From positions 8,918-72,917 of IMG/VR virus record IMGVR_UViG_3300050821_003843: DNA of 64,000 nucleotides. One strand, written 5' to 3'. The position numbers were made by a program, and so were the translations under genes. The first letter of the stretch is position 1. Each line of letters starts with the position of its first letter. Origin of the DNA: a virus. This document shows, one piece after another, positions 1 through 64,000 of this stretch. The notes beneath the pieces are model-generated. The model had not been told where the DNA came from. It did not search any database and saw only the letters and a list, made by a program, of their open reading frames with translations.

Positions 1-2
1 GG

Positions 3-923
3 TTCGAATATACGGGGTTAGATGCTTCGAAGTGGGTGTGTAATTATCTCAATAAGAAGTTCAATGTCGAGGCGATTGCCGGTAGATTTGAAGATGTTGA
101 ATTCGAGTCACGTCAATTTGATTTGATACTGGCTGCGCACGTGTTGGAACATATTGTTGATCCAATCAGTGCTCTCGAAAAGATGAAACGTCATTTGTCA
201 CCAACAGGACGAATCATACTGCTTGTGCCAGAAGGCACAGACCTGATTAACCCCGATCACGACTGCTTCTTCACAGTGGAAACATTGAGTAACTGCATTC
301 ATCAGGTAGGATTGTGTATTCAACTCATTACTACAGTTCAAATCGTGGAACATGAACGCTTTATTTATGCCGTTGTCAGTCCTATTGAGTTCCCTCGATT
401 TGCGCCGGGTGTTTCGGGAGCAATCTATACCACCTTATCAGAAGAGGGGATGCTCACTTACTTGCTACCCAAAAATGGGACGATGTTGGAAATTGGTTCG
501 GCTAACGGGGGTACTGCGCATCAAGTTGCAATTGCCCGACCCGAAGCGTCAATTGTGTGTATTGATGCCTTTTGTGATCCCATAGCGACGTATGAGTACT
601 GGCAACGGAACCAACGTGAGAACATGGTTCTTTTCAAAGGGTACTTTACCGACTACTTGAAGCATGACAGTAGCGCCAGTTTTGATGTTGTCTTCATCGA
701 TGGGGACCATCATTACGAAAGTTGTTTAATGGACATTTATGCGTCTGTTGAGTTACTTAAAGAGGGTGGATTCATTGCAGTCCATGACTATGGTGATCCT
801 AACCATCGTGACGTAACTAATGCGGTTCATGCCTTCTGTATCAAAACCCGCTGGCAGTTCTACACTGTTACAGGCTCACTTGCGGTATTAAGGAATCGTG
901 ACCATGCCACACCAAACAGCTAG
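3..923 (+). CDS. Tandem class I SAM-dependent methyltransferase domains (5'-truncated by the window)
   Basis: FDLILAAHVLEH..DP motif, then LEIGSANGG and FDVVFIDGDH motifs; the frame is open back to position 3. Confidence 0.8.
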   Translation, partial: FEYTGLDASKWVCNYLNKKFNVEAIAGRFEDVEFESRQFDLILAAHVLEHIVDPISALEKMKRHLSPTGRIILLVPEGTDLINPDHDCFFTVETLSNCIHQVGLCIQLITTVQIVEHERFIYAVVSPIEFPRFAPGVSGAIYTTLSEEGMLTYLLPKNGTMLEIGSANGGTAHQVAIARPEASIVCIDAFCDPIATYEYWQRNQRENMVLFKGYFTDYLKHDSSASFDVVFIDGDHHYESCLMDIYASVELLKEGGFIAVHDYGDPNHRDVTNAVHAFCIKTRWQFYTVTGSLAVLRNRDHATPNS

Positions 924-1716
924 AGGAATTGTAGTTTGTGTTGGGTTTGATGATCTATTAGCAATCACACTACCAAGGAACATGAGATTTCTATCTGAAT
1001 GTGTTGTTGTGACCTCACCCGATGACATTAGAACTCAAGAGCTGGTAAAGAAAATACCAGATTGTCGATTACACATCACCGATTCCTTCTATGCTAATGG
1101 AGCCAAGTTTAACAAGGGACTTGGAATGGAAGAAGGTTTTGATGTGTTAGGTCGTGATGGTTGGATTCAGATATGGGACGCTGACATACTGTTCCCAGAG
1201 CATTTCAAACTACCCGACTTGAGTGTGGGTATGCTCTACGGGGCGCAACGGTTGGTACTCAATGACCCCAAACAATGGAAGCCAGAATTTAACTGGCTGA
1301 GTCTGAAACCCGCCAACGATGCGGAACGGGTGTCAGGTTACTTCCAGTTATTCAACGCCAGCGATTGGCACATCCTTCAAAAGCCGTGGTATGACGTATG
1401 CTTTACCCATGCTGGAGGTTGTGATGGTTATTTCGATTCACGCTGGCCACGTAACCGTACACAACGTCTGCCATTCAATGTACTCCATTTGGGGCCAGTT
1501 GATGCGAATTGGTTCGGCAGAACACAAGCCAGAGTAGACGGACAGCCAATTGGAGGTAATCCAATGACATCACGTTTACTTAATCAGCAGTATCGCGCTT
1601 ATAAAGGTTGGAATACCTTACATCCACCAGTGAAGGAATTTCAAGAGGTGGTGGAAGTACCGGGTTATCAACCAAGTGGGTTTATCCCACGTGCCTCGAT
1701 CAGGAAAACACACTAA
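904..1716 (+). CDS. GT-A-fold glycosyltransferase-like protein (paralog 1)
   Basis: VCVGFDDLL start, FNKG, DAD (DxD), GYFQLF, LHLG..NWFGR; ATG at 904. Confidence 0.65.
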   Translation: MPHQTARGIVVCVGFDDLLAITLPRNMRFLSECVVVTSPDDIRTQELVKKIPDCRLHITDSFYANGAKFNKGLGMEEGFDVLGRDGWIQIWDADILFPEHFKLPDLSVGMLYGAQRLVLNDPKQWKPEFNWLSLKPANDAERVSGYFQLFNASDWHILQKPWYDVCFTHAGGCDGYFDSRWPRNRTQRLPFNVLHLGPVDANWFGRTQARVDGQPIGGNPMTSRLLNQQYRAYKGWNTLHPPVKEFQEVVEVPGYQPSGFIPRASIRKTH

Positions 1717-2360
1717 TGGATGCTATTTTGGTGTCAGTGGATTATGGTGATTATCTAAGTATCTGCTTACCGTACAATCGTCGTCACTTTAACCGGGTCA
1801 TGATCGTCACTACACCAGACGACGCGATAACTCAACAACTCGCCAAACAACACGATTGTCAACTCTATATTACCAAGTGCTTCTACGAAGATGGTGGACT
1901 TTTCAATAAGTATCGAGCATTGGAGGCAGGACTTGACGCATTCATGCCACAAGACTGGTTAGCAATTATGGACTCAGATGTGTTATGGCCAAAAGCGATT
2001 GACAACACTCAGTATCAGATCGGTAAACTCTACTCACCATTACGTAGGATGTGTAACAACACCAATCACGTATCACCAGAATCAGAATGGTCGAACTACC
2101 CTTATCATTCACTTCACAACAGCCCCACATGGAAAGATCATTGTAGTGGCTACACACAAATTCTACACGTGGGTGATATAGTGTTGAGATCAAAACCGTG
2201 GCATCGACTCGACCTACCCACGGCGCAAGGCGGTGATACCCACTTCCAAGACAAGTGGAAAGTAGAGAATCGAATTCGCCCCAACTGGGAATGTCTACAC
2301 CTTGGACCACCACGTCAGAACTGGTCAGGTCGAGTATCACCGCCCGTCAAGTTTGATTAG
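1716..2360 (+). CDS. GT-A-fold glycosyltransferase-like protein (paralog 2)
   Basis: TAATG overlap start; VSVDYGDYL, FNK, DSD, GYTQIL, LHLG..NWSGR align with paralog 1. Confidence 0.65.
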   Translation: MDAILVSVDYGDYLSICLPYNRRHFNRVMIVTTPDDAITQQLAKQHDCQLYITKCFYEDGGLFNKYRALEAGLDAFMPQDWLAIMDSDVLWPKAIDNTQYQIGKLYSPLRRMCNNTNHVSPESEWSNYPYHSLHNSPTWKDHCSGYTQILHVGDIVLRSKPWHRLDLPTAQGGDTHFQDKWKVENRIRPNWECLHLGPPRQNWSGRVSPPVKFD

Positions 2361-2368
2361 TACCAACG

Positions 2369-2405
2369 AAAAACCCCTACCAGTTTTCAGGCTGGAGGGG
2401 TTATT
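2369..2405. terminator. Probable bidirectional intrinsic terminator
   Basis: AACCCCT(A)CCAG..CTGGAGGGGTT hairpin flanked by an A-run and TTATT, between convergent genes. Confidence 0.6.
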
Positions 2406-2497
2406 GTGTGTTTTGGTGGTTTTTACGCCATTTCGAACAAAATACAGGGTTTCGTACCAGTTTTAACAACTTGGCGGCAAAACGCATTTAATCGCGT

Positions 2498-2758
2498 TTA
2501 CGGTCGAGCGTACCAAGGTGTGTACTTCTGTTCAGTTTTCTTGCAATGTTTCATAGTTCGACCGTTCGTACCGTCTTCTGCGGTTTCATGCTCGCAATCG
2601 TCACACAACGGAGCGCCACAGACTAGACCCATTGTTTCATTACATCCATGTGTTGCAGGCTTGCCACATGAGTCACACTTAAGATCAGCGTGTTCCAAAC
2701 AAGTTATCTCGTCTGGGACATCACACTTTCCAATCCATGCTCGAATATATTGACACAT
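2498..2758 (-). CDS. Cys-rich (Zn-binding) hypothetical protein
   Basis: CDSC, CxxxC and CDDC motifs; GAAAGTTGA upstream of the ATG. Confidence 0.55.
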   Translation of the reverse strand: MCQYIRAWIGKCDVPDEITCLEHADLKCDSCGKPATHGCNETMGLVCGAPLCDDCEHETAEDGTNGRTMKHCKKTEQKYTPWYARP

Positions 2759-2771
2759 ACCGATCAACTTT

Positions 2772-3161
2772 CTACTTCTGGTTGCGGGTGGGCAGGTACT
2801 TTGACCCTGTTTTCGGTCGTCGTGGTAAGGCTGGCTTGATTGCCTCGATCACTTCGACTTCATCGGGTGTGGGTTCGTCGACTGGTTGTACGGTCAACGC
2901 TTGGAACTGGGTGAGTCGATCAGCGAACACCTTTTGAGCGCCATTGATAAATCCATCACAGTAGGCTTCAGCAGCAGCAACCCCGTCTTGCTCGCCGTTC
3001 GATTGCACCTGATTCAATTCAGGCTTGGCGAGTCGTTTCGAGAAAATTCCAACAGCAAATCCAAATACGTTCATTCTATGTTCCTTCGAAAATTGACCTA
3101 ACGCGAAGTTGCGTCCTACTCGCCAGTCCGTAGGCAACTGGCGGTAAGGAAGAAACTTCAT
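2772..3161 (-). CDS. Hypothetical protein
   Basis: ORF packed in the leftward early operon. Confidence 0.5.
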   Translation of the reverse strand: MKFLPYRQLPTDWRVGRNFALGQFSKEHRMNVFGFAVGIFSKRLAKPELNQVQSNGEQDGVAAAEAYCDGFINGAQKVFADRLTQFQALTVQPVDEPTPDEVEVIEAIKPALPRRPKTGSKYLPTRNQK

Positions 3162-3349
3162 TCTTTACTAGGTGAGCGAAAATCAAGTTCACCACCATTG
3201 GGACATTCCACCCTTGCCATAGTGGCTCCAGCCGCAACAGCGGCCTTAGCAGCCGCAACGGCGTGTGACTTGTATGTGTACTTACGCGGAAAGAATCCAC
3301 TTTTGTAGAGTTTGGGAGGGTTATTGACTTGTACAGTGTACGTTTTCAT
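3158..3349 (-). CDS. Hypothetical protein
   Basis: AAGGAACA RBS upstream; overlaps the next gene by 4 nt. Confidence 0.55.
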   Translation of the reverse strand: MKTYTVQVNNPPKLYKSGFFPRKYTYKSHAVAAAKAAVAAGATMARVECPNGGELDFRSPSKE

Positions 3350-3454
3350 TTCATTGTTCCTTAGTTTAGTGATTGAAGCAGGATTTGAACTTGGCAGTCA
3401 GGTGATCGAGTTCACGTTGGAGGAGTGTGAGGAGTAGTGTCATAACGTCATCCC

Positions 3455-3655
3455 CTACTTAATGAATTCGTCAACCAGATTTGCAATTTGATCGTTATCG
3501 CTAACACCGGCCAGCAGCAATTTACCAATGAGGAGTTTCACGGACTGTGTTTTCAATGCTGCACGAAACCGTTTTTCTTCAACCTTGTTAGCGGCAGTTT
3601 TCTTGTAAACTCTTGGCGGCATGTTGGGGGAACCGAGTTCGATTGGATTGTTCAT
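3455..3655 (-). CDS. Hypothetical early protein
   Basis: GAAGGAACAGACAA-ATG leader just downstream of a promoter. Confidence 0.55.
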   Translation of the reverse strand: MNNPIELGSPNMPPRVYKKTAANKVEEKRFRAALKTQSVKLLIGKLLLAGVSDNDQIANLVDEFIK

Positions 3656-3696
3656 TTGTCTGTTCCTTCGTTTGAGTGATTGACCTGACACATGAG

Positions 3697-3726
3697 ATTA
3701 TACGCTCACTGGCCAATAAAGATCAA
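3697..3726 (-). promoter_or_regulatory. Sigma70-like early promoter
   Basis: TTGATC-18-TATAAT on the minus strand with an imperfect palindrome in the spacer. Confidence 0.65.
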
Positions 3727-3743
3727 GTAATTCCGTGAAGTTT

Positions 3744-3971
3744 TCAACTTTTCTTCAAAGTTTTCTTAACTTGTTTAATTCCACGGGGTTTGCCACGTTG
3801 AATCGGCTGGTAGTTTGCCTCAAAATGACGTAGGGCAGCTTCGGTGATGTCGTAATAACGTTTGCCCTGTACGACTTGATACGTGGCTTGCAACGTACCG
3901 CAGTCGATCAAGGCTCGCACACTACCGACTGAGCGATACCCTAGTCGTTTGGCAACTTGTGATGGAGTCAT
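3744..3971 (-). CDS. Excisionase/MerR-like HTH DNA-binding protein with AT-hook-like tail (paralog A)
   Basis: TPSQVAKRLGY..VR..I..G.L.A and a QRGKPRG tail. Confidence 0.7.
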   Translation of the reverse strand: MTPSQVAKRLGYRSVGSVRALIDCGTLQATYQVVQGKRYYDITEAALRHFEANYQPIQRGKPRGIKQVKKTLKKS

Positions 3972-4357
3972 TTTCGTTTCAATCCTTCAAAATCATTGCC
4001 ATCGAACCATTCACACATAATCGACCGAACAAGGTTGGTTTCATCATCAGTAAAGCCAGCAGCCTTACAGACAATCACGTCGTCTTCATTACACGGTAAG
4101 GCGAGTGTGCGCCAAGCTTCTTGCACCTGCATATTTTGCTCGGTGAATTCTTCAGCCGACAACTTTGCACCAATTTCAGCAATCGTCTTTTCACCGAGTT
4201 GGACAAGTAGCTTTTCACACTGTTCAAAACGAGCAACCCACTTGACTGGTACGGTCGCAGACACTTTAGGACTACCAGTGATCCCGTTCGGATAAGGTTG
4301 GTCACTATAGATTTCTTGAAACATTCGCAAGATGTTTGGAAAGGCTAAGAGTTTCAT
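3968..4357 (-). CDS. Hypothetical early protein
   Basis: AAGGAACAAACG-ATG leader. Confidence 0.55.
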   Translation of the reverse strand: MKLLAFPNILRMFQEIYSDQPYPNGITGSPKVSATVPVKWVARFEQCEKLLVQLGEKTIAEIGAKLSAEEFTEQNMQVQEAWRTLALPCNEDDVIVCKAAGFTDDETNLVRSIMCEWFDGNDFEGLKRK

Positions 4358-4398
4358 CGTTTGTTCCTTTGGTTGAGTTGCGTTGACTGACACACGAG

Positions 4399-4426
4399 AT
4401 TATACACTGTAACGGCGTTAAAGCAA
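4399..4426 (-). promoter_or_regulatory. Sigma70-like early promoter with spacer palindrome
   Basis: TTGCTT-16-TATAAT; TAACG-C-CGTTA at 4410-4420. Confidence 0.65.
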
Positions 4427-4455
4427 CTGTGGATCACAGAATTCCGAAATAATTT

Positions 4456-4698
4456 TCAAGATTTCTTCAAATTACTCCTTTTCATGGGTTTTCCGCGCGG
4501 TCGTCCCCGTTGGATTGGGTGGTAACTGGCGACGAATTCGGCGAGTTGTGATTCACTGACTGTGTATTCCTTGCGACCTGATGGCAATTCATGACACGTT
4601 GCAGGCATCACTCCAGCAACGATCATGGTGCGGACAAATCGTGAGGAGCGATAACCCAAACGTTTAGCAACTTGAGCGGGGGTGAGTTCAGGTGTCAT
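4456..4698 (-). CDS. Excisionase/MerR-like HTH protein (paralog B)
   Basis: TPAQVAKRLGYRS..VR and a PIQRGRPRG tail; clearly paralogous to 3744-3971. Confidence 0.7.
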   Translation of the reverse strand: MTPELTPAQVAKRLGYRSSRFVRTMIVAGVMPATCHELPSGRKEYTVSESQLAEFVASYHPIQRGRPRGKPMKRSNLKKS

Positions 4699-4746
4699 TA
4701 TGGAGTTCTTTACTTAAAAATGGACCAATTATTCCGTGTCTTTATA

Positions 4747-5118
4747 TCACTTCCACTCGGTCCAGCAGTTCAAATCGTAGTCGTAGTCCCGTGTCAGTTT
4801 CGCCAAACGACAGAATTTGCTGACGAATGTTCCGTCCGCATCACTGTAACTAACATTGCACAAAAGATGTTCGAACGGGAAATCGTAGTTGCTGAAGTCG
4901 ATCCTGATCCATCCGGTTGACCCATCGAACTGATTGCAAACAGCGTCACGGATTTGGTCTTCGAACGGATGGCCAAACACTTCTTCGATTTTGCCACAAG
5001 GGATATATTCCACTAAATCTGTCGGATTCAGATTTCCGAGTTCGTGGCGAACAGCTTTGAGTTGTGATTCCAGTCGAGCCACTTTCAATTCCAAATCGCG
5101 TTTCGTTGACTTGACCAT
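4747..5118 (-). CDS. Hypothetical early protein
   Basis: GAAGGGG RBS before ATG 5118; N-terminal coiled coil. Confidence 0.55.
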   Translation of the reverse strand: MVKSTKRDLELKVARLESQLKAVRHELGNLNPTDLVEYIPCGKIEEVFGHPFEDQIRDAVCNQFDGSTGWIRIDFSNYDFPFEHLLCNVSYSDADGTFVSKFCRLAKLTRDYDYDLNCWTEWK

Positions 5119-5170
5119 GATTTCCCCTTCAATTTGATTGCAAAGTATGTTTAACCCACCCGACAACAAC

Positions 5171-5198
5171 ACTATACACCCTAACGGCGTTAAAACAA
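5171..5198 (-). promoter_or_regulatory. Sigma70-like early promoter with spacer palindrome
   Basis: TTGTTT-16-TATAGT; the same TAACG-C-CGTTA at 5182-5192. Confidence 0.6.
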
Positions 5199-5302
5199 GT
5201 CTGGCTTAAAAGAAAATGACAAGTTTTTTCAAAATAAAAGAAAACCCCGCTCCAACGTCATGTCAGAACAGGGTTTAGGAAAAGTGAAAAAGTTTTGGAA
5301 TT

Positions 5303-6826
5303 TTATGTTGGTTGGATCAATCTTAACTTGGCTACGGGTACAACCTGAATTTTCCCCGCACCGGCAAATCCATTGTCGACGGTCACTTTGGCGTTTTTAC
5401 CGGCAAGGTCTTCAAGTGTGGCCGACCAACTGGCTTCAATTGGGTTTTCCACAATCCACACATGGTCCCCGGTCTTGATCGGTCGATGCAACTTGTCGCC
5501 ACGAACTTTTTTCTGTAGTTGCTTTTGTTCGGGTGTGTCGTCAACAATTTCCTCTGTTTCTGTTGCTTCTGGGTCAGTCTTCTTCGGTGAGCCCTTGTCG
5601 ATGGCAGAAATCAATGGCGTTTGTGACATGTCGAATGACTTCGTCCCTTCATCATCCATCGTGTAATCAGGCATGATCTTTTCGGAACTCAATGACTTAC
5701 CGGCACTAAACAGGTTCCATGATTTGACGATGACCGCCAATCGCTCTGGGCCACTGATCGAGTTAGTGTCCTTGGCAATTTCCGAATAGGCTTCTTTAAT
5801 TGGGAACATCGACTTTGCGCCGTTACCAATCGCCTCCCAGAACTTTTCCGCTAGATCTTTATGCCCCCACTTCAACATTCCATCGTTGGGGGTGTCACAA
5901 GCATTGTACTTCTCTCCTGTATCACCTGACGAACCCATGAGAAACATCAAGGCAGCGGCTTTACCCAGCGGCAACACACTACTGATCGACCCTTCACTTT
6001 CGGCTTCATAGATAAACCTCACACACTCCAACAGTTTGGCATGACGATGGAGGAACTCGATTTGTTCCGAGTGAGTTCGGTTCGGCGCAAAAGCATCTGC
6101 AAACGCTGCTGTACGATGACCTAGCATTCGGATGGCATGTTCCGCGACTTTGGCAACCTTGACACGTTCGGTGGCGACGAGTCCATCAAAGTATTGATGA
6201 TCGCGAAAGATCACATCGGCTAATGACCGGGGTTCTCCTGTATTGATGGTGTCGACGACTTTGGATGATTCACTGATCCCCGTGACCACTAAGCATTCAA
6301 TTGCCGGTTCCTGATCTTTCCATTCTGGCCAGTTACCGGCATTCTCTTTCCATTCCTGCCATGCGAGTACCAACCCTACCAGACGGTGCTGACAATCGAG
6401 ACACAACCCGGTACGACCGATGATCATCGTTTCGCCGTTGGGACCGTTACCCAACCCACCATTCCAACGATTATTGAGTACCTCTGATTCCCATGTGCGA
6501 GCTAATGCAGCCCGAAATGGCCGATTCGTAATGTTATTGAGTAACCGAATCTTGGTTCCATAGTTGTCCTTCAAATCGAAATCGAGGGGCGCATTATCAT
6601 CATCGGCGACTTCCGTCCAACCAAGTAGGAGTTTCGCTTTTTCTGCGATAAGTAATCCCAGTGGACCACCAAGCTCATAAAGCATGATCCCGATCTTCTC
6701 ATAAATCGTCTTGCGACCGTTACCATGATCGACTTCTGGCTTTGCTCCAGCCTTTTTCACTGCTGCTTTTTTGACCGGAGCCTTTGTGACAACTTCTTTT
6801 TTCGGTGCAACTTTCTTAACACTCAT
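5303..6826 (-). CDS. ParB/Srx-like (DGQHR-type) protein with Lys/Ala-rich N-terminus
   Basis: NITNRP..W..NGETMII..LDCQHRL..IDT-like pattern. Confidence 0.55.
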   Translation of the reverse strand: MSVKKVAPKKEVVTKAPVKKAAVKKAGAKPEVDHGNGRKTIYEKIGIMLYELGGPLGLLIAEKAKLLLGWTEVADDDNAPLDFDLKDNYGTKIRLLNNITNRPFRAALARTWESEVLNNRWNGGLGNGPNGETMIIGRTGLCLDCQHRLVGLVLAWQEWKENAGNWPEWKDQEPAIECLVVTGISESSKVVDTINTGEPRSLADVIFRDHQYFDGLVATERVKVAKVAEHAIRMLGHRTAAFADAFAPNRTHSEQIEFLHRHAKLLECVRFIYEAESEGSISSVLPLGKAAALMFLMGSSGDTGEKYNACDTPNDGMLKWGHKDLAEKFWEAIGNGAKSMFPIKEAYSEIAKDTNSISGPERLAVIVKSWNLFSAGKSLSSEKIMPDYTMDDEGTKSFDMSQTPLISAIDKGSPKKTDPEATETEEIVDDTPEQKQLQKKVRGDKLHRPIKTGDHVWIVENPIEASWSATLEDLAGKNAKVTVDNGFAGAGKIQVVPVAKLRLIQPT

Positions 6827-7042
6827 AATCTTGTTCCTATTGTAAAACGAATGAAACGGGTAAGGGGGTTACTTCGACAGGTTCTCGACTACGCAACTTT
6901 TTCTGTTTACGTTGCTTGGCTTCGCGCTCACTGGCACTTGCGCCTACGTCAACCCACGTAGGCCACCCTGACAACTCAGAGGCAGTAAAACTCGATTTCA
7001 TCCATGACGGTACTCTAACGGTTCTCATGTGTAACTTCCTTG

Positions 7043-7615
7043 TTATTGTTGTGGTTCTTCAAATTCTACTGACACGTTTTCCGCACCACTGGGTAGCTCT
7101 AAATCACGATAGATCTGTTCCCTCATCTCATCAATTGTTTGTAGTCGACGTTCTTTTTTCGACTTAGGCATGATCCGTCGTTCTTCGACAACTGGCCCCA
7201 ATGGCTGGTAGAGGGTTTCACCTGCATTGTTCTTACCTACGATGCGAAATGACTGACCACTGACGGCAATTCGTGGGTCGAGTAGGCGCTTGACAGGTTG
7301 CTTTTTCGAATGGCTCTGTTGACGCTTGTGGTTTGCGTGTTCGCGTCGTTCGGCTTGACGTGATCGGCGTAATGCCTCACGTTTTTGTTCCTTCATTTCA
7401 CGCAACTTTTCCTGTTCCTTCTCACGTGCGTTTTTCGTGGCGACGACTTCAGCAGCATAGAGTTCCGCTCGTGTGGGTACTGATTGCAACTTACCTTGAT
7501 CCCTTGAATCGACAAATTGACGATTCACTTCATCAACACCTGTCTGGTCCACTGATGGTTGCTCAACCTGTTCCTTCTTACCACGACTCGACCGTGATCC
7601 TCGACGAAATCCCAT
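7043..7615 (-). CDS. Basic, charged hypothetical protein
   Basis: GAAAGGA RBS; Arg/Lys/Glu-rich coiled coil. Confidence 0.5.
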   Translation of the reverse strand: MGFRRGSRSSRGKKEQVEQPSVDQTGVDEVNRQFVDSRDQGKLQSVPTRAELYAAEVVATKNAREKEQEKLREMKEQKREALRRSRQAERREHANHKRQQSHSKKQPVKRLLDPRIAVSGQSFRIVGKNNAGETLYQPLGPVVEERRIMPKSKKERRLQTIDEMREQIYRDLELPSGAENVSVEFEEPQQ

Positions 7616-7739
7616 TGGACGATCCTTTCAAACGAGACTAGAAATGGGGGCAGCACAACACCACCCCCTGAACTGACTTGGCTTGATGTTCCCTCTAAAC
7701 TGTGATGTGAAACCCGCGTAACCATTCGGCGGGGCGTGA

Positions 7740-7829
7740 ACCATAACCGAAACCGTTTGGCGATGCAACCCCACTGCAAAAGTATTTTTGCTGGCTGCAA
7801 TTTACACGATGTAAACACTGTGGTATGCT
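7740..7829. promoter_or_regulatory. Divergent promoter pair at the left/right switch
   Basis: Minus strand TTGCAT-17-TATGGT (7768-7740); plus strand TTTACA-17-TATGCT with TG extension (7801-7829); TTTACA-CGA-TGTAAA palindrome over the -35. Confidence 0.55.
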
Positions 7830-7915
7830 GAATGTATGGCCGTGTGTCGGCCGGAGGTGTGGACGCGTCGGCATGTCCCGCTCAGAAATGAGAACTGGCT
7901 GTTATCGCCACCGAC

Positions 7916-8012
7916 CAAAGGTAATATCCGTTACCTTTGAAAACTCGATTTTCCTTACCATTCAAATTCTGTATGGGAGGGGAGGTCGTTTTCAAAGGTA
8001 ATATCTATACCT
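7916..8012. repeat. CAAAGGTAATATC direct repeat with nested inverted repeats
   Basis: CAAAGGTAA-TATCCG-TTACCTTTG at 7916-7939; TTACCTTTGAAAAC/GTTTTCAAAGGTAA; second copy at 7993-8005. Confidence 0.6.
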
Positions 8013-8042
8013 CTAAAATAATATAAATAAAGGAATACAAAC

Positions 8043-8822
8043 ATGCCTCTACAGTTCACCAATGAAAAGAAGAACAAACCCACCTCTGCTGAAAAGCGAT
8101 TATGGCAGTTAATCAAGGAAATGGGTTTATGTCCATATATCCATCCCCAACACACGATAGGATGGTTCATTGTTGACTACCTGTTCGCGAATAAGCAGGT
8201 AATTGTCGAGTTAGACGATGGTAATTCTGATCATGAACGACGTGATAGATGGTTGATTGACTGTGGGTACACCCTGTTAAGGTTTAGAAGTGAACTTGTC
8301 TTCAATTCACCTGATGTGATTTTCAAGACCGTAGAGAGTTGTGAGCCTCCAACACGTACACCACACCATTTATTGATTCGTGCGCAGTCCAAACGACGCA
8401 TCGAAAAGGGATTGATGTTACTAGAAGAAGATAAAATCTTAATAGACGGTAGAATAGTATCGTTGGAATCACTCACAACTGCACAACAAGAAAACGCACT
8501 GTCCGGGGTGGTGTATGATGTAAAGTATGTACGACATGACAAATCAGTAAAGTGCCCGAAATGTAGTACTAAACTCCATCGTTACGATTGTCGCTGTGAG
8601 AACTGCTGTTCTCTAATTCGTTGGGGTTGGTTGGAAGATGCAGTCACATCAGCAAAGGAAGAACAAACTGTTTCTACAACCGTAAAAGTAGTGGAAGTGT
8701 CAAAGGGGCGGCAATTTACTGATGGCAAACGCTGTCGACCCAAATGTCCAAATTGTCAACGTGGCTTAGCTGGTACGTGGAAATGTTGTCCCGGTTGTGC
8801 GGCAACCATTGTATGGAAGTAA
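8043..8822 (+). CDS. DUF559/Vsr-like endonuclease with C-terminal Zn ribbons
   Basis: TSAEKRLW..Q..IG.FIVD..VIVELD..RD.WL..GY..LRF; CxxC pairs. Confidence 0.75.
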   Translation: MPLQFTNEKKNKPTSAEKRLWQLIKEMGLCPYIHPQHTIGWFIVDYLFANKQVIVELDDGNSDHERRDRWLIDCGYTLLRFRSELVFNSPDVIFKTVESCEPPTRTPHHLLIRAQSKRRIEKGLMLLEEDKILIDGRIVSLESLTTAQQENALSGVVYDVKYVRHDKSVKCPKCSTKLHRYDCRCENCCSLIRWGWLEDAVTSAKEEQTVSTTVKVVEVSKGRQFTDGKRCRPKCPNCQRGLAGTWKCCPGCAATIVWK

Positions 8823-8838
8823 CTTTCAGGAAAGGCGT

Positions 8839-9111
8839 ATGAAAAAAGCCAATAAGTATGGAGAAAAGGTAGAGCGTGTACGGATCATCAAACGGGTTGT
8901 GATTGCGTATCCATTCACCAAGTGGTTCAGTAAGCCCCAGATGGTGCTAAAGAAAGGACAACACTTTGGAATTGACGCGAAGCGATTTGCGCAACAGTTG
9001 AGAAATGAGGCGGGTGAACGTGGGGTAAAAATCGCGTTAAAAGTGTATGGAAAGTATATTGCTCTAACGGTATGGGATCGAGTTACAGGTTACTCACAGG
9101 GGAACAAATGA
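8839..9111 (+). CDS. Small basic putative DNA-binding protein
   Basis: YPF.KW motif; packed ORF. Confidence 0.45.
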   Translation: MKKANKYGEKVERVRIIKRVVIAYPFTKWFSKPQMVLKKGQHFGIDAKRFAQQLRNEAGERGVKIALKVYGKYIALTVWDRVTGYSQGNK

Positions 9112-9416
9112 TGAAGAAAAAAGTAGTTCTAGCAATGTATGCCGGAGAAGAGCCAGTGGTGTTCTCATGTGGGGATCTAACATTCGAGATTGGTTATACG
9201 GCAATACGTTTACTTGCAACTGAATTACAAATCATGGATACATCACAAATGTCTCAATCAACGAGGTTCCACGTTAAACGATTTGCGAAAGCGTTGGGCT
9301 TATTGAATGAAGAAACAATGAGGTTGACGCGATCAAAAACGACGCCTGAAGAAGATAAAGAGACGATGGAACGTTACCATCGAACCGGATTCGGTTGTGT
9401 TGCAGATGAATTTTGA
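9108..9416 (+). CDS. Hypothetical protein
   Basis: GGGAACAA-ATG leader. Confidence 0.5.
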   Translation: MMKKKVVLAMYAGEEPVVFSCGDLTFEIGYTAIRLLATELQIMDTSQMSQSTRFHVKRFAKALGLLNEETMRLTRSKTTPEEDKETMERYHRTGFGCVADEF

Positions 9417-9425
9417 AAGGAACAA

Positions 9426-9608
9426 ATGATGAAAGAGATTTTAGTCGCCATCAATGAAGAGCTTATGCGGTTGACAAGTAAGTTGTCGATGGAGCGAAGA
9501 TTTCCATCAAACAACCCCGACACGATGGATGAGAACATTCACGATTGTGAGGATCGTATCAAGGTTCTACGTGAAATTCGAACGAAGATTGAAGACGCGT
9601 ATATTTGA
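9426..9608 (+). CDS. Hypothetical coiled-coil protein
   Basis: AAGGAACAA-ATG leader. Confidence 0.5.
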   Translation: MMKEILVAINEELMRLTSKLSMERRFPSNNPDTMDENIHDCEDRIKVLREIRTKIEDAYI

Positions 9609-9618
9609 AAGGAAAATT

Positions 9619-10179
9619 ATGTTAAGTACAGTTGAACGTCGGAACCGAGTTGTATTTCCTGAATTTACTGGTGAGAGGATCTACATGCGTGAATTCAGGC
9701 AGATAGATGGACTACCTAGGGGCTTGGAACGCTGGCAAGAAACAGTTGACCAGATGTTGCAGGGGCTGAGAACTGAAAAATCTATCTTCATCATGGTGGA
9801 TCAGTCAAAAGTGATCGAAGGGCAACCACAGCGTAGACCGGGCGTTCACATTGATGGAGTTTGGGTTGCAGGCCATTGGGACAATGGTGGGTGGAAAACT
9901 GGTCAACACGATACCGGGGGCCACAGATTCATACCAGAAGACAACCAGTTGATCCTACTTGCATCTGATGTACAAGGTTGCGCCGCTTATGTCGGTGAAT
10001 ATGACGGTACGCCGGGTGAGGGAGGAGATTTTCAGCATCTTGACCTGTCACAACTTCAGAAAACTGAGTTGGAACCGATGTACTGTTACGGAGGTAATGC
10101 GATGACGATGCTTCACGAGTCATTACCAATGAGGAAAACAGTAGATAGAACCTTAGTTCGTTTAAACGTGTCAGTCTAA
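9619..10179 (+). CDS. 2OG-Fe(II) dioxygenase-like protein
   Basis: RRPGVHID (HxD) ... HESLP ... RTLVRL. Confidence 0.55.
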   Translation: MLSTVERRNRVVFPEFTGERIYMREFRQIDGLPRGLERWQETVDQMLQGLRTEKSIFIMVDQSKVIEGQPQRRPGVHIDGVWVAGHWDNGGWKTGQHDTGGHRFIPEDNQLILLASDVQGCAAYVGEYDGTPGEGGDFQHLDLSQLQKTELEPMYCYGGNAMTMLHESLPMRKTVDRTLVRLNVSV

Positions 10180-10207
10180 TCCCACAGGAAAATAAAGGAA
10201 ACTCAAA

Positions 10208-10750
10208 ATTCCATTACCAACGAAAAAGAAACAACTGAGTGATACGATATTTTTGGGCATCGACCCCGGTACAGGTGGTGGATTAGCAGCGATCATGCCA
10301 GAAGGTGAAATCATCTACACACCGATGCCAGAAACAGAAATGGATATTTGGAACTGGTTTGACGAGACTATGAATAGTCATGGAGGTAGTTCACTTCCAA
10401 TCAAAGCCTTGCTAGAACGTGTATGGGCTGCGCCAATGGCTGGACGTAAGCAAGGTGGATCGAGTATGTTCACCTTTGGACAAAACTTTGGTTCGATGCG
10501 CATGGCTTTAACGGCAATCGGTGCAGAATGGGAAACACCAACGCCACAACAATGGATGAAGGGGTTAGGAATTCCAGTTGTCAAAGATGAATCACAACCA
10601 CAACGAAAGGAACGATTGAGGGGAGTTGCTCAAAAACTCCTACCCAAACTTGAACTATGGAAAGAGCCTCGATCATTGGGTAAACAACGCGCAGTCGCAG
10701 ATGCACTGTTAATCGCGATTTATTGTCAACGAAAACACAACGGTCTGTAA
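10208..10750 (+). CDS. RuvC-like Holliday junction resolvase (probable AUU start)
   Basis: IFLGIDPG..GG, LLERV, SMFTFG.NFG, PQQW.K, ADALLIA; in-frame TAA at 10193 with no canonical start before TTG 10253. Confidence 0.75.
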   Translation: MPLPTKKKQLSDTIFLGIDPGTGGGLAAIMPEGEIIYTPMPETEMDIWNWFDETMNSHGGSSLPIKALLERVWAAPMAGRKQGGSSMFTFGQNFGSMRMALTAIGAEWETPTPQQWMKGLGIPVVKDESQPQRKERLRGVAQKLLPKLELWKEPRSLGKQRAVADALLIAIYCQRKHNGL

Positions 10751-10770
10751 CTTCAACTAATAGGAACAAT

Positions 10771-11040
10771 ATGTCCAAAGTCCATAACGACGCATTGAAA
10801 CTGGAACTGAGTAAACTCACACGTGAGGATTTAGAACGATTTGCATTAGTCCAAACGATTGGAGCTAGTATTGCTGCTAGCTTGAGTCCATTACCAGAAA
10901 TGATGATCCAATACAGGGTTAAAGAGGTATTGGAAGATGAGGGATTTTCACATGATGAAATTGAACTCATGTCAGATGTTTCGACTCGTGTTCTAACTGC
11001 CGTGATGCACGCGGATAAACTCCATCAGAGGAGGAACTGA
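10771..11040 (+). CDS. Hypothetical protein
   Basis: AGGAACAA leader. Confidence 0.5.
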   Translation: MSKVHNDALKLELSKLTREDLERFALVQTIGASIAASLSPLPEMMIQYRVKEVLEDEGFSHDEIELMSDVSTRVLTAVMHADKLHQRRN

Positions 11041-11294
11041 TGAGTGTCTATTACATTATAAAACCTTTGAAGTGGAAAAAGGTTAGCTTTGTCGAGTCTG
11101 AGTCTTCTACACCGCAGGGTATCTACCATGCTAGGTTACTAAGTAAGGAATTGGCAGACGCTTTTATTGTGTCTGAAAATGGACGTGATGGCAGTACAAT
11201 TGGACATACTGCAACACTAGAAGGTGCTAAACATATGTGTCAATTGGATTGGGAAAACTACTTAGTCACAAACTACTTGGAGCGTGTAGAATGA
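11040..11294 (+). CDS. Hypothetical protein
   Basis: GAGGAGG RBS; IKPLKW..LEGAK..Q pattern common in phage ORFs. Confidence 0.5.
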   Translation: MSVYYIIKPLKWKKVSFVESESSTPQGIYHARLLSKELADAFIVSENGRDGSTIGHTATLEGAKHMCQLDWENYLVTNYLERVE

Positions 11295-11830
11295 CCCCGT
11301 GGCAGCAACACGTAGAAAAATGGAGTACTTGTACTGATTGTGATGCGTGTCGAAATAGGAACAAGGTTGTTCTATTTCGTGGTTCAATTCCGAACTCTAT
11401 CTTGTTTGTGGGGGAAGCCCCCGGACCAAGTGAAAATTCGATTGGTAAGGTGTTTTGCGGTCCGGCGGGCAAGCTACTCGATGAATTGATCGAAAAAGCG
11501 TTCGAAGGGCGGCAAAACGTAAAATACGGCCTTACAAACCTAGTAGCGTGCCTACCGCAAGGTGACGAAAGGCGTAAATTCGGTGAACCTACCGACGACT
11601 CGATAAAAGCCTGTCAACCCCGCTTGGTAGAATGTATTGAGTTGTGCCAGCCGAAAGTGATTATCGCGGTGGGTAAATTGGCGGAAAAGTGGTTGCCCAA
11701 AATCACCAAAGTCAAGATCGTACCAATCATCCACCCGGCAGCGATCTTAAGATGTGACTTGTCACAACGTGGATTAGCAGAATTGAGAACAGTTACAACC
11801 CTACGTGATGTTGTGGAGAACCTTAAATGA
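11291..11830 (+). CDS. Family 4 uracil-DNA glycosylase-like protein
   Basis: CxxC, LFVGEAPG.SE, F.GPAG.LL, TN.V.C.P, IHPAAILR. Confidence 0.85.
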   Translation: MTPWQQHVEKWSTCTDCDACRNRNKVVLFRGSIPNSILFVGEAPGPSENSIGKVFCGPAGKLLDELIEKAFEGRQNVKYGLTNLVACLPQGDERRKFGEPTDDSIKACQPRLVECIELCQPKVIIAVGKLAEKWLPKITKVKIVPIIHPAAILRCDLSQRGLAELRTVTTLRDVVENLK

Positions 11831-12039
11831 TGGAATCAGTGGCAACAGATTGTGTCCAACTGATCGAGGCAGTACCGCAAGATGGAACATACAAAGGAAG
11901 GTGGGGCGGTTATGTTGTGAGGTTTACAGACGCCAATGGAAATAACTTCACTGCGAAAACTGTTAAAGGGATCAGAACCATCAATAGAAAAGTGAGTGTG
12001 ATTGTTCAAGGTAGTCTTATCACAGTTAAGACAGATTGA
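11827..12039 (+). CDS. Hypothetical protein
   Basis: GGAG RBS; overlapping start. Confidence 0.45.
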   Translation: MMESVATDCVQLIEAVPQDGTYKGRWGGYVVRFTDANGNNFTAKTVKGIRTINRKVSVIVQGSLITVKTD

Positions 12040-12041
12040 CT

Positions 12042-12230
12042 ATGCCTCTATCAAACAAGCGTAAGGCTGAACTTGCATCGAAATCTCATGATAAACTGAA
12101 ATATGGTCAACGATTCGTCTGTCCGTCCTGCGGCGCAGTACATCACTTCGACAGTCATAATGGATGTTTCAATCCAAGGTGTGGTTACAAGGGTTGGTTA
12201 GAACCAGAAAAGAAGGAACAAGCAAAATGA
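12042..12230 (+). CDS. Small Zn-ribbon protein
   Basis: CPSC..CFNPRC. Confidence 0.45.
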   Translation: MPLSNKRKAELASKSHDKLKYGQRFVCPSCGAVHHFDSHNGCFNPRCGYKGWLEPEKKEQAK

Positions 12231-12577
12231 TTGAAAGAGACAAATGGGAATGGTTTGGAATGGCAGGCCATTATGTGTGTCGACATCAATGCCAATTCCA
12301 TCTATGTACGGTGATTGGCGATTACATGATCTCGTCTGTTGGCGCTCGGGTAGAAACTCAAAAGAGTAGGGACTGGGTTGATATCGGTTCAGAACGCAAA
12401 TTCGAGACAATGGTGTTCAAGCTAAACAACCAAGAACGTTGTGCCGCAGAAGGGTGCTTGTGTGAAATGCCAATTGATTGGGATGGCAATCAATTGGAAA
12501 CTAGATGTTGTAACACTCCCGGCGAGTGTCAGAAACACCACATGGAACTATGTTTGAAGTATGCACAATTACAATAG
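12227..12577 (+). CDS. Cys-rich hypothetical protein
   Basis: GAAGGAACAAGCAAA-ATG leader; FETMVF motif. Confidence 0.55.
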   Translation: MIERDKWEWFGMAGHYVCRHQCQFHLCTVIGDYMISSVGARVETQKSRDWVDIGSERKFETMVFKLNNQERCAAEGCLCEMPIDWDGNQLETRCCNTPGECQKHHMELCLKYAQLQ

Positions 12578-12584
12578 GAACACC

Positions 12585-13793
12585 ATGCCGAAAGCTATCC
12601 AAAAACCAAAGACTGAGTTAGGTAAGAAACTACAAGGGAAACTCAAGCCAAAACAAGCCTTATGGCAAGGTCCAGAAGACCCCGGACCAATGGGCGGTAT
12701 CACTCAATCCATACTAGGTCGTTATCCGGGGGGCTGTCCTGAGCGATTTCGATTGAAGTATGTTGAAGGGTGGGAACGTAAGCGTGTATTCGACCATAAG
12801 ATAGAATACGGTCACATGTGGCACTGCTGTGAAGAGGAATTAGCACATGGTGGGAGTATTAGTAGTTGTTTAGGCGAGTTGAAAGTCTACGTTAAAGGAC
12901 TTATGGACAAGTACCGATTCCAACAAGAGGAAATAAATCACTGGTATCAGACGTGTATGGTCCAATTCCCTATCTACGTTGAACATTGGAAAAAACAACC
13001 TGACGTGTTGAAGCGGACACCGTTGATGCAAGAACAGGTGTTTCATGTGCCATACAAATTGCCATCGGGGCGCGCGGTGTATCTACGTGGTAAATTTGAC
13101 TCGGTGGATTTAATTGGTGGTAAGGGCAGTGGAATTTACATCCAAGAAAATAAGACAAAGGGTGATATTGATTTTGAACAGATGAAACGTAATCTGACGT
13201 TCGAAATCCAAACAATGTTCTATGTCTGTGCATTACAAGCAATGAAGGATGATAGAGAACCACCAACAGCACATTGGCAAGAACAGCCGATTAAAGGCGT
13301 CAGATATAACGTTATCCGTCGTCCGTTCAGTGGTGGTAAAGGCTCGATTCGTAAGCATAAAGCCAAAACCACTAAAAAGGATGGTAACATACCAGAAGAA
13401 TCAGATGAAAGTTACTATGGTCGATTACGTGATATCATCATGGAACCACCCGAACAAGGGCAAGATAATTACTGGTTTGCACGATGGAAGGTTGAGATAT
13501 CAGCGGCCGACATTCAAGCATTCAAGACACAATTCCTTGATCCATGTTTAGAGAACTTGTGTAACGACTACGGATGGTGGAAAGTTGCTTACGAAACTGG
13601 TCTAAATGCGTTTGACAATAAGTCACGACATCTACACGAAGTATTTGGACCACGATTCAATTATCATTGGCGTCTACCATTTGGCGTCTATAACCAACTT
13701 ATGGAAACTGGATCAACTGACATGGATGAATTGTTGAATGGAAATACGGTCGGATTTCAACGCTCAACAACACTCTTCGAGGAACTGGCGTGA
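12585..13793 (+). CDS. PD-(D/E)XK (RecB/Cas4-like) exonuclease
   Basis: CPERF.L.Y, G..WH, EQ.F, LRGKFD, ENKT, Q..FY. Confidence 0.75.
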   Translation: MPKAIQKPKTELGKKLQGKLKPKQALWQGPEDPGPMGGITQSILGRYPGGCPERFRLKYVEGWERKRVFDHKIEYGHMWHCCEEELAHGGSISSCLGELKVYVKGLMDKYRFQQEEINHWYQTCMVQFPIYVEHWKKQPDVLKRTPLMQEQVFHVPYKLPSGRAVYLRGKFDSVDLIGGKGSGIYIQENKTKGDIDFEQMKRNLTFEIQTMFYVCALQAMKDDREPPTAHWQEQPIKGVRYNVIRRPFSGGKGSIRKHKAKTTKKDGNIPEESDESYYGRLRDIIMEPPEQGQDNYWFARWKVEISAADIQAFKTQFLDPCLENLCNDYGWWKVAYETGLNAFDNKSRHLHEVFGPRFNYHWRLPFGVYNQLMETGSTDMDELLNGNTVGFQRSTTLFEELA

Positions 13794-14128
13794 ATCAACC
13801 ATTTATGTATTATTGGATGGAACAGGCAGTAAGGCAGGTTGCTGAGTTTAAAGAAAACACTTTAAGAAGACTTTGTTGTGAGGCGTGGGGTTGTCATGCT
13901 GACGACGTAATTTGCATGGCTCCAAACCACAAACTGGAATTAGTAACCGAATCAGAAAATAAGGAATTTGAGATCGTCAAAATCGACGGTGTTTCTTACG
14001 GTTACTTTATGAGTTATTTCGATCCAATTCGCATGTTTCACGTAATTGAATTTAAGCAATCCTATTTTGGAGTATCTAATGCCCCCAAGTATCAAGAAAC
14101 AGATACCGACAGCAAACCCCAAACGTAA
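13790..14128 (+). CDS. Hypothetical protein
   Basis: GTGA overlap with the upstream gene. Confidence 0.45.
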   Translation: MNQPFMYYWMEQAVRQVAEFKENTLRRLCCEAWGCHADDVICMAPNHKLELVTESENKEFEIVKIDGVSYGYFMSYFDPIRMFHVIEFKQSYFGVSNAPKYQETDTDSKPQT

Positions 14129-14945
14129 AGTAGGTGGGTCAGTCGTCGATAGAATCGGTGAATATGATTTCGATCAGCCCGAAGGGATCAAGATCCTCAT
14201 CTATGGTAAAAGTAAAACAGGTAAGTCAAGGACGATTGCGACATTCCCCGGTCCGATATTATGGATTATATGCTCGGGCGGTAACAAGTCAGGTGAGTTA
14301 CGATCAATTCCATTGGAGCATCGTAAAAAGATCAAGGCAGTCACGGTTAATAGTTCAATGGAGGTTCGCACACTCATCGAACATGCACGTGATAGTGGAT
14401 TGTATAAAACCGTGGCATTGGATCACGGTACGGGTCTGCAAGATCGTGTGCTGGCTGAGATCTTAAAGGTTGATGAACTGCCAGCACAGATGAAGTGGGG
14501 TACAGCATCACGAGACCAGTATATGGACGCGGGTACTCAATGCCGTGAGTTGTTTCGGATGCTGTTATCACTCTCGTGTAACGTGGTGATTGCAGGTCAG
14601 GAACGTGCTCCAAAGGACGTAGGCGACGATAACGAGATGTTATTACCAACTGTGGGGGTCGAGTTGATGCCGTCACTTGCCGGGTGGTTACATCCAGCAG
14701 TGGACTTTATCGTACAGACGTTTAAGAAACAGAAGACGATTGTCAAAACCAGTAAGATTAATGGAAAGGATGTGAATATAGAGGTTGCTGTACCCGGTGC
14801 TGACTTCTGTTTAAGGACTGGACCACACGGAATCTATAATACTGGGTTCCGTACACCAATCGACAATGCGCCTGACTACATCGTTAACCCGAGTTACGAT
14901 AAGATCATGCAGATCGTGAATGGAACTTACAAAGGAACAAAGTGA
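14079..14945 (+). CDS. AAA_24/Sak4-like ATPase (recombination)
   Basis: ILIYGKSKTGKS Walker A, TVALD Walker B, NPSYDKI C-terminus; lies between the exonuclease and SSB. Confidence 0.8.
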   Translation: MPPSIKKQIPTANPKRKVGGSVVDRIGEYDFDQPEGIKILIYGKSKTGKSRTIATFPGPILWIICSGGNKSGELRSIPLEHRKKIKAVTVNSSMEVRTLIEHARDSGLYKTVALDHGTGLQDRVLAEILKVDELPAQMKWGTASRDQYMDAGTQCRELFRMLLSLSCNVVIAGQERAPKDVGDDNEMLLPTVGVELMPSLAGWLHPAVDFIVQTFKKQKTIVKTSKINGKDVNIEVAVPGADFCLRTGPHGIYNTGFRTPIDNAPDYIVNPSYDKIMQIVNGTYKGTK

Positions 14946-15118
14946 TGGATGAGCTAATTAGGAAAATGATAATTGACGTATTGAACAAAGAACTAAAAGT
15001 TGAAGTCATAACAACGACAGAAACTAACAGTGGTGATACTGATCTGAAAACACTGGTCAGGATTCGTTTGGGGGATGATTACATTGATGAAGATTTTGAC
15101 GTAACAACGATTGGATGA
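14945..15118 (+). CDS. Small hypothetical protein (not in ORF track)
   Basis: AAGGAACAAA leader; MDELIRKM... 57 aa fills the gap. Confidence 0.45.
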   Translation: MDELIRKMIIDVLNKELKVEVITTTETNSGDTDLKTLVRIRLGDDYIDEDFDVTTIG

Positions 15119-15189
15119 CGCTATGGAATTGGTGATTGTCTTAGGTGTTGGTGGTTTGATTATTTGGAACGCTTTACAAGGAGGAAATC

Positions 15190-15390
15190 ATGCTCGTGTT
15201 ATCAAGGAGTCCCGGTGAATCAATTCTTATTGGAGATAACATCAAAGTCACGGTCACGCAAGTTCGAGGAGACCATGTGCGTTTAGGAATCGAAGCACCT
15301 GAAAACGTGAAGATACTACGGAGTGAAGTACCTGACCGTGGTAAATTACCTGCCGAGCAGTGTGGTACAATTGAAGTAGGTAGCGAATAA
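15190..15390 (+). CDS. csrA: Carbon storage regulator CsrA/RsmA (GGA-binding translational regulator)
   Basis: MLVLSR..GESI.IGDNI.VTV..V.G..VRLGIEAP..V.ILR.E. Confidence 0.92.
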   Translation: MLVLSRSPGESILIGDNIKVTVTQVRGDHVRLGIEAPENVKILRSEVPDRGKLPAEQCGTIEVGSE

Positions 15391-15425
15391 CTAATCAGTT
15401 CAACAATTTAATGGAGCGAAATCGA

Positions 15426-16664
15426 ATGGCAGCGAAAGTGGCAGTCAGTGCGTTGGGTAAGAAACTTGGGGCAAAGCTGGATACAGCCGTCAAGGCGCAT
15501 CGTAATGATGAGACGAAGGTTGGAGGCAGGGGTAAACTCCCTGACTTCGACAACTACATTGCCCAATTGGTGGATATGAAGATCGGGTACTATGAAAAGG
15601 GGGACAACAAAGGAGAACCATTCTTCTATGCGGCTGGAGCAATTCAGTTTCCGAAAAAGGTCAACGTCAATAAGACGACGGTAGTGGATGTTGAAGGTCT
15701 AAGAACTCAATTTGGACCAGAACCGTTGTGTGATACAAAAAACTCAAAGGGTGAAGTTGTTACACTGGATATGCACGTAGCGAACGTGCTGAACTTGTTC
15801 CGTCTACTTGGCGTTGATACATCAGATGTTGGAGGGGACGATATAGAACCCACCATCGAAGTGTTGAAATCCCAAGCCCCCTATTTCCAAGTGAGTGTGA
15901 GTACCAGTGCAGCAACTACACAGTATCCTAACCCCAAGACATGGGAAAATTGGGGTAAGGCTTGTGAGTACACACCAGATGGGGATACAGGCGTGGTGGA
16001 TGGTACAGGTGAAGAATTAGGGGGTGAATCAACAGAAGAGGAAGTGCAGGAACAATCCAGTGATGTGCCATTCGGTGACGACATTGATGACTTGGTTGGT
16101 ACTGCTAATGGTGAGGATGAGGATGCAGCAGCAGACGCTCATGCGAAGTTGACCGAATTGGCGAAAGCAGCAGGCAAAACGCAGAAGGATATTGACAATA
16201 GTAAGAGTTGGGAACAGGTCGGTGAATGGTGCCGTGAGGGTCAAAATGAAGGTGAGGCAGACGATGCGGTTGACTATGATGCATTAGGCGCAGCAGCCGA
16301 TGGAGGAGACCAAGAAAGTGCCGATAAACTCGATGAATTGCGTCAAGCGGCTGATGTGAGTGATGATGATTTCAATTCGATGAGTTGGATCGAATTGGCT
16401 GCGCACTTGAGTACGCTTGAAGAACCAGCAGCAGAGGAAGAAACAAGTACAACGCCAGAAGTAGGACAAGTGTGGAAGTACAAGCCAATTGAACTGAATC
16501 CAAAAACTAAGAAGATGGAGAAATCAAAGGTAGCGAAAGAACATGAGGTACTGTCTGTTGTGGGGGAGAAGGTGACACTAAAGAACCTCGATACGAACAA
16601 GACACTACTGAATCCAGCCACGAAAAAACCACTACTGATCCCCTTCGAAGAACTCGAAGAGTGA
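15426..16664 (+). CDS. Putative ssDNA-binding protein with long acidic region
   Basis: OB-like N-terminal half, DVPF motif in an acidic tract; follows exonuclease and AAA genes. Confidence 0.55.
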   Translation: MAAKVAVSALGKKLGAKLDTAVKAHRNDETKVGGRGKLPDFDNYIAQLVDMKIGYYEKGDNKGEPFFYAAGAIQFPKKVNVNKTTVVDVEGLRTQFGPEPLCDTKNSKGEVVTLDMHVANVLNLFRLLGVDTSDVGGDDIEPTIEVLKSQAPYFQVSVSTSAATTQYPNPKTWENWGKACEYTPDGDTGVVDGTGEELGGESTEEEVQEQSSDVPFGDDIDDLVGTANGEDEDAAADAHAKLTELAKAAGKTQKDIDNSKSWEQVGEWCREGQNEGEADDAVDYDALGAAADGGDQESADKLDELRQAADVSDDDFNSMSWIELAAHLSTLEEPAAEEETSTTPEVGQVWKYKPIELNPKTKKMEKSKVAKEHEVLSVVGEKVTLKNLDTNKTLLNPATKKPLLIPFEELEE

Positions 16665-16666
16665 TC

Positions 16667-16785
16667 AGGTGGTTACGAAATGAAGTCGACTAGGTGTGCG
16701 AGCGGGGGAACCCCACTTGGGAAACCTAGTGGCAAGTGTAGCGTCGCAATGACTGGTACAATAAACCGACAAAGCCAGTCCACCT
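16667..16785 (+). ncRNA. Putative structured RNA 1
   Basis: AGGTGG/CCACCT closing helix; ACTAGGT/ACCTAGT, GGGG/CCCC and GACTGG/CCAGTC stems; no ORF. Confidence 0.4.
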
Positions 16786-16796
16786 AACCTTATAAT

Positions 16797-16882
16797 CCCT
16801 CTAACCGAGTTGCTAACTGCTGACCTAGTCTGATGGCATGTGGCAGGGTATTAAATGGACTTATTACAACTCGGTTAGGGGG
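16797..16882 (+). ncRNA. Putative structured RNA 2
   Basis: 16-bp closing stem CCCTCTAACCGAGTTG/CAACTCGGTTAGGGGG around a 54-nt interior. Confidence 0.5.
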
Positions 16883-16893
16883 TTTTGATAATG

Positions 16894-16939
16894 CCTCTCC
16901 GTGATTCTGGTTGTTTGTTCCTTCCCGCTTCACGGGGGA
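16894..16939 (+). ncRNA. Hairpin with loop antisense to the AAGGAACA RBS class
   Basis: TCTCCGTGA/TCACGGGGG stem with G-U pairs; GG/CC-closed loop TTGTTTGTTCCTT. Confidence 0.55.
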
Positions 16940-16976
16940 CCACTAGCTGACAGACCTAGGGCAAAAGTCTGTCGAC

Positions 16977-17082
16977 GGAGGTATGGCGAAACTGGTAGAC
17001 GCGACAAGATAAGGATGGTTCAATTCCGTCTGTAACTTATTTTGTAATGGATTATTTGTAGGTTCGAATCCTACTGCCTCCA
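16977..17082 (+). tRNA. tRNA-like RNA (Leu-type D arm, possible CAA loop) with an abnormally extended anticodon arm
   Basis: GGAGGTA/TGCCTCC acceptor; GCGAAACTGGTAGACGC D arm; GTAGG-TTCGAAT-CCTAC T arm; 10-bp plus 5-bp anticodon arm with a 5-nt bulge. Confidence 0.7.
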
Positions 17083-17083
17083 A

Positions 17084-17189
17084 TGAGACTGAATTCCACT
17101 TGAAGAGTACAGTGGTGAATTATCTAGTGCGTGGAAGGTCCATACGTTCTCAGCATGTCGTCTAGGTAATGCTGTAACCCACAGTCTCA
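17084..17189 (+). ncRNA. Putative structured RNA 3
   Basis: TGAGACTG/CAGTCTCA closing stem around three internal hairpins. Confidence 0.45.
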
Positions 17190-17229
17190 ATTTTCTTACT
17201 CCAACTCATGTTTTAGAAAGTGACACAAG

Positions 17230-18006
17230 ATGCTGACAGACAGACTTGAAGGGGTGACGGTATGCGTTGAATATTCTGATTTCCTACGTGAAACACTGCC
17301 GTACAATATGCGGCACTTTGACCGTTATTTGGTCATCACGAAGGAAGGAGACCATGATACGATTGGATTGTGTCGTAAACTTGGGGTGGATTATCTCACG
17401 ACTAACTTGATGACAAAGGGAGATCAGTTCGCTAAGTCACGAGGTATTGATTATGGAATCGCAAACCTGACTGGTGACGGTTGGGTCATTCATGTGGATG
17501 CTGACATCTGGCTACCTCCACAAACTCGACACCTGATTAGTCACGTTAGCTTAGACCCAAAATGTATCTACGGTATCGACCGGGTGAACTGTATTGGGTG
17601 GGACAACTGGAAAAAGTTTATCAGTATGGACCCTCACTTGGAAGAGGCACATCAGTTCTTATGGCATTGTCTGATTGTGCCACCCCCATTTCCACTAGGT
17701 GGTCGATTATCCTTTCGTGAGTATGGCGGGTATGTGCCAATCGGGTTCTTTCAAATGTGGCATCATGGACAGTGCCCCAAGCGTTATCCACTAAATCATA
17801 GTGGCGCAGAACGAACTGACGTACTCCATGCGTTACAGTGGGAACCAGAAAATCGTAGACTACTCCCTGAACTCGTGGCGGTTCATTTGGAATCAGAAAA
17901 GTCAGAACTGGGTAAGAACTGGAATGGTCGTAAGTCGATGAAGTTTGGACCACACCATCATCAACATGAGAAACATCACGAACACCATCAGAAGTATTGT
18001 GATTAG
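17230..18006 (+). CDS. GT-A-fold glycosyltransferase-like protein (paralog 3), His-rich C-terminus
   Basis: VCVEYSDFL, DAD, GFFQMW, HL..NWNGR shared with the genes at 904 and 1716. Confidence 0.65.
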   Translation: MLTDRLEGVTVCVEYSDFLRETLPYNMRHFDRYLVITKEGDHDTIGLCRKLGVDYLTTNLMTKGDQFAKSRGIDYGIANLTGDGWVIHVDADIWLPPQTRHLISHVSLDPKCIYGIDRVNCIGWDNWKKFISMDPHLEEAHQFLWHCLIVPPPFPLGGRLSFREYGGYVPIGFFQMWHHGQCPKRYPLNHSGAERTDVLHALQWEPENRRLLPELVAVHLESEKSELGKNWNGRKSMKFGPHHHQHEKHHEHHQKYCD

Positions 18007-18072
18007 GTAATTCCCTATTACCTAAATTGAGGTAATTGTCCTTTACCTTTTGTAGTTACTGACTGAGTAACT
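18005..18072. repeat. Tandem AGGTAA-N7-TTACCT palindromes plus AGTTACT-N5-AGTAACT
   Basis: 18005-18023, 18030-18048 and 18054-18072 read directly. Confidence 0.6.
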
Positions 18073-18080
18073 TTGATATT

Positions 18081-18183
18081 CGCTCCGTGGCGGAAGTAGA
18101 CGCACTCGACAGACTGAGACAGATGAGGAAGTGGTACAGATTCCACACGATCTGTAAATTGCTGGAAGATCCAGCCGGAGCGA
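18081..18183 (+). ncRNA. Degenerate tRNA-like RNA with large variable arm
   Basis: CGCTCCG/CGGAGCG acceptor; GCG-GAAGTAGA-CGC D arm; ACAGAT/ATCTGT long arm; GCTGG-AAGAT-CCAGC reduced T arm. Confidence 0.55.
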
Positions 18184-18193
18184 TTTTGAAATT

Positions 18194-18301
18194 GACGTTT
18201 TAGATTAGCAGTAGTGGTCTACCGGGCGATATCCAGTCCACGTTCAACTCGTGGCATGCAGTCGGATAACTGGGGTTCGATTCCCACTATTCTAAAACGT
18301 T
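18194..18301 (+). ncRNA. tRNA-like RNA with long closing stem and two T-loop-like hairpins
   Basis: ACGTTTTAGA/TCTAAAACGT stem; GTAG-TGGT-CTAC; TATCC/GGATA enclosing CCACG-TTCAACT-CGTGG; GGG-TTCGATT-CCC. Confidence 0.55.
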
Positions 18302-18320
18302 ATTTAATCAGGAACACGAT

Positions 18321-18548
18321 GTGCCTCTAGCTATCAAAAAGAAACTGCTACAATCCCAAGTCATATTTCGGTTCGAACACTCACATGGACCATATGACAG
18401 TGGTAGTTTTTACGATGGTGACACCAAATTTGCACAACTCACGCTTATGCGGGACTGTGAAGCCGCAAAATCGCTTGTAAGCCTGTTAAAACGTCAAGGG
18501 GTACAAATCATCGTACCCACGTTCGAAGTCGCTAACGAGGTCAAGTAG
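18321..18548 (+). CDS. Hypothetical protein (tandem paralog 1)
   Basis: MPLAIKK..EH..GPYD..LM...AK aligns with the next ORF. Confidence 0.6.
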   Translation: MPLAIKKKLLQSQVIFRFEHSHGPYDSGSFYDGDTKFAQLTLMRDCEAAKSLVSLLKRQGVQIIVPTFEVANEVK

Positions 18549-18549
18549 C

Positions 18550-18765
18550 GTGCCGATTGCCATCAAAAAACAGGTCAAGCCCCAATCGACTGTAAAATAC
18601 ACGATGGAACACCAACATACGAATGGACCGTATGATAACTTGAACGTGTACGCAAATGGTGTGCGTGTTGGTCAAGTGATATTGATGCACAACGTAGAGG
18701 CAAAGGGATTTATCCAGTTGATAACCCGGTCAGGTGTTCAACTGGTTGTGGATACACATAAGTGA
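18550..18765 (+). CDS. Hypothetical protein (tandem paralog 2)
   Basis: MPIAIKK..EH..GPYD..LM...AK. Confidence 0.6.
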   Translation: MPIAIKKQVKPQSTVKYTMEHQHTNGPYDNLNVYANGVRVGQVILMHNVEAKGFIQLITRSGVQLVVDTHK

Positions 18766-18777
18766 AGGAACAAGAAA

Positions 18778-20877
18778 ATCTTAGGAATCGACACAGAGAC
18801 TTCTGGCGTTGACAAATACCACGGAGCAGCCCCATTCTTTGTAACTGTGTGTGACGATAATGACAATCAAACTTATTGGGAGGCTGATGTCGATCCATTC
18901 ACCCGCAAACCTTTATGGGACTCTTCTGACCTACGCAGTATAAGAAAGACCATACTTGTACCGGGTGAGATGAAGATAATCCACAATGAGAAGTTTGATG
19001 TACCGATGTTGGACAACATCTTACCCGGACTAATGGATGAATGGCCTTGGGATTATACACATGACACGCTAATTAGTGGGCACTTGATTAACTCTAACGA
19101 ACCACACGATCTAACGAGTCAGGTTCTAATCCACTTAGGTCTGAACATCAAGCCAGTGGAAGACAAGCTGCACGAGGCAACAGCAGCAGCCCGTAGAATG
19201 TGTCGAACAAAAGCGTTTATTGCCCAGTTCGGTCAGTGGCGCATTGCTGAAAAGGGTGAAGAGGATTTACCATCGGCAAAGGATGCGACTTGGCAGTTTG
19301 ACACGTTTCTGCCTCGCATGGTAGCCAAATACCAATGGGAAGCGAGTGATGCATATACTGCCTTAGAAAACAGACAACCATTATCCATAATAGAAAAAAG
19401 TAATGGTTGGGAATGGCGTCCTCCTTCAGAAGTCTATGAGGGGTATCATCCGTGGTGGACAGTATTGTCAGAATACGCTAACCCAGATAGCGGGGTGTTA
19501 TGTTACTTGGCAAAGGCGCATCACAAGTGCCTACACGCAAATGATCTGTGGTCTATTTATCTTGAACGAATGAAACTTGTACCACAACTGTGTGCGATGG
19601 AGTCACGTGGCGCAACGTTGCATCAAGGCAGAATGACAGAACTGGAGGAACGGTTTACTAAAGCGTCAGAAGCGGCTGGCCGATTGTGTAAGAACATTGC
19701 ATCAAGGTATGACAACTACAAACTTGAGTTGCCTAAGAACGGGATGAACAACTCATTAAGGGGTTTTCTCTTTGATACAATGAGACTGGAATCACCGATC
19801 AAAACGGATTCAGGTGCCCCATCGTTCGATAAAAATGTGATCGAGCATTTTATGCTGACGCTCCCCACTAAGAGCAAGGAATTGACCTTCGTGGAAAAAT
19901 TAAGGGAAAAGCGTAGCGCAGACACAGCCCTTGGATATTTGACCAGTTATCGAAAGTACATGCTGCCCGATGAAGTGATGGACTTTTACCTGATACATTC
20001 CAAGGTGAATCCAACAGGTACAGCCACATTGCGCAACTCATCACAAGACCCCAATTCCCAACAGGTGAGTAAGAAAGAAGGATTCAACCTACGTTACGTG
20101 TTTGGTCCGTTACCCGGTCGCGAATGGTGGTCGATTGATTACGACAACTTGGAGTTGCGCATCCCAGCCTATGAGTCTGGCGAGCGGGTAATGATTGATA
20201 TCTTCGAAAAGCCCAACGATGCGCCCTACTTTGGCAGTTATCACTTATTAAATGCCAGTATCGTTTATCCTGACTTGTTCTGGCCATTAGCCGAAAAGAA
20301 AGGTGCATTCAAGGAAAAATACGGTTCGACCTACTACCAGTGGATCAAGAATTTCGATTTCGCCGATCAGTATGGTGCAATGTTGGGATCAGGTACAGCA
20401 GACCTAGCAGCACATAAACCCGGTGCGCAAGCAATGGTCCAGGCTAGATTGAAAGAAAAGAACAAACTCAATAACAAGTACATTGACTTGGCTAACAAGT
20501 GGGGGTTTGTTGAGACCATACCCGATATCGAGGTCAATCCACGACGGGGTTATCCGGTCTATTGTTCGCGTTCAAAGTGGGGGCGAGTATCGCCAACGAT
20601 TCCTCTAAACTACCATGTACAGTCTACAGCGTGTTGGATAAAAATGCGTGCTATGTTTAAGGTAGAAGAATACTTGCGGGCAAACAAACTCGATGCCTAC
20701 ATCATCCTCGAAATCCACGATGAATTGATCTTCGATTTCCCATTTGTAAAGGATAAAGGAAATTTACATCACTTGAATGCAATTCGAAAGATCATGGCAT
20801 CTCTAGGCGATTGTGTTGGCATTCCGTTGACGTGTGGACTTTCCTACCATCCTCACAACTGGGCACAAGCGTCATGA
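18778..20877 (+). CDS. polA: Family A DNA polymerase with 3'-5' exonuclease (probable AUC start)
   Basis: ExoI GIDTETSG lies upstream of the tracked start; HNEKFD; T.T.R.SS..PN.QQ; motif A DYDNLELRI; motif C IHDEL. Confidence 0.9.
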   Translation: MLGIDTETSGVDKYHGAAPFFVTVCDDNDNQTYWEADVDPFTRKPLWDSSDLRSIRKTILVPGEMKIIHNEKFDVPMLDNILPGLMDEWPWDYTHDTLISGHLINSNEPHDLTSQVLIHLGLNIKPVEDKLHEATAAARRMCRTKAFIAQFGQWRIAEKGEEDLPSAKDATWQFDTFLPRMVAKYQWEASDAYTALENRQPLSIIEKSNGWEWRPPSEVYEGYHPWWTVLSEYANPDSGVLCYLAKAHHKCLHANDLWSIYLERMKLVPQLCAMESRGATLHQGRMTELEERFTKASEAAGRLCKNIASRYDNYKLELPKNGMNNSLRGFLFDTMRLESPIKTDSGAPSFDKNVIEHFMLTLPTKSKELTFVEKLREKRSADTALGYLTSYRKYMLPDEVMDFYLIHSKVNPTGTATLRNSSQDPNSQQVSKKEGFNLRYVFGPLPGREWWSIDYDNLELRIPAYESGERVMIDIFEKPNDAPYFGSYHLLNASIVYPDLFWPLAEKKGAFKEKYGSTYYQWIKNFDFADQYGAMLGSGTADLAAHKPGAQAMVQARLKEKNKLNNKYIDLANKWGFVETIPDIEVNPRRGYPVYCSRSKWGRVSPTIPLNYHVQSTACWIKMRAMFKVEEYLRANKLDAYIILEIHDELIFDFPFVKDKGNLHHLNAIRKIMASLGDCVGIPLTCGLSYHPHNWAQAS

Positions 20878-21074
20878 ACCACAAGTTAGAAGTCGATGAC
20901 GACGCAATAGTGAATAACTACTACAGGGTCACAATGAGAAATCCACTACTACCAACAGAGTCAGAACTGGCAACACTGCGCAGTAAGTTACCCCACGTCA
21001 ACTATCAAATGTTGAGTCTTCACTGGTTGGCGAATCGAATTACAGAACTCAAAAAAGCAGGGAGGTTAAATTGA
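20874..21074 (+). CDS. Hypothetical protein
   Basis: ATGA overlap with the polymerase stop. Confidence 0.45.
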   Translation: MNHKLEVDDDAIVNNYYRVTMRNPLLPTESELATLRSKLPHVNYQMLSLHWLANRITELKKAGRLN

Positions 21075-21403
21075 GAGTGTTCAAACAGCATGAACTGCGA
21101 GAAGCATACGCCTATGCTGAAGCCGGTGAGATAGCTGTCCATGTCCATTTTATGGTATTCGCTAACTCGCCAGCATGTTTCAAACGTGATATGAATCGTG
21201 GCTATCCTATCGCTCACGTATTAGGACAGGATAAGGAACACCTGATTGCGATAGCCCATGACTGTGGTGTTAAGAAAGTGGTAGTAGAATGCCAAGGAAC
21301 TAGACGACAGCATATTGACCTATGTGGTAAGCCGTTGATCCATTGTCTAACACAAATGGATGTGGATATAGAAGATTACACTTTGGAGAAACAAGGCAAA
21401 TGA
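21071..21403 (+). CDS. Hypothetical protein (DUF4031-like)
   Basis: AH....D...L...A...G...QHIDL pattern; GGAGG RBS. Confidence 0.5.
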   Translation: MRVFKQHELREAYAYAEAGEIAVHVHFMVFANSPACFKRDMNRGYPIAHVLGQDKEHLIAIAHDCGVKKVVVECQGTRRQHIDLCGKPLIHCLTQMDVDIEDYTLEKQGK

Positions 21404-21711
21404 AGATTAGATTGGTATGCCCCGAAGGGTGGAAACAGTGTGGGTTCCAACGTCTTGTGTGTGATGCGGTTGAATGTAGTTTGAACGATAAGGTACGAAT
21501 TGCCGACACACTCAAACAATGGATCAATGATGGAGTGATGGAAGCTGAATCGAACCCGAGTACTGGCTTTGCGTTTGTGGATGGAAATAACTTGTTTGTG
21601 GAGTCAGGTGAAGGGACGACGTTACATGACTTCGCTGACTCGTTACAAGATGCTTCGAAATGTGTGGTAGAATACAAGGATGCAGATGATGAAGGGTGGC
21701 AAGTATGTTAG
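21400..21711 (+). CDS. Hypothetical protein
   Basis: Packed ORF with ATGA overlap. Confidence 0.45.
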   Translation: MKIRLVCPEGWKQCGFQRLVCDAVECSLNDKVRIADTLKQWINDGVMEAESNPSTGFAFVDGNNLFVESGEGTTLHDFADSLQDASKCVVEYKDADDEGWQVC

Positions 21712-22565
21712 TTGAAGAAGTTAAGAAGTTGACACCGTTACAAAGACTCTGTTTTTGGATAACCGAAAGGGAATCAATCAGGTTGAAAAAAGAAGCTGGT
21801 GATCCTAAACCGTGGAGCACGAACGAAGTATTACAGAATTTCCGCTTCTGCAATGTGATTAGGAGTGATGACAAGGTTTCACAGTGGCTCATGAACAACT
21901 GGTACACAAAGGAAAACATTGAGAAGGGGAATTTGGTAACGGCTTGTGTACTGGCACGACAGATCAACAATATCGAAACGATGACGGATATTGGCTACCC
22001 TCATCCATGGAACCCGAAACGAGTCGAAGCGATTTGTAAAAAACGTGTAGCCGATGGGAAAAAGGTATTCAACGGCGCTTACATCATCACGGGTGGGTTA
22101 GGTGGTGGTACGAAGGTGGAACAGGTGATTCACCTTGTGGTTGATCCAATCCATAAAGCGAAGGTAGCTCCAGTCTATGAGTCACTTGAGGCAACACATA
22201 CTCGATTGATGAATTATGTCGGTATGGGGTCATTTATTGCGGGGCAAGTGGTGGCAGACATTAAATTAGCTCTAAACCATGAAAACTATTGGCTTGATAG
22301 AAACACATGGGCTCCTATGGGTCCAGGTTCAAAACGTGGAATGAATCGACTTCACGAGCGCAACCCAGACGAGAAAAAGAATCAAGCCAAGTTCACAAAA
22401 GAACTTCAAGAACTTAGATCACAACTAAGGAAGTTGCTACCAGCAGATCTTTACTTGCGCATGGAAGCGATGGACCTTCAAAACTGCCTATGTGAATTTT
22501 CGAAGATGGAGCGCACGTTGTTCGATAGCAAACGACCCAAACAACTCTATCCGGGGGTGAAATGA
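21696..22565 (+). CDS. aGPT-Pplase1 / 5-hmdU DNA kinase helical domain protein
   Basis: ERESIR.KK..G..KPW....LQ.FRFCNV.R.DD..S.W; F.A.QV..D; GPGS.RG; D.QNCLCEFSK. Confidence 0.85.
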   Translation: MASMLVEEVKKLTPLQRLCFWITERESIRLKKEAGDPKPWSTNEVLQNFRFCNVIRSDDKVSQWLMNNWYTKENIEKGNLVTACVLARQINNIETMTDIGYPHPWNPKRVEAICKKRVADGKKVFNGAYIITGGLGGGTKVEQVIHLVVDPIHKAKVAPVYESLEATHTRLMNYVGMGSFIAGQVVADIKLALNHENYWLDRNTWAPMGPGSKRGMNRLHERNPDEKKNQAKFTKELQELRSQLRKLLPADLYLRMEAMDLQNCLCEFSKMERTLFDSKRPKQLYPGVK

Positions 22566-23143
22566 TTATTTCACTCCGGGGGACAAATGGATCAGGCAAG
22601 TCCACTGTCGTGCGTAAACTCATGGAACGCTACAACGCACAACCTGAGAGCCTTGATTCAAAGGGCAGACCGATGAACTATGTAATGACGTTGGGTAATG
22701 GATCATCACTGTACGTTGTAGGCTGCTATCAGAATGCTTGCGGTGGTTGCGACGGTATTCACCCCTTTACTGAAATTTGGCCACGTGTAACGCGATTGGC
22801 AGCGTTGGGACACGTGTTATTCGAGGGGCTGGCGTTTACCAGTGGTTACGGCAACATCGGCAAGGATAGTGAAGTGTATGGTGATGATTTTGTTTTTGCG
22901 TTTATGGATACCCCACCAGAAGTCTGTATCCAACGGGTACTTGCTCGACGTGAAGCAAAGGGAACTGAAAAACCGTACAGCCCAAAAAACCTGATGAGTA
23001 AGCTAAGTGCGGCGCGTAGCAGCGAACGTAAGATAAAAGAAGTGTACGGTAGGCGAGTTGTTTCAATCAATCACCGTGCAGCAGTTCAGCAGATTTTAGG
23101 GATCTACTATAATGCAAAACGAATTGAATGCATTGGAGTTTAG
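22562..23143 (+). CDS. 5-hmdU DNA kinase (P-loop)
   Basis: LRGTNGSGKST, G.Y...CGGCD, VLFEG, C..RV..RR; flanked by aGPT-Pplase genes. Confidence 0.8.
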   Translation: MIISLRGTNGSGKSTVVRKLMERYNAQPESLDSKGRPMNYVMTLGNGSSLYVVGCYQNACGGCDGIHPFTEIWPRVTRLAALGHVLFEGLAFTSGYGNIGKDSEVYGDDFVFAFMDTPPEVCIQRVLARREAKGTEKPYSPKNLMSKLSAARSSERKIKEVYGRRVVSINHRAAVQQILGIYYNAKRIECIGV

Positions 23144-23906
23144 TCGACAACTAATTACATTGAATGACTTAGATCCAACGTATGTTGTCTTGTGGTATGC
23201 GCAACTAGAGCCTGAACTAAAAGCAAAATTTCTCCTAGCTTACTTGTGCTTTTATCATTTTGGAACGGCATCATGGATCTGTTCACAAAATAACTATTGG
23301 CAAGGGATGATGGATGCGGCAGCAACGAAAGAGCGACCTAGAGCAAGTGAGCGTCGTCATTTTCGAGGGGGGCAAGCAACTCGGGCAATTCAGGACTTAA
23401 TTGATTTAAAACTGACTCCATTACGCATCGTTCAACACTGGTCGAATGGTAAAATTAAACCAAGCGCTTTGGAGGTAATACAGCAAGTTAAAAACCATCG
23501 TGGGTTTGGTGATTGGGTGAGTTTCAAAGCGGCTGACTTATTAGAACGATTGGCAATAGTCCAAGTTCAATTCACACCGGATGATGTATTCAACATGTAC
23601 GAATCGCCACGACTAGGCGCAGAATTGATTGCTGCACAACATGACGTTCCAATGGAACAGGCTTGTCAATTTGCCTACAACCATTTGACAGCAGGATTAA
23701 AGGATCTACTTGCTCCGCCACGTTGCGAACGACGATTGAACATCCAAGAGATTGAAACCTGCTTGTGCAAGTACCACAGTTACCACAAAGGTCATTATAA
23801 ATTAGGACAAGATGTTATCGAGGTGCGCCATGCAATTGAGTTGTATGGTAGCTTGCCGATGAGTAAACGTCTATTTAATGCTGGTAAGAGTGGAGGGCTG
23901 TGGTGA
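23112..23906 (+). CDS. Amino acid:DNA transferase (aGPT-Pplase2/ADDT)
   Basis: DLDP.Y, LAY..FY, R..ERRHFRG, GFG.W..FK.AD..ER, QE.ET.LCK..S...GHY..G.D. Confidence 0.85.
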   Translation: MQNELNALEFSRQLITLNDLDPTYVVLWYAQLEPELKAKFLLAYLCFYHFGTASWICSQNNYWQGMMDAAATKERPRASERRHFRGGQATRAIQDLIDLKLTPLRIVQHWSNGKIKPSALEVIQQVKNHRGFGDWVSFKAADLLERLAIVQVQFTPDDVFNMYESPRLGAELIAAQHDVPMEQACQFAYNHLTAGLKDLLAPPRCERRLNIQEIETCLCKYHSYHKGHYKLGQDVIEVRHAIELYGSLPMSKRLFNAGKSGGLW

Positions 23907-24745
23907 AAGACGTAATTGTCATTGGAGCGGGTATTATTGGCGCTACGATTGCTAAGTCACTACAGACGCAGGGAAGAGACGTATTGGTGATTGATAGTAA
24001 TGAGTCACTGGCGGGGACAAAACCCTCTGGGGGCCATTTAAAGCCATCATGGTTTGGAGGGATGTCGAAAACTGAGTATGAACCTGCAATGGAACTACTC
24101 AATGAGACTTGGGGATTGATTGAAGAACAGTTTACTATCAAGGCGTTGGGAATCAGTACGGGCGTCACTTCAACGGTTTATCGAGTTGACACGGATAAGG
24201 TAATTGAGTTTCCAAGGGTTGTAGGAAGAGTGTGTTCATTACAGTTTTTGGATAACTACCCAAATGTTGTATGGAACAATGGTGAAAGTCAGGAACGTTG
24301 CCGCTTGTTGATTGTCGCGGCTGGAGTGTGGTGTGGAACGTTACTTCCACAACTTGCTTTGAAAATACAGCGTAAGCAGGGAATATCGTTCCGATATAAA
24401 GGTCAGTTGAAAGAACCATTTATCAATCCGTGGGCACCATACAAGCAGATTGTTGCGCATCAACAATCGTCGAATGAGATTTGGATAGGCGATGGGTCTA
24501 CGATACTACAACCAAACTGGACAGCTAAAAGAGAACTTGAGTGTCGAACACGATGTGAGAATAACTTACAGAAGATGCAGTACATTCGTTCTATTACTGG
24601 GTTGCGACCCTACTGTGAAAGTGGGAAAGACCCTTGTCTATTAAAACAAGTTTTCAACCGTGTATGGGTCGCGACAGGTGCGGGTAAGTCTGGGACCATT
24701 GCAGCGGGTTGGGTTGCTAGAAAGATCATTGATGCCACGAGCTAA
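23900..24745 (+). CDS. FAD-dependent oxidoreductase/lyase (DAO family)
   Basis: VIVIGAGIIG, IVAAGVW, GLRPY, TGAGK.G. Confidence 0.85.
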   Translation: MVKDVIVIGAGIIGATIAKSLQTQGRDVLVIDSNESLAGTKPSGGHLKPSWFGGMSKTEYEPAMELLNETWGLIEEQFTIKALGISTGVTSTVYRVDTDKVIEFPRVVGRVCSLQFLDNYPNVVWNNGESQERCRLLIVAAGVWCGTLLPQLALKIQRKQGISFRYKGQLKEPFINPWAPYKQIVAHQQSSNEIWIGDGSTILQPNWTAKRELECRTRCENNLQKMQYIRSITGLRPYCESGKDPCLLKQVFNRVWVATGAGKSGTIAAGWVARKIIDATS

Positions 24746-25607
24746 AATCACTTCAGTCAATTGGACCTATGGGTGTGAGTTAGAACTAGGTGACGTGAGC
24801 AGAGACATAGTAATTCCTCTACAATATGGTAAATGGGAGTATGCTGAGACGGATATTGTCAACATACTTCCTCCATACCGGCATGTTGCTTGTGACCCAT
24901 TGGGGTTGGAACCACCAATGGGGGGTGAGATCAACACTGTTCCAACAATTGGTTGGAAATCACAAATCAAATTGATTGAAGAATTGTTGAAATGGTTAAT
25001 CACTGAGGGACAATCACCAACAACAAATTGTATATCACACACACACGTACATATCCACATACCGAGACTAGTACGTGACATTGAACTACTCAAAAAATTG
25101 ACTAGGTATATAATGGAGAATCAAGTTAAATCTGTTGATAGTTGCCTTCAATTTGATTCTAGGCAAATGTCTGCAAAATTAGGGGCGGGATATTTGAAAC
25201 TCGATTGTGGAAGACTGATGCCTGATTGGATGGGTGAGAATATTATCAACATGGCAAACTCGTTTGATGATTTTATCCGTATCCAGTGCTGTGGTAAAGA
25301 TGGTGTCAGTCGTGGTAGACCGTTTCGATATGCGATCAATACATACTGCCTAAAGCACACACAGACAATTGAATTCCGACTATTTCGTAGCTCACTTGAC
25401 TTACTAGAGCTCTCTGACTGCTTTCGATTCGTGGAACAATTCATGTTGGCGGCATTGAATGATGGACCTTCAGTGGATGAGTTATTGAGGGTAGGTTATA
25501 AGTTTCCTCCGTTTCGCTACTCGCTACCAGAAGTCGAAGGCTGGCTAAAAACGAAGTGGGATAAAAGTAGGGGGGAGAAGAAACGTGAATTCATTCCAGT
25601 TACGTGA
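24732..25607 (+). CDS. Putative amidoligase (COOH-NH2 ligase, amidoligase_2-like)
   Basis: TYGCELE, GGEINT.P, HTHVH, RY..N...L....TIEFR.F. Confidence 0.75.
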   Translation: MPRAKITSVNWTYGCELELGDVSRDIVIPLQYGKWEYAETDIVNILPPYRHVACDPLGLEPPMGGEINTVPTIGWKSQIKLIEELLKWLITEGQSPTTNCISHTHVHIHIPRLVRDIELLKKLTRYIMENQVKSVDSCLQFDSRQMSAKLGAGYLKLDCGRLMPDWMGENIINMANSFDDFIRIQCCGKDGVSRGRPFRYAINTYCLKHTQTIEFRLFRSSLDLLELSDCFRFVEQFMLAALNDGPSVDELLRVGYKFPPFRYSLPEVEGWLKTKWDKSRGEKKREFIPVT

Positions 25608-26115
25608 AACAACTCGCGGAGAGTTTGTGACTGCTACGGGGTTGCATCCAGTTGCGGCTGACTCATTTGCTAAAACATTTCGCGCTAAAGCCGATGCATT
25701 TGACCTATGGCCGTGCCTAGGCGTATGGAATGACAGGCAGCAACTGATGGGGGCGATTATTTGGACGATTACACAACGGCAACCGCATATCGCAAATTTA
25801 CAACTACTTCACACGTTCGCCGAGTATCGTCGACAGGGAGTGGCGTCAAAACTGTGTGTGGAGTGTTTAAATCGCGTGAGAGGGCTTGGGGCTGAGTATT
25901 TGAGGGTGAGTAGTGAGCCTGAAAGCGTGGCGTTTTACAAGAGCCTAGGCATTCAATTTTTAGGTAGGCAAAAATCAGGTTGCTTACTGGCGATGGGTCG
26001 ATTAACGGGTACTGATGGCGATTTCAGACAACTTAATTACTCATTAGAACACGAGCCGATAAGAAAAGCAGTGTTCCGAAAGGGTAAAGGAGGTTGTGTT
26101 GAAGTGTTTAAATAA
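25585..26115 (+). CDS. GNAT acetyltransferase
   Basis: YRRQGVAS.L and A..FY..LG motifs. Confidence 0.85.
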   Translation: MNSFQLRETTRGEFVTATGLHPVAADSFAKTFRAKADAFDLWPCLGVWNDRQQLMGAIIWTITQRQPHIANLQLLHTFAEYRRQGVASKLCVECLNRVRGLGAEYLRVSSEPESVAFYKSLGIQFLGRQKSGCLLAMGRLTGTDGDFRQLNYSLEHEPIRKAVFRKGKGGCVEVFK

Positions 26116-26143
26116 AAATAGCCCACCGGGTTAGGGCGGGCTA
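26112..26143 (-). terminator. Terminator between convergent genes
   Basis: TAGCCC..GGGCTA hairpin preceded by an A-run (U-tail on the minus strand). Confidence 0.5.
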
Positions 26144-26171
26144 ATGAAGTCAACTTATCAGACCAATAATG

Positions 26172-26588
26172 TTATTGCTTGACCCACACATTTCCCCGCT
26201 TACCTTCGGTTGATCCGTAAGCAACTCGACCGTCTTCCACCATCAATTTCAAATGATTGACGACAGGACCACCCTCTTTTCCACCGGGTGTACGACCTAG
26301 TCCGACAACGATTTCACGTGAGGAGTAATCGTGACCCTTCTTCATGAACTTGAGGATTTGATTTTGGAGTTCGGTTGTGTCGGTTCGTGTTGCTCGTGGG
26401 GCTGATTCCTTTTTCACTAATTTCGCAGCAGCCTTTTTCGTAGCCACTTTTTTCACGGGGGCAGTTGACTTGGCGGCAACCTTTTTCACTGCCTCCTTTT
26501 TAACAGGGGCAGGTGATGCAGCAGCATTCACGGGAGCACCGGTGACCACGCCATCAATCACAGCGTTTCCAACAACTTTCTTAGCCAT
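26172..26588 (-). CDS. Histone-H1-like Lys/Ala-rich region plus winged-helix DNA-binding domain
   Basis: PVKK/AAK repeats; IL..M......SSREI...L ... HL..MV..G.V. Confidence 0.6.
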   Translation of the reverse strand: MAKKVVGNAVIDGVVTGAPVNAAASPAPVKKEAVKKVAAKSTAPVKKVATKKAAAKLVKKESAPRATRTDTTELQNQILKFMKKGHDYSSREIVVGLGRTPGGKEGGPVVNHLKLMVEDGRVAYGSTEGKRGNVWVKQ

Positions 26589-26620
26589 AATTCGTCATCT
26601 TTCAAACTAGAACTTGAGGG

Positions 26621-26679
26621 TATCTGCCATCATCAGACCACGTAGATAAATTCGTGGTGACGCCCGGAGGCGTTTCGGC
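26621..26679 (-). ncRNA. Type II hammerhead ribozyme
   Basis: GCC-GAAA-CGCC-UCCG-GGCG-UC^-ACCACG-loop-CGUGGU-CUGAUGA-U-GGC; loop UAUCU can pair with 3' AGAUA (pseudoknot). Confidence 0.88.
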
Positions 26680-26868
26680 TTAGACACATACAGGGTAAGC
26701 AAGGGCAGAAGATTTGTGATGACCATTGATTAACGATTGGAGTTGTTCAACCGTCGCATCATCAACTTTTTCGTTCGAGATCAGGCGAGTTACCTGAACG
26801 ATGTTTTCGCTGGCGTCAATTCGGACTTGGTAGACTCGACCATTCAATTGGATTTTGTAAGTTTTCAT
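26680..26868 (-). CDS. Hypothetical early protein
   Basis: GAAGGAACAAATC-ATG leader after a promoter. Confidence 0.55.
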   Translation of the reverse strand: MKTYKIQLNGRVYQVRIDASENIVQVTRLISNEKVDDATVEQLQSLINGHHKSSALAYPVCV

Positions 26869-26923
26869 GATTTGTTCCTTCGTTTCGTGTGTGTCATTTC
26901 GTTTCGTTGAACCCGACAACAGA

Positions 26924-26952
26924 AGTATCGTCGAGGAGTGGAAGTTTGTAAA
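26924..26952 (-). promoter_or_regulatory. Sigma70-like promoter
   Basis: TTTACA-17-GATACT with an AT-rich upstream tract. Confidence 0.55.
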
Positions 26953-27022
26953 GGAAATTCTGTGAACTTTTCTACGGAATTTTCAAAATAGTTCTGAAAT
27001 CCCTATTTTAGAGGAGTTTTCT

Positions 27023-27640
27023 ATGAGAGAAATTGTTCGGATTCTCGTTGACATGGACGGTCTGTTGACGAATTTTGATGACGCGGCGTGCCTCGCACAT
27101 GGCTTTCCGATCCAAATGTTACACGATTACAGGCAGCCGGGTGAATGGTCGCTCATCCCTATTTTCGCTCGAATGCGGGGCGAAATCATGAGTGTGGAGG
27201 AATTTTGGAGGGTGATTGGCGAACATGGTGAACTATTTTGGACCTCGTTGGCGCAAACCGAATGGATGGACCCATTGCTCCAATTGGTTAAAGAATTCAA
27301 CGGTAGTGATTGGCATGTGGTAACAGCCCCAAGCCATTGCCCCACGTCGTATAGTGGAAAGGTGAAGTGGTTGAAGTCACGACTTGGCAAGGAATTTGAT
27401 CGGGTACTGGCAACCCCGCACAAGGAAATTTTAGCCATGCCGGGTGTTATACTGATTGATGACAACGAACAAAACATACAACGGTTTAAACTGGCCGGTG
27501 GTAGTGGGATCTTGTTCCCAATAATGGGGAACTGTCTACATCACTTGGCAAATAATCCAGTGGCTTACGTGCGTGAACAGATAGAAGAAAGGCTGTATAA
27601 GGATGAATCTGAAAGTAGGGCAGATAGTCACGTGGCTTGA
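27023..27640 (+). CDS. 5'(3')-deoxyribonucleotidase (HAD, NT5C-like)
   Basis: VDMDGLL.NF, VTAP, GK..WL, K..LA, LIDD...N...F. Confidence 0.85.
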   Translation: MREIVRILVDMDGLLTNFDDAACLAHGFPIQMLHDYRQPGEWSLIPIFARMRGEIMSVEEFWRVIGEHGELFWTSLAQTEWMDPLLQLVKEFNGSDWHVVTAPSHCPTSYSGKVKWLKSRLGKEFDRVLATPHKEILAMPGVILIDDNEQNIQRFKLAGGSGILFPIMGNCLHHLANNPVAYVREQIEERLYKDESESRADSHVA

Positions 27641-27818
27641 ACCAATTCGCACACAGATTGAAAACCGTGGGAATATGTTGGGACCACGGATGATAGATCA
27701 GGAATTACACCACAGTGGTGAAGTGATTTCGATTGAGGGTGATTCGTGTACGGTACGCGATTCATGGGGTTTGATTTGGCAACTGAAAATTGAAAAGGAC
27801 AAGTTGACATGCATCTAA
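27603..27818 (+). CDS. Small SH3-like hypothetical protein
   Basis: LKVGQIV..GEVISI pattern. Confidence 0.45.
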   Translation: MNLKVGQIVTWLEPIRTQIENRGNMLGPRMIDQELHHSGEVISIEGDSCTVRDSWGLIWQLKIEKDKLTCI

Positions 27819-28945
27819 AGTATCCAAACGTAAATGACGCATTCCACGAATTGGTCTACGGAATTCATAATGGACACATTCCAACCGTGTCATCACCTAG
27901 TAGAGTTGGTGACGTGTTACAAATCCAAGAACCTGTGATTGTCACATATGAAAAGCCGCTAGAGAGGGTGCTGTTCAACCCTGCACGCGATGTTAATCCA
28001 TTCCTGAACTTGTATGAAACACTTTGGATGTTGGCTGGCCGTAATGACATTGCACCATTGGAATATTACTCTAAGAACTATGGTCAGTTCGTGGATGATG
28101 GTGATGGAATGCAGAATGCAGCATATGGATATAGGTGGAGACATGCATTACATAAAGAAATGGGAGATCCATGTAGTAAGTGTGGTGAGAGCGTTCCTTG
28201 TCACTGCGACGCACCATATTGTGTAGATCAACTCAAAGTTATTATCGACCATTTACGAAAGATACCAACGTCAAGACGTGTCGTGCTCCAAATGTGGAAC
28301 GTAGAAGATGACTTACTCAAGATTGAAACAACAAAAGATGTTGCGTGCAATCTATGTGCGTTGTTCTCGTTGAGACAAGCTAGTCGAAAAGAAATAGAAG
28401 AAGAGGCACATAACGGCTACTATCTCGATATGACGGTCTACAATCGCTCGAATGACTTGACTCTTGGACTTTTGGGGGCGAACGTTGTTCACTTCTCATT
28501 TCTACAAGAATACATGGCGAATTGCTTAGGCGTTCAGGTGGGGGTGTATAATCAAGTGAGTAACAATCTCCATTGTTACACATCACGTTGGGAACCAGAT
28601 AAGTGGTTAGCAGAAGGTGTGTGTGATGAGTACAGAAACCAACAGTGGAATCATGTACCGTTAGTTAAGGACCAACAGACGTTTGATAGTGAGTGTCGTA
28701 ATTTTGTGGCTATGAACTTTTGCGGTGGTGTAATCCACGATAACCGTTGGGAAGAACCATTTTTGCGAACCGTGGCGCAACCGATGATGAATGCCTTCCA
28801 TTATCACAAACATCGCAAATACTGGGAAGCGTTGAATCACGGTGTTGCGAACATTGCTGACGGCGCTTGGCAATTGTGCGCATACAGATGGATTGAGAAA
28901 CGACGACTGGCTTGGGAAGCGAAAAAGGAGACGAATGATGAGTAG
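27809..28945 (+). CDS. Thymidylate synthase family dUMP hydroxymethylase
   Basis: NPF....E..W.LAG.ND, AYG.RW, DQL, SRR.V..MW, catalytic ACN, RSND...G..N, S.NLH.Y; near the hmdU kinase and transferase genes. Confidence 0.85.
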   Translation: MHLKYPNVNDAFHELVYGIHNGHIPTVSSPSRVGDVLQIQEPVIVTYEKPLERVLFNPARDVNPFLNLYETLWMLAGRNDIAPLEYYSKNYGQFVDDGDGMQNAAYGYRWRHALHKEMGDPCSKCGESVPCHCDAPYCVDQLKVIIDHLRKIPTSRRVVLQMWNVEDDLLKIETTKDVACNLCALFSLRQASRKEIEEEAHNGYYLDMTVYNRSNDLTLGLLGANVVHFSFLQEYMANCLGVQVGVYNQVSNNLHCYTSRWEPDKWLAEGVCDEYRNQQWNHVPLVKDQQTFDSECRNFVAMNFCGGVIHDNRWEEPFLRTVAQPMMNAFHYHKHRKYWEALNHGVANIADGAWQLCAYRWIEKRRLAWEAKKETNDE

Positions 28946-29180
28946 AGAAGTGTTACGCATGGCAACGATGGTGGCGAATCAACGATTGAACTGTATCAAA
29001 CGAGTCAAGGAGTTAAACAATCAACTCGGGTTGTTGCCATCAATGAAGCCAGAAGAGGTTGACAAGTCATTGAGGGAACTTGGATTACAGATCCTGAACC
29101 TCGATAATCTCCAGTCAGAATACCAGTCAATGAAACTACAAGCGGAGAACAGTGGTGATCTACCAGCCAATACGCACTAA
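28935..29180 (+). CDS. Hypothetical coiled-coil protein
   Basis: AAGGAG RBS. Confidence 0.5.
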   Translation: MMSREVLRMATMVANQRLNCIKRVKELNNQLGLLPSMKPEEVDKSLRELGLQILNLDNLQSEYQSMKLQAENSGDLPANTH

Positions 29181-29719
29181 GACAGATTTTGTACGGAGGT
29201 ATTCCTAGCGGAGAATTTGGCAATAGGTCTCCCACATGGAACGGCTGGCTTGATTGGAATAAAGATCATCTAGGTTCTGATAAGTTTGAATTGTTTCACA
29301 TTCGAAATCGTGTTGCAGGTGCAATGACTTGGTATGACGTGCCCAAATTCAAAATGGCTGATACGTGGGATATCGCTTGTCAACACTTTAGCGTGGAACA
29401 GTTGTACATATCTGCTATGTGCCCTACTGAGTTGACACAAATCCAAGGTGAGGTAATGAGAACAGCCAAAGGACTGTATCTCTATTACTCAACCGTAAAG
29501 AAGCCGATGCGTCAATCATTGTTGGAAGGGGGTCAAGAAGCACTAGGACTATTTGCAGTTTCTTTACTACAATACTACATGGATCAAAACAGTTGGGAAT
29601 GGTTGAATCACTTACTCGATAGTTATGAAGATCATGTCGTAGAGTTTACAACGCTCTCCAAACGGTGGGGCGCAGTCGAAGGATATAACACACTATTTTG
29701 GGAGGTTAGAAAGTTCTAA
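29152..29719 (+). CDS. Hypothetical protein, probably assembled by a +1 frameshift at 29203-29209
   Basis: GGAG-RBS/GTG ORF (..KTDFVRRYS-stop) joins the +1 frame (SGEFGNRSPTW..WEVR). Confidence 0.55.
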
Positions 29720-30441
29720 TGGATATTAAACAGTACGAAGAAGCCAGCATGCGCACGATGGCAGACCAGAATGTGATTCGTCTACGTAATTTTGAAGGCG
29801 TAGATAAAAAAGGTAATCCACAATTTGGCGGAAAAAATAGTAGTACAGTTCTGACACAACTCGACAACGCTGCTAGAGGCATGGCTGGTGATGTGGGTGA
29901 GGTCAATACGTGTGTACAACAAGCATTGGAGTATGGTAAACTACTAGACTTGGTGAATTTGAAGGAAGAACTAGGTGATGTGTTATGGCGAATCGTACAA
30001 GCATGTAACGCCGTGGGGTTCACGTTGGAGGAAGTGATGCAAGCGAACATTTCAAAGCTGGCTATAAGATACCCCGACAAGTACACGGACCACTTAGCAG
30101 ATGAGGCAAATCGAAATCGTGAAGCAGAACGACAAGCAATCACGGTTCCACAACTAGGCGAACCTTATCCAGTTGGTCATACGAATGACGGTGGAGTGAT
30201 TGTAGAACCAATGTCACCAACCAGAACAGTAATGTCTCAAACTGGACAAGGTTGGGCAGAACCAAAAGAACAACGTGATACGGGACCGGGTCGATTGGAT
30301 CAAGAACTAGAATACCCAGTTTCCAATGCATTTGTGTCTGCTGCTGATGCCCCTGTTCGTAGATGTCGAAAGTGCGGGTTGAAGATCCATCGTAATCAAC
30401 CAAGTGATATCTGTTCAAGTTGCTTCAAACCTACAACGTGA
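29719..30441 (+). CDS. MazG-like dNTP pyrophosphatase with C-terminal Zn ribbon
   Basis: GE.....KEELGD.LW, N..KL..RYP, CRKC..CSSC. Confidence 0.8.
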   Translation: MDIKQYEEASMRTMADQNVIRLRNFEGVDKKGNPQFGGKNSSTVLTQLDNAARGMAGDVGEVNTCVQQALEYGKLLDLVNLKEELGDVLWRIVQACNAVGFTLEEVMQANISKLAIRYPDKYTDHLADEANRNREAERQAITVPQLGEPYPVGHTNDGGVIVEPMSPTRTVMSQTGQGWAEPKEQRDTGPGRLDQELEYPVSNAFVSAADAPVRRCRKCGLKIHRNQPSDICSSCFKPTT

Positions 30442-30481
30442 GGATAGTTGATGACTTATCAAGTATTAGTTAGGATGAGTA

Positions 30482-32761
30482 ATGCCTAAAGCGATTGAAC
30501 GTGACACACTTCCAGCGGGGTTGAAGCCCTTTCGGTTCCACGGTCTTGATTTGAGTTATAAGGATGGTGATAAAAATGCAACGTGTCTGTGCCCATTTTG
30601 TGGTAAGGAAGGGAAGTTCACAATCCTTGCTGAGACGAGTCAATGGAGGTGTTTCAGTTGTAATGAGGGATTTGAGAAGAAGGACAACAATGGCCATGCG
30701 AAGTCGATCAAGGGTGGTAATGCTACGGAATTTCTACGTCTGTTGTGGAAATACTGTGATGCAGAACCTTGTGACTACACCGAATTGGTAAAGGATCGCA
30801 CATTACTCAGCCCAGTGATGTTGGTGCGTTGGGAGGTAGTCAAGTCATTTCTAACGGGTGAGTGGCTGATGCCCGCGTATAACATCAAGGGAGAACTGAT
30901 CCAACTCTATCGTTACGTGAATTGTAAAAACCCCAAAACAGGTGAGTGGAAACGTAAGTTGATTCCCACACCCGAAGTGGGTGGTCATGGATTATTCGGG
31001 ATGAGTGGATTCGACAGTAAGCGACCGATCATTGATGTGTTCGAATCATGGAACGGTGTGGTCTATGAGGAAGTGATTAGTCAGATTGGTATGAATGCTG
31101 AGACTGAGAAGTGGGAGGAGGTTGGTAAGTTCAAGGATTCGTTGGGGGCTGAACGAAATGTGATTGGCTTACCCGGTTGCGCTACGTTCGATTCGAAGTG
31201 GATGCCATTGTTTAAAGATCGTGTGGTCAACTTTTGGTTCGATAACGATCATCCCCAAGTGAATGAGCGAAATGGGCAATCAACAACGGGGGCGGGCTGG
31301 CTGTATTCGTGTCGTAATTCCAGCACACTTTTGAAGGTGGCGAAATCGGTACAGGTGTTAAAGTGGGGTGAGCAAGGTTTCGACCCCGAATTGACTTCGG
31401 GTTACGACGTTAGGGACGCTCTGAAGGCCCATAAATCGCTTTTGGGGCGTTCGGCGGCATTATTTGACCTAAAGGTCAAGTTACAAACCGTGGCCGCTAA
31501 CGAGGTCGTATCGAGCGCAAATTCGGCAGCGGGGGATGTGAATACCAAGCTACGACCGAAAACGTGTACCGACTTCAAAACACTGGTCAATTCGTGGAAG
31601 AAGCCGATGCGCTGGCGACAGGAGATGGAGGACGCTTTAGCGATCTGTCTAGCGGTGGGTTTGTCAACGGAACAGGTAGGGGACCAGTTGTTTCTGATGC
31701 TGATCGCTGACGCCGGGAGTGGAAAAACTTGTTTCTGTGATGCGTTACTTGTGGCGGAAAATAGTTACCCGGTTGAGAACGTGACAGGCTTGTATTCTGG
31801 CTGGCAGGGTGGTGGCTTCAGCCCATTGGAACGTATGAATCGTAAAATGTGGATTACAGCAGAGGGGGACACGGTTGTACAACATCCCGCATTTCCTCAA
31901 TTCATGTCACAAATTCGACGCGCATTCGATGGAAAGGGCCATGCCACATTCAAGAACTCGAAAGAGGATCAGTTATTCGATGGTCTTAGATTTACGTGGT
32001 TGCTGGCTGGTACACCAACAATGATTGACCTGATGAACAATCAAGCCTCATTGGGAGACCGGTTCCTCAAATTCTTTATCGGACAACCGGACGACGATGA
32101 GCGTCGACAGATACTCATGAGATCGGCTTACTCAGCAAAGCGGGCAGTACAAATCAAGTCGGGTGATGATGCAGAACATCAACTCGATCCAGCGTTGTGC
32201 GAGGCGTACCAGTTGACGGGAGGTTATCTCAATTGGCTTAGATCAAATACTGATCTACTCGCCAAAGTTGAAATGGATGATGAGCGATTGATGCAATGCG
32301 CTGACTTGGGAGAGTTCACGGCTTGCTTACGCGCTCGACCGGGTAAGACGAAAACCGATGAAGCCCACGATGCGAAGGAAATGCCCACACGTCTAACAAA
32401 ACAATTTGTACGGGTGGCGATGTGCCTTGCTGTGGTGTGCAATCGAGGGTCAGTCGATCAGCATATAATGGACCTAGTGCGAAAGTTGACACTCGATACG
32501 TCAATGGGGGTCACACTACAGATCGTGAAGCAACTCTATGCAAAAGGGAATGAGGGGTTGTCATACGGGGCACTGGCGCAACTGGTGAGTATGACGAATG
32601 ACAAAGTCAAATCCATGTTACGGTTTTTACACAAACTGAAAATCGTGGCATGGTACGAACCGATTGATGAGGAAACACAAAAGAAGTTACCTCACAAATG
32701 GCGAGTGACGAAACACATGGCGGAACTTTACAAATCTGTGATTGTTGATTGGGGACAATAA
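30482..32761 (+). CDS. Primase-helicase (Zn finger, TOPRIM-like, AAA+ P-loop)
   Basis: CPFC..CFSC, FDND, G.D.RD, ADAGSGKT, LGDRF. Confidence 0.75.
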   Translation: MPKAIERDTLPAGLKPFRFHGLDLSYKDGDKNATCLCPFCGKEGKFTILAETSQWRCFSCNEGFEKKDNNGHAKSIKGGNATEFLRLLWKYCDAEPCDYTELVKDRTLLSPVMLVRWEVVKSFLTGEWLMPAYNIKGELIQLYRYVNCKNPKTGEWKRKLIPTPEVGGHGLFGMSGFDSKRPIIDVFESWNGVVYEEVISQIGMNAETEKWEEVGKFKDSLGAERNVIGLPGCATFDSKWMPLFKDRVVNFWFDNDHPQVNERNGQSTTGAGWLYSCRNSSTLLKVAKSVQVLKWGEQGFDPELTSGYDVRDALKAHKSLLGRSAALFDLKVKLQTVAANEVVSSANSAAGDVNTKLRPKTCTDFKTLVNSWKKPMRWRQEMEDALAICLAVGLSTEQVGDQLFLMLIADAGSGKTCFCDALLVAENSYPVENVTGLYSGWQGGGFSPLERMNRKMWITAEGDTVVQHPAFPQFMSQIRRAFDGKGHATFKNSKEDQLFDGLRFTWLLAGTPTMIDLMNNQASLGDRFLKFFIGQPDDDERRQILMRSAYSAKRAVQIKSGDDAEHQLDPALCEAYQLTGGYLNWLRSNTDLLAKVEMDDERLMQCADLGEFTACLRARPGKTKTDEAHDAKEMPTRLTKQFVRVAMCLAVVCNRGSVDQHIMDLVRKLTLDTSMGVTLQIVKQLYAKGNEGLSYGALAQLVSMTNDKVKSMLRFLHKLKIVAWYEPIDEETQKKLPHKWRVTKHMAELYKSVIVDWGQ

Positions 32762-32985
32762 TGCAATCTGTAGTAAACTCACTGAACGAAGAAGACGTAG
32801 TGGTGGACATTAGGCTCATCGCACAGTCGGAAGAGGAAGCTGATCTGTTGCATGAGTTCCATCGGCTGTTTAGCACGCTGGATGAGAATAAGACGCTGTT
32901 GGTCAACGTATGTGATGGTGTGGTGTCATTTGTAGATTATGCGGATGTCGAGTTTGACAACGGAGGCGATGATGCCTCTACCTGA
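32761..32985 (+). CDS. Hypothetical acidic protein
   Basis: Start overlaps the primase stop. Confidence 0.45.
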   Translation: MQSVVNSLNEEDVVVDIRLIAQSEEEADLLHEFHRLFSTLDENKTLLVNVCDGVVSFVDYADVEFDNGGDDAST

Positions 32986-33178
32986 CCTGACACCGAAAGA
33001 CAGTGACCCATTTCCATTTGGTCAGTACAAGAGCAAGCGTTACGATCAAGTACCAGCCCAGTATCTTGATTACCTGTTGGGTATGGAATGGATTGATTCG
33101 TGGCCTAGGGTCAAGATGTATATCAAAAAGAACAAGTCAGTGATTGATACTGAACTGAAGGAACAAGAAGATGAGTGA
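32969..33178 (+). CDS. DUF3820-like small protein
   Basis: FPFG.YK......VP..YL.Y motif; GGAGG RBS. Confidence 0.65.
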   Translation: MMPLPDLTPKDSDPFPFGQYKSKRYDQVPAQYLDYLLGMEWIDSWPRVKMYIKKNKSVIDTELKEQEDE

Positions 33179-33353
33179 AGGCGGTAAGAACAATGACATT
33201 CCAGCAACTGAGATTGTTACGAATCCAAAAGAGGCAATTGATCTGTTGAGATGAATGCTCGAAAGTCGTAATGCAAGTCGACGCGCAGTCGAGCGGGCGA
33301 TTGATGTATTGGATGACTACATCAAATCTGATAAAGTTGTTTGGAGAGAATAA
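33171..33353 (+). pseudogene. Small ORF split by an in-frame TGA (33252)
   Basis: MSEGG..IDLLR-TGA-MLESR..WRE in one frame; GAAGGAACAAG leader. Confidence 0.35.
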
Positions 33354-33574
33354 TGGTTGGAGCCAGACCGAAACTGTTGTGGGAAGTGGATCTACACAAA
33401 CGAATCATAGCTGCGTTGAAGTTAGGACCGTTGAGTGTGATGCAACTGGTGAAGCGTGTAGGGATGACCTATTCAACGATTCAAAGGATATTGGCGAGTC
33501 ATCCGGATCAGTTTGAAATCAAGGTCGAAAGAACGGCCGGTAGGGAAGGGGCGAAATGGGGATTAAAGAATTAG
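33353..33574 (+). CDS. Winged-helix HTH protein
   Basis: II.AL..GPLSV.QL...VG..YSTI.R.L. Confidence 0.6.
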   Translation: MVGARPKLLWEVDLHKRIIAALKLGPLSVMQLVKRVGMTYSTIQRILASHPDQFEIKVERTAGREGAKWGLKN

Positions 33575-33714
33575 GATTCTCTAATACAATACAAGATAAC
33601 CCTATGGGTTATAGGGGGGTGGGATTATCGCGCCTTCTGTATAATGTATGTTTGCATCCCTGTATAGGATGGTTTCATTTTTATTTTCACATTTTTTGAA
33701 AGTGACGTGTTTTT

Positions 33715-33954
33715 ATGGGTAAACCAATTGTGAAGAAAGTGGTGAAAAAGGCATCCACACCGAAAAAGGTGAAAGAACCTGTAATGGAGGTTGGCTCACT
33801 CGTGCGGGTGGTGACGGTGTATCGAGTCAAGCGTATGCCATCTCACGCTAACGGAGAACACTTGGCAACACTGATCGCTGTTGAGGATCAAAGGTTGGAT
33901 CGTGTGATCCACTTTCGTCGTGAAGAATTAGAACTTGTAAAGGTTGACGAATGA
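33715..33954 (+). CDS. Hypothetical protein, Lys-rich N-terminus
   Basis: GAAAGTGAC leader; first gene after an intergenic gap. Confidence 0.5.
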   Translation: MGKPIVKKVVKKASTPKKVKEPVMEVGSLVRVVTVYRVKRMPSHANGEHLATLIAVEDQRLDRVIHFRREELELVKVDE

Positions 33955-34361
33955 CACCAGAACAGACAAAAACCTACTTGGAATGGATTGATCGTAATCG
34001 TCATGTGATGGAAGGACATGTTGCGGGTAAAAAAGTAATACCGATACAGAAATCAAATGTAGGACTAAGATTTAATCCACATCCTGACTGCCCACAATGG
34101 AGTACATTGTGTGATTACAAAATAGAAGAATCACAACTACGGCCATTCGAGTATGATGAACTCCATAAATATGTTGGTTCATGTGTACTGAAGAATGATG
34201 GTACGCTGGAAAGGTATTTGATTCGTCATACGTTTACCACCGTATGTGACTCACCGGGAGGGTATGGGGTGGCATTAGAACGGAATGGTCTTACTTCCTC
34301 ATTGGAATTACTTGCTGACTATTGTTTCGTGGATGGATCACCTTGTGGAGTAGTGGGATGA
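33951..34361 (+). CDS. Hypothetical protein
   Basis: RPF...E..F.DGSPCG C-terminal pattern. Confidence 0.55.
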   Translation: MTPEQTKTYLEWIDRNRHVMEGHVAGKKVIPIQKSNVGLRFNPHPDCPQWSTLCDYKIEESQLRPFEYDELHKYVGSCVLKNDGTLERYLIRHTFTTVCDSPGGYGVALERNGLTSSLELLADYCFVDGSPCGVVG

Positions 34362-34525
34362 ACTACAGAACTCGACGTATGTTAGATGATACACTGGAGG
34401 GAATTAAGATGGTTGGATTTGGTGTATTGATCGCTAACATGTCCTGTCTTGTGTTAGGGCTTCTGTTCTTAGAGGTGTGGGGTATCTCTATCTTGTGGAA
34501 TTGGTTTGTTGGGAGTAGTCAATGA
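34358..34525 (+). CDS. Small membrane protein
   Basis: Hydrophobic segment; GGAG RBS. Confidence 0.45.
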   Translation: MNYRTRRMLDDTLEGIKMVGFGVLIANMSCLVLGLLFLEVWGISILWNWFVGSSQ

Positions 34526-34782
34526 TGAAACTAAAATCAATCGAGGAAGAATGGAATGATTTTACGTCTAAGGTGTTTGATGGTACGCAGTCTGAGATTC
34601 AGGTTGTGGAAATGAAACGTGCATTCTTCGCTGGCGCAACAGCGTTGATGTGTAATGTGATAGATATTGGTGAAGATGATTCAATGTCTGAAGAGGATAG
34701 TGTCAAGTATCTTGAGAGTGTGAATAATGAATTGGGAAAGTTTTGGAACGTTATTTCTGATGGAATTAGAGAGGGTGTGTGA
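34522..34782 (+). CDS. Hypothetical protein
   Basis: Q..EM.RAFFAGA motif. Confidence 0.55.
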   Translation: MMKLKSIEEEWNDFTSKVFDGTQSEIQVVEMKRAFFAGATALMCNVIDIGEDDSMSEEDSVKYLESVNNELGKFWNVISDGIREGV

Positions 34783-35030
34783 TGCTGAAAAAAGAAGAGA
34801 TTTCTGACCCGAATAGTTGTCTGAATCGGGCACTTGACGAAGAGGGTGTGTTTACATTATTAGAACGAGATAAGGCAGCACCTGATACGATCCGTTACTG
34901 GTGTCGTAAAAGGATTGAATTAGGAGAATCAACCTCTGAAAGTCCTGAGATTAAAAGCGCTCTACGTGATGCAGCACAAATGGAAAGTAGCCGTGACCTG
35001 ATTCGACAGAAGTTAGGGAAGATGTCTTAG
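34782..35030 (+). CDS. Hypothetical protein
   Basis: SCL..A..DE..F.L..RD..AP..I..W motif. Confidence 0.55.
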   Translation: MLKKEEISDPNSCLNRALDEEGVFTLLERDKAAPDTIRYWCRKRIELGESTSESPEIKSALRDAAQMESSRDLIRQKLGKMS

Positions 35031-35129
35031 AAAGGTTTTGAAACTTGAGAGGTATTTACAATGGGGTGATGTGGCGTTATGGTGTTCTGTTGTGTTGTTC
35101 CTATGATGATGTAAGAGAAGGCGTCTAAA

Positions 35130-35714
35130 GTGGGAAATAAAGAACTTGCTATTCGTCCATTAACTGCTAGACAGAAAGCATTTGTTAGAGAGTATGTGCT
35201 TCTGAATGATGGAACGAAAGCAGCGATTAAAGCAGGGTACTCTAAAGGTCGTGCAAGTGATGAGGCTAGAGAGCTCTTACAACACCCTGCAATCAAGCGT
35301 GAACTCGGTAAAGCACGAGCACATCTAGCTAAACAGTATAAGTCTCAATTGGACTTGGCAATTGGCAGACTTGTGAGTTGTATCACTCGTGTGGGTAGTG
35401 ATTATGTGGATGAACAAGGGCGTCCCATACCTCTCCATCAACTCTCACAACGCGCTAATGAAGCAGTCGATGGGATTGAGGTAACTCAGTTTGAGGATAA
35501 GGCCGGTAACGTCCACACCAAGACCAAACTGAAGTTGATGCCTTTATCCTCAGGACTGGATATGGCATTCAAGATTCAAGGCAGTTATGCGCCTGACAAA
35601 CATCAAGTCGTGACAGCGAATGTGGACTTGAGTGATTTGTACGACAGACCTGAGAATGTGTTGGATGAGGATGTGATTGAACTCGAACCTGAAAGTGACA
35701 CACAAGATGAATGA
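35130..35714 (+). CDS. terS: Terminase small subunit
   Basis: LT.RQ..FV.EY....GT.AAI.AGYS...A...A..LL..P.I. Confidence 0.85.
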   Translation: MGNKELAIRPLTARQKAFVREYVLLNDGTKAAIKAGYSKGRASDEARELLQHPAIKRELGKARAHLAKQYKSQLDLAIGRLVSCITRVGSDYVDEQGRPIPLHQLSQRANEAVDGIEVTQFEDKAGNVHTKTKLKLMPLSSGLDMAFKIQGSYAPDKHQVVTANVDLSDLYDRPENVLDEDVIELEPESDTQDE

Positions 35715-36054
35715 CCTCATTGGGCTGCTACTATGTAGTATGCTGATTGTAGTCTCAATACTCGCGTTACAGGCTGCAAACAGGCGAGTCAGGTACTTTC
35801 GACTGTACACACAAGCAGACCCCGTACGCCTCATCGTGAACGCTGTAGGCGATGTGAGTTGTGAGGGTCTGCACTTTCACAATATGAAGCTACAGCAGAT
35901 TGATTGGGATCGTGTGTTAGATGAGAGTAATCCATTTATGATCCAACCCGGAATGGAACTGACTGCGAAATGGGTGAGTTGTCAAACGTTGATGGCGGTC
36001 AGCGTGATTAGAAATCACAGTATTCCAATGGTATTGTCGTTAGAAGAGTTTTAA
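35707..36054 (+). CDS. Membrane-anchored hypothetical protein
   Basis: GAAAGTGACACAC leader; N-terminal TM segment. Confidence 0.5.
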   Translation: MNDLIGLLLCSMLIVVSILALQAANRRVRYFRLYTQADPVRLIVNAVGDVSCEGLHFHNMKLQQIDWDRVLDESNPFMIQPGMELTAKWVSCQTLMAVSVIRNHSIPMVLSLEEF

Positions 36055-36067
36055 GAAAGTGACACAG

Positions 36068-36379
36068 ATGAGTAAGCAGCCACATAAACAAGACTATCCG
36101 GGTGAAAACTGTTGTGGAGATTGTGGTTCTCCACTGAGTGAAGTAGATGAAAATCCAGTACTCGATTATCCAATGGGTCCGGGCTGGTACTGGTATCAAC
36201 ACCCTGACACAGTAGAGGATAATGATAAGGGTCCACAAAAGGTTGACCCCACGATGATGGAAATTGTATGTCGTGGTACGGAATTCTTGGGTATGTGGCA
36301 AGGGAACCTAGTACCTCTAACGGCAATGACTGGTAAATGGCAGCGGGCTAAGTTGTCAGCGTTTCATGGGGGTGAGTGA
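36068..36379 (+). CDS. Hypothetical protein
   Basis: GAAAGTGACACAG-ATG leader; PGWYW motif. Confidence 0.5.
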   Translation: MSKQPHKQDYPGENCCGDCGSPLSEVDENPVLDYPMGPGWYWYQHPDTVEDNDKGPQKVDPTMMEIVCRGTEFLGMWQGNLVPLTAMTGKWQRAKLSAFHGGE

Positions 36380-36600
36380 TGAAGATAATTAGAAAAGGGA
36401 CACCACCTTCTGAGACTCTATGGGTCGGTACTTGTCAATCATGTAACTCTGAAGCAGAGGCTAATCAATCTGAGCTTAAGAACATAGAGCACGATCAGAG
36501 AGAGGGATATTCGTTTTGTTGGATGACATGCCCAGTGTGTGGCGCTGGAGGTATGTGTCAAGGAATGTTGTTTTACCCCAAAAAGTGTGATAATCCATGA
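36379..36600 (+). CDS. Zn-ribbon protein
   Basis: CQSC..CPVC. Confidence 0.55.
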   Translation: MKIIRKGTPPSETLWVGTCQSCNSEAEANQSELKNIEHDQREGYSFCWMTCPVCGAGGMCQGMLFYPKKCDNP

Positions 36601-36884
36601 GTTCTAAAATCCCACAAGCCCCTCCTTGTCGTCAATGTGGTAAAGTTCCTCATATGAGAATGGAACGTGGGTCATGGATGCCGTATGGTTGTAACTGTAC
36701 AGGCACGAATAGACCCGATTGTGATACATCTTATGAAGAGTATCCACAAATTGACTTCACACACAGTATCAACGAAGACAATGAGATTGAGTACGATCCA
36801 AATAGGCGTTTGACATTTGTTGACGGTCTCATAGCTGGCTTCTTGATTGGGTTTGTCGTTGGACTATTGGTGGTGATGAAATGA
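36597..36884 (+). CDS. Cys-rich protein with C-terminal TM segment
   Basis: CRQC..CNC; hydrophobic tail. Confidence 0.45.
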   Translation: MSSKIPQAPPCRQCGKVPHMRMERGSWMPYGCNCTGTNRPDCDTSYEEYPQIDFTHSINEDNEIEYDPNRRLTFVDGLIAGFLIGFVVGLLVVMK

Positions 36885-37150
36885 GTAAACGGACTGACCA
36901 CATTAACCATCTTGCCGACTTGCTCAGAGAAGACTTTAAGCGATGGGTAACAACACTACCACTTGAGTCAGTTAGGATTGTTCATGAGCGTTTAGAACGA
37001 ATGACAGATGAAGACACATTGGATGACGTGTACACAGAACTCCATCTGAAGATCACTGGCACGATTCCACAATTCATACAGACAGTGGATGCTGCGATTG
37101 CACAGTCTGAAGCCGCACAAAGTAGAACTGTTAAGGAACGACTAAATTGA
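36881..37150 (+). CDS. Hypothetical protein
   Basis: Packed ORF. Confidence 0.45.
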   Translation: MSKRTDHINHLADLLREDFKRWVTTLPLESVRIVHERLERMTDEDTLDDVYTELHLKITGTIPQFIQTVDAAIAQSEAAQSRTVKERLN

Positions 37151-38730
37151 TAACAGTCAAACGTGAGGGGATTATTGACCCCTTGAAGTTCCAACAAAAG
37201 TTCTGGCCTGATATCACATTCTATGATAAGCAGCGACAGATAATCTACTCGACAATTGAGAATGATGAAACGGTATCACCCGCGGCAAATGTTGCGGGGA
37301 AGGATTTTGTCTCTGCCTTCGTTGCTCTCTACTTTTTCTGTTCTCGTGACCCTGTTCGTGTGGTCACAACCTCTGTAAAGGACGATCATCTTCGAGTGTT
37401 GTGGGGCGAGATCATGAATCTTGTCTCTAGTTCGAAGTACCCCATGAGGTCAAGTGAGGGAGGCAACCTTGTCTGTAATCATCATGAAATAAAGAAGATA
37501 GTACGTGGTAAGTTGTCAGAAAAGTCGTACATGATCGGCATGGTGGCTGCTGAAGGCGCAGCGCTCCAAGGTCATCACTTACCGCGGGGGAAGAACTTTG
37601 CGCCTCACACGTTGTTCGTTGTGGATGAGGCGAGTGGCGTCCCTGACTTGTACTATGAGATGGCGTCGACATGGTTCCATCGTGCTCTCATCATTGGAAA
37701 CCCTTGGGCTTGTAACAACTTTTTCTATAAAGCCGTGAAGGGTCGACCGGGCACAGAAGACCGCGGGGGAGACATTCCACGACCAGACGGCAACGGGTAC
37801 TATCGCAAGATCATTCAGATCAAAGGCACTGACAGCCCCAATGTGCGCTATGGTTTATTGGAACTTGCCGCGGGTAGAGTACCCACAAACAAGATCATTA
37901 CTCCAGGAGTTCTACCGTACTCGGAGTATGTGAAACGGCGTATGTTGTGGGATAAGGTGAAACAAACGGTATCCATTGACGGTGAATTCTATGAAGGTGC
38001 TGAGACAATGATGTTTCCACCTGAATGGCTGGCAAGGGCTGAAAAGATTGCAGCAGAGTTTGTTCCTTATACAACTCGAACAGGTAGAGCTATTGGTTGT
38101 GACCCCGCAGAGGGTGGAGATAGTTCGTGCTGGTCAGTCGTGGATGGTCATGGATTGATTAAACTCATCTCATTGAAAACACCTGACACGAACCTGATCC
38201 CTTATGAGACAATTCGACTGATGAAACTCTATAAGGTGGACGCTAAAAATGTGTGGTTCGACCGCGGGGGTGGTGGTAAACAACATGTCGATCGGCTGCG
38301 TTCAATGGGTCATGAGGTACGAACTGTGGCTTTTGGTGAACCGGCATCAGAGGCAGATTTGTTCAAACGCTATAAGAGGATGTCAGAGAAGCGTGAAGAA
38401 AAGGAAGATCGTACTGTTTACAAGAACCGTAGGGCCGAGATGTATGGTATTATACGTGAACTGATTGATCCATCGAATGAACCCGGCTTTGGGCTACCCG
38501 GCGAGTATCATGAATTGAGGCGACAACTAGCACCAATTCCATTACGTTATGGACGAGAGGGTCAAATGTATCTATTACCAAAACACAAGGAAAAGAGCGA
38601 TTCAACTGAAGAATGTCTGTATGACTTACTCGGTTGTTCACCAGACGAAGCAGATTCGTTAGCGTTGGCCGTGTTTGGTTTGATGATGAGTGACCGACCA
38701 CAAATCACAGTAGGAGCAGTTGATGTCTAG
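37147..38730 (+). CDS. terL: Terminase large subunit
   Basis: ANVAGKD Walker A, FVVDEASG Walker B, IGNP, GCDPA.GGD, N.RAEMY, SPDEADSL. Confidence 0.92.
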   Translation: MITVKREGIIDPLKFQQKFWPDITFYDKQRQIIYSTIENDETVSPAANVAGKDFVSAFVALYFFCSRDPVRVVTTSVKDDHLRVLWGEIMNLVSSSKYPMRSSEGGNLVCNHHEIKKIVRGKLSEKSYMIGMVAAEGAALQGHHLPRGKNFAPHTLFVVDEASGVPDLYYEMASTWFHRALIIGNPWACNNFFYKAVKGRPGTEDRGGDIPRPDGNGYYRKIIQIKGTDSPNVRYGLLELAAGRVPTNKIITPGVLPYSEYVKRRMLWDKVKQTVSIDGEFYEGAETMMFPPEWLARAEKIAAEFVPYTTRTGRAIGCDPAEGGDSSCWSVVDGHGLIKLISLKTPDTNLIPYETIRLMKLYKVDAKNVWFDRGGGGKQHVDRLRSMGHEVRTVAFGEPASEADLFKRYKRMSEKREEKEDRTVYKNRRAEMYGIIRELIDPSNEPGFGLPGEYHELRRQLAPIPLRYGREGQMYLLPKHKEKSDSTEECLYDLLGCSPDEADSLALAVFGLMMSDRPQITVGAVDV

Positions 38731-39021
38731 GTTTAAACTACCGCACTTTGATTGCCCCACATCTGAGTGCCTTTTGTATAGAATAGCTTATCGTCACAGA
38801 CTCCACAATCCTGTTGAAGAATACAAAAACCAACGAGACATTCTATCACGTCAAGAAGTGTACAGGACTAGACTCTCTGAAAGGCACGTTGGTAGAGTTG
38901 AACGGGCTGAGATTCAATACCACGGTGGTAGATTTCATAGTGGAGAATGGTGATGTCTAGGGTATTTTATTTTGGCTGTTCGTGGCCCCCACATGACTTC
39001 TTTACTCGAAAGAAACAAACG

Positions 39022-39282
39022 ATGTCTGACAAAATAACAATTATGGTTGGTGGTAGGCCAGAAGAAGTTCCAATGACCGACATTGAAAAGAACGAATGTC
39101 GTGACAGAACTGGTAAGTCTCTTATCTGTTGGGATACAGTCCGTTTTAGTGGCATGTCGTTTGACCATATTGACGTCATTCAGGATATTGCGTTTGATAA
39201 CGGACGTGTGTTACTCCACAATCATAAAGGGTTAGTCGATCCTAAAAGACTACACCTACTCAGAAGGGGCGTAATGCCATGA
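39022..39282 (+). CDS. Hypothetical protein
   Basis: DRTGK.L...D.V pattern; start position uncertain. Confidence 0.4.
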   Translation: MSDKITIMVGGRPEEVPMTDIEKNECRDRTGKSLICWDTVRFSGMSFDHIDVIQDIAFDNGRVLLHNHKGLVDPKRLHLLRRGVMP

Positions 39283-39599
39283 ATGAAACGACACGTGAAG
39301 AAAAACTAGCTGGAATGACTGTATTGGAACAACGTGAATTCGAGTTCCAAGGTAGAAAAGTCACCGAACTGATTGTACAGAATGGAGCGAATGACTATCG
39401 AGTTATGTGGGCGTTATCACCCTTCTTCGAAATGGTCATTGATGGTGTGCCGAATCCAATTGTGTCTTTTTCTTATCTCGCAGATAAACATACTGGTTAT
39501 GATTTTTACTCGTTCAAGTCTATTGCACGTCGTCGAGTACAAGAAATGTTCGAGGATACGTTGAAGAATCCACCAATGCATCTACTACCAACGGAATGA
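39279..39599 (+). CDS. Hypothetical protein
   Basis: Packed ORF. Confidence 0.45.
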   Translation: MNETTREEKLAGMTVLEQREFEFQGRKVTELIVQNGANDYRVMWALSPFFEMVIDGVPNPIVSFSYLADKHTGYDFYSFKSIARRRVQEMFEDTLKNPPMHLLPTE

Positions 39600-39603
39600 A
39601 CAA

Positions 39604-39900
39604 ATGAAAGTTGACGAACTGAAAGACCAGACTAAGAGGGTTGAGCGTGGAAGTGCAATTCAACAGACATTACAGCAGATCGCACAAGAGTATAAAGTAG
39701 TTTCTTCGGCGGTGTGGGTGTGTGTTGCTAGTAATGAAATTAGATACTCACCCTCAATAGATCCGCCAACTATAGGTTATGCGGTTGGTGGCATTCCATA
39801 TGAAGCAACCAAGAAGATGAGAGATGAATTGAGGCAAATTCTACTCAATCACCTACAGTCAAGAATCGACGCATTAAAAGCAGAATTCGACGCACTATGA
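39604..39900 (+). CDS. Hypothetical protein
   Basis: Packed ORF ending L..EF..L. Confidence 0.5.
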   Translation: MKVDELKDQTKRVERGSAIQQTLQQIAQEYKVVSSAVWVCVASNEIRYSPSIDPPTIGYAVGGIPYEATKKMRDELRQILLNHLQSRIDALKAEFDAL

Positions 39901-40190
39901 GAACAAATCCACCAGTATTCACAGATCGTTACTACGTTGACAAAATCCAATTTGAACATGATGAACCTATCTATATTGTTCGTGATTGTATCACAGAAGA
40001 AGCGTTCCATTGTTGGACAACTGTGATTGAAGATGATGCACAAGGCGAATCGGCTAAGTTCACTATTCCATTTTTCATGAAAATTGACGACACAAATCAA
40101 CATAGCATTAGAGGATGTGCGTTCTGTTGTGCAACACTAGGATCAGCGATCAGTCTACTCCACAAACTTCAAGATGAGGCGTCAGCCTAA
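39897..40190 (+). CDS. Hypothetical protein
   Basis: Packed ORF; stop overlaps the portal start. Confidence 0.45.
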   Translation: MRTNPPVFTDRYYVDKIQFEHDEPIYIVRDCITEEAFHCWTTVIEDDAQGESAKFTIPFFMKIDDTNQHSIRGCAFCCATLGSAISLLHKLQDEASA

Positions 40191-42691
40191 TGGAACAATC
40201 GAGTAACGGACATACAGACACGAATCAACAGCGTGCAGATGCGTTGAATAAATCTTTTCCATTCAGTGGTAGTCAACCAGTCAACAATGAGGATTATTCT
40301 GCAACGTCAATGGCCGATCAGTTAGTCGCCAATCACATCATGTCACGATTCAACTGGATGGCACAAATGTTGTTACCTGGTCGTGACATCTATAAAGAAT
40401 GTGGTTATCCTCCGTGTGGTGAGGCAATCCCCGCACAACTCTATCGTGACATGTACGACCGTGATGCCTTGAGCGCTCGTGTCGTGCAGGTATTACCAAA
40501 GGAATCATGGCAGGTACAGCCAGCGATCTATGAAGATGAAGACCCAGAAGTCGAAACAGCATTTGAAACAGCATGGCAGGAACTGCATCGTACACTGAGG
40601 GGTAATAGTCTGTATCAAGATGAACAGTGTTCTCCTATTTGGGATTACTTGTTACGGGCTGATATTCTGTCTGGTATTGGTCATTATGGCGTGTTGCTAC
40701 TCGGTATCGACGACGGCCAGCCCCTTGACCACCCACTTGAGGCATTCAGGGGTTTCGACTCACAACAACCCGGTACAGAGGGTTTACACGGTCCTGAACC
40801 ACTACGGGGCGATGCGCAAGGCTACGACACGTTCACCACGAAGCAACTTGATGAGCAGGGCGTGCCATCCTTTGCCACACCCGTTCCATTTAATGTGAAA
40901 TCAGCAACTAAAGACAGTACAGAGGAATCTGTTGGCGGTAAGGGCACAAGTAAACTTATCTATCTAAAGGTATTCGATGAAACGCTGGCACAAATCACTA
41001 GATATGAACGCGATCCACACAATCCAAGATTTGGCCTTCCCCAAATGTACCTACTCACGTTCAATGACCCGAGGAACGATCCTAGTGGTGGTGCTGGTCT
41101 GCCTGTTGCTTCTGCTCATTGTCACTGGTCACGTATCATTCACATTGCAGACAATACAGGCTCCAATGACGTCCTAGGCTACCCGAGAATGAAACAAGTG
41201 TTCAATCGCTTGTGGGACGCCTTTAAGACATATGGCGCATCAGGTGAGGGATTCTGGCAAATGGCTTTTGCCATGTTGTCATTGGAAACGAATCCCGCAT
41301 TAGGCGCTGACTTCAAAATAGACCAGGATGCATTAAGGGAACAATTACAGAAGTTGAGAAGTGGATTTCAACGTCACTTGGTTACCGCGGGGATGACAGC
41401 AAAAACACTGCCTCCCGCATTGAGTGACCCAACACCGTACATCAACATCTTCATTGAAGCAATTTGTATCTTTCTAGGCTGTCCTGTTCGTGTGTTTAAG
41501 GGGAGTGAGCGTGGTGAACTTGCTTCTACTCAGGATGACTCAAGTTGGAATGATAGGCTACGTCATCGACAGATATTCTATCTAACGCCGAAGATTTTAG
41601 TACCATTTATTGATCGTTTGATTACTGCTGGAGTGTTGCCTAAACCAAAAGGCTACTCGGTGGTGTGGCCAGACTTGGAAGCATTGTCGGATAAGGATCG
41701 TGCGACCATTGCACTACAGAGCACACAAGCCCTAGCAGCCTACATTGCTGGTCAGTGTGAAAACGCCATGACACTGTTGGACTTCTATGTCAACATCATG
41801 AAAATTCCACATGAACTAGCCGTACAGATTGTTGACTCAGCCCAAGCGGCACAAGATGCAGAAGAACAGCAGACGATTGAAGCAGAACCCACAATCGAGG
41901 AACAACAGGCACAGACAGACGCGAGTGTACCAACACATGAAAAAGAAGCAGCATTGACTGATGCTGGTGACACGCAAAATACAGAATTAGCGTTTAACAA
42001 CTGGGCTAAGTGGAATGCAGAACATCGTGGCAATGGCATTTCTGGTACGGCCATTCAACTCGGCGAGGTTGCCAAAGTTAAAAACACCAAAAAATCTCAT
42101 ATGGAGGCTGCTGAAGCGCACGATAAAGCCTCAAGTCAATTTCATAAGAGTGGCGATGAGAAACTTGCTAGGATGCATCATTTAGAAAAATGGAGACATA
42201 TAGATCACGTCAACAAAATGGACTCCATGCCAAAGAAAGATAAAATTAAAGGTGGCGTAGTCCATGTGACGGCTGAAAGGGCAATATCTCACACATTACA
42301 TGTAGGAAATGTAGAAGTTCCTAATGGTGAACTCAGTAAGATGGTTAAGTTACCATTAGAAGAGCATAAATTTGGCGGGGCGTCTATTGGTGAGCATGGT
42401 AATGGACACAATCATTTAAACTCGATGAAGACTCGTGCTACTTCTAAAGGTGTTCGAGACGCATTGATTGAACAGGGATGGCAACACACACATACGCACA
42501 ACCTACCTAGTGCCGCTGGTGGTAAGAACCATCAAGAGGGGTTTGTTAAAGGTGGTCATGTTCTAACAACTGTAGATGTCGGTTACGGAGACACAACCTT
42601 AAGAGTCAGTAAAAAACCAGCAGGGGTCCAAAATTATGACACAACACACGAGAAGGTATTAGCAGAACAAGATGGTGACACTCAAGAATAG
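40190..42691 (+). CDS. Portal protein (DUF1073-like) with His/Lys-rich C-terminal extension
   Basis: YDRD..A.RVV, FGLP..Y, HWSRIIH, P.R...GSERGELAS..D; position after terL. Confidence 0.85.
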   Translation: MEQSSNGHTDTNQQRADALNKSFPFSGSQPVNNEDYSATSMADQLVANHIMSRFNWMAQMLLPGRDIYKECGYPPCGEAIPAQLYRDMYDRDALSARVVQVLPKESWQVQPAIYEDEDPEVETAFETAWQELHRTLRGNSLYQDEQCSPIWDYLLRADILSGIGHYGVLLLGIDDGQPLDHPLEAFRGFDSQQPGTEGLHGPEPLRGDAQGYDTFTTKQLDEQGVPSFATPVPFNVKSATKDSTEESVGGKGTSKLIYLKVFDETLAQITRYERDPHNPRFGLPQMYLLTFNDPRNDPSGGAGLPVASAHCHWSRIIHIADNTGSNDVLGYPRMKQVFNRLWDAFKTYGASGEGFWQMAFAMLSLETNPALGADFKIDQDALREQLQKLRSGFQRHLVTAGMTAKTLPPALSDPTPYINIFIEAICIFLGCPVRVFKGSERGELASTQDDSSWNDRLRHRQIFYLTPKILVPFIDRLITAGVLPKPKGYSVVWPDLEALSDKDRATIALQSTQALAAYIAGQCENAMTLLDFYVNIMKIPHELAVQIVDSAQAAQDAEEQQTIEAEPTIEEQQAQTDASVPTHEKEAALTDAGDTQNTELAFNNWAKWNAEHRGNGISGTAIQLGEVAKVKNTKKSHMEAAEAHDKASSQFHKSGDEKLARMHHLEKWRHIDHVNKMDSMPKKDKIKGGVVHVTAERAISHTLHVGNVEVPNGELSKMVKLPLEEHKFGGASIGEHGNGHNHLNSMKTRATSKGVRDALIEQGWQHTHTHNLPSAAGGKNHQEGFVKGGHVLTTVDVGYGDTTLRVSKKPAGVQNYDTTHEKVLAEQDGDTQE

Positions 42692-42699
42692 GATAGCTG

Positions 42700-42858
42700 A
42701 TGTCTGAATCTGATAAGGCAAACTTAGACCAACAGTTAGCACAATTGAGGGATGGATTACCTCGATTCTGGTTTGCAATCTATCAGGGTTGTTTGGATGC
42801 TGGTTTCAGTGAAGCACAAGCAATGCTCATTGTGTTGGAGTTTGTTAGAAAGAATTGA
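42700..42858 (+). CDS. Small hypothetical protein (not in ORF track)
   Basis: AGGA RBS; Y.G...AGFSE.QA motif; fills the gap. Confidence 0.5.
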   Translation: MSESDKANLDQQLAQLRDGLPRFWFAIYQGCLDAGFSEAQAMLIVLEFVRKN

Positions 42859-42861
42859 CTG

Positions 42862-45081
42862 ATGTCTCTACTGGTTGCCAAAAAACCTAAACGTACTACC
42901 TCGAATCCTCTCAAGTACGACCCAAGTGGTACAGGTCAGATCCGTCGTCAATTCATGCGACAGATAGAAGCCAAGTTCAAGGAACTGAATCGTCGTGTCT
43001 ACCAACGGTTAGTCAATGAACATCAGTATGGATTAACACAGAACTATGATCCAGCACAACCACGAGTACCAGCGGGTTCGCCAGAAGGTGGGGTTGTTTG
43101 GAGTGTCGTCATTAACAATGTGAAATCAGAGTTCTATGGTTGGAACTATGAGATCGTAGCAAATTCTCCATACGATTTCCCACAGTCAGAAAACTACCTG
43201 TCTCAGTTCAAACAATGGTTACTGAAGCAGATGAGTGAGTTGTTCTATAATGAGGATGAGAATTCATGGTGGAGGGAATATATTGCAAAGGGTTGGCAAC
43301 TTGGCGCAGCGAAGGTGTATAACGCTTGGAAATCACCAAGTGAGTTTCTCAAGTCATCGTTTAACGTACCTGTCTCGGTCAACAAGGTAAAACTCCTCGC
43401 AGCACGAGTATTCACAGAACTGGAAAACGTCACACAAGACATGGCAACTAAGATGAGTCGTGAACTTGTGGATGGATTGATTCAGGGCATGTCACCACGC
43501 GAAGTGGCTCGAAACATGTCGAAGTCGATCGAGGGGATCAGTAAAGCACGAGCGTTAGCGATTGCTCGCACGGAAGTTGTTAGATCGCACGCTAATGGAC
43601 AATTGGATACGTTAGAGCAACTGGGGATGCAGCATGTGGGCGTTGCAGTGGAGTGGTCAACATCCGGGTTAGGGATGACTAGAAAGAAGAACCCAAGTCC
43701 TTGCCCAATTTGCGCACCGATGCAAGGTGTGGTGTTCACGCTCGAAGAAGCTAGAGGTATGATCCCTAGACATCCAAATTGTCTTTGTTCCCTGATTCCG
43801 GCCAATGTAGGGGAGGACGGTAAGGGTCAAATTCGCTCGTTTAAAGGCGTGTCAGCGGCTTTAGGCAAAAGTGTCAGGGCTGAAATACCCAAGCGGTCAA
43901 AACGCACTGTAGCGACTCAGGCGAAGTTATCACGATGGGCAGGTGCAACGGCAAAGGTCAGTAAATCACGACCTGAATCAATTTTGAATATGGAACTGAT
44001 TGATAACCTGAATCCATACCACGATGCACAAGGGAGATTCTGTTCTAAAGAGAATGCTGTCAACTGGCATGAGATTAAATATCAACGTACAGAACCTATC
44101 TACACTCGCCCACAAAGTAAGCACGTAGACGAAGTGACTCACAAAGCGTTGATAGATGCGGAACTTGCCCAACAGGGCGGTGGTATTGCTGACAAAGCAA
44201 ATATGTTTCGAAGTGAGATGTCAAAGCACAATAAAGAACTCGAAGTGATTCGACAAAAACTTGTTAAGGACGTTGCTAGGCATGAACGTGAAATTGCAAA
44301 GCATGGTGCTGAATTCAAACGAATCCTTGATGAACATTCCAAAGCATCTAACGTTGATGAGAAAAAAGCAAATAAGTTGAATCGTCAAGGTATCGCATCT
44401 CACAACCGACTATCAAAAGCACGTGAGAAACTGGAGTATGCTAAGGTAGAGGCACGTAACGCACTACTCGACCACATCGGTACAAAAGATCCTGCCCCAG
44501 TCAAATTATGGGGATTGGCAGCGATGCCCGAATCGAGTGCCAAACGTGCATTAGAGGCTGCTGAGTGGTATGGGCAAATTTTATCGAAGAAGGTAGTGAG
44601 TCGACCAGACAAGGGCTATCACAGTATCGACGCTTATCCAATTGAGGATGGTCGTTCCTTTGCACAAAACAAGTCTCAGAGTAAAGTTGATTTTGGTGTT
44701 GATCATGAAATCCATATGGCACACCATGCAGCAGTGGATATTCACATCCATGAGATTGGACATACAATCGAATTTGCTAATCCTAAAATCAATGACATGA
44801 CATTAGGCTTTATTCACCATCGTGTTCAAGGCGAATTACCACAACCGTATCCATACGGTGATAAAGACGAAGTAGGATTTAAAGATGAGTTTGGTAAATC
44901 ATTTTCAGGGCATGCTAACGCAATCTATGTTGGAAAACACTACGCATCAGGCGCAACTGAGATTCTAGCTATGGGGTTTCAGAAGTTGTACAACAATCCG
45001 GGTGAATTCGCCCATAAAGATCCAGAGTATTTCAAATTCCTAATTGGTGTATTAAGGGGGGATTTCAGTGAAAGGAAATAA
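42862..45081 (+). CDS. MuF/SPP1 gp7-like head morphogenesis protein fused to a C-terminal zincin metallopeptidase
   Basis: RA..IARTE, CPIC, IP.HPNC.C; later HEIGH and EILAMG. Confidence 0.85.
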   Translation: MSLLVAKKPKRTTSNPLKYDPSGTGQIRRQFMRQIEAKFKELNRRVYQRLVNEHQYGLTQNYDPAQPRVPAGSPEGGVVWSVVINNVKSEFYGWNYEIVANSPYDFPQSENYLSQFKQWLLKQMSELFYNEDENSWWREYIAKGWQLGAAKVYNAWKSPSEFLKSSFNVPVSVNKVKLLAARVFTELENVTQDMATKMSRELVDGLIQGMSPREVARNMSKSIEGISKARALAIARTEVVRSHANGQLDTLEQLGMQHVGVAVEWSTSGLGMTRKKNPSPCPICAPMQGVVFTLEEARGMIPRHPNCLCSLIPANVGEDGKGQIRSFKGVSAALGKSVRAEIPKRSKRTVATQAKLSRWAGATAKVSKSRPESILNMELIDNLNPYHDAQGRFCSKENAVNWHEIKYQRTEPIYTRPQSKHVDEVTHKALIDAELAQQGGGIADKANMFRSEMSKHNKELEVIRQKLVKDVARHEREIAKHGAEFKRILDEHSKASNVDEKKANKLNRQGIASHNRLSKAREKLEYAKVEARNALLDHIGTKDPAPVKLWGLAAMPESSAKRALEAAEWYGQILSKKVVSRPDKGYHSIDAYPIEDGRSFAQNKSQSKVDFGVDHEIHMAHHAAVDIHIHEIGHTIEFANPKINDMTLGFIHHRVQGELPQPYPYGDKDEVGFKDEFGKSFSGHANAIYVGKHYASGATEILAMGFQKLYNNPGEFAHKDPEYFKFLIGVLRGDFSERK

Positions 45082-45325
45082 AGAACTCGGGGTGGTGAAA
45101 AAGGGTAGTAGTAAAATCGTATGGACTACGGATGGCTGGTATAGTGAGGAAGATAGGCAAGCCGCTGCTTTCTTAAACGCTGCTGGTATAGGAACAGAAG
45201 GTGTGAGTTCTATCTCACCAACGGCCTATTCTGATATTCTCATACAAGCAATGAACTTGATTCACGGTGATGGATTCAAGTGTTTTGTGAAATCCAGTTC
45301 TCAACCAGTTGGCACAGTGTACTAA
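45068..45325 (+). CDS. Small protein, candidate immunity partner of the MuF peptidase
   Basis: Overlaps the MuF stop; positional inference only. Confidence 0.45.
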   Translation: MKGNKELGVVKKGSSKIVWTTDGWYSEEDRQAAAFLNAAGIGTEGVSSISPTAYSDILIQAMNLIHGDGFKCFVKSSSQPVGTVY

Positions 45326-45344
45326 CATGAAAGAAAGTTGACAC

Positions 45345-45746
45345 ATGTTTCGCTTCATTAGAAAACTATGGGATTTGTTTTGGCTGTGGTTTGATAGAAC
45401 TATACTGACTGATGATAAAGACCATGCTCGGATTGCTGAAGGAATGGTTGGGTATCAAGGCACAACGAGATCAGAAGTAGAAAAACAAACGCGCCTGTCA
45501 TTTTCACCAGAAGAACTAGCAACGGTTGAAACACAATCCTCGCAGCAGGATTTGATTGACGTTGAGGAAATGAAGCCAGTAAGGAACATGGGCTTCGGTG
45601 AACGTGTGATTTGCACAGCCCCCAACGGTGAAAGATACTGGGTCTACCCGAAACAGCCAGATGAAGAACAACGCTATTCACACAAGACCTATGAAGAGTT
45701 TATTCTTCAAGAATACCGACGATTAGGCTTAGAAAAACGAGTTTGA
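45345..45746 (+). CDS. Hypothetical protein
   Basis: GAAAGTTGACAC-ATG leader. Confidence 0.5.
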   Translation: MFRFIRKLWDLFWLWFDRTILTDDKDHARIAEGMVGYQGTTRSEVEKQTRLSFSPEELATVETQSSQQDLIDVEEMKPVRNMGFGERVICTAPNGERYWVYPKQPDEEQRYSHKTYEEFILQEYRRLGLEKRV

Positions 45747-45769
45747 AACGACACAAGTGGAGTATAGAT

Positions 45770-46030
45770 ATGTCAGTGACACACATTGCCGGTCCAACAG
45801 TCACAGTAGGTCAAAGGAAGATACAGAGATGTTTAGTTTGTGGTGAAAAATTAGCAGACAACATCGACATTCTAAAAGGAATAGTCGCGTCACCAGATGT
45901 ACCGCCAGAATACCTACAATGGCCTCCGGGTGACTTAGTCCAACAGGACGGTAATCGAACTTCTGTGATTCAACACGTTGATGGAACCGATTTGCCAGAA
46001 GATTGTTGTATTAACATGGTGGAGGAATAA
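45770..46030 (+). CDS. Hypothetical protein (CxxC)
   Basis: GGAG RBS; H.AG...QRCLVCG. Confidence 0.5.
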   Translation: MSVTHIAGPTVTVGQRKIQRCLVCGEKLADNIDILKGIVASPDVPPEYLQWPPGDLVQQDGNRTSVIQHVDGTDLPEDCCINMVEE

Positions 46031-46034
46031 TCCA

Positions 46035-46295
46035 ATGGCAAGAGATGAGAATGGATTCACACCGACACAAGCAAGGATCGTGAATGTACTCATAGATGGT
46101 ACATGGCATCCTAAACGTGAGTTACTCTATGCAGTCGATGAACTGGCAGATGATGACAATCTACTACAGTACCATCTAAAGAACATCAAACGTATCTTGA
46201 AGCCTCGAAACGAACACATTACGTTCCAAATTCATCCCACAATGGGCACGCTCTATATGCTGACTCGTGCCTTGTCTCCATCGAATATTGGTTAG
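46035..46295 (+). CDS. Winged-helix (OmpR C-terminal-like) regulator
   Basis: FTPTQ.RI...L.DG..H...EL...L..H...I.R.L...G..Y. Confidence 0.6.
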   Translation: MARDENGFTPTQARIVNVLIDGTWHPKRELLYAVDELADDDNLLQYHLKNIKRILKPRNEHITFQIHPTMGTLYMLTRALSPSNIG

Positions 46296-46355
46296 CGGTT
46301 CGCCGTAGTTTTTACAGACAGCTATTTCAACCGCCCGAAGTTACCTGTATCACTG

Positions 46356-46390
46356 GACCCCTAGTAGCTATTTTGCTCTGGGGGTTTTTT
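46356..46390 (+). terminator. Intrinsic terminator-like hairpin
   Basis: GACCCCTAG..CTGGGGGTT stem followed by a U6 run. Confidence 0.6.
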
Positions 46391-46391
46391 C

Positions 46392-49256
46392 GTGCAGATA
46401 CACAATTCAAATCCTGAAGGTCACAATCAGTATTCCAATGTGTCTAAAGTTGCCGCTAAAGACCATATCCATGATACTGGCAAAAATGGGGTGGTTAGTT
46501 ATCTAGTAAACAAGCCAGATAGTTATTACCACAGAAAAACCGGCACGTTAGAGGCAGTTAGAGGGGGTCGACTGCGTTTATTGATGCAGACTGAAGATAA
46601 GCACGGCAACAAAACTCAAACATCTTGGCACTTCTATCCACATGAATTGACACTTCACAAAGTCACTCCAATTACAAATCGAGAATTACCACAATTAGAA
46701 TATCTTGTACAGAACCTGTCTAATGCCAAGTATAGACATGAGACGCTAAACGGTCGTAAACACATCGTTGTCCCCATGACGATGATTGTTCCCGGAGTTC
46801 TCAACGGTTCTAAGGGTTCTTTATTTTACCCCGAAGAGGAAGTTGGTAAAGATCCAACACCTTGGAACGGGATGCCGATTACCGTCTATCACCCGATTCG
46901 TAACGGGAAGAACGTCAGCGCTAAGACTGACGGTATTCTCGATGAACAAGGGATAGGTGAAGTTCGCAAAGCCAAGACCGATGGTAAACTCCGTGCAGAA
47001 GCGTGGATTGACATCGACAAAGCGAATAAGGTTGACCCACGTGTGATTCAAAATATCCAACGTGGTTTACCAACCGAAATCTCGACTGGGCTCTATACCA
47101 AAAACTCGCCAGCGCCCAAGGGGTCACACCACAACGGCAAACCCTACGAATGGATTGCTCGTGAGTATAGACCTGACCACTTGGCGATTCTACCTGACCA
47201 AAAAGGAGCATGTAGTGTGAATGACGGTTGTGGATTGGGCGTGAATGCTGAAGTAGATGAAGAGCCAATTGACAACGATTGGGCTAAATCATTGTTCCCA
47301 ACAGGGGAGAAGGAGTTTGTCTTGAAGCGGTTAGAAACTAATTCCAACCCAGAGGGGCATAATCAGTGGACGCATGGTGGTGTAACTGTCCATTTTTCTG
47401 GTGACACCTTCAAAGCTAAAGCATCTTTGAAAGACAAGGGCTTTAAATACGATGGTGACAATAAGAGATGGAGTAAAGATTTCGTAAAGGGACAGCATCC
47501 ATTACATGTAAATTCACTCCATGATGCCAAAGGCAACTTTCAAGACACGCCAGAAGGTATGCATAAGACAATCAAGTATCTTGCCAAGTCAGATAAAGTT
47601 CACATGGAATTGGAGCATCATCCAGTGTCAAATCAAGAACTAGAAATTAACTCATTCTCAGATTACAAGTGTTCTGGCGCTGAATGCAAGATGAAGTCTG
47701 AAACGGCTAACGCTCACTCAGAACTCGCAGATAAGACCGAACGTGAGAGTGACCATGCGAAAGCTGCGAGGATGCATCAAGATGCCAGTGCAGCATACAT
47801 GAGTCACGAATCAGGTGCGAAGGTTGATAAAGCAGCAGAGCACAGTACAAAAGCCGCAGAACATGCTGAAAAGGCTGGTACTAGCTTTGTGTCGTACAAC
47901 GAAGAACACGAAGAAGTTGAGAATGGTGGTCCAGGTAGTGGCCCACATCCACATATTGCTCTAGCTGTAGCTCATGCAAGAACTGCTTTGAACTACACTA
48001 GCGGACATCATACTGATAGTGACGTCTATGGTGCTCGTCTAAAAAATGCTAAATCAGGAGTCAGCCTTTCTGAAGTCGCTCAAACAGCCTCTCATTCAGC
48101 CCTAAAAGATAAAACTAGCTTGGGACACGACAAAGCAGCTTATGCGCATAATGAGGCAATGCAGACACATTCAAAAGCAATGGTTTTGCATGCCGATTCT
48201 GGTGCAGGCCACAAAGAAGCCTATCTTGCTCATGAAAAAGCCAGAGATTCACATTCGATTATGAAAAAATTCCATAGAGGTGCTTCTGCTTCACTGTCAC
48301 ACAATTCACAGGAACCAGATATGGATTTTGCAAATAACGGTGGACCCGGATCAGGACCACATCCCGGACAGATACACTCAATCAGTCATTTAGCTAATGA
48401 GAAATCTACGGCGGCTGATAATGCAACAAACAAGTTCAGAGCTAATTCTTCTATTGCAAATAAGCAAACAGCAATAGAGCACCACCAGACCGCGTTGTCT
48501 CTTCATAAGATGTCAAAAGAAGGACATAAGGAACTTGGTAATAAAGGATTGAGGGAACATCATTCTGCACAGGTTCTTCATCACACAAAACAACTCGCAT
48601 ACTTGTCAAAAGCTCCAACAAACAATTCCGACGATCCTGAAGGTTCGTCATTTAACTCCAATGAAGAAGGAGAAACTATGGCGAAACTGACGGCCAATCA
48701 ACGAAGTCAGATTATCAACAAACTCACGTCAGACAAGGGGTGTGGTTGCTATACGGCAAACGATGCTGATTATCTGCAATCACAATCTGATGAACGACTG
48801 AACGAACTTGCTATCAATGCTGAAGAGCATTTGACACACAATGAAGAAAGGGAAGAGCCAGTGGCTAAGGTAATGACAGCACAAGAATACATGGACGCAG
48901 CCCCACCAGAAATCCAGCAGATCATTGCAAATGCGGCTGAGATCATGCGTACCGAAAAGGCTGGCATCATTGCCAAGCTGGTGGCAAACATCAGTGACGC
49001 AGCGAAGAAAGCATCAATGACCACGATGCTAGAATCGAAGACGTTACCAGAAGTTAAAACCTATGCCGAACTGGCTGAATTGGCTGCGCCTAAGCCTGTC
49101 GAAAATACGCGACGTACTGTCTATGGTCCATTGGGTAATACTCCAATCGTGACGGATAATGCTGGTAAGGATACCGATGCCGAAGAAATGACTCCATCAC
49201 GATTCGATTGGAATGAAGTGGCACGGATTCCCGGCTTGGCAACCTCCAAGAACTGA
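46392..49256 (+). CDS. Prohead protease (DUF2213-like) polyprotein with inserted modules and C-terminal scaffold
   Basis: W.G.PIT..HP, EISTG, PDHLAILP...GACS..DGCG; repeated SNPEGHNQ and GGPGSGPHP modules. Confidence 0.8.
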   Translation: MQIHNSNPEGHNQYSNVSKVAAKDHIHDTGKNGVVSYLVNKPDSYYHRKTGTLEAVRGGRLRLLMQTEDKHGNKTQTSWHFYPHELTLHKVTPITNRELPQLEYLVQNLSNAKYRHETLNGRKHIVVPMTMIVPGVLNGSKGSLFYPEEEVGKDPTPWNGMPITVYHPIRNGKNVSAKTDGILDEQGIGEVRKAKTDGKLRAEAWIDIDKANKVDPRVIQNIQRGLPTEISTGLYTKNSPAPKGSHHNGKPYEWIAREYRPDHLAILPDQKGACSVNDGCGLGVNAEVDEEPIDNDWAKSLFPTGEKEFVLKRLETNSNPEGHNQWTHGGVTVHFSGDTFKAKASLKDKGFKYDGDNKRWSKDFVKGQHPLHVNSLHDAKGNFQDTPEGMHKTIKYLAKSDKVHMELEHHPVSNQELEINSFSDYKCSGAECKMKSETANAHSELADKTERESDHAKAARMHQDASAAYMSHESGAKVDKAAEHSTKAAEHAEKAGTSFVSYNEEHEEVENGGPGSGPHPHIALAVAHARTALNYTSGHHTDSDVYGARLKNAKSGVSLSEVAQTASHSALKDKTSLGHDKAAYAHNEAMQTHSKAMVLHADSGAGHKEAYLAHEKARDSHSIMKKFHRGASASLSHNSQEPDMDFANNGGPGSGPHPGQIHSISHLANEKSTAADNATNKFRANSSIANKQTAIEHHQTALSLHKMSKEGHKELGNKGLREHHSAQVLHHTKQLAYLSKAPTNNSDDPEGSSFNSNEEGETMAKLTANQRSQIINKLTSDKGCGCYTANDADYLQSQSDERLNELAINAEEHLTHNEEREEPVAKVMTAQEYMDAAPPEIQQIIANAAEIMRTEKAGIIAKLVANISDAAKKASMTTMLESKTLPEVKTYAELAELAAPKPVENTRRTVYGPLGNTPIVTDNAGKDTDAEEMTPSRFDWNEVARIPGLATSKN
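48678..49256 (+). CDS. Nested in-frame scaffold protein
   Basis: Internal AAGGAG-N5-ATG; helical and acidic; typical nested-scaffold position. Confidence 0.5.
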   Translation: MAKLTANQRSQIINKLTSDKGCGCYTANDADYLQSQSDERLNELAINAEEHLTHNEEREEPVAKVMTAQEYMDAAPPEIQQIIANAAEIMRTEKAGIIAKLVANISDAAKKASMTTMLESKTLPEVKTYAELAELAAPKPVENTRRTVYGPLGNTPIVTDNAGKDTDAEEMTPSRFDWNEVARIPGLATSKN

Positions 49257-49305
49257 TTTCACCCTTTGTGGTTTTCTGTTTATTCAACTTTAGTAGGAGA
49301 TAACG

Positions 49306-49800
49306 ATGAAGGGTGCTGAAATCCTTATCAATGGGAATCAACCTAATGGGCGATTTCTTGAAGGTACTGTGAGTGGTACGCCTGCGCCGGGTACGTGTAT
49401 GGAGGTTCTGCCAGCCACGGAACCCGTCAATGGTCGATTTACTTATCGCGCGTGTACGTCTGGTAGTAACGGTGATTCACGACCGACAACGGTGCTACTC
49501 GAAGACGCACTACAAGGCGTGACCCCGGATATCAATGGTGCAAATACCTACGTTAATGGAGCACGGTGCTTCCTCTATGTCCCTGTACCGGGGGATGAAC
49601 TGAACATGCTGGTGGAAAACATTAGTGGTACTGGAGACAGTCACGCGATTGGTGACTTACTCATGATTGACCGTGCTACAGCCGGTAATCATGGAAAGTT
49701 GCTGGTCCAAGACTCGGCCGGTCATAGTGCCCCATTTACATGTATGGAAACGAGTACGGGACTGACTGTTGATACTTTGCTGGCTTGTCGATTCGGCTGA
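49306..49800 (+). CDS. Head decoration (cement) protein
   Basis: PG, ED.LQG, PGD..N.L and GD.L motifs; between scaffold and MCP. Confidence 0.7.
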   Translation: MKGAEILINGNQPNGRFLEGTVSGTPAPGTCMEVLPATEPVNGRFTYRACTSGSNGDSRPTTVLLEDALQGVTPDINGANTYVNGARCFLYVPVPGDELNMLVENISGTGDSHAIGDLLMIDRATAGNHGKLLVQDSAGHSAPFTCMETSTGLTVDTLLACRFG

Positions 49801-49852
49801 TTCCTTTGCGGGTTGACCGCAGTAAATTTCTCAATCCCTTAGGAGGTGTATT

Positions 49853-51088
49853 ATTCTAACCCAAGACTTTATTTTGAATGGGGAAACTCATGGTGAGTTT
49901 GCCGAACTGTTGCCAGGACTGCGATTTGACGTGGGTATGATGAAGCCCTTTTTCGACTCACGCAATCAACGGTGTGTAGTTGTGAATAGTGGTCGTAAGG
50001 TGTATTCTGAAACTTTGAAAGAATACGTCCCGATCTACGAAAAGAAACTCATCAAGGATCTAGTTGCGAATGGCATCGAATCACCAGTCTTCAACGATAC
50101 TACCTTGCGTAAGCAGGAATGGATTGAGTTGGATAAGGTGATTCTCCGTGCTGCACGATATCGGTTGCGAGCATGGGCAGACCTTGCGGCGCAATCGTCA
50201 TTCGGCGGATTCGACGGTATGTCGAAAATGGTTCTCGAACACGAAACCATGTCAGATCCCGGTGAAGCAGTTCAGGATATGGATGGCTTGGCGGATGGTC
50301 GTGCGGATACACCACGTTACCAACTGCAAGGCTTGCCACTACCAATTACCCATGCAGACTTTTGGTATTCCAAACGTCGCCTGATGTTGTCACGCAACAC
50401 GGGTACGCCATTGGACACCACGATGGGTGAGTCTGCTAGTCGTCGTGTAGCAGAAATGATTGAACGTAGCCTCATTGGTAACTCCACGGGGATTACCTAT
50501 GGTGGAGCTAACAATCCAAGTTATGGTCGTACATCCACGGTGTATGGTTATACGAACTTCCCCGCTCGATTGACGTACTCAGCAGCCCATGCGCCAACAG
50601 AAGGTTCATGGACTCCTGCGACGCTATTGGCTGACGTATTGGCCGTGAAGCAGTTGTTGATTAACAACAAATTCTATGGTCCATACATGATGTACACGTC
50701 AACGGATTGGGACAAGTATCTCGACAACGATTACTACGTCAGCATCACGTCGGGGGCAGTGGCACCAACCAAAACCTTGCGTGAGCGATTACGTGAGATT
50801 GATGGGATTCAAGACGTACGTCGTTTGGATCTGTTCTTCGCCAGTGCTCCAACGGCTGGTGGTCCAGGATATGCGAACTTGGGTTTGACCCTCAATCCAT
50901 TCACGTTCATTCTGGTACAGATGACACCAGATGTTGCCCGTGCGGTGAATGGTATGGATATCAGTACCATTCAATGGGAATCTCACGGTGGATTGAGATT
51001 GAACTTCAAGGTTCTGGCAATTCAGGTTCCACAACTCCGTGCTGACTATTACAACAACTGTGGGATCGCCCAAGCCACGGTAACTTGA
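49853..51088 (+). CDS. Major capsid protein (HK97 fold, linocin/encapsulin-like), probable AUU start
   Basis: TLR..EW..LD, PLPI.H.D, R.VAE..E, YGYTNFP, YGPY; perfect AGGAGGT 5 nt before ATT 49853. Confidence 0.88.
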   Translation: MLTQDFILNGETHGEFAELLPGLRFDVGMMKPFFDSRNQRCVVVNSGRKVYSETLKEYVPIYEKKLIKDLVANGIESPVFNDTTLRKQEWIELDKVILRAARYRLRAWADLAAQSSFGGFDGMSKMVLEHETMSDPGEAVQDMDGLADGRADTPRYQLQGLPLPITHADFWYSKRRLMLSRNTGTPLDTTMGESASRRVAEMIERSLIGNSTGITYGGANNPSYGRTSTVYGYTNFPARLTYSAAHAPTEGSWTPATLLADVLAVKQLLINNKFYGPYMMYTSTDWDKYLDNDYYVSITSGAVAPTKTLRERLREIDGIQDVRRLDLFFASAPTAGGPGYANLGLTLNPFTFILVQMTPDVARAVNGMDISTIQWESHGGLRLNFKVLAIQVPQLRADYYNNCGIAQATVT

Positions 51089-51139
51089 TCGAGTGTGCTT
51101 CTATGAAAGAAGACATATGTGGATGACTAGGAGAATGTA

Positions 51140-51340
51140 ATGAAAGAAAAGAAACTGAAAACAGACGCCAATGTAGTTGTAAGGAAGTTCAAATGTCTTG
51201 CAACTCACACGGAAATCAAGACTGATGAAGACGGGGATGAGACTCAAATCGACTATAAGATCGGTGATATCATCGAATCTCCAGTCGATTTGGTTAAACA
51301 ATTCCCCGGCAAGTTTGAGTTGGTAGAGGATAAGAAGTGA
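51140..51340 (+). CDS. Small head-associated protein
   Basis: Y..GD..ES..DL...F..KF motif, echoed in 51636-52130. Confidence 0.5.
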   Translation: MKEKKLKTDANVVVRKFKCLATHTEIKTDEDGDETQIDYKIGDIIESPVDLVKQFPGKFELVEDKK

Positions 51341-51516
51341 TGTCCAAACTCGTTTCCATCATGACGTTGTTCTGTGTCTTACTTGTGATGGTCCAAGCCG
51401 TTCAGGCACGTCATCATAAGCACAAACACCGTACCAGCGTGTACGTGACAACCGTTGCCCCTGTCGTGACGACACACACGACAACCACTTCGATTCGTAC
51501 GATGCGAATTCGATAG
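51340..51516 (+). CDS. Small secreted peptide (not in ORF track)
   Basis: Sec-type signal ending AVQA, then RHHKHKHR and a Thr-rich tail. Confidence 0.5.
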   Translation: MSKLVSIMTLFCVLLVMVQAVQARHHKHKHRTSVYVTTVAPVVTTHTTTTSIRTMRIR

Positions 51517-51532
51517 CTTGCCGTCCCAGCGC

Positions 51533-51595
51533 AGCCACTGACCTTTAAGCAAGGGCTTTGTGTCAACTTTCACCTAAGCTTAGGGGTCAGTGGTT
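51533..51595 (+). ncRNA. Long hairpin with loop antisense to the GAAAG(T)TGACAC RBS class
   Basis: 18-bp stem with G-U pairs; AGG/CCT-closed loop GCTTTGTGTCAACTTTCA. Confidence 0.6.
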
Positions 51596-51635
51596 TTCTA
51601 ACAATGAAATGTGACAAATACACTAAGGATTCAAA

Positions 51636-52130
51636 ATGACAGCTACTATGCAACGTCCTATTCCTCACAATGTCGAAGGTCGTCCCCTCTACAAGTTCCG
51701 CTGTAACATTGGTCAATGTGTGGCCGTGAACAAACTGGGTGAAGCAATGATGTACGATCAAGGCCAACGAATTGAAACCCCTACGCATCTCACTAAGAGA
51801 TTCGGTCAGGAAAAATTTACTCGCCTGAGTGATAGTGATCCAGTTGATGAGGGTCGATTGTTCGTGGCAGAAATGGACGCTAAAGCCCTTGAAGATCTGA
51901 ACAAGGATGATACAAACGAGTATCGTCATCACACGCCAGAAGCCCCACCATCTCCATTCGATGAGGATCGGGAATCGGGTATCGCGGCAACTTATAAGAG
52001 TATGTCGATTGATGACCTGACGAAGATTGCTCGTGATGAGGAGATTCCTTTGGGTACTGCCAAAACCAAGAAGGACATCATCAACAAGATCATGGATCAT
52101 AACAACTTGGCAGCGCCACAAAACCAATAA
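51636..52130 (+). CDS. Head-associated protein with C-terminal Rho_N/HeH-like domain
   Basis: MSI.DL..IA....I......K.DII..I. Confidence 0.6.
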   Translation: MTATMQRPIPHNVEGRPLYKFRCNIGQCVAVNKLGEAMMYDQGQRIETPTHLTKRFGQEKFTRLSDSDPVDEGRLFVAEMDAKALEDLNKDDTNEYRHHTPEAPPSPFDEDRESGIAATYKSMSIDDLTKIARDEEIPLGTAKTKKDIINKIMDHNNLAAPQNQ

Positions 52131-52168
52131 TTTGGTTATTCGCTCCGCAAAACCAGTGAGGTTCGTTG

Positions 52169-52561
52169 ATGTCACGTACCAGTCCCACAGCAGTACAGAA
52201 CATCCTTGGCACAGAATACGACGTGACGAATCGTCCATCACTCAATGGATTCATCGACACGGCCTCAGCAGACGTAGATGACGTATTGGCTAATGATGTT
52301 CAAGGATTGATGACACCCAATAGGCTGGAACTTATTGAACGTTGGCTGGCGGCACACTACTACCAGATTAGTGACCCCGGATATAAGTCAAGGACGACAG
52401 CGGGGGCAAGTGGTTCGTTCAATGGGGAAACCACAATGGTATTTATGTCAACTCGGTACGGTCAACAGGCATGCGCAATAGATTCTACTGGTTGGCTGGC
52501 GAAACGAAGTGATGAAGTCACTAAGGGTTCACGTCGAATGGTCCAGTTCTTTGTAGGATAA
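52169..52561 (+). CDS. Head-tail adaptor
   Basis: IE.WLAAH, ST.YGQ.A...D..G.L. Confidence 0.7.
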   Translation: MSRTSPTAVQNILGTEYDVTNRPSLNGFIDTASADVDDVLANDVQGLMTPNRLELIERWLAAHYYQISDPGYKSRTTAGASGSFNGETTMVFMSTRYGQQACAIDSTGWLAKRSDEVTKGSRRMVQFFVG

Positions 52562-52566
52562 CAATT

Positions 52567-52917
52567 ATGAATCGTCGATCATTTGTTGGTTTGTGTGTGT
52601 CTGCTATTGCTATGCTTCCATTGACTGGCTTAGCAAGTACTCCGGATAAGATGAAATTAACAATCCATCACGAACCAGAACATGGATGGACTAGAGTTAC
52701 TGGTTCTTTTGAAGCCAAAAAGAAATTCCATCATGTCTGGCAAACCAAACTTTGGCCAGAATGGCAACAGCATATGCGTCCAATGGAAGAACGAACTTCT
52801 TTTCTATGGAACATGATGGAAGGCTATGATGCTTTGTTTTCAACGCGATCAAAAGAGTGTGCTAGTGCTCTTGAGTTTGCGATTAAAAATTGTGGTTGTG
52901 TAATCACAGTTATCTAA
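52567..52917 (+). CDS. Tat-signal protein
   Basis: MNRRSF followed by a hydrophobic stretch. Confidence 0.55.
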   Translation: MNRRSFVGLCVSAIAMLPLTGLASTPDKMKLTIHHEPEHGWTRVTGSFEAKKKFHHVWQTKLWPEWQQHMRPMEERTSFLWNMMEGYDALFSTRSKECASALEFAIKNCGCVITVI

Positions 52918-52927
52918 TGGATAAACT

Positions 52928-53293
52928 ATGCCACCCTTAGAAACTTGTGACTTGAGACAGACTGCCGTGTTATGGAATGTAACGGGGCAGGATCGACATG
53001 GGAAACCAACAGTTTCCAATCCTATTCAAATTCGAGTCAGGTGGGTGTTAAATGACAGTCAAGTTGTTGATCCATTTGGGAACACTGTGGCATCTAGTGG
53101 AACTGTCATCACTGACCGTCCCATTGATAACATGGCTCTTATGTGGTTAGGTAAGTTAGTCGATTTACCATCACCTCCAACGGATATCCATCAGGTGATT
53201 AAGGTGAACACCACACCAGACATCAAGAATCGGAATACTCGATTCGACTACATTCTGATGCGATATGCACAAGCCCTACCAACGACGGGTTAA
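52928..53293 (+). CDS. Head closure/stopper protein
   Basis: Q.AV.W...G.D..G.P....P..I..RW. Confidence 0.65.
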   Translation: MPPLETCDLRQTAVLWNVTGQDRHGKPTVSNPIQIRVRWVLNDSQVVDPFGNTVASSGTVITDRPIDNMALMWLGKLVDLPSPPTDIHQVIKVNTTPDIKNRNTRFDYILMRYAQALPTTG

Positions 53294-53296
53294 ATC

Positions 53297-53740
53297 ATGG
53301 AAGTCAAACTTGATCTACTGGGTAGTGACAGTCTCAAAAAGAAGTTGTTAGCGATTGCGCAAAAGTATGGTCAACCCGATCAAGTCAGCGTGACAGTTGG
53401 GTTTACTCAACGCTATGCAATCTACGTACACGAGGTACAAGCGAAACACGTAGTCGGTCAATGGAAGTACCTTGAAACACCCGCTAGAGGGATGACTCGA
53501 CAAACTTGCCGCACGATTGAAACAGCATTACGTAGAGGAGCTCCTATGCTCCAAGCCCTGATGCTGGCAGGACTGGGGATTCAACGTGCTGCACAGATAC
53601 TGACGCCAGTCGATACAAGTGCACTAAAAGCAAGCGCCTTTACCTGCCCGACACAAGATGTAGAGTCAGTCAGTCAAGCGGCTTTTCAAACATCAGAACA
53701 GATTCGACTCGCCCAACAGAGTACAAAACCTAATCCATAG
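53297..53740 (+). CDS. Neck protein (HK97 gp10-like)
   Basis: YAIYVHE, KYLE.P, PVDT..L..S. Confidence 0.7.
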   Translation: MEVKLDLLGSDSLKKKLLAIAQKYGQPDQVSVTVGFTQRYAIYVHEVQAKHVVGQWKYLETPARGMTRQTCRTIETALRRGAPMLQALMLAGLGIQRAAQILTPVDTSALKASAFTCPTQDVESVSQAAFQTSEQIRLAQQSTKPNP

Positions 53741-53750
53741 AAAGTGACAA

Positions 53751-54164
53751 ATGGCCGGAGTTATTAACGGACAAGCAACCGCGATTGCGAATAGACTGAG
53801 TAGTGAGGATAACACCAAGTTCCCTATTGCTCTCATCATTCCAATCGCATCACTCTTACTCCAGTTCTTGGGTGATTGTTGGAAAAATGCTCCTCCAGCG
53901 GGTGTACCGGGCAGTATCAACCCGAGTGATTACATTCGAGATCACTACGATCCAGCAACCGATACCTTCGAGGATGTGATTGTCGGGCAAGTGAGAGGAC
54001 AGACACGTCGTTCTATCAGAATCAATGCTCGCACAAATGGTTCACCACGATTGAACACATTCACGCAAGACGAAATCAATCAACTCAGTGTTGAAGCATT
54101 GAAACAAGTGATGAATACTCCACAAGTCTCTGCCAGTTGTTTGGCAGAAATTGATAACCACTAA
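53751..54164 (+). CDS. Membrane-associated hypothetical protein
   Basis: GAAAGTGACAA-ATG leader; hydrophobic segment ending in Cys. Confidence 0.5.
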   Translation: MAGVINGQATAIANRLSSEDNTKFPIALIIPIASLLLQFLGDCWKNAPPAGVPGSINPSDYIRDHYDPATDTFEDVIVGQVRGQTRRSIRINARTNGSPRLNTFTQDEINQLSVEALKQVMNTPQVSASCLAEIDNH

Positions 54165-54183
54165 TTAAGAAAGTGACACAAAC

Positions 54184-54501
54184 ATGGATCATCCAACCGT
54201 TACAGTTCAGTCAGGGACACCAGAAGCCCCCACAACACAAACGTTTGTCATCAGTCCAGCCAACATTGCCTTGATTCTACAACAATTGATTAGTGCAGAA
54301 CCTAAGATCGTAGCGATCATGTCAGAACTCGGTCCATTCGCTGCTGTACTACCTGCACCGTTCAATATTCTGAGTAATCCACTAATTCAGGAAGCCGCTA
54401 GTGCCCTCCCTACACTACTGCCTCTATTACAGAACTTGGAAAATATTCTCAATCAAATGGCTCCTCCAGTACCCGTCACACCACCCCCAGTAGCGACTTG
54501 A
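54184..54501 (+). CDS. Hydrophobic Pro-rich hypothetical protein
   Basis: GAAAGTGACACAAAC-ATG leader. Confidence 0.5.
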   Translation: MDHPTVTVQSGTPEAPTTQTFVISPANIALILQQLISAEPKIVAIMSELGPFAAVLPAPFNILSNPLIQEAASALPTLLPLLQNLENILNQMAPPVPVTPPPVAT

Positions 54502-54539
54502 TTGAGTATCTCGTTATTCAGAAAAAGAAAGTTGACAAA

Positions 54540-55409
54540 ATGATTGAAACGACACCCGCCATCCAAACAACTCCGACCCCATTACCAACGTGGGTACAAG
54601 GACTAATTGGTGTATTGATTGCCATTACGGGGGTTTTAGCAGGCCCACATGTACTGCCTAACCTCCAACCTACGCCAAAACCCCCCATAATCACGCCTAA
54701 CGTCACGCCAGTACCAAAACCGAACAATACCCCAACCCCTACACCAATGCCCGCAAAAGCGATTGTAGCGACTGTAAACGGTACAGTTGTACACGGTTTA
54801 GTCGAAGCGGGACAACTTGTCGTGGTGAAGGGTGAAGGCGGTCTGAAAGTCGCTGCAACGTCTTATCCACCAAGTAGTGCCAGTATCCATAAGTTTTCAG
54901 TAGAGGAATTAGCTTGTGTCCTTAAACCCGGTGCAACGCTCCAGGTGGTCGGTTATGAGAACGACTCTGATCCGATCACGATGTCAATTGCAGCGAATCA
55001 GGCACCACAACCTCCACCAGTTAATCCACAACCTAATCCTCAACCACAACCAACCCCTCCAACACCAGTCGATCCAAGTCCTACACCAGTACGCACTGGC
55101 AAGGTACTGATTTCGATTGTTGAAGATCCAAATAATAGACCGCCAGAACTGGCGATGCTCCTATCCAATTTCACCACATGGAATAAGTACAAGGAAGCAG
55201 GCAATGAATGGATCTTGTTTCCACAGAACTCGAAGGAAAATCAAGGTGTTCTCGCTATCAACGCATTGGCAACAAATAATGTATTGGTCCCCGGCATCGT
55301 TATTCAGGATTTGAGTACGAAGGTTGTACTCTATGCTGGTCCTCTCAAAGGGAAAACGATTAAGGATGTAACGGCATTAGTTAATCAATATACGGGAGGA
55401 AATCTATAA
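54540..55409 (+). CDS. TM-anchored Pro-rich protein with thioredoxin-like C-terminal domain
   Basis: TM segment, two Pro/Thr linkers; GAAAGTTGACA leader. Confidence 0.5.
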   Translation: MIETTPAIQTTPTPLPTWVQGLIGVLIAITGVLAGPHVLPNLQPTPKPPIITPNVTPVPKPNNTPTPTPMPAKAIVATVNGTVVHGLVEAGQLVVVKGEGGLKVAATSYPPSSASIHKFSVEELACVLKPGATLQVVGYENDSDPITMSIAANQAPQPPPVNPQPNPQPQPTPPTPVDPSPTPVRTGKVLISIVEDPNNRPPELAMLLSNFTTWNKYKEAGNEWILFPQNSKENQGVLAINALATNNVLVPGIVIQDLSTKVVLYAGPLKGKTIKDVTALVNQYTGGNL

Positions 55410-56257
55410 TGGAAGAACTGACTCCAGTCATTGATGGTAGTGGTGAGGAACGTCGACTCGGACTATTGATGCCAGACGAAACAAACGTCTGCGCAGCCCC
55501 ATTCCTCGAAGACTCGATCCCTAACAACATTCTGACCGATGATCAGATCATGCAATTGATTACTGATCCCGGTCGTACGGCTGCTGTCGACATTTTCGAT
55601 GAACATTGGGTTAAGGAAGGGGACCAGAAGCAACATGGCTCGTGTAATGGTTGGGCTGCTGGTCAACTATTGAGTAAGACCCGATTTAAGCGAGGATTAC
55701 AAGACGGTATCGTGATGTCTGGTAGTTACGTGTACTCGTGGATCAATAATGGGCAAGACAATGGATCAGCATTAGATCGAGCAATGGCCGAACTTCAATC
55801 ACATGGGGCTCCACCAGCCTCGATGTGTGATGCGAATAAGATCTATCGAAAAGACACTCAACAGTTTGATGCAGAAGCGATGAAACACTTAGGCTTTGAT
55901 GCCTATGCGATCAAGACCAAACGTGGATTGGATAGTGCCTTAGCGTTAGGCTTTATCGTGGGGGTCGCGGTACAGGTCAACAACGCGTTCATGAATTACA
56001 AGGGGCAAGGATTGATCCCTGTCTCTACTGGTAACGGTAATCATGCTATCCATGCTGATGATATTCGCTGGAACCCAACTACTAAGCAATATGAGTACAG
56101 ACCAGTCAATAATTGGAACGTGACATGGGGCAATCGTGGTTGGGGCTGGACGACATTCGCTAGTTTCCAACAAACTATGCTACGTAATGAGAATGGTCAA
56201 CAATCAGGCGTCCACCAGTTCTACACCATTGTTTCGACGCAAGAGGCAGGAATGTGA
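55409..56257 (+). CDS. Papain-like (C1) cysteine peptidase
   Basis: DQ...GSC.GWA, GNHA, N.W...WG..G. Confidence 0.85.
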   Translation: MEELTPVIDGSGEERRLGLLMPDETNVCAAPFLEDSIPNNILTDDQIMQLITDPGRTAAVDIFDEHWVKEGDQKQHGSCNGWAAGQLLSKTRFKRGLQDGIVMSGSYVYSWINNGQDNGSALDRAMAELQSHGAPPASMCDANKIYRKDTQQFDAEAMKHLGFDAYAIKTKRGLDSALALGFIVGVAVQVNNAFMNYKGQGLIPVSTGNGNHAIHADDIRWNPTTKQYEYRPVNNWNVTWGNRGWGWTTFASFQQTMLRNENGQQSGVHQFYTIVSTQEAGM

Positions 56258-56258
56258 A

Positions 56259-56753
56259 ATGTGGAAATCTTACTTATTGGACTATTCTTCGGGTTTGTGG
56301 CAGGCGTCACTACTGCTGTTGCTATTGCCGCTCTCGTCGAATACACGCGCAAATGAGCCAATCTTTAAACCAACTGGCATCTATGCTGAAAAGTCACTTG
56401 CTGAACAATTTGTGGAAAGGATAGATGCTGTAAAAAAGTATCAAGAAAAAGAAGCTAAGAACGTCCCTCTAACAAGTATCGACCAATCACTTGGACCACA
56501 GTCAAGAAGACCAAAAGAAAATTATCACGCCTATAGTCCTTGGTATGTTGATGGACACAACACTTCAGACAGTCACTTGATCCATACGCACGGGGTGAGT
56601 CCTGAAACACTCAAGGGATTAACTCAAGATGAAAAGAATCGACTTCATGGGAAGATGCACGGTGAACAGGCTCGCGTATCAATGCCAATCGTTCGACAGA
56701 CACAATCAGGCGGATGCCCCAATGGCGTTTGCCCCTTAAATCGAAGGAGATGA
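56259..56753 (+). CDS. Secreted protein with His-rich motif and GGCPNGVCP tail
   Basis: Signal-like LLLLLLP; HL...HG ... LH...H. Confidence 0.5.
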   Translation: MWKSYLLDYSSGLWQASLLLLLLPLSSNTRANEPIFKPTGIYAEKSLAEQFVERIDAVKKYQEKEAKNVPLTSIDQSLGPQSRRPKENYHAYSPWYVDGHNTSDSHLIHTHGVSPETLKGLTQDEKNRLHGKMHGEQARVSMPIVRQTQSGGCPNGVCPLNRRR

Positions 56754-57088
56754 AAGTGACAGATCCAACTCCAACTCCATCAGGTACGGGTAACGGTGGC
56801 GTTAGTCCAGTAGCGTTCTGGTCCGCGATTATCACGTTACTCGGTAGTACGATTATTCTACCAATGTGGCAAATGTGGTTGTCTAATCAACACGAAATCA
56901 ATCGAGCGGAACAGGCAAAGGCAACCACAGTCGCCGTTGCGAAGGTACTTGACAATCAAGAACAGACGCATGAAGCCATCAAGGAAGTTTCCATGAAACA
57001 AACTGAGGCTGCTGAAAAAGTAGAAGAAGTTAAAGCGGCAACAAACGTTTTAGTAGATAAAGTTGACACAGCAAAGGGAAACAAATGA
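56750..57088 (+). CDS. TM plus coiled-coil protein
   Basis: One TM segment; EV..KQ..AAEKV.EV shared with 57311-57835. Confidence 0.55.
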   Translation: MKVTDPTPTPSGTGNGGVSPVAFWSAIITLLGSTIILPMWQMWLSNQHEINRAEQAKATTVAVAKVLDNQEQTHEAIKEVSMKQTEAAEKVEEVKAATNVLVDKVDTAKGNK

Positions 57089-57297
57089 CAAATATGTTAC
57101 TACTCGCCCAAGGGGGCTTTGGAATTATGCACTGGATCATCATTGTGATCGTGATTGCTGCTTGTGTGGGCATCATGTACGTTGCTCTTAATCAATTTGG
57201 TATTGCCATTCCGAATTGGGTCATCCAAATATTCTGGATCTGTGTTGTGGCCTTTGTAGCAATCCTCGCAATCAAATTTCTGATCGGTCTCGCGTAA
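57085..57297 (+). CDS. Two-TM holin-like protein
   Basis: Two long hydrophobic helices in 70 aa. Confidence 0.5.
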   Translation: MTNMLLLAQGGFGIMHWIIIVIVIAACVGIMYVALNQFGIAIPNWVIQIFWICVVAFVAILAIKFLIGLA

Positions 57298-57310
57298 TCG
57301 GTATATTTGA

Positions 57311-57835
57311 ATGGAGTCGGTGATGCTACTTGCTGCGATTGGACCAGATGGTTGGGTACTGATTATTGGAGCAATTGGACTAGCTCTAACGAATATTATC
57401 ACGAGTACCGTACAGATCATCATCGGGTATTTTCAAGAAAAGAACAAAATCCTACGTGAGGCGTTGATTGCACAACGGGTCAACGAAGTCGCTGTTAAAC
57501 AAGATCTAGCTACGGAAAAAGTAGCGGAGGTTTCTACTAAGCAGGATATCGCAGCCGAAAAGGTTGCAGAAGTTGCTACGAAGCAGGCGCAAGTCACGGA
57601 AGATACAAGTCAGATCCATCAATACTTGGTGGATAAGGTCGACAAAGTTGAAGAAATTGCGATCAAGACTCAAGCCTACGTGAACGGTGCTACAACTGTC
57701 CATTTGAAAAAGTTAGCGGAGGCACTGCATCGAGTTGCCCAACTGACTAAATCAGCATCAGATATCCATGCGGCCGACTTGGCGCAACAAGAGCTGGAAA
57801 GACACTTAGAAAACCAACCGAAAAAGGAAGCATGA
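57311..57835 (+). CDS. TM plus coiled-coil protein with 14-aa repeats
   Basis: V.EV..KQ..A.EK repeated three times. Confidence 0.55.
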   Translation: MESVMLLAAIGPDGWVLIIGAIGLALTNIITSTVQIIIGYFQEKNKILREALIAQRVNEVAVKQDLATEKVAEVSTKQDIAAEKVAEVATKQAQVTEDTSQIHQYLVDKVDKVEEIAIKTQAYVNGATTVHLKKLAEALHRVAQLTKSASDIHAADLAQQELERHLENQPKKEA

Positions 57836-58113
57836 TGACTGAAGAATCTGGGACGGTTAAGCATAAAGAACCACAATCGTTTACAGATAAGATCATCTTC
57901 GCTCAAAAGGTAAATACGGCTGTTACTGGTGGAGGCTTGCTGGTATTGACACTTGCCTTCATGGCACAAACGTGTGTTATCGCCATGCTCCATCAGACAC
58001 AGATGAACAAACTCGATGGACTGCAAGTACACCAGACAACGAACGTCGAGCGACCTAGAACAAATGAAGACAATGCTTATTCTATTCTCAAAAAACAAGG
58101 ACTAGTTGAATGA
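57832..58113 (+). CDS. Single-TM protein
   Basis: Hydrophobic central helix; AAGGA RBS. Confidence 0.45.
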   Translation: MMTEESGTVKHKEPQSFTDKIIFAQKVNTAVTGGGLLVLTLAFMAQTCVIAMLHQTQMNKLDGLQVHQTTNVERPRTNEDNAYSILKKQGLVE

Positions 58114-58346
58114 CTTGTGATGAAATCAATGCCGCTATTGCAGCCAATCAGGCACTTGTTACCGCCATCACTGCCACAATTTTAGCGGATGACGCGGCGG
58201 TAACAGCAGCAGGAGCAGCGGCTACAGCAGCAATGACCGCCTACAATGCTGCGATTACCCAATACAACAGTGATGTGACTCTACTGGGTTCTTACAATGG
58301 AATGATTACGATGTATCAATCTATGCTGTCAATGCAGGGTTGCTGA
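58110..58346 (+). CDS. Ala-rich helical protein
   Basis: Terminal Cys residues; Ala-rich coiled coil. Confidence 0.45.
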   Translation: MTCDEINAAIAANQALVTAITATILADDAAVTAAGAAATAAMTAYNAAITQYNSDVTLLGSYNGMITMYQSMLSMQGC

Positions 58347-58348
58347 AC

Positions 58349-58555
58349 ATGGTCACAATGACAACGAGTGGATTGATACTCACCGTGTGTTGTATCATCA
58401 TTGCTATTTGGGATTTGATTGCCGTTAAACGTTATGGAGTGAAGTACAGTGTCAGTTATTACATCCAACAGACTGGCGTCACGCATCCCACGTTGATATT
58501 TGCAATGGGGTTTTTGTGTGGCCACTTTTTCGCCGGAATGTCAATAAACCAGTAG
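58349..58555 (+). CDS. Two-TM holin-like protein
   Basis: WD....SVS...P...F..G.L.GHFF pattern. Confidence 0.5.
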
Positions 58556-58571
58556 ACTAAACAAAATCTCT

Positions 58572-60182
58572 ATGCCAGTTGCCACACTAATTCCAGCGAT
58601 CTTACCAAATGGTACTCCACCATTATTGGCCGCACCAACTGTACCTACAGTCAATGGGCAGTATTGGTCGTGGAGTACTAGTCTGAACTCGTTCGTTGTT
58701 ACGAATCCTCCCGTCTCACCAGCTTGGGGGTCGATCACAGGCACTCTGAGTAATCAGACTGACTTACAGAATGCGTTGAATGCAAAAGCAAATAGTTCTG
58801 CAATTTCTGCTGTTGGCTTCAGTGGTGCCTATTCTGATTTGAGTGGAAAACCTTCTCTTGCAGCAGTTGCAACATCCGGAGCCTATTCCGATCTGAGTGG
58901 AAAACCAACATTAGGCTCACTCGCTGCCGTGAGCAATCTCACAGGTCCGGTGACATCGACAGGCGCAGCAACAGCTATTGCCAATGGTGCAATCAGTAAT
59001 GCGATGTTGGCGAATGGGGCAGTAGCGAATCTATCTGGTACGAATACAGGTGACCAGAATCTTGCACTCTATGCACTTCTCTCAGGTGCGACATTTACCG
59101 GCGAAGTGGCAATCAACAGCGGCACAATCACCACAAACATTCCAGCATTAAGTATTACGCAGACTTGGAACAATTCAGCCACGACATTTGACGCTCCACT
59201 GCTGGTGAATGTCACCAATACGGCAAGTGCGTCCGGTTCGCTGTTGATGGATTTGCAGGTTGGTGGGACGCCACAATTCAGTGTTGATAAAGCTGGGAAT
59301 CTCGCCCTAACAGGCGGATTAAAACTCGTCAATGGCACAGCAAATATCACAAGCCCATTTGCAGCAGCATTTACACTGGCACTTGGGAACAGTTCTTCCA
59401 AGATGTATTCGCCGGGTACGTTGGGGATGACTGTCGGAACTGGTGGTGATGGCTCATTTGGAATAGGTAACTCGCTTGAAGGAACACCGACAACGGCATA
59501 TCTGTATGTGCCAGCAAATAACATCTTAGCAATGCAGAATGGTGCAAATGCACAAGAAGCCCGTTGGTACGAAACCTACACGTCGAGTACATCCTACGGC
59601 CGATTCGTCATCCGTACAGCGGCTGGCAATTACACGATTGGCAGTGAGCAAGGTTCAGGCGGTGGGACTGCAAGAGGGGTAAATATCCAGTCGGCTGGTG
59701 TGACTGCGATTGCGATTGACACGAGTCAGAACGTTGTAATCAATGCTGGGGGTCTAGCGTTATCGGGCTATCCTAAGGCTTTCAATCTTCAGACTGGTTC
59801 AAATAGCTATATGTACAGTGACGGCACAAATAATAGCTATTATTGTGACGGTACACATTATTTTTCAACTCCGGCAGGGTATGGAAAAAGCAATGTAGAT
59901 GCGGGTCAATTCCGCCCATCAGCAACTCAAACAGTCGTCAGCGGAGCAACAAGCGGCAACGCAACATTCAGTCAGCCGTTCGCAGGTACGTCCTACAAAC
60001 GTGTCGTCATCTATTGCAATGCTTTACTTGGGGCAGCAAGTTACACGTTCCCTGTTGCATTCACCAATACGCCCGAAGTGCTGAGTCAATCACTTGGTGG
60101 AATTGTGACGACGGTTAGCAGTACCGCAGTCACCGTGACAGGCACGACATCAACGGGTTTCATCGAACTTTCAGGATATTGA
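58572..60182 (+). CDS. Fibre/receptor-binding-like protein
   Basis: WG.ITGTLS.QTDLQ.AL.AK; [11 protein letters not shown] twice; Gly/Thr/Ser-rich; TFP.AF...P C-terminus. Confidence 0.7.
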
Positions 60183-60185
60183 AAT

Positions 60186-60671
60186 ATGACATTCGCACTA
60201 ATCCCAGTCCAACTAGATCAAGATGTTGTCACCGAATGCAACAATCTGATGAACATTTTCAACGGGTACGCCCAAAATGATGAAGTACGCTTCAAACAAG
60301 GTTGGGAGATATTTTGGGCTTCAGACCGTGATGTGACTCGAATGCAAGCCATCTTGGACACATTCGCCACGCATACTTATATCGACCCGGCAACAGGATT
60401 GACGGTCAACGCTTTGACAGCTTACTTTACAAAGGCACTTGCTGAAATTGCAGATGTCAAACGCGAATTGCCGACAGCGTTCTCGGATGCAGTCTATGAA
60501 GTAACGGCAGTAATTACGAATGGTGTTGTCAGTGGAGCAACAGCTTTGCAACCAGACGGTACACTATATCAGAAATATCTATTTCCGGGGTGGTATTACA
60601 CAGTCGACAATACAGGACGCATGATTGTTAGTGGACCCGTTGTGTACGGAATCTTAACACCAGTCTCTTGA
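60186..60671 (+). CDS. Hypothetical protein (possible fibre chaperone)
   Basis: Directly follows the fibre gene. Confidence 0.45.
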   Translation: MTFALIPVQLDQDVVTECNNLMNIFNGYAQNDEVRFKQGWEIFWASDRDVTRMQAILDTFATHTYIDPATGLTVNALTAYFTKALAEIADVKRELPTAFSDAVYEVTAVITNGVVSGATALQPDGTLYQKYLFPGWYYTVDNTGRMIVSGPVVYGILTPVS

Positions 60672-60682
60672 AAGATTTGACA

Positions 60683-60925
60683 ATGAAAGAACTAACGGAC
60701 GAGCAAGTGAAACAATTTCAAGACACTGCTGACGCAGAACAAGTTGAAGAATCAAAATCTGACAGACTTAAACGTGAGTCTATGGAAGATAAGCGCGAAC
60801 GTGAACGTGAATTCACTGAAATTGTGAATGAAGCATCAAAACGCTTACGTGTGGCAATGATCCCAAAGATGGATATTGTTGGTAATACTGTAAGTTCAAC
60901 GATCATTATTCAGGCGCAAGACTGA
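60683..60925 (+). CDS. Small coiled-coil protein
   Basis: GAAAGATTTGACA-ATG leader. Confidence 0.45.
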   Translation: MKELTDEQVKQFQDTADAEQVEESKSDRLKRESMEDKREREREFTEIVNEASKRLRVAMIPKMDIVGNTVSSTIIIQAQD

Positions 60926-61758
60926 TGACAGTCCATACAGATGTACGCTACATTTCTTCGGCCACGGTAACAGCACAACCCTACTTAGGGTCTACTGCTG
61001 TTGGTTCCGCATTATCTACTTCTAAATTTGCCGATGATGGAGCTACTGCGCGTTTTGGAGTTGATTTAACGTCTGTGAACACATCTATTGACTCAGTGAC
61101 CTTCATTGTTGGTGGTAAGGGGATTGGAGATTCAGATGTTGCATGGGACGGGGTCAAACTCGTCACGAACATCGTCTTACAAGGTGAGATTAACGGTGCT
61201 GTAGGGTCTGGTCCAAATACGATTTTAGTGACTGTCAAGGATGGAAGTGGAAATCTTTTAACGAATGCTTCTATCTCTGCTAATTCAAACGGGGTTAAGG
61301 TTGCTTCTAATAAGACAGACAATACAGGGACAGCCCCACTGTTCATTAGTAATGGCACTTTTCAAATTGCCGCATTATGCAGTGGCTTCAATGGAAACTC
61401 ACAGACAATCACAGTCAGTTCAAATCAGAGTATAGAAATTGATCTGACACAGTTCACACCTGAGATTAGTGCTACCGGGTTGGTGACTGGCTACTTGACC
61501 TGTTATGACCAATCTGGTAATCCACTTAGTGGAATTGTCCATACGCTGGTAGTAGTAGAACTACCAATTGATGCGGTAGGACTGTCAATCAATGTGGGTA
61601 CAAGAACCATCACATCAGGGAGCGGAATGAACAATGTCCAATTTGCTGACTTAGTACCCGGAGGTCAATACTCGATTCAACGTGCTAATGGAGTTCCTAC
61701 CTACTTTGAAGCTCTTGAAACGAACTTTCCCATTGCGATTTCCGGGGCTGTTACATGA
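60925..61758 (+). CDS. Ig-like/carboxypeptidase-regulatory-like domain virion protein
   Basis: VTVKD..G..L..A.I ... TD..G.A ... G.F pattern. Confidence 0.55.
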   Translation: MTVHTDVRYISSATVTAQPYLGSTAVGSALSTSKFADDGATARFGVDLTSVNTSIDSVTFIVGGKGIGDSDVAWDGVKLVTNIVLQGEINGAVGSGPNTILVTVKDGSGNLLTNASISANSNGVKVASNKTDNTGTAPLFISNGTFQIAALCSGFNGNSQTITVSSNQSIEIDLTQFTPEISATGLVTGYLTCYDQSGNPLSGIVHTLVVVELPIDAVGLSINVGTRTITSGSGMNNVQFADLVPGGQYSIQRANGVPTYFEALETNFPIAISGAVT

Positions 61759-62243
61759 CGTTACTCCTCGGACAATTCAACGATTCACCGGCGGATGTGA
61801 TTGCACAACTGCTAATCGACTTGGGTTATGTAGAAGATCCAAATTTGGCAGGTACGGCAAAGTTGATATGGCCTGTCAGTGTCGATTCAGAACTTGCATC
61901 CCCCGACGATATCGTATGTATCACTAACACAGACCCCGTAAATAGCGGCAGAGTACAAGTCACGGGACAGATGAGTGAACTCTGGGGTATTCAATTCAAA
62001 GTACGTGCAGTTGACCCACAAGTCGCCTATCGAAAATCGAATCAACTTGTTGTTGCTATGGATCAGGAAATTTATCATCAAACCACCATCATCCATCCGA
62101 CCGCCACAACGTCAGGTGGTACATATTTTGTGGGCGCAATCACTCGAAAAAGTGGACCACTGTCTCTAGGTAGAGAAGCCAGTGCAACAAAGCGAAGTCT
62201 ATATACAATCAACGCGATTGTGGACATTATTCAAACCGCCTGA
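61755..62243 (+). CDS. Tail terminator/completion protein
   Basis: SPA......L...G, PD......T, Q..VRA, LG......R..Y..N; just before the tail tube gene. Confidence 0.7.
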   Translation: MTLLLGQFNDSPADVIAQLLIDLGYVEDPNLAGTAKLIWPVSVDSELASPDDIVCITNTDPVNSGRVQVTGQMSELWGIQFKVRAVDPQVAYRKSNQLVVAMDQEIYHQTTIIHPTATTSGGTYFVGAITRKSGPLSLGREASATKRSLYTINAIVDIIQTA

Positions 62244-62259
62244 TTAGGAGAAATGGAAC

Positions 62260-62742
62260 ATGGCTGCTCCAACCGCCAATGCAAGATCCACACCAACAGC
62301 ACAGAAGGTCGATCAGGGATTTAAGATCCTGATTTCGAACTCTGCAAATCTAGCTGTCAACTTTTGGGAAATTGAAGTCACGCCCCAAGGTGTCGACGGC
62401 GGTGACCCAATCAACACGAGTACTCAATTCAATAACAAGTATCACACGAAGCGGCCTAGAGCGTTGATTAACGCAATGGGTGGCAAAATGAAGGGTCAAT
62501 TGTGTGCCGGTACTCGCCACGAGGCAGAGGCGATGATTAACATCGAAGGGACCATCACGGAACACTACCCCGATGGTTCAACCTACGCCTACTATGGGTA
62601 CTTCAAAGACGTGAAATTCGATGCATTCAAGGAAGGTGAAAAGCCAACGGCTGAGATTGAGATTATCGAAACCGATTGGGACTATGTGAACAGTCTTGAG
62701 GCTGGACCAACCTATACGGCTGCTTCTGGTACTGCTGGTTAA
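62260..62742 (+). CDS. Major tail (tube) protein
   Basis: DGGD.I.T, T..YPDGS...F/YG; canonical position. Confidence 0.75.
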   Translation: MAAPTANARSTPTAQKVDQGFKILISNSANLAVNFWEIEVTPQGVDGGDPINTSTQFNNKYHTKRPRALINAMGGKMKGQLCAGTRHEAEAMINIEGTITEHYPDGSTYAYYGYFKDVKFDAFKEGEKPTAEIEIIETDWDYVNSLEAGPTYTAASGTAG

Positions 62743-62800
62743 TCAGTGGATAGTGACCCAAGGATGGGATTTTCTTTACTTATGAAAGTTGACACGAACA

Positions 62801-63256
62801 ATGAAAAAAGAACTAAGTGAACACGGTGAAATCGACCCAGAATCTATACCTGTTATCACAGAGGAAATGGAAGATATAAGTCTTGAACTGACAGAAGTCA
62901 AGGTCAAGTTGAACGGTAAGCCCCACATCATTGTCAGTGCTGACGGTGAGACGGCGACAGAATACCGCAACATGGCGTTGAAACACGTCATTATGCGTGA
63001 CAGTCAAATCGAGGGTAAGTTGCATGGACTGGCAGAATCAGAACCATTCTTGGTGAGTCGCTGTGTGTTTTTACTTGGTCCCAAGGATGAGCGTACTCCC
63101 TACACTTTGGACGTAGTGAAAAAGTGGAACAGTTCAGCTATTAAGAAACTATATAACAAGATTCGAGAGATTAGTGACCTCGAAGAAAAGGGCTTAGAAA
63201 AAGCAAAAAACTCGCCAAGCGATACGAAGGATGGATCTGGCTCGCATTTAAGCTAG
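62801..63256 (+). CDS. Tail assembly chaperone (G-like)
   Basis: Follows the tail tube gene; ends with slippery A-AAA-AAC. Confidence 0.7.
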   Translation: MKKELSEHGEIDPESIPVITEEMEDISLELTEVKVKLNGKPHIIVSADGETATEYRNMALKHVIMRDSQIEGKLHGLAESEPFLVSRCVFLLGPKDERTPYTLDVVKKWNSSAIKKLYNKIREISDLEEKGLEKAKNSPSDTKDGSGSHLS

Positions 63257-63570
63257 GTCATATCGGTCCACTACGAATCCTCATGAAGCGGATTCCGTAT
63301 CGCGAATATCTAATGTACATGGCGTGGCGGGAACAACAGTGGGAAAAGCCTTCACGTACCGATAACTACATCATGTCATTGACTAATGTGGTTCAAGGGA
63401 TTTTTGGTAAGGTGGAAGCCACACTCGAAAATTTCAAACTTAAGTTTGTACCTACCACGAAACCCATTGACCCCACTATCAAGTCCAAAGCCTACATCGA
63501 AGATCGTAAACGGGAAGCAGCAGCGAAGGCACGTCAACCCGGCAGACCTGGACCCCGACCGGGTATGTAG
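63205..63570 (+). CDS. -1 frameshift extension of the tail assembly chaperone (GT-like)
   Basis: A AAA AAC at 63205-63211; the -1 frame is open (LAKRYEGWIWLA..) into the ORF ending 63570. Confidence 0.8.
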   Translation, partial: KKLAKRYEGWIWLAFKLGHIGPLRILMKRIPYREYLMYMAWREQQWEKPSRTDNYIMSLTNVVQGIFGKVEATLENFKLKFVPTTKPIDPTIKSKAYIEDRKREAAAKARQPGRPGPRPGM

Positions 63571-63590
63571 TTGAATAGAATGGAGTGTGT

Positions 63591-64000
63591 ATTACGAACG
63601 AACAGGAAATAGAAAGGCTCGTGATCCGTTTAGTTGGTGATTCTGTTCAGTTCAAACAGATGATTAACGAATCCACCTCCATCGTTGATCGTTTCGCCAA
63701 TTCCATGAAACAGTATGGAGCACAGATTGCAGCCGGGTTAGGTGTGATTGGATTACTCGGTACAGCCCAACATGCGATTCATTTGGCAGCGGAACTTGAA
63801 TCAGTATCCATTAGTTTTGAAACGATGTTGGGGAGCGCAACCAAGGCAAAGGAAATGTTGGTTGAGATTCAGAAGTACGCATCTGCAACTCCATTTGAAC
63901 AGGCTCCATTGAGGGGTTCTGCGCAAATGTTGATGAATTATGGAATTGCTGCTAATCAGATCATGCCTACTTTGAGGATGTTGGGTGATGTGTCGGCAGG
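63591..64000 (+). CDS. Tape measure protein N-terminus (3'-truncated; probable AUU start)
   Basis: EIERLVIRLVGD, F.TMLGS...A..ML, A..TPFE, L..LGDVS; GGAG 5 nt before ATT. Confidence 0.85.
   Translation, partial: MTNEQEIERLVIRLVGDSVQFKQMINESTSIVDRFANSMKQYGAQIAAGLGVIGLLGTAQHAIHLAAELESVSISFETMLGSATKAKEMLVEIQKYASATPFEQAPLRGSAQMLMNYGIAANQIMPTLRMLGDVSA

What the first reader, a model, noticed from the sequence alone, without database searches (positions are those of the whole stretch)
16894..16939. Second hairpin whose loop is antisense to the other RBS class (AAGGAACA)
Seen: a stem / internal loop / GG-CC helix with apical loop UUGUUUGUUCCUU, the same architecture as the 51533 hairpin. Its complement (G)AAGGAACAAACAA matches leaders of early and middle genes: 3656-3669 (-) and 12212-12225 (14 nt with one G-U), 4359-4369 (-), 26871-26881 (-), 9417, 14932, 18764 and 33157, with shorter AGGAACA at 3355, 6832, 10762, 12577 and 18310. 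No start codon follows it on the minus strand, so it is not itself an RBS. Inference: a middle-expressed sRNA that shuts off or tunes the AAGGAACA gene class.
Basis: partly seen in the sequence, partly recalled or inferred. Interest (0 to 1): 0.85.

Follow-up and report, generated by a model that had tools for sequence, protein, structure and literature searches.

The report
Anti-RBS hairpin in phage tRNA leader
An uncultured soil phage carries, just upstream of a tRNA-like gene, an RNA hairpin whose open loop mirrors the ribosome-landing tag on about a dozen of its own genes; similar elements in a few other phages suggest it controls their translation together, but no experiment shows this.

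Summary
A hairpin at 16896-16938 has a 9-bp stem and the loop UUGUUUGUUCCUU. Its complement is a real leader motif: AAGGAACA occurs 19 times against 3.4 expected, 17 sense and 2 antisense.

In a motif-blind scan this loop ranks top genome-wide for antisense multiplicity. The hairpin lies in a 566-nt ORF-free island. It follows a terminator-like hairpin and sits 53 nt before a tRNA-like gene.

No sequence homologue exists in any collection searched. Three distant relatives with other private leader motifs each have an orphan antisense copy 26-70 nt upstream of a tRNA or tRNA-like gene. In Cluster K mycobacteriophage Anaya, the single reversed SAS copy sits in the apical loop of a conserved hairpin.

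Most likely this is a trans-acting anti-leader RNA domain, perhaps released by RNase P. Expression, timing and the sign of the effect are untested. Fourteen of 19 tRNA leaders tested show nothing.

This scan has noted anti-RBS-loop hairpins before on other phage DNA. Those are AI notes, not independent evidence.

The parts
16896..16938 (+). Hairpin: 9-bp stem (16896-16904 with 16930-16938), internal loop, marginal GG/CC helix, 13-nt apical loop 16911-16923
16913..16924 (+). Anti-leader core GUUUGUUCCUUC, the complement of (G)AAGGAACAAAC
16797..16886 (+). Long hairpin with a 16-bp closing stem followed by UUUU. It looks like a terminator and lies directly upstream.
   Evidence: read from the sequence and the MFE fold; the consensus terminator scan did not call it
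16948..16975 (+). Second small hairpin (GACAGAC / GUCUGUC stem) between the anti-leader hairpin and the tRNA-like gene
16977..17082 (+). tRNA-like gene with good acceptor, D and T arms and a 36-nt insert where the anticodon arm should be. It is the presumed RNase P substrate that would define the 3' end of the leader RNA.
   Evidence: Rfam RF00005, 40 bits against a cut-off of 29; ARAGORN finds it only with the intron option
3656..3669 (-). Target leader of a 66-aa early gene: 14 nt complementary with one G-U, duplex -20.7 kcal/mol
4359..4369 (-). Target leader of a 129-aa early gene: 11 nt, -18.4 kcal/mol
26871..26881 (-). Target leader of a 62-aa gene in the antisense island: 11 nt, -16.5 kcal/mol
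9417..9426 (+). Target leader of a gene of about 60 aa: 10 nt, -15.9 kcal/mol
12212..12225 (+). Target leader (ATG 12227): 14 nt with one G-U, -20.5 kcal/mol
14932..14941 (+). Target leader of a 58-aa gene: 10 nt
18764..18773 (+). Target leader in front of the DNA polymerase reading frame (no canonical start; ATC at 18778): 10 nt, -16.9 kcal/mol
   Evidence: homology upstream of the first GTG
33157..33166 (+). Target leader of a 27-codon ORF: 10 nt, -14.9 kcal/mol
38058..38068 (+). The only other antisense copy (GTTTGTTCCTT). It lies inside the coding region of gene 37147-38730.
15190..15390 (+). Phage CsrA homologue in the same gene module. It is a possible second reader of the GGA-containing leaders.
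   Evidence: Pfam PF02599, E 4.4e-24, 84.6 bits against a cut-off of 27

Best explanation
The hairpin is the working part of a phage-encoded anti-leader RNA. It is transcribed on the + strand as part of the 5' leader of the tRNA-like gene at 16977-17082.

Its 13-nt loop plus the adjoining C is complementary to the phage's private Shine-Dalgarno-plus-spacer motif (G)AAGGAACA(A/G)AC. That motif sits 2-7 nt before the start codons of about 10-15 early and replication genes.

Pairing of 10-14 nt would cover the ribosome-binding site and so tune down translation of the whole tagged gene set at once. RNase P cleavage at the 5' end of the tRNA-like gene would release the leader as an RNA of about 80-90 nt carrying two hairpins.

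Shown: the fold, the complementarity, the motif's enrichment and position, the genomic context, and recurrence of the design in other phages.

Inferred: transcription, RNase P release, pairing in vivo, and that the effect is repression.
For: 1. The motif is real and sits at start sites. AAGGAACA occurs 19 times against 3.39 expected, with 0 of 100 shuffles reaching 19. Seventeen copies are sense and 2 antisense by my strand map. Ten of the 19 are followed within 2-15 nt by a start codon opening 30 codons or more; two of those ten lie inside a 190-aa ORF. Copies also precede the polymerase frame and a 27-codon ORF.

2. A motif-blind scan of every sense 9- and 10-mer for complementary sense sites ranks 16914-16916 first or joint first genome-wide. 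The other top loci are 38059, 51560-51563 (the other hairpin) and 62355. For the nine 10-mers with 5 or more sense copies, 7 antisense windows in 4 loci were observed against 0.5-0.8 expected under Markov models.

3. Dinucleotide shuffles of the 566-nt island reach the observed maximum in 77 of 5000 trials at k=8, 19 of 5000 at k=9 and 47 of 5000 at k=10. No other part of the island stands out.

4. The loop is predicted to be open (0.83-0.88 unpaired) in local contexts. Duplex energies with seven of the eight 10-14-nt target leaders are -14.9 to -20.7 kcal/mol; the eighth (14945) is -12.3.

5. Context. In this phage family the slot between the p417 gene and polA is a + strand tRNA locus. ARAGORN finds tRNAs in 19 of 85 loci, most of them in that slot and all of those on the + strand.

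6. Recurrence with different motifs:
- G005/L174 has (A/G)GGAGCAAGCA before 9-11 starts and one orphan reverse copy 27 nt before tRNA-Met.
- L218 has the same motif family with one orphan reverse copy 70 nt before a tRNA-like gene, in unrelated flanks.
- G006 has a strong hairpin (-29.2 kcal/mol, z -5.83, 0 of 200 shuffles) ending 9 nt before the first tRNA of a cluster. Its 10-nt apical loop UUUGUCCUCC mirrors TTGGAGGAC/ATGGAGGAC leaders.
- In the test, 5 of 19 upstream rows (4 sites) have p <= 0.017. None of 19 downstream controls falls below 0.067.

7. Cluster K mycobacteriophages. Pope et al. 2011 report one opposite-orientation SAS per K1 genome that is not at a gene start (passages). In Anaya I place it in a 385-nt gap, in the 10-nt apical loop of a stem / internal loop / helix hairpin. 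Across 10 phages 94.5% of cells pair, against 31-49% when slid, and 2 pairs show compensatory change.
Against: - No RNA data exist. No run was listed, and that is not evidence either way.
- The hairpin is only marginally more stable than shuffles (z -0.44 and -2.57). In a 1.1-kb fold the loop pairs with a GA-rich coding stretch instead.
- It has no U-run of its own. It lies behind a terminator-like hairpin. The one promoter-like site (16863-16892) is at chance level: 1 found against 1.2 expected.
- The four syntenic relatives examined in detail (L162, L164, L165, L166; polA about 41-46% identical) have no counterpart in the same slot. None of the collections searched holds a sequence homologue, so covariation in this hairpin itself cannot be tested.
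- One of the two antisense copies lies in a coding region. Such copies can therefore exist without a dedicated hairpin.
- Fourteen of 19 tRNA leaders tested were unremarkable, with p 0.12-1.0. G000 is the finding itself, and G005 and L218 were already known when that test was run. Only G006 is a fresh hit among the 10 newly fetched records.
- A looser scan at k=8 showed no enrichment: 159 windows in 98 kb of islands against 774 in 539 kb elsewhere.
- In the relatives the motif is only about half unpaired (0.48-0.59).
- In Cluster K, Ekdilam's reversed copy differs from its own SAS at 4 of 13 positions, and SirPhilip has lost the motif.
Confidence: 0.5

Rival explanations
1. Coincidence or relic. 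The loop holds a chance or decayed reverse copy of an abundant A/G-rich motif. The hairpin is just spacer structure in a tRNA island and has no regulatory role.
For: - The thermodynamic signal is weak.
- A second antisense copy sits in ordinary coding sequence.
- The k=8 family-wide scan shows no enrichment, and 14 of 19 tRNA leaders are negative.
- The four syntenic relatives examined in detail lack any counterpart.
- The finding was picked out after the fact by a reader looking for patterns.
Against: - Island shuffles reach the observed value in 0.4-1.5% of trials, before even requiring an apical-loop position.
- 7 antisense windows were seen against 0.5-0.8 expected for the top motifs.
- The same arrangement appears with different motifs in G005, L218 and G006, and in Anaya.
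Confidence: 0.2
2. A real RNA that pairs with the leaders but does not repress them. It could shield the GGA-containing leaders from the phage CsrA or from a nuclease, open an inhibitory fold, or act as a mimic of the 16S rRNA 3' end.
For: - A CsrA gene lies 1.5 kb upstream in the same module and is common in the family: 43 of 85 loci have a hit, duplicates included.
- The motif contains GGA.
- All four loops (this window's, G005/L174, L218, G006) end in UCC or CUCC, the core of the anti-SD.
Against: Pairing across the SD is expected to block 30S binding; this is established for many sRNAs and is recalled, not tested here. L218 shows the antisense copy but has no CsrA hit in its 10.9-kb locus.
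Confidence: 0.15
3. The minus strand is the active one. A minus-strand transcript would display AAGGAACAAACAA in a hairpin loop as an RBS or CsrA-site decoy.
For: GGA in a hairpin loop is the preferred CsrA site (recalled), and CsrA is encoded nearby. In G005 a TATAAA-like box lies about 25 nt upstream of the orphan copy on the minus strand (read by eye).
Against: - U-runs follow the long hairpins only on the + strand.
- All the slot tRNAs and the flanking genes are on the + strand.
- I saw no -10-like box upstream on the minus strand in the window (by eye).
- The promoter scan lists no minus-strand site.
Confidence: 0.07
4. A purely structural leader element that guides processing or folding of the tRNA-like precursor. 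On this view the loop sequence is incidental.
For: The element lies 38 nt upstream of a tRNA-like gene, among other back-to-back structured elements.
Against: This does not explain why the loop, rather than the stem, carries the genome's most multiply complementary sequence. Nor does it explain why relatives with other motifs carry their own motif's complement at that position.
Confidence: 0.08

Closest known systems
Start-associated sequences (SAS) of Cluster K mycobacteriophages (Pope et al. 2011, PMC3203893; passages read)
   Same: A private motif longer than the SD lies 3-7 bp before many start codons, almost always in one orientation. Each K1 genome has one opposite-orientation copy that is not at a gene start. 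In Anaya I found that copy in the apical loop of a hairpin in a 385-nt gene gap. The fold is kept in 10 phages.
   Different: - The motif sequence is different (GGGATAGGAGCCC), and so are the host phylum and the phage family.
- The Anaya copy is not next to its tRNA-Trp.
- The passages I read of three papers give the SAS role as unknown. 'Antisense' occurs 0 times in Pope 2011 and in PMC12699233; 'hairpin' was searched only in PMC12699233 (0 times); neither word was searched in PMC11373665. Supplements were closed.
- Ekdilam and SirPhilip deviate.
c4 antisense repressor RNA of phages P1 and P7 (Rfam clan CL00128)
   Same: From recall: a phage-encoded antisense RNA whose loops pair with ribosome-binding regions of phage mRNAs and whose precursor is cut by RNase P. 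Papers naming c4 as an RNase P substrate were seen only in a search listing.
   Different: No c4-family match appears in the island even at E <= 10. L162 gives only a sub-threshold c4-2 hit at E 0.34. c4 acts on one operon in cis-linked fashion. Here there are 10-15 dispersed targets, and a bona fide tRNA-like gene lies downstream.
C/U-rich-loop sRNAs that pair with SD sequences (for example S. aureus RNAIII and RsaE; recalled, no call)
   Same: A pyrimidine-rich hairpin loop is complementary to the SD region of several mRNAs.
   Different: Those are host-encoded, have their own promoter and terminator, and recognise the generic SD. Here the complement extends 5-8 nt into a phage-specific spacer.
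tRNA-precursor-derived regulatory RNAs (for example 3'ETS-leuZ of E. coli) and the stable RNAs of the phage T4 tRNA cluster (recalled, no call)
   Same: A regulatory or stable RNA is co-transcribed with tRNAs and released by tRNA processing.
   Different: Those act as sRNA sponges or have unknown roles. None is known to me to be an anti-RBS 5' leader.

Membership tests
Trans-acting base-pairing sRNA that occludes ribosome-binding sites | An accessible single-stranded seed complementary to the SD or start region of several mRNAs | tested here: met
   The loop is 0.83-0.88 unpaired locally. There are 10-14 nt matches to 8 leaders, with duplexes of -12.3 to -20.7 kcal/mol.
Trans-acting base-pairing sRNA that occludes ribosome-binding sites | Made as a discrete transcript with defined ends | not testable with these tools
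   No sequencing run was listed. The promoter-like site is at chance level and the hairpin has no terminator of its own. A 3' end made by RNase P is inferred from the tRNA-like gene.
Trans-acting base-pairing sRNA that occludes ribosome-binding sites | Seed conserved or co-varying with its targets in relatives | tested here: inconclusive
   No sequence homologue was found. Analogous elements carrying each phage's own motif occur in G005, L218 and G006. However, 14 of 19 tRNA leaders are negative.
c4 antisense RNA family (Rfam CL00128) | A match to the covariance models | tested here: not met
   No c4-clan hit in 16600-17300 at E <= 10, and none at gathering score in the window.
SAS-type private leader system (Cluster K) | A motif longer than the SD, a few nt before many starts, in one orientation, with a single orphan reverse copy | tested here: met
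   19 copies against 3.4 expected. 17 are sense and 2 antisense. Spacing is 2-7 nt. The motif sequence is unrelated to GGGATAGGAGCCC, so this is an analogue and not a member.
Intrinsic terminator | A G+C-rich stem followed directly by a U-run | tested here: not met
   The hairpin is followed by ACCACUAGCUG. The scan finds 0 terminator-like sites in 16400-17400.
CsrB/RsmZ-type CsrA sponge RNA | Many GGA motifs displayed in hairpin loops on the transcribed strand | tested here: not met
   The + strand loop has no GGA. By eye I count about 8 GGA in 566 nt, which is near chance. There is no Rfam Csr/Rsm hit.
tRNA (the neighbouring gene 16977-17082) | A cloverleaf that scores above the Rfam cut-off and has a normal anticodon arm | tested here: inconclusive
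   RF00005 scores 40 bits against a cut-off of 29, but there are 36 nt where 11 are expected. ARAGORN with default settings finds nothing. With the intron option it calls Asn(att) with a 25-nt intron.

The most novel reading that the evidence does not exclude
Many phages may run a two-part translation-addressing system. The first part is a private tag (an SD plus a phage-specific spacer) on a chosen set of mRNAs. The second is one master RNA hairpin displaying the tag's complement. In this phage family the hairpin is built into the 5' leader of a tRNA or tRNA-like gene, so that RNase P would liberate it. This would give the long-unexplained start-associated sequences of Cluster K mycobacteriophages a partner and a mechanism. 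It would also make tRNA islands of phages a place to look for riboregulators.
Probability: 0.3. Interest if true: 0.85.

Novelty: new variant of a known kind. Interest (0 to 1): 0.7.

Why it matters
If the reading is true, a single short RNA lets a phage address a whole class of its own messages through a private extension of the ribosome-binding site. That would be a compact timing or dosage switch needing no protein. The tRNA-leader position suggests a maturation route through RNase P that does not require a dedicated promoter or terminator.

The parallel in Cluster K mycobacteriophages matters most. They can be grown and engineered in Mycobacterium smegmatis, and the role of their start-associated sequences was still described as unknown in passages of a 2024 paper and as needing experimental verification in a 2025 paper. 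The idea is therefore directly testable there.

Tried and rejected
Searches for homologues of the hairpin or island found nothing:
- blastn against 50,697 phage records
- an exact 26-nt pattern in IMG/VR
- blastn and nhmmer against 160 loci anchored on the glycosyltransferase and 85 family loci; only tRNA T-arm matches appeared

The glycosyltransferase anchor was a dead end. That gene is mobile, and none of the 160 loci shares the window's neighbouring genes. Single-protein scans with p417 and the glycosyltransferase found no relatives. The genome-contig scan with p417 found none.

Sequencing runs: none was listed. This is no evidence on expression.

ARAGORN tmRNA calls at relaxed thresholds were rejected. 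The tag peptide is unrecognisable and overlaps the tRNA-like gene.

A loose family-wide k=8 scan was too noisy to use and showed no enrichment. Its apparent hits in L188, L230, L176, L209 and L179 are coding repeats or lie inside genes. G001's reverse copies of CTGAGGAGA lie inside long ORFs. G002-G004 have no strongly repeated leader motif.

I tested whether Anaya's reversed SAS lies next to its tRNA-Trp. It does not. I tested loop-SAS covariation in Ekdilam. It is not seen: the SAS is unchanged and the reverse copy has diverged.

Paper searches on phage CsrA and on anti-SD sRNAs gave nothing pertinent in the listings. That the anti-SAS hairpin is not in print rests only on two searches and on term look-ups in three papers. 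Supplements were closed, and the ZoeJ paper (Dedrick 2019) was not read.

Full report
**What is there.** The window is bases 8918-72917 of a 72.9-kb IMG/VR phage record with direct terminal repeats. At 16896-16938 the + strand folds into a 9-bp stem with two G-U pairs, an internal loop, a marginal two-pair GG/CC helix and a 13-nt apical loop, UUGUUUGUUCCUU.

The fold is not a thermodynamic outlier:
- z is -0.44 in a 66-nt frame.
- z is -2.57 for the 46 nt alone, with 3 of 200 shuffles folding as well.

In frames of 87-286 nt the core stem pairs have probabilities of 0.73-1.00 and the loop is 0.83-0.88 unpaired. In the whole island the stem falls to about 0.5. In a 1.1-kb frame the loop pairs with a GA-rich coding stretch at 16434-16445.

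**The motif.** The complement of the loop contains AAGGAACA. That 8-mer occurs 19 times in the window against 3.39 +/- 1.92 in shuffles; 0 of 100 shuffles reach 19. By my strand map 17 copies are on the sense strand and 2 are antisense.

Ten of the 19 are followed within 2-15 nt by ATG, GTG or TTG opening 30 codons or more. Two of those ten lie inside the 190-aa ORF 7043-7615 and are probably not starts. Two more copies precede the DNA polymerase frame, which lacks a canonical start, and a 27-codon ORF. Five further genes carry the 7-mer: AGGAACA before 10771, 12585, 18321 and 6826(-), and AAGGAAC before 37147.

The minus-strand copy in the hairpin has no start codon after it.

**Context.** The hairpin lies in a 566-nt ORF-free island (16665-17229) between a 417-aa gene and a glycosyltransferase gene. 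The island reads, in order:
- structured RNA
- a long hairpin with a 16-bp closing stem followed by UUUU (16797-16886)
- the hairpin in question
- a second small hairpin (16948-16975)
- a tRNA-like gene (16977-17082; Rfam tRNA 40 bits against a cut-off of 29, with 36 nt where the anticodon arm should be)
- another long-stem element followed by a U-rich run

A CsrA homologue lies at 15190-15390 (Pfam E 4.4e-24).

About 80 IMG/VR phages with polA 31-50% identical share the order exonuclease, Sak4, CsrA, p417, variable slot, polA. ARAGORN finds tRNAs in 19 of 85 loci, most of them in the slot and all of those on the + strand. The hairpin is therefore in the 5' leader of a tRNA-like gene within the family's tRNA island.

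**Is the loop-motif relation chance?** A scan that knows nothing of hairpins or genes counted, for every sense 9- or 10-mer, the complementary sense sites. It ranks 16914-16916 first or joint first. The other top loci are 38059, 51560-51563 (the other hairpin) and 62355.

For the nine 10-mers with 5 or more sense copies, 7 antisense windows in 4 loci are seen against 0.5-0.8 expected under Markov models. A general excess of about 1.3-1.5-fold at k=8 shows that the model is somewhat low.

Dinucleotide shuffles of the island reach the observed maximum in 77 of 5000 trials at k=8, 19 of 5000 at k=9 and 47 of 5000 at k=10. Nothing else in the island stands out. Two of the four antisense loci are in coding sequence, so such copies also occur without a dedicated hairpin.

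**No direct homologue.** Nothing similar to the hairpin or island was found in 50,697 phage records, in IMG/VR by exact pattern, or in 245 fetched loci. The four syntenic relatives examined in detail (L162, L164, L165, L166) have shorter, unrelated sequence in the slot. Covariation in this hairpin itself cannot be tested.

**Analogous elements in relatives.**
- *G005 (contig of L174, polA 44% identical).* The leader motif (A/G)GGAGCAAGCA precedes 9-11 starts on both strands. One orphan reverse copy lies 27 nt before tRNA-Met, between the p417 stop and the tRNA.
- *L218 (polA 38% identical).* It uses GGAGCAAGC before 3 starts. One orphan reverse copy lies 70 nt before a tRNA-like gene (Rfam 40.9 bits), inside a long hairpin followed by a U-run. 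Its flanks do not align with L174.
- *G006.* A very stable hairpin (-29.2 kcal/mol, z -5.83, 0 of 200 shuffles) ends 9 nt before the first tRNA of a Leu-Arg-Met cluster. It has an 11-bp stem, an internal loop, a 7-bp helix and a 10-nt apical loop, UUUGUCCUCC. That loop is the complement of the TTGGAGGAC/ATGGAGGAC leaders of at least 3 genes.

I then tested 17 records, 14 of which hold a tRNA or tRNA-like gene (19 rows). For each row the best anti-leader 8-mer in the 120 nt upstream was compared with 3000 random sense segments. Five rows (4 sites) gave p <= 0.017. The other 14 rows gave p 0.12-1.0. None of the 19 downstream controls fell below 0.067.

Caveats apply to that test. G000 is the finding itself. 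G005 and L218 had been found by earlier scans. Only G006 is a fresh hit among the 10 newly fetched records. A looser k=8 scan showed no enrichment. In the relatives the motif is only about half unpaired.

**A cultivable parallel.** Pope et al. 2011 (passages read) describe the 13-bp SAS 3-7 bp before the starts of many Cluster K genes. They note that each K1 phage has a single opposite-orientation site that is not associated with a gene start, and they leave the function open.

I located that site in Anaya in the 385-nt gap between gp96 and gp97. The + strand folds into an 11-bp stem, an internal loop, a 6-bp helix and a 10-nt apical loop, CCUCCUAUCC. That loop is the antisense of the SAS core.

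The region is conserved in 132 mycobacteriophage records. In 10 sampled phages 94.5% of pair cells are standard pairs, against 31-49% when slid. Two pairs show compensatory change, and 13 of 500 shuffles reach the observed covariation score.

There are exceptions:
- Ekdilam keeps the canonical SAS at 12 of 15 + strand sites, but its reverse copy differs at 4 of 13 positions.
- SirPhilip has lost the loop motif.
- Some records annotate a small hypothetical protein over the region.
- The Anaya site is not next to its tRNA.

Passages of a 2024 paper call the SAS role ill-defined or not known, and passages of a 2025 paper say it still needs experimental verification.

**Mechanism proposed.** The + strand is the likely active strand. 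The U-runs, the slot tRNAs and the flanking genes are all on it.

The tRNA-like gene has intact acceptor and T arms, which are what RNase P recognises (established knowledge, recalled). Cleavage at 16976/16977 would therefore free a leader RNA with two hairpins.

Its open loop can form 10-14 nt duplexes (-14.9 to -20.7 kcal/mol for seven of the eight target leaders, -12.3 for the eighth) over the SD and spacer of the tagged genes. That should hinder 30S binding.

The 5' end is unknown. It could arise from read-through of the upstream hairpin or from the weak promoter-like site at 16863-16892. Timing and the sign of the effect are inferred, not shown.

**Rivals.**
- Chance or relic
- A pairing RNA that protects or activates, possibly in interplay with the phage CsrA
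- A minus-strand decoy
- A purely structural leader

**Compared with the known.** The element works like the P1/P7 c4 antisense RNA and like SD-targeting sRNAs, but it is not a member of any Rfam family. It is closest in logic to the SAS system, for which it suggests a partner. This scan has noted anti-RBS-loop hairpins in other phage genomes before. Those are unchecked AI notes and I did not count them as evidence.

Noticed in passing
window 18763-18847: The DNA polymerase frame is open from the in-frame TGA at 18763-18765. tblastx homology to relatives starts at 18775-18781, upstream of the first GTG at 18847. AAGGAACA lies 5 nt before an ATC at 18778. Either a non-canonical start or read-through from the 71-aa ORF is likely.
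   Followed up: partly
window 16977-17082; L218 3704-3785; L178 2687-2826; L246 1558-1649: tRNA-like genes with normal acceptor, D and T arms but enlarged or replaced anticodon regions recur in the same slot in several family members. The window's insert contains a second T-arm-like hairpin (GATGGTTCAATTCCGTC).
   Followed up: partly
window 15190-15390 and 43 of 85 family loci: A CsrA homologue is a conserved gene of this phage family, placed between Sak4 and p417.
   Followed up: partly
window 17230-18006: The glycosyltransferase gene next to the island is mobile. Relatives 40-69% identical occur in 160 viral and metagenome loci, and none shares the window's neighbouring genes. Some homologues carry names from Pirellulales or Planctomycetaceae MAGs.
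   Followed up: yes
window 3691-5230 (-) and 26919 (-): Early leftward genes have sigma-70-like promoters (TGTATAAT or GTATAAT) followed by near-identical leaders that end in the AAGGAACA motif. Upstream of them lies a repeated TTGAAAA...GGAATT element.
   Followed up: no
window 38058-38068 and 37133: Gene 37147-38730 carries AAGGAAC at its own ribosome-binding site. About 920 nt downstream it holds an exact 11-nt antisense copy of the extended motif, in the loop of a small local hairpin.
   Followed up: partly
L172/L173/L241 3340-3411: ARAGORN calls a tRNA with anticodon CTA, a possible amber suppressor, in the same slot in one relative lineage.
   Followed up: no
L169 3490-3557 and 6669-6734: Two matches to the Rfam int-alpA RNA above the gathering score in one relative.
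   Followed up: no
L162 4171-4236: A sub-threshold match (E 0.34, 23.8 bits against a cut-off of 41) to the c4-2 RNA model in the homologous slot of a relative. The window shows a loosely similar stretch at about 16740-16800 that gave no hit.
   Followed up: no
L299 37840-37915 (Mycobacterium phage Anaya, record about 59.84-59.91 kb): The single reversed SAS of a Cluster K1 phage sits in the apical loop of a hairpin that is conserved in 8 of 10 sampled relatives.
   Followed up: yes

Follow-up and report, generated by a model that had tools for sequence, protein, structure and literature searches.

The question raised by this locus is which thymine derivative would be made by a phage whose hypermodification genes resemble those of phage PaMx11, with the gene set ending in a carboxylate-amine ligase and the ligase's own acetyltransferase partner. 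The window analyzed here is a 64,000-nucleotide stretch of the 72.9-kb genome of an uncultured phage. Its segment 21696–26115 (+ strand), a predicted post-replicative thymidine hypermodification operon, is fully taken up by six + strand open reading frames, and every one after the first overlaps the preceding gene by 4–32 nucleotides, counted from the longest start. The operon opens with genes for a putative two-part 5-hydroxymethyl-dU (5-hmdU) DNA kinase, namely a helical-domain protein similar to PaMx11 gp50 (21696–22565; Pfam HMUDK_hel, E = 1.8e-41; 31% identity to gp50, E = 1e-27) and a P-loop kinase similar to gp49 (22562–23143; 34% identity, E = 1e-26; a weak match to Pfam HMUDK_HMUD1, 1.1e-3), which shares an ATGA overlap with the gene 5' of it. 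These are followed by a predicted amino acid:DNA transferase (ADDT) of the glycine type (23112–23906; Pfam ADDT, PF18724, 1.8e-12; 32% identity to gp46, E = 1e-39), an FAD-dependent N-alpha-glycinylthymine oxidase/lyase (23900–24745; Pfam DAO, 2.5e-22; phrog_16743, 5.6e-45; 35% identity to gp47, E = 1e-57), an amidoligase, and a GNAT N-acyltransferase. The overlapping genes, together with the Pfam and PaMx11 matches and the fold of the ligase (see below), bear out the claim of the first-pass annotation that this is a coupled enzyme set with a ligase between the FAD enzyme and the GNAT. The annotation had also placed a dUMP hydroxymethylase inside the operon; the candidate is a gp51-like thymidylate synthase (TS) homologue that lies outside, 1.7 kb downstream (27809–28945, + strand; PF00303, 1.3e-21; 38% identity to gp51, E = 4.5e-69).

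Immediately past the operon is a GC-rich, terminator-like hairpin (26119–26143, – strand), a putative terminator that is situated downstream of a convergent – strand open reading frame at 26172–26588. Further + strand genes include a possible deoxynucleotide 5'-nucleotidase that could remodel the nucleotide pool (27023–27640; a weak match to Pfam NT5C at 9.7e-4, with 19.5 bits against a cut-off of 24.8) and a MazG-type nucleotide pyrophosphohydrolase (29719–30441; Pfam MazG, 1.8e-9) that might deplete dTTP or dUTP.

In PaMx11, 5-acetylaminomethyl-dU is made by the ADDT gp46, the FAD oxidase gp47, the acetyltransferase gp48, the gp49/gp50 kinase and the TS gp51. The kinase proteins, ADDT, oxidase and TS encoded here are 31–38% identical to their PaMx11 counterparts (E values from 1e-26 to 4.5e-69), and the residues that matter for function are largely retained (functional residues from Wen et al. 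2024, PMC11472151). The ADDT has 11 of the 12 in gp46, including Cys247, Trp146, Lys150, Asp24, Glu243 and Thr244, and thus both the catalytic cysteine and the glycine-binding tryptophan and lysine of clade-2 aGPT-Pplase/ADDT proteins. The oxidase has eight of the nine in gp47 (Trp51, Phe52, Tyr180, Gln182, Arg210, Arg242, Tyr244 and Lys268), the one change being Leu at the position of Lys202, such that the base-cage and carboxylate-reading residues are present, among them Arg242, the proposed reader of the glycine carboxylate (Wen et al. 2024, PMC11472151). Given these homologues and retained residues, 5-aminomethyl-dU is the expected intermediate. On the strength of homology and conserved residues, 5-hydroxymethyl-dU would come from the TS homologue, the two-part kinase would phosphorylate it in DNA, the ADDT would install N-alpha-glycinylthymine, and the flavoenzyme would cleave this to 5-aminomethyl-dU and glyoxylate. 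Since the oxidase would leave only an amine on the base, the downstream ligase should have to bring the carboxylate, a conclusion that combines the published chemistry (Lee et al. 2021, PMC8989533) with our own reasoning.

The amidoligase (24732–25607, + strand; Amidoligase_2 family, type 1) is taken to start at the ATG at 24732, giving 291 amino acids; a GTG at 24660 would produce an 86-nucleotide overlap with the oxidase gene. It has no Pfam match at E ≤ 0.01, and its match to Amidoligase_2 (PF12224; E = 0.029) scores 14.7 bits, below the gathering cut-off of 22, although the profile does match 26 of 30 aligned members of the family at E ≤ 0.1, the best at 6.7e-7. The AlphaFold model has a mean pLDDT of 93.2, and in a comparison with 48,161 PDB representatives the best 19 matches are without exception to glutamine synthetase (GS), gamma-glutamylcysteine ligase (gamma-GCS), YbdK or PafA/Dop structures, with Z scores of 10.9 to 6.4 (YbdK 10.9, GS 9.6–9.7, gamma-GCS 9.7, PafA 8.9), the next match being at 5.2. 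The best Foldseek matches are to the same GS-type families, but with E values of only 5e-3 and weaker. As modeled, the amidoligase has a glutamine-synthetase-type catalytic fold, and Glu16, Glu18, Glu66, His105, His107, Arg196, Arg199, Glu214 and Arg216 are invariant in all 30 sequences. Most fold relatives (GS, gamma-GCS, GmaS, 1-naphthylamine GS and PafA) use the gamma-carboxyl of glutamate.

Whereas in PaMx11 the aminomethyl amine is capped by gp48, we propose that here the amidoligase acts instead, using ATP to turn a free carboxylate into an acyl phosphate, whose acyl group it then joins to the primary amine on the DNA. An amino acid is the probable source of this carboxylate, with glutamate, joined through its gamma-carboxyl, as the superfamily precedent. 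The partner GNAT would then N-acetylate the amine brought by that amino acid to give 5-(N-acetyl-aminoacyl-aminomethyl)-dU. We give this two-step sequence, in which a free carboxylate (probably an amino acid) is ligated to the aminomethyl group and the new amine is then acetylated by the GNAT, a probability of about 0.5; acylation followed by acetylation was also the suggestion of the first-pass annotation. Because a PaMx11-like gene set here ends in a ligase paired with its own acetyltransferase, the pathway probably makes a phage DNA base that is so far undescribed. What is new is this predicted product; the presence of amidoligases beside such genes is already in print, as Lee et al. 2021 (PMC8989533) described their co-association with 5-HMUDK/ADDT genes in metaviromes and gave their function as unknown.

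Relatives of the type-1 amidoligase are found in metavirome clusters ordered TET_JBP-GATase-amidoligase-GNAT-(151-aa ORF)-ADDT-kinase, with a GATase directly upstream in 58/58 loci with enough flank, and GNAT, ADDT and kinase genes downstream in 55/55. Oxidase and GATase never co-occur: DAO is present in none of 80 amidoligase-centered loci, GATase in none of 50 oxidase-locus rows, and a GATase_6 profile has no match in the whole 72.9-kb record. A Tet_JBP profile has none there either, a weaker absence in that control genomes also gave none; HMMs built from 74 GATase and 69 TET open reading frames of these loci find nothing in window positions 14001–34000. The type of ADDT tracks the partner. 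Trp146 and Lys150 are present in all 33 oxidase-context ADDTs, whereas in the GATase context the first is Tyr in 49 of 53 and the second Phe or Tyr in 49 of 53, Cys247 being present in 48 of 53. Active Ntn amidotransferases start Met-Cys, as do 67 of the 74 GATase open reading frames. In these widespread clusters, which have the same ligase–GNAT pair, a non-glycine ADDT and glutamine-derived ammonia may lead to the same aminomethyl intermediate along a different route.

The pairing of GATase and amidoligase also fits a glutamine-dependent amidation of a carboxylate, a reaction classically carried out by a GATase together with a GS-like ligase, and both the constant upstream position of the GATase and its Met-Cys start agree with this. 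The amidoligase would then activate the DNA-borne carboxylate of N-alpha-glycinylthymine and amidate it with ammonia or an amine to a glycinamide-type thymine, the GATase feeding it ammonia in the TET/GATase clusters, and the oxidase and ligase of the window branching from one intermediate. One of the fold relatives, PafA (Z = 8.9), does activate a macromolecule-borne carboxylate. Moreover, GATase–amidoligase pairs are reported in phages without a reported ADDT (LUZ24-like, phiEco32 and OM43 phages), which suggests that the ligase, not the ADDT, is the enzyme supplied by the GATase (PMC10580990). However, GATase is absent from the window and from the 12 amidoligase-bearing oxidase loci described below, and the window oxidase retains Arg242, so that the two enzymes would work against each other, with amidation blocking the oxidase or the oxidase breaking down what the ligase needs as substrate. 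In the GATase context, the loss of the glycine-binding residues means that the glycine carboxylate may itself be absent. We consider a glycinamide product unlikely.

The GNAT (25585–26115, + strand) matches Pfam Acetyltransf_10 at 6.8e-8 (33 bits, cut-off 23.6) and is modeled at pLDDT 94.5. Foldseek gives it 500 or more matches at E ≤ 1e-3, the best being N-alpha-acetyltransferases at about 1e-7, and its closest solved relatives are N-alpha-acetyltransferases and amino-acid N-acetyltransferases (Naa30, Naa50, Ard1, RimI and the phosphinothricin and glyphosate NATs). Structural matches of this kind are generic to the fold. It could be a non-orthologous replacement of gp48 that makes the known 5-acetylaminomethyl-dU (5-AcNmdU), with the amidoligase as an accessory concerned with another position, a minor fraction of the base or a cofactor. 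No other protein of the 72.9-kb genome matches PF00583, the GNAT contains the motif RRQGVA, which we take to be the acetyl-CoA loop motif, and a profile of amidoligase-partner GNATs matches PaMx11 gp48 weakly (2.1e-6). Set against this, gp48 has no BLASTP match among the window proteins at E ≤ 10, and a six-sequence gp48-family HMM finds nothing at E ≤ 10 in the six-frame window, the GNAT included. The earlier description of the operon as holding the same enzyme types as PaMx11 therefore stands for the homologous kinase, ADDT, oxidase and TS, and for the GNAT insofar as it is of gp48's enzyme type, but not as an orthologue. The GNAT is instead the amidoligase's constant partner and occurs only in its company. 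In 79 of 80 related viral loci the gene directly after the amidoligase encodes a homologue (40–56% identity), and a GNAT lies downstream in all 55 with enough flank. Insertion of an amidoligase into a PaMx11-like ADDT-FAD-GNAT set was considered and rejected, as gp48 is missing and the GNAT goes with the amidoligase.

We compared the 32 unique gp47-like oxidase loci whose downstream flank reaches 1 kb or more. An amidoligase is encoded in 12 of them, abutting the oxidase gene in 10, and the rarer gp48-like acetyltransferase in six; no locus has both and 14 have neither. The lack of overlap is marginal (hypergeometric P = 0.043, ignoring kinship of the loci), but an amidoligase right after a gp47-like oxidase is a recurrent arrangement. 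A survey of neighborhoods combining ADDT, DAO, amidoligase and GNAT, proposed in the first-pass annotation, places the oxidase-amidoligase-GNAT order in only one other fetched locus (L093). Most oxidase-context amidoligases are of type 2 and have no GNAT, and acetylation is thus not obligatory; since these loci have no gp48 either, the ligase can carry out the last step without any acetyltransferase. Replacement of gp48 by the GNAT seems a poor explanation in light of this. In one relative, locus L107, the oxidase gene is followed by two consecutive amidoligase genes, as expected for stepwise building of a chain.

It is highly improbable that the amidoligase–GNAT pair acts off DNA, with a protein, metabolite or cell-wall component of the host as its substrate, and merely rides in an early-gene operon. 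Some phages without a reported ADDT do have amidoligase and GATase genes, for which roles in cell walls or secondary metabolites have been suggested (PMC10580990), and our literature search found no biochemically characterized Amidoligase_2 member. However, the pair lies strictly between DNA-modification genes wherever the flank is long enough (55/55 and 58/58) and in all 12 oxidase loci with an amidoligase, and its genes in the window overlap the oxidase gene.

Acylation of the aminomethyl amine is favored by the homology to PaMx11, the slot of the amidoligase and its exclusivity with gp48, its tie to DNA-modification genes, the ligase fold, the relatives of the GNAT and the L107 tandem, along with the separation of oxidase and GATase, the partner-specific ADDTs and the Met-Cys starts. 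Weighing against it are the generic nature of the GNAT matches, an exclusivity that is marginal among related loci, type-2 ligases without a GNAT, the sub-threshold Pfam score and the fit of the GATase pairing to amidation. More broadly, and at somewhat worse than even odds, an ATP-dependent GS-fold ligase working on 5-aminomethyl-dU would place a short N-acetylated aminoacyl chain, peptide-like and possibly gamma-glutamyl, on thymine in duplex DNA, with the amine reached by two unrelated routes: glycine transfer and flavin-dependent cleavage in the window, and a non-glycine ADDT with ammonia from a stand-alone Ntn glutamine amidotransferase in hundreds of TET_JBP-type clusters. If this is true, the enzyme would be the first of the carboxylate-amine ligases to have a DNA base as substrate, and its products would form a new family of hypermodified thymines.

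The locus shares with PaMx11 homologues of gp46, gp47, gp49, gp50 and gp51 and the same expected intermediate, but has no gp48 orthologue, the amidoligase and a different, longer GNAT (176 versus 140 amino acids) taking its place; the gene order is HEL-KIN-ADDT-DAO rather than ADDT-DAO-AT-KIN-HEL. The PaMx11-type nucleosides have masses of 257 u (5-NmdU) and 299 u (5-AcNmdU; Lee et al. 2021, PMC8989533). With the TET_JBP clusters it shares the amidoligase (50–57% identity) and GNAT (40–56%), abutting and in the same order, but it has a TS homologue in place of TET_JBP, a gp47-like oxidase, a glycine-type ADDT and a kinase of HMUDK_hel plus gp49 type rather than Ploopntkinase3 type. Phage Simon (PQ683277) and metagenome loci such as L090, L097, L108, L116, L119 and L123 likewise have an ADDT, a gp47-like oxidase with an amidoligase directly after it, and a kinase and TS nearby; they differ in having no GNAT, Simon having a low-molecular-weight phosphatase and an Nmad5 gene instead, and in their type-2 ligases, a deeply separate lineage (26–34% identity to type 1, split at 100/100 support).

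Residues 3–270 of the amidoligase have the fold of the GS/gamma-glutamyl-amine ligase superfamily (GS, gamma-GCS, YbdK, GmaS, 1-naphthylamine GS and PafA; Z = 8.6–10.9), with the invariant acidic, His and Arg residues on the core strands, and ATP-dependent carboxylate-amine ligation is the chemistry to be expected of it. It differs in being a minimal 291-aa domain with only 8–15% identity, and a profile search of PDB sequences gave no match. We know of no precedent in the superfamily for a base in duplex DNA as the amine substrate, as proposed here. In tRNA, the MnmC step converts cmnm5U to nm5U and then to mnm5U. The phage pathway has been likened to this MnmEG/MnmC sequence, in that flavin-dependent removal of a carboxymethyl group bares the amine of an aminomethyl-uridine, which is then capped (Lee et al. 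2021, PMC8989533). In tRNA the substrate is RNA and the cap a methylation, whereas in the phage described here it would be DNA, capped by ATP-dependent acylation and acetylation.

Bases 8918-72917 of an IMG/VR record make up the window; the record is a complete 72,917-bp virus genome with direct terminal repeats. Among 50,697 phage records the best relatives of its family-A DNA polymerase reach no more than ~26% identity, so the phage belongs to an uncultured lineage, and a megablast search of the same records with the operon gave no match. The operon (21696-26115, plus strand) consists of six ORFs with successive overlaps of 4-32 nt, encoding in order an HMUDK_hel protein (HEL; Pfam 1.8e-41), a P-loop protein assigned by Pfam and PHROGs, an ADDT (Pfam 1.8e-12), a DAO-type flavoenzyme oxidase (DAO 2.5e-22; phrog_16743 5.6e-45), a 291-aa amidoligase starting at ATG 24732, and a GNAT (Pfam 6.8e-8). 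Five of the six genes are named by Pfam and PHROGs, which bears out the ADDT, FAD enzyme, kinase and GNAT types called in the first-pass annotation; the thymidylate-synthase (TS) homologue included in that gene set lies elsewhere, at 27809-28945. Near it and the operon are an ORF weakly matching NT5C and a MazG gene, the latter followed directly by a 759-aa ORF (30482-32761, plus strand) with no Pfam match at E<=0.01. A 138-aa ORF without a Pfam match (26172-26588, minus strand) is convergent with the operon, and after it a 9-bp GC-rich hairpin with a T-run (26119-26143) is the sole clear terminator-like site beside the cluster. Upstream of the DNA polymerase, an ORF at 17230-18006 (plus strand) weakly matches Glycos_transf_2 (5.6e-5; bit score 23.6, cut-off 23.3).

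BLASTP comparison with Pseudomonas phage PaMx11 pairs the HEL protein with gp50 (31% identity, E 1e-27), the P-loop protein with gp49 (34%, 1e-26), the ADDT with gp46 (32%, 1e-39), the oxidase with gp47 (35%, 1e-57) and the TS homologue with gp51 (38%, 4.5e-69). Functional residues of gp46 and gp47 have been described (Wen et al. 2024, PMC11472151), and Arg242 of gp47 has a proposed part in recognising the carboxylate of glycine. Of the 12 gp46 residues, 11 are conserved in the window ADDT, among them the nucleophile Cys247 and glycine-binding Trp146, Lys150 and Asp24; of the nine gp47 residues, the window oxidase has eight, Arg242 included. The PaMx11 pathway runs from 5-hmdU through 5-PmdU and N-alpha-GlyT to 5-aminomethyl-dU (Lee et al. 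2021, PMC8989533); given the homology and the retained residues, the first four steps in the window phage should be the same, up to 5-aminomethyl-dU. The parallel with PaMx11 drawn earlier from the sequence stops at the GNAT, the sole PF00583 match of the genome, which has no BLASTP similarity to the PaMx11 acetyltransferase gp48. A gp48-family HMM built from six sequences finds nothing at E<=10 in the six-frame window, and the window GNAT and gp48 families are related only faintly at the profile level (2.1e-6).

The amidoligase identity of gene 5 holds at the family level. The protein itself scores under the gathering threshold of Amidoligase_2 (PF12224; E 0.029). In an alignment of 30 family members, 26 give a hit to this model at E<=0.1, the best being 6.7e-7. 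The fold call is made from a VIA-align wide search of 48,161 chains with an AlphaFold model (pLDDT 93.2), in which the first 19 matches are all carboxylate-amine ligases, including YbdK (Z 10.9), type III GS (9.7), gamma-glutamylcysteine ligase (9.7), GS (9.6), PafA (8.9) and Dop (8.6), and the next match has Z 5.2; Foldseek returns the same families at E 5e-3 or weaker, and a family sequence profile has 0 matches among PDB sequences at E<=10. Glu16, Glu18, Glu66, His105, His107, Arg196, Arg199, Glu214 and Arg216 are invariant in 30/30 ligases. The earlier placement of a ligase between the FAD enzyme and the GNAT is thus upheld by family-level and structural evidence. In most characterised enzymes of this fold, the group activated is the gamma-carboxyl of glutamate. 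The family includes at least 540 homologous proteins, and an alignment-based scan of IMG/VR finds at least 392 stretches encoding it on viral contigs, of which the best 80 were studied; an alignment query is required, as the window ligase used singly recovers no relative from viral contigs.

Loci centred on gp47-like oxidases were gathered from IMG/VR (23), JGI/NCBI metagenome contigs (25), phage Simon and PaMx11, giving 42 unique loci, and counts were made over the 32 in which the contig extends 1 kb or more past the oxidase. In this survey, which the first-pass annotation had asked for with the combination of ADDT, oxidase, ligase and GNAT, a ligase is present in 12 of the 32, abutting the oxidase gene in ten, and a window-type GNAT is found in one alone (L093). 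Six loci carry a gp48-like acetyltransferase, 14 carry neither this nor a ligase, and the two never occur together (0/32); the probability of no overlap is 0.043 assuming independent loci, although the loci are in fact related. Several of the closest database relatives of the window ligase are on contigs equal in size to those of close oxidase relatives (3144, 3750, 9243, 10102, 43022, 74025 and 74469 bp), which suggests that further window-like clusters exist.

A ligase tree of 80 rows (69 from 93 HMM matches, plus 11 database proteins; identical sequences and envelopes shorter than 150 residues, including the phage Simon ligase, left out) resolves two deep lineages. Type 2 has eight rows, in oxidase context only. 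Within type 1, the 58 rows from TET_JBP contexts fall into a single nested clade (89/100 support, not starred), below which branch the window ligase and P0004-P0007, which group together (100/92), with those of L093 and L107. The HEL-kinase-ADDT-oxidase order of the window recurs in the oxidase-centred loci L107, L108 and L109. L107 has tandem amidoligases at 3753-5700, type 1 (3e-133) then type 2 (9e-27), right after an oxidase 57% identical to that of the window, with no GNAT within the remaining 1.2 kb. Phage Simon (PQ683277.1, an unverified, unannotated isolate record; 9593-24390, reverse complement), the only isolate carrying an oxidase-ligase cluster, has the order ADDT-DAO-135-aa ORF-ligase-LMW phosphatase-kinase-HEL-Nmad5-TS-HD, with a type-2 amidoligase, LMWPc (5.2e-15), Nmad5 (7.5e-20) and an HD nucleotidase; its phosphatase-like gene sits inside a pathway that passes through a phosphorylated base. 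TET_JBP, a gp47-like oxidase and ADDT occur together in L084, L103, L104 and L106, from which it follows that the 5-hmdU source and the tailoring enzymes recombine freely; L084 also has a type-2 amidoligase ~1 kb upstream.

Among the best 80 of at least 392 ligase loci, the gene next after the ligase encodes a GNAT homologue (40-56% identity) in 79. Single-sequence tblastn detected neither ADDT nor kinase, oxidase or TS in these loci (0/80), and first suggested that the pair is unrelated to thymidine modification; this reading was rejected when Pfam analysis of one locus (L002) and a survey with ORF-cluster HMMs revealed divergent ADDT and kinase genes. In the same 80 loci the survey finds a rigid operon, TET_JBP-GATase-amidoligase-GNAT-(151-aa ORF)-ADDT-kinase, with GATase in 78, TET in 71, ADDT in 68 and kinase in 62, and with oxidase, TS, HMUDK_hel and gp48-like genes in 0/80 each. 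Where the flanks suffice, GNAT, ADDT and kinase are present in 55/55, GATase in 58/58 and TET in 57/58. The ~151-aa ORF between GNAT and ADDT has no Pfam match and is seen in 42 of the 80 (e.g. L002 8441-8896); it is far longer in some loci, given an ORF cluster median length of 434 aa. These operons are the metavirome clusters already pointed out by Lee et al. 2021 (PMC8989533).

The two cluster types differ in their ADDTs. Trp146 and Lys150 are kept in 33/33 oxidase-context ADDTs; in GATase context (e.g. L002 8886-9872) position 146 is Tyr in 49/53 and position 150 is Phe/Tyr in 49/53, with the catalytic Cys kept in 48/53 and Glu and Thr also retained. These substitutions point to a different nucleophile, and our guess is ammonia. 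The GATases should be active glutaminases because 67 of 74 begin Met-Cys, and oxidase and GATase are mutually exclusive across the ligase-centred and oxidase-centred surveys. From the ADDT changes and the likely active GATase we propose that the TET_JBP clusters may produce 5-aminomethyl-dU from ammonia, a route that would be functionally equivalent to glycine transfer and oxidative cleavage. The exclusivity and the co-varying ADDT residues suggest that the ligase-GNAT pair meets an identical substrate in the two cluster types.

Once the oxidase has acted, the base would be left with a primary amine only, which we propose the ligase caps with an ATP-activated carboxylate. This is the simplest reading because the ligase is immediately downstream, in the slot of the PaMx11 acetyltransferase, and never occurs with gp48. 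The acyl donor could be an amino acid, subsequently N-acetylated by the GNAT, whose closest relatives of solved structure are acetyltransferases for the alpha-amines of peptides or of amino-acid analogues; these and the fold precedents are weak and generic hints with which such a donor would fit. A different role, in which the ligase amidates the N-alpha-GlyT carboxylate with the GATase supplying it, agrees with GATase-ligase adjacency and with GATase-amidoligase pairs in phages without ADDT (PMC10580990), but is a poor fit to the window, where GATase is absent and the oxidase would either draw on the ligase's own substrate or be prevented from acting on it; we regard it as unlikely. It is more doubtful still that the GNAT merely replaces gp48, which would leave the ligase without explanation and clashes with oxidase-ligase loci lacking a GNAT. 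A target other than DNA is the least credible, given the strict embedding of the pair in DNA-modification operons where flanks suffice.

Hypermodified thymines shield phage DNA against restriction and other nucleases, and to our knowledge every new thymine hypermodification chemistry has also yielded enzymes acting directly on duplex DNA. Amidoligases and DNA-modification systems were reportedly first predicted by Iyer et al. in 2009 and 2013. That amidoligases occur alongside thymidine hypermodification genes has already been published (Lee et al. 2021, PMC8989533), and an oxidase-amidoligase contig may already be drawn in Figure 2 or the supplement of that paper. Among the article texts searched on PF12224 amidoligases, 5-hmdU hypermodification and 5-NmdU/5-AcNmdU, none assigns the ligase an activity or product, and the text of the 2026 dapT paper mentions neither 'amidoligase' nor 'ligase'. 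Four points are, in our view, new: the mosaic build of the cluster; the fact that ligase and gp48 exclude each other; the mutual exclusion of oxidase and GATase, with ADDT residues that vary in step; and the scheme that results, whose product is probably a base not yet described. The ligase family is common, and is embedded among thymidine-modification genes in every locus with enough flank among the best 80 of at least 392. The window offers the most tractable way in, as 5-aminomethyl-dU DNA, the proposed ligase substrate, can be prepared in vitro given that the first four steps should match those of the PaMx11 pathway, for which purified and crystallised enzymes exist. ATP-dependent acylation of an aminomethyl handle in DNA, if true, would be useful for site-selective DNA labelling.

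A scan of genome contigs found only two MAG contigs; one of these (L134, JAKQQL010000281.1, 3175-11210) is a hybrid, TS followed by AMID-GNAT-GATase-ADDT-HEL, in which a GATase-type module has a TS homologue and an HMUDK_hel protein in place of TET_JBP. The window genome has no match to GATase, and none to TET_JBP, a weaker absence since the search control was silent. Compared with the TET_JBP clusters, the window cluster has a TS homologue and a gp47-like oxidase instead, whereas the ligase-GNAT pair is common to both. With its PaMx11-like genes, its ligase-GNAT pair and no GATase or TET_JBP match, it is therefore a mosaic, joining a PaMx11-type front end to the ligase-GNAT pair.

Follow-up and report, generated by a model that had tools for sequence, protein, structure and literature searches.

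The closest described relative of the arrangement reported here is the +1 frameshift signal of prfB. In this gene a Shine–Dalgarno (SD)-like element lies 6 nt upstream of the stop codon and is followed, after 3 nt, by a CTT/CTTT slippery run, and a C following the stop weakens termination. According to the same source, species in which prfB reads in frame lose both the SD-like and the slippery elements (PMC12421855). Within the literature cited here, SD-stimulated +1 frameshifting is essentially a phenomenon of this one gene, and a 2016 review describes a UAG/RF1 counterpart of the prfB arrangement as unknown (PMC5009743). The review also discusses 'corrective' frameshifting, in which a lesion is tolerated since its sequence context suppresses it (PMC5009743).

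A model of +1 shifting in E. coli, FSscan, describes a 16-nt layout made up of 6 nt compared with the anti-SD sequence, the E-, P- and A-site codons, and one further base. The top FSscan candidates mostly have TAT in the E site, and the candidate pepP, with TCC in the P site, is described as showing frameshifting in vivo above a random control (PMC2790909). A duplex positioned close upstream has been reported to stimulate +1 shifts and to attenuate −1 or backward shifts (PMC6321510).

The gene considered here was found in the window, by which we mean the whole stretch of 64,000 nucleotides that was analysed. The window corresponds to bases 8918–72917 of a 72,917-base virus record, which has direct terminal repeats and is rated 100% complete; it comes from a complete phage genome of 72.9 kb. 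A crude gene map gives 91% of the window as coding, and the long genes of the window (954, 833, 759, 739 and 676 codons) are all uninterrupted.

The interruption lies at bases 29194–29209, which read CGG AGG TAT TCC TAG C (Table 1). When translated from GTG 29152, the zero frame gives VVIYQPIRTKTDFVRRYS and stops at codon 19, the TAG at 29206–29208. Reading in the +1 frame is uninterrupted from 29159, with 170 codons from AGC 29207 up to the TAA at 29717–29719. An earlier note on this DNA had described a short ORF with a ribosome-binding site, ending in this cassette and followed by a +1 frame of about 170 codons, and the sequence is as it stated. An SD-like 4-mer is found upstream of both GTG 29152 and GTG 29155, and the 7-nt spacing from GGAG favours GTG 29155 as the start. 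Across the window, SD-like 4-mers precede 27 of 137 long-ORF starts compared with 71 of 1248 internal start-like codons, an enrichment that suggests SD-led initiation of translation in this phage. The same note had described TTG 29189, the alternative start in the body frame, as lacking an SD, and indeed no SD-like 4-mer occurs at −16 to −4 of this codon. Gene callers start the product at TTG 29189, yielding 176 aa.

Table 1. Positions, in the window, of the elements of the interrupted gene and of its neighbouring genes
Feature	Position	Strand	Remark
Thymidylate-synthase-like gene, 378 aa	27809..28945	+	PF00303 1.3e-21; phrog_5131 2e-86
orf81, orphan, 81 codons	28935..29180	+	Between the thymidylate-synthase-like gene and the interrupted gene; overlaps the ORF1 start
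GGAG ribosome-binding site	29144..29147	+	4 nt before GTG 29152, 7 nt before GTG 29155
ORF1, zero frame, 17–18 codons, family N-terminus (QPIRTKTDFVRRYS)	29152..29208	+	Ends TAG
TTG, sole ATG/GTG/TTG in the body frame before the conserved body	29189..29191	+	8 nt after the orf81 stop
Internal SD-like GGAGG (GGAGGT to 29200)	29195..29199	+	Ends 6 nt 5′ of the stop
TAT (Tyr), 3-nt spacer; E-site codon with the stop in the A site	29200..29202	+	
TCC (Ser), proposed P-site shift codon	29203..29205	+	TCCT as one step restores family spacing
TAG stop then C	29206..29209	+	T 29206 would be the base skipped
ORF2, +1 frame, 170 codons (SGEFGN...WEVRKF) and TAA	29207..29719	+	Predicted ATP-grasp-like protein body
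MazG-like pyrophosphatase gene	29719..30441	+	Pfam/PHROG; start overlaps the stop of the interrupted gene

Motifs of this kind are common in the window. A loose pattern of an SD-like element, 3 nt, a codon and a stop occurs 25 times over the two strands, mostly out of frame within ordinary genes, and GGAGG occurs 56 times on the + strand, with just 13 of these ahead of starts. The site stands above chance because of its homology and its contrast with relatives, and not through the motif alone.

The 176-aa product of the +1 frame found 110 homologs at E ≤ 0.001 in a first search, and in a full profile search the number of cluster representatives at E ≤ 0.001 was 1,542, with 580 of them reaching E ≤ 1e-30. 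The homologs are mostly 182–200 aa long, 10–20 aa beyond the window's ORF. Their N-terminus consists of a short leader and then PVLTKxDFVRRYxxGEFGN, in a single frame with the body. In a 104-row alignment (A2), K13 never varies and conservation reaches 90% or more at P9, V10, F16 and R19; the Tyr encoded by TAT 29200–29202 is fixed by the protein family as part of RRY. When TCC-T is read as one four-base step, the result is a 188-aa protein with the usual Tyr, two residues and GEFGN. As ORF1 corresponds to the family N-terminus and the +1 frame to the family body, with exact spacing between them, this is one gene with one extra base and not two genes. Judged by this homology, the locus is a single gene split by a +1 frame change at TCC-TAG.

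Sequence searches placed the protein in no named family. The 176-aa product matched no Pfam or PHROG entry and no named family in the ESM Atlas, a Pfam search with 104 family members at E ≤ 1 gave nothing beyond scattered noise, and a sequence search of the PDB gave no match below E 0.089. An in-frame homolog (P0014) was modelled with AlphaFold2 from 104 aligned sequences, giving a mean pLDDT of 94.9, and in this model the conserved N-terminal segment forms a helix (residues 13–21, pLDDT ~91). Against the PDB, each of the 40 matches that Foldseek listed is either an ATP-grasp enzyme or a tubulin-tyrosine-ligase-like protein (best E 9.4e-4, TMq 0.36–0.52); among them are RimK, LysX/ArgX, D-Ala-D-Ala ligase and succinyl-CoA synthetase beta. 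In a fold search independent of Foldseek, nearly all of the 50 matches listed were ATP-grasp proteins, with middling Z scores of up to 7.7. The predicted fold of the family protein (~185–195 aa) is ATP-grasp-like.

The thymidylate-synthase-like gene is a conserved upstream neighbour of the family, matched in 109 related loci with a gap of usually a few tens of bases, and the MazG-like gene was matched in 66. In the window orf81 stands between the first of these and the interrupted gene. Searches of Pfam and PHROG with orf81 gave no match, and tblastn against the 118 related loci found no counterpart. No promoter or terminator was found on the + strand between 27500 and 30600, that is, from the thymidylate-synthase-like gene to a primase-like gene, which fits a single operon. 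With a thymidylate-synthase-like gene on one side and a MazG gene on the other, the nucleotide-metabolism context proposed for this locus from the sequence is borne out. Viral thymidylate-synthase homologs are described as making hydroxymethyl- or hydroxy-pyrimidine nucleotides for DNA hypermodification (PMC13326640), and the family protein might serve a pathway of this kind as an ATP-dependent kinase or ligase, though this is no more than a plausible guess. The family comprises more than 1,500 clusters at 50% identity, almost always located by a thymidylate-synthase homolog. It is widespread and uncharacterised, and would form part of phage nucleotide or DNA-modification pathways. A literature search found no description of this protein family or of the cassette.

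To place the break among its relatives, we surveyed 118 loci, 38 of them on viral contigs and 80 metagenomic (the best 80 of 104 relatives). Both junction motifs could be paired in 117 of the 118 loci, the exception (L044) being cut by a contig end. Removal of identical contexts left 92 unique junction contexts, or 93 genes when the window is included. In 91 of the 92 the gene is in frame, with the motifs 33 nt apart in 89 and 36 nt apart in two. A single context is out of frame, with the motifs 35 nt apart. This locus is L028; its contig, of 70,545 bases, is also that of L118 and L123. One other candidate for a broken locus (L103) was rejected, as its motif match was spurious and the locus is in frame. 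The earlier note had set contiguous homologs against homologs that keep an SD-TAT-NCC-stop. Contiguity without the SD-like element describes 91 of the 92 contexts, and does not describe L028, which carries the same cassette as the window.

The association between the break and the SD-like element is close. Both broken contexts have a GGAGG with its end 6 nt upstream of the stop, and none of the 91 in-frame contexts has one at the equivalent place, giving a hypergeometric p of ~2e-4 for GGAGG falling on exactly the two broken genes of 93. A weaker SD-like stretch of 5 nt (for example GAGGT or AGGAG) occurs in nine of the 91 in-frame contexts, and 77 of the 91 have none. Similarly, a TCY codon follows the Tyr in both broken genes compared with one of the 91 in-frame genes (L098). 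In the sequences surveyed, just two of 93 unique genes have the cassette, which makes it a rarity in the family and not a conserved feature.

Wider searches added few cases. Among the best 150 of the 1,542 representatives, no family match begins at the junction, and six start their match at profile position 16 or beyond. One protein (P0080, 168 aa) begins MSEFGN and might be a third broken case. When the read-through protein was compared by tblastn with 50,697 phage records, no match was obtained. No relatives were found in prokaryote genome contigs, where five pattern matches included no relative. With the window's own record set aside, a search of IMG/VR for DFVRRYS-TAG returned the L028 contig and two unrelated AT-rich chance matches, and a search for GGAGG-TAY-NNN-TRR followed by G-E-F-G returned the L028 contig alone.

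In L028 the gene reads ATG...GTC AGG AGG TAC TCT TAG C, encoding MSHDPVLTKKDFVRRYS and then the stop. It is broken after the same Tyr-Ser as the window gene, with AGGAGG ending 6 nt before the stop, then TAY, TCY, TAG and C. The body of the gene (AGEFGN...) lies +2 or −1 relative to the short ORF, not +1. A +2 step would give the normal family spacing (YSAGEFGN), and a −1 step one residue more (YSLAGEFGN). The body frame has no ATG, GTG or TTG before GTG 3115, which is itself past the invariant EFGN motif, so the body would be reachable solely via a frame change. We know of no established natural +2 example of a forward shift with an SD at 3 nt. Since a close upstream duplex is reported to favour forward shifts (PMC6321510), a +2 step would be favoured over −1 in this phage.

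In L028 the thymidylate-synthase-like gene is immediately followed by an extra, first copy of the N-terminus (MPDPVLTEADFVRRYYGV, then a stop). In this leftover copy (MPDPVLTEADF...) the invariant Lys is changed to Glu, whereas the copy before the TAG retains the Lys. The leftover copy is followed by ~100 nt, and neither this spacer nor orf81 of the window matched any other locus by blastn or tblastn.

A quick maximum likelihood tree (IQ-TREE) was made from 93 distinct body sequences, with SH-aLRT support only. The window groups with L039, L040 and L041, and L118, on the L028 contig, falls in the other half of the tree. Two origins of the break are required on this tree, and the branches that force two are well supported. 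Comparison of the cassette regions of the window and L028 by blastn found no special similarity. These results suggest that L028 represents a distant, non-sister lineage, and that the recurrence of the break at the same codon argues against a random lesion. Should both cassettes instead descend from one ancient event, their survival through saturating synonymous change would be a still stronger argument for function.

Both broken genes are otherwise well preserved. Of the 47 alignment columns with at least 90% conservation, the window gene retains 45 across the break, and its two changes (Val to Ile and Tyr to Phe) are conservative. The L028 gene keeps 46 of the 47, on both sides of the break, and neither gene has a second lesion. 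The terminal branch leading to the window is 0.19, compared with a median of 0.5. Given the single lesion, the 45 of 47 columns kept and the short branch, we rejected a pseudogene formed by accumulated decay. A very recent lesion may still be compatible with these sequences.

Our preferred reading, to which we give a probability of roughly 55%, is that an SD-stimulated 'shifty-stop' forward frameshift, whether programmed or corrective, still gives the full-length protein. That ribosomes shift here, with what efficiency and with what dependence, if any, on RF1, is what we infer from a split, a position, a layout, a recurrence and an SD association that are all directly observed. Translation would start at GTG 29155 (or 29152) and the conserved N-terminal helix would be translated. 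The ribosome would then arrive at UAU-UCC-UAG-C with GGAGG paired with the 16S rRNA tail, 3 nt behind the P-site codon, and with UAG awaiting RF1 in a weak context, C being the next base. In a fraction of ribosomes the peptidyl-tRNA(Ser) would advance by one base and AGC would be read next, leading to the 188-aa full-length enzyme with the family's normal spacing. The remaining ribosomes would terminate and release an 18-residue peptide. The cassette would in this way act as a translational attenuator set by the competition between termination and shifting, and full-length protein probably continues to be produced, though less of it. The RF1-sensitive recoding switch proposed in the earlier note goes beyond what these sequences support.

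Such a cassette could have been selected ('programmed'), or could be an indel that survives through a suppressing context ('corrective'). Within the gene, Arg-Arg-Tyr followed by two free residues appears to be the one place able to encode GGAGG-UAY before Ser-tolerant positions, and this coding constraint would account for the cassette arising at this codon. On moving from UCC to CCU, re-pairing by the E. coli tRNA-Ser anticodons would retain two of three positions, poorer than for CUU_U in prfB, which weighs against the proposal. For a move from UCU to UUA, two bases on, pairing could occur at all three positions with one G.U. It seems, then, that the frame needed by each phage would be the better landing for its own codon. 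A further point against it is that no significant RNA structure was found, four folds around both cassettes giving z between −1.5 and +0.9. An Rfam search of 27000–31000 at E ≤ 1 found no frameshift element, the one hit being a chance U6atac match. A more far-reaching version of the proposal, which we put forward only tentatively and regard as doubtful, is that two unrelated phages independently built, on the same codon of one enzyme gene, an SD-driven forward-shift cassette on UCY-UAG-C, one with a +1 and the other with a +2 step, and that it tunes a DNA-precursor or DNA-modification enzyme to the termination capacity of the host during infection. On this version, release-factor genes would no longer be the sole natural home of a prfB-like signal, and the cassette would be the first such counterpart to depend on UAG and RF1.

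An ordinary frame-breaking indel would account for the same split without any recoding. The gene would then be dead, or would give a truncated 176-aa product from TTG 29189 coupled to orf81, the resemblance to a recoding signal would be coincidental, and L028 would carry an unrelated lesion. The near-universal state of the family, with 91 of 92 unique related contexts in frame and without the cassette, speaks for this explanation. One-base events could make both breaks, L028 needs +2 or −1 and carries a duplicated N-terminal segment, GGAGG is common within genes, the window holds 25 loose cassette-like matches, and TTG 29189 is there and is used by gene callers. The rarity of the cassette (2 of 93 unique genes) likewise weighs against frameshifting, since both breaks could be young lesions. 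Nevertheless, an indel of this kind would have to strike twice, independently, on the same codon of a ~188-codon gene, and on both occasions beside a 6–7-nt SD-like element (0 of 91 in-frame contexts), a TCY codon (1 of 91) and an immediate TAG then C. It would also have to leave both genes without a second lesion and with 45–46 of 47 conserved columns retained. A truncated product would be without the invariant Lys and the conserved N-terminal helix, and the body of L028 has no start from which such a product could be made. We therefore consider a plain indel, the main rival, less likely, although it deserves serious weight. An assembly or sequencing error, in which the extra T 29206 would be absent from the phage DNA, we consider very improbable. 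In favour of an error, the sequence was assembled from a metagenome, and assemblies err most often by single-base indels. Against it, the site is not a homopolymer and no long gene of the window is interrupted. The identical 176-aa ORF is recorded from both ENA (a 73,031-nt contig) and JGI (two contigs, the longest of 72,917), although shared reads are possible, and this recorded ORF includes out-of-frame residues that exist through the extra base. A second phage has the same cassette at the same codon.

It is also conceivable, if improbable, that the body is reached by another route, such as a −2 shift, a short peptidyl-tRNA hop over the stop, or termination and re-initiation nearby. The title of a 1987 paper by Weiss et al. 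reportedly names hops and shifts of −2, +2, +5 and +6 at 'shifty stops', and the +2 need of L028 suggests that the step size is not fixed. Bypassing in phage is known from T4 gene 60, where the bypass element is described as carried by a mobile insert (10.1101/2022.08.31.505936). Against a hop, inspection by eye found no matching tRNA-Ser landing codon 3′ of the stop in either locus. Re-initiation near the stop is opposed by the lack of a body-frame start-like codon in L028, the window having only ATT 29201, 1 nt after GGAGG, and TTG 29189 as candidates. Backward shifts are reported to be attenuated by a close upstream duplex (PMC6321510). Several further explanations were rejected. If TAG were read as sense, the zero frame would continue without family similarity and, as seen by eye, soon stops. 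Transcriptional slippage would call for an A/T run, which the site does not have, and an insert of just 1–2 nt does not fit an intron or intein. Searches of the window, of the other 8.9 kb of the record and of 13 kb of the L028 contig gave no tRNA genes, and hence no phage suppressor or frameshift tRNA.

If SD-stimulated frameshifting at this site is correct, it would indicate that a signal like that of prfB is able to emerge afresh in a gene unrelated to prfB, and would provide a natural test of which parts are sufficient, with Ser for Leu, UAG for UGA and perhaps a 2-base step. For annotation, gene callers start this gene at a TTG that has no ribosome-binding site and report a shortened protein of 176 aa, whereas its true product is probably a 188-aa fusion.

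Of the known systems, prfB bears the strongest likeness to the window. The parallel drawn in the earlier note holds for the position of the SD-like element, the 3-nt spacing and the C after the stop, and breaks down at the slippery codon, which is UCC_U and not CUU_U. Both genes have a short, early zero-frame ORF ending at the stop with an SD-like element ending 6 nt before it, both have a four-pyrimidine run over the codon and the stop (CTTT in prfB, TCCT in the window) followed by C, and the in-frame homologs of both are without the SD-like element. However, prfB uses a UGA stop with CUU (Leu) in the P site, whereas the window has UAG, read by RF1 only, and UCC (Ser). The prfB signal is autoregulatory, and the window product is not a release factor and has no such loop. 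The prfB cassette is found in most bacteria, compared with two of 93 genes of the family here, the second of which needs +2 or −1. The window cassette also fits the FSscan layout for E. coli, in which the E-site codon is often TAT and the A site is slow.

The likeness to antizyme concerns the shift codon. UCC followed by a stop is the usual antizyme shift site, as the earlier note had stated, with UCC in the P site right before the stop and little re-pairing thought to be needed (PMC5009743, PMC10885494). Antizyme differs in its eukaryotic ribosomes, its UGA stop, its sensing of polyamines and its 3′ pseudoknot or 5′ element; the window has a UAG stop in a phage, an SD-like stimulator and no significant local structure found. 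The Listeria phages PSA, A118 and A500 provide examples of phage genes with a 'shifty stop' +1 site (CCC_UGA), in capsid and tail genes (PMC5009743). There the gene is intact and the shift adds a further structural product with an extended C-terminus, whereas in the window it would be needed for the sole functional enzyme product, and would take place on a Ser codon with an SD-like stimulator. Finally, the 'savior' or corrective indels described for herpesvirus thymidine kinase and for a +1 mutation in E. coli rpoB are alike in that the lesion is compensated in translation and the unshifted product is useless (PMC5009743, PMC7022156). Those cases are single laboratory or clinical mutants, often at homopolymers, whereas here one stimulatory layout recurs in two phage lineages, at a site that is not a homopolymer.

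In L028, the second phage in which the family gene is broken at the same codon, the 5' end of this gene is present twice. The first N-terminal copy, which lies directly 3' of the thymidylate-synthase-like gene, is decayed (MPDPVLTEADFVRRYYGV) and followed by TGA TAG TAA. It is separated by approximately 100 nt without a match, including a TATAAT-like hexamer, from a second, intact N-terminal copy that bears the cassette (the putative forward-frameshift site). It seems that recombination has replaced the 5' end of the gene in this phage.

Another family member, P0080 (168 aa, on a Logan contig of 50,803 bases), has its annotated start, MSEFGN, precisely at the junction where ORF1 and the gene body meet. 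This may represent a third interrupted gene, or merely a late start call.

Upstream of the interrupted gene in the window, orf81 overlaps both flanking genes: the stop of the thymidylate-synthase-like gene with its ATG, and the start of the interrupted gene with its end. No match to orf81 was found in Pfam or PHROG, or among the 118 related loci. In the relatives, this position commonly carries small inserts (150-1300 nt).

Features of the window and L028 surrounding the interrupted gene
Feature	Phage	Position	Strand	Remarks
Lys/Ala-rich protein	window	26172-26588	-	upstream of operon
Thymidylate-synthase homolog, 378 aa	window	27809-28945	+	PF00303, phrog_5131
orf81, 81 codons	window	28935-29180	+	between thymidylate-synthase-like and interrupted genes
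MazG-like protein, 240 aa	window	29719-30441	+	
Primase-like protein, 759 aa	window	30482-32761	+	
Lys/Ala-rich protein	L028	1221-1607	-	upstream of operon
N-terminus duplication of family gene	L028	2830-2986		IMG/VR contig of 70,545 bases
Primase-like homolog, 289 aa	L028	4001-4870		

The thymidylate-synthase homolog of the window is long, and while phrog_5131 matches its full length, the PF00303 match is limited to residues 68-262. Rather than catalysing methylation, the protein may act as a pyrimidine hydroxymethylase or hydroxylase. The MazG-like protein carries a C-terminal extension of around 100 residues whose Cys-rich end (CRKCG...CSSCF) looks like a zinc ribbon; its L028 homolog has just 142 aa. 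The primase-like protein of the window has a P-loop region at its C-terminus, whereas the shorter L028 homolog is followed by unrelated small genes.

Both phages also encode a Lys/Ala-rich protein on the strand opposite to the operon. AKK/TKK repeats make up its N-terminal half in each case, reminiscent of histone H1-like DNA-binding proteins.
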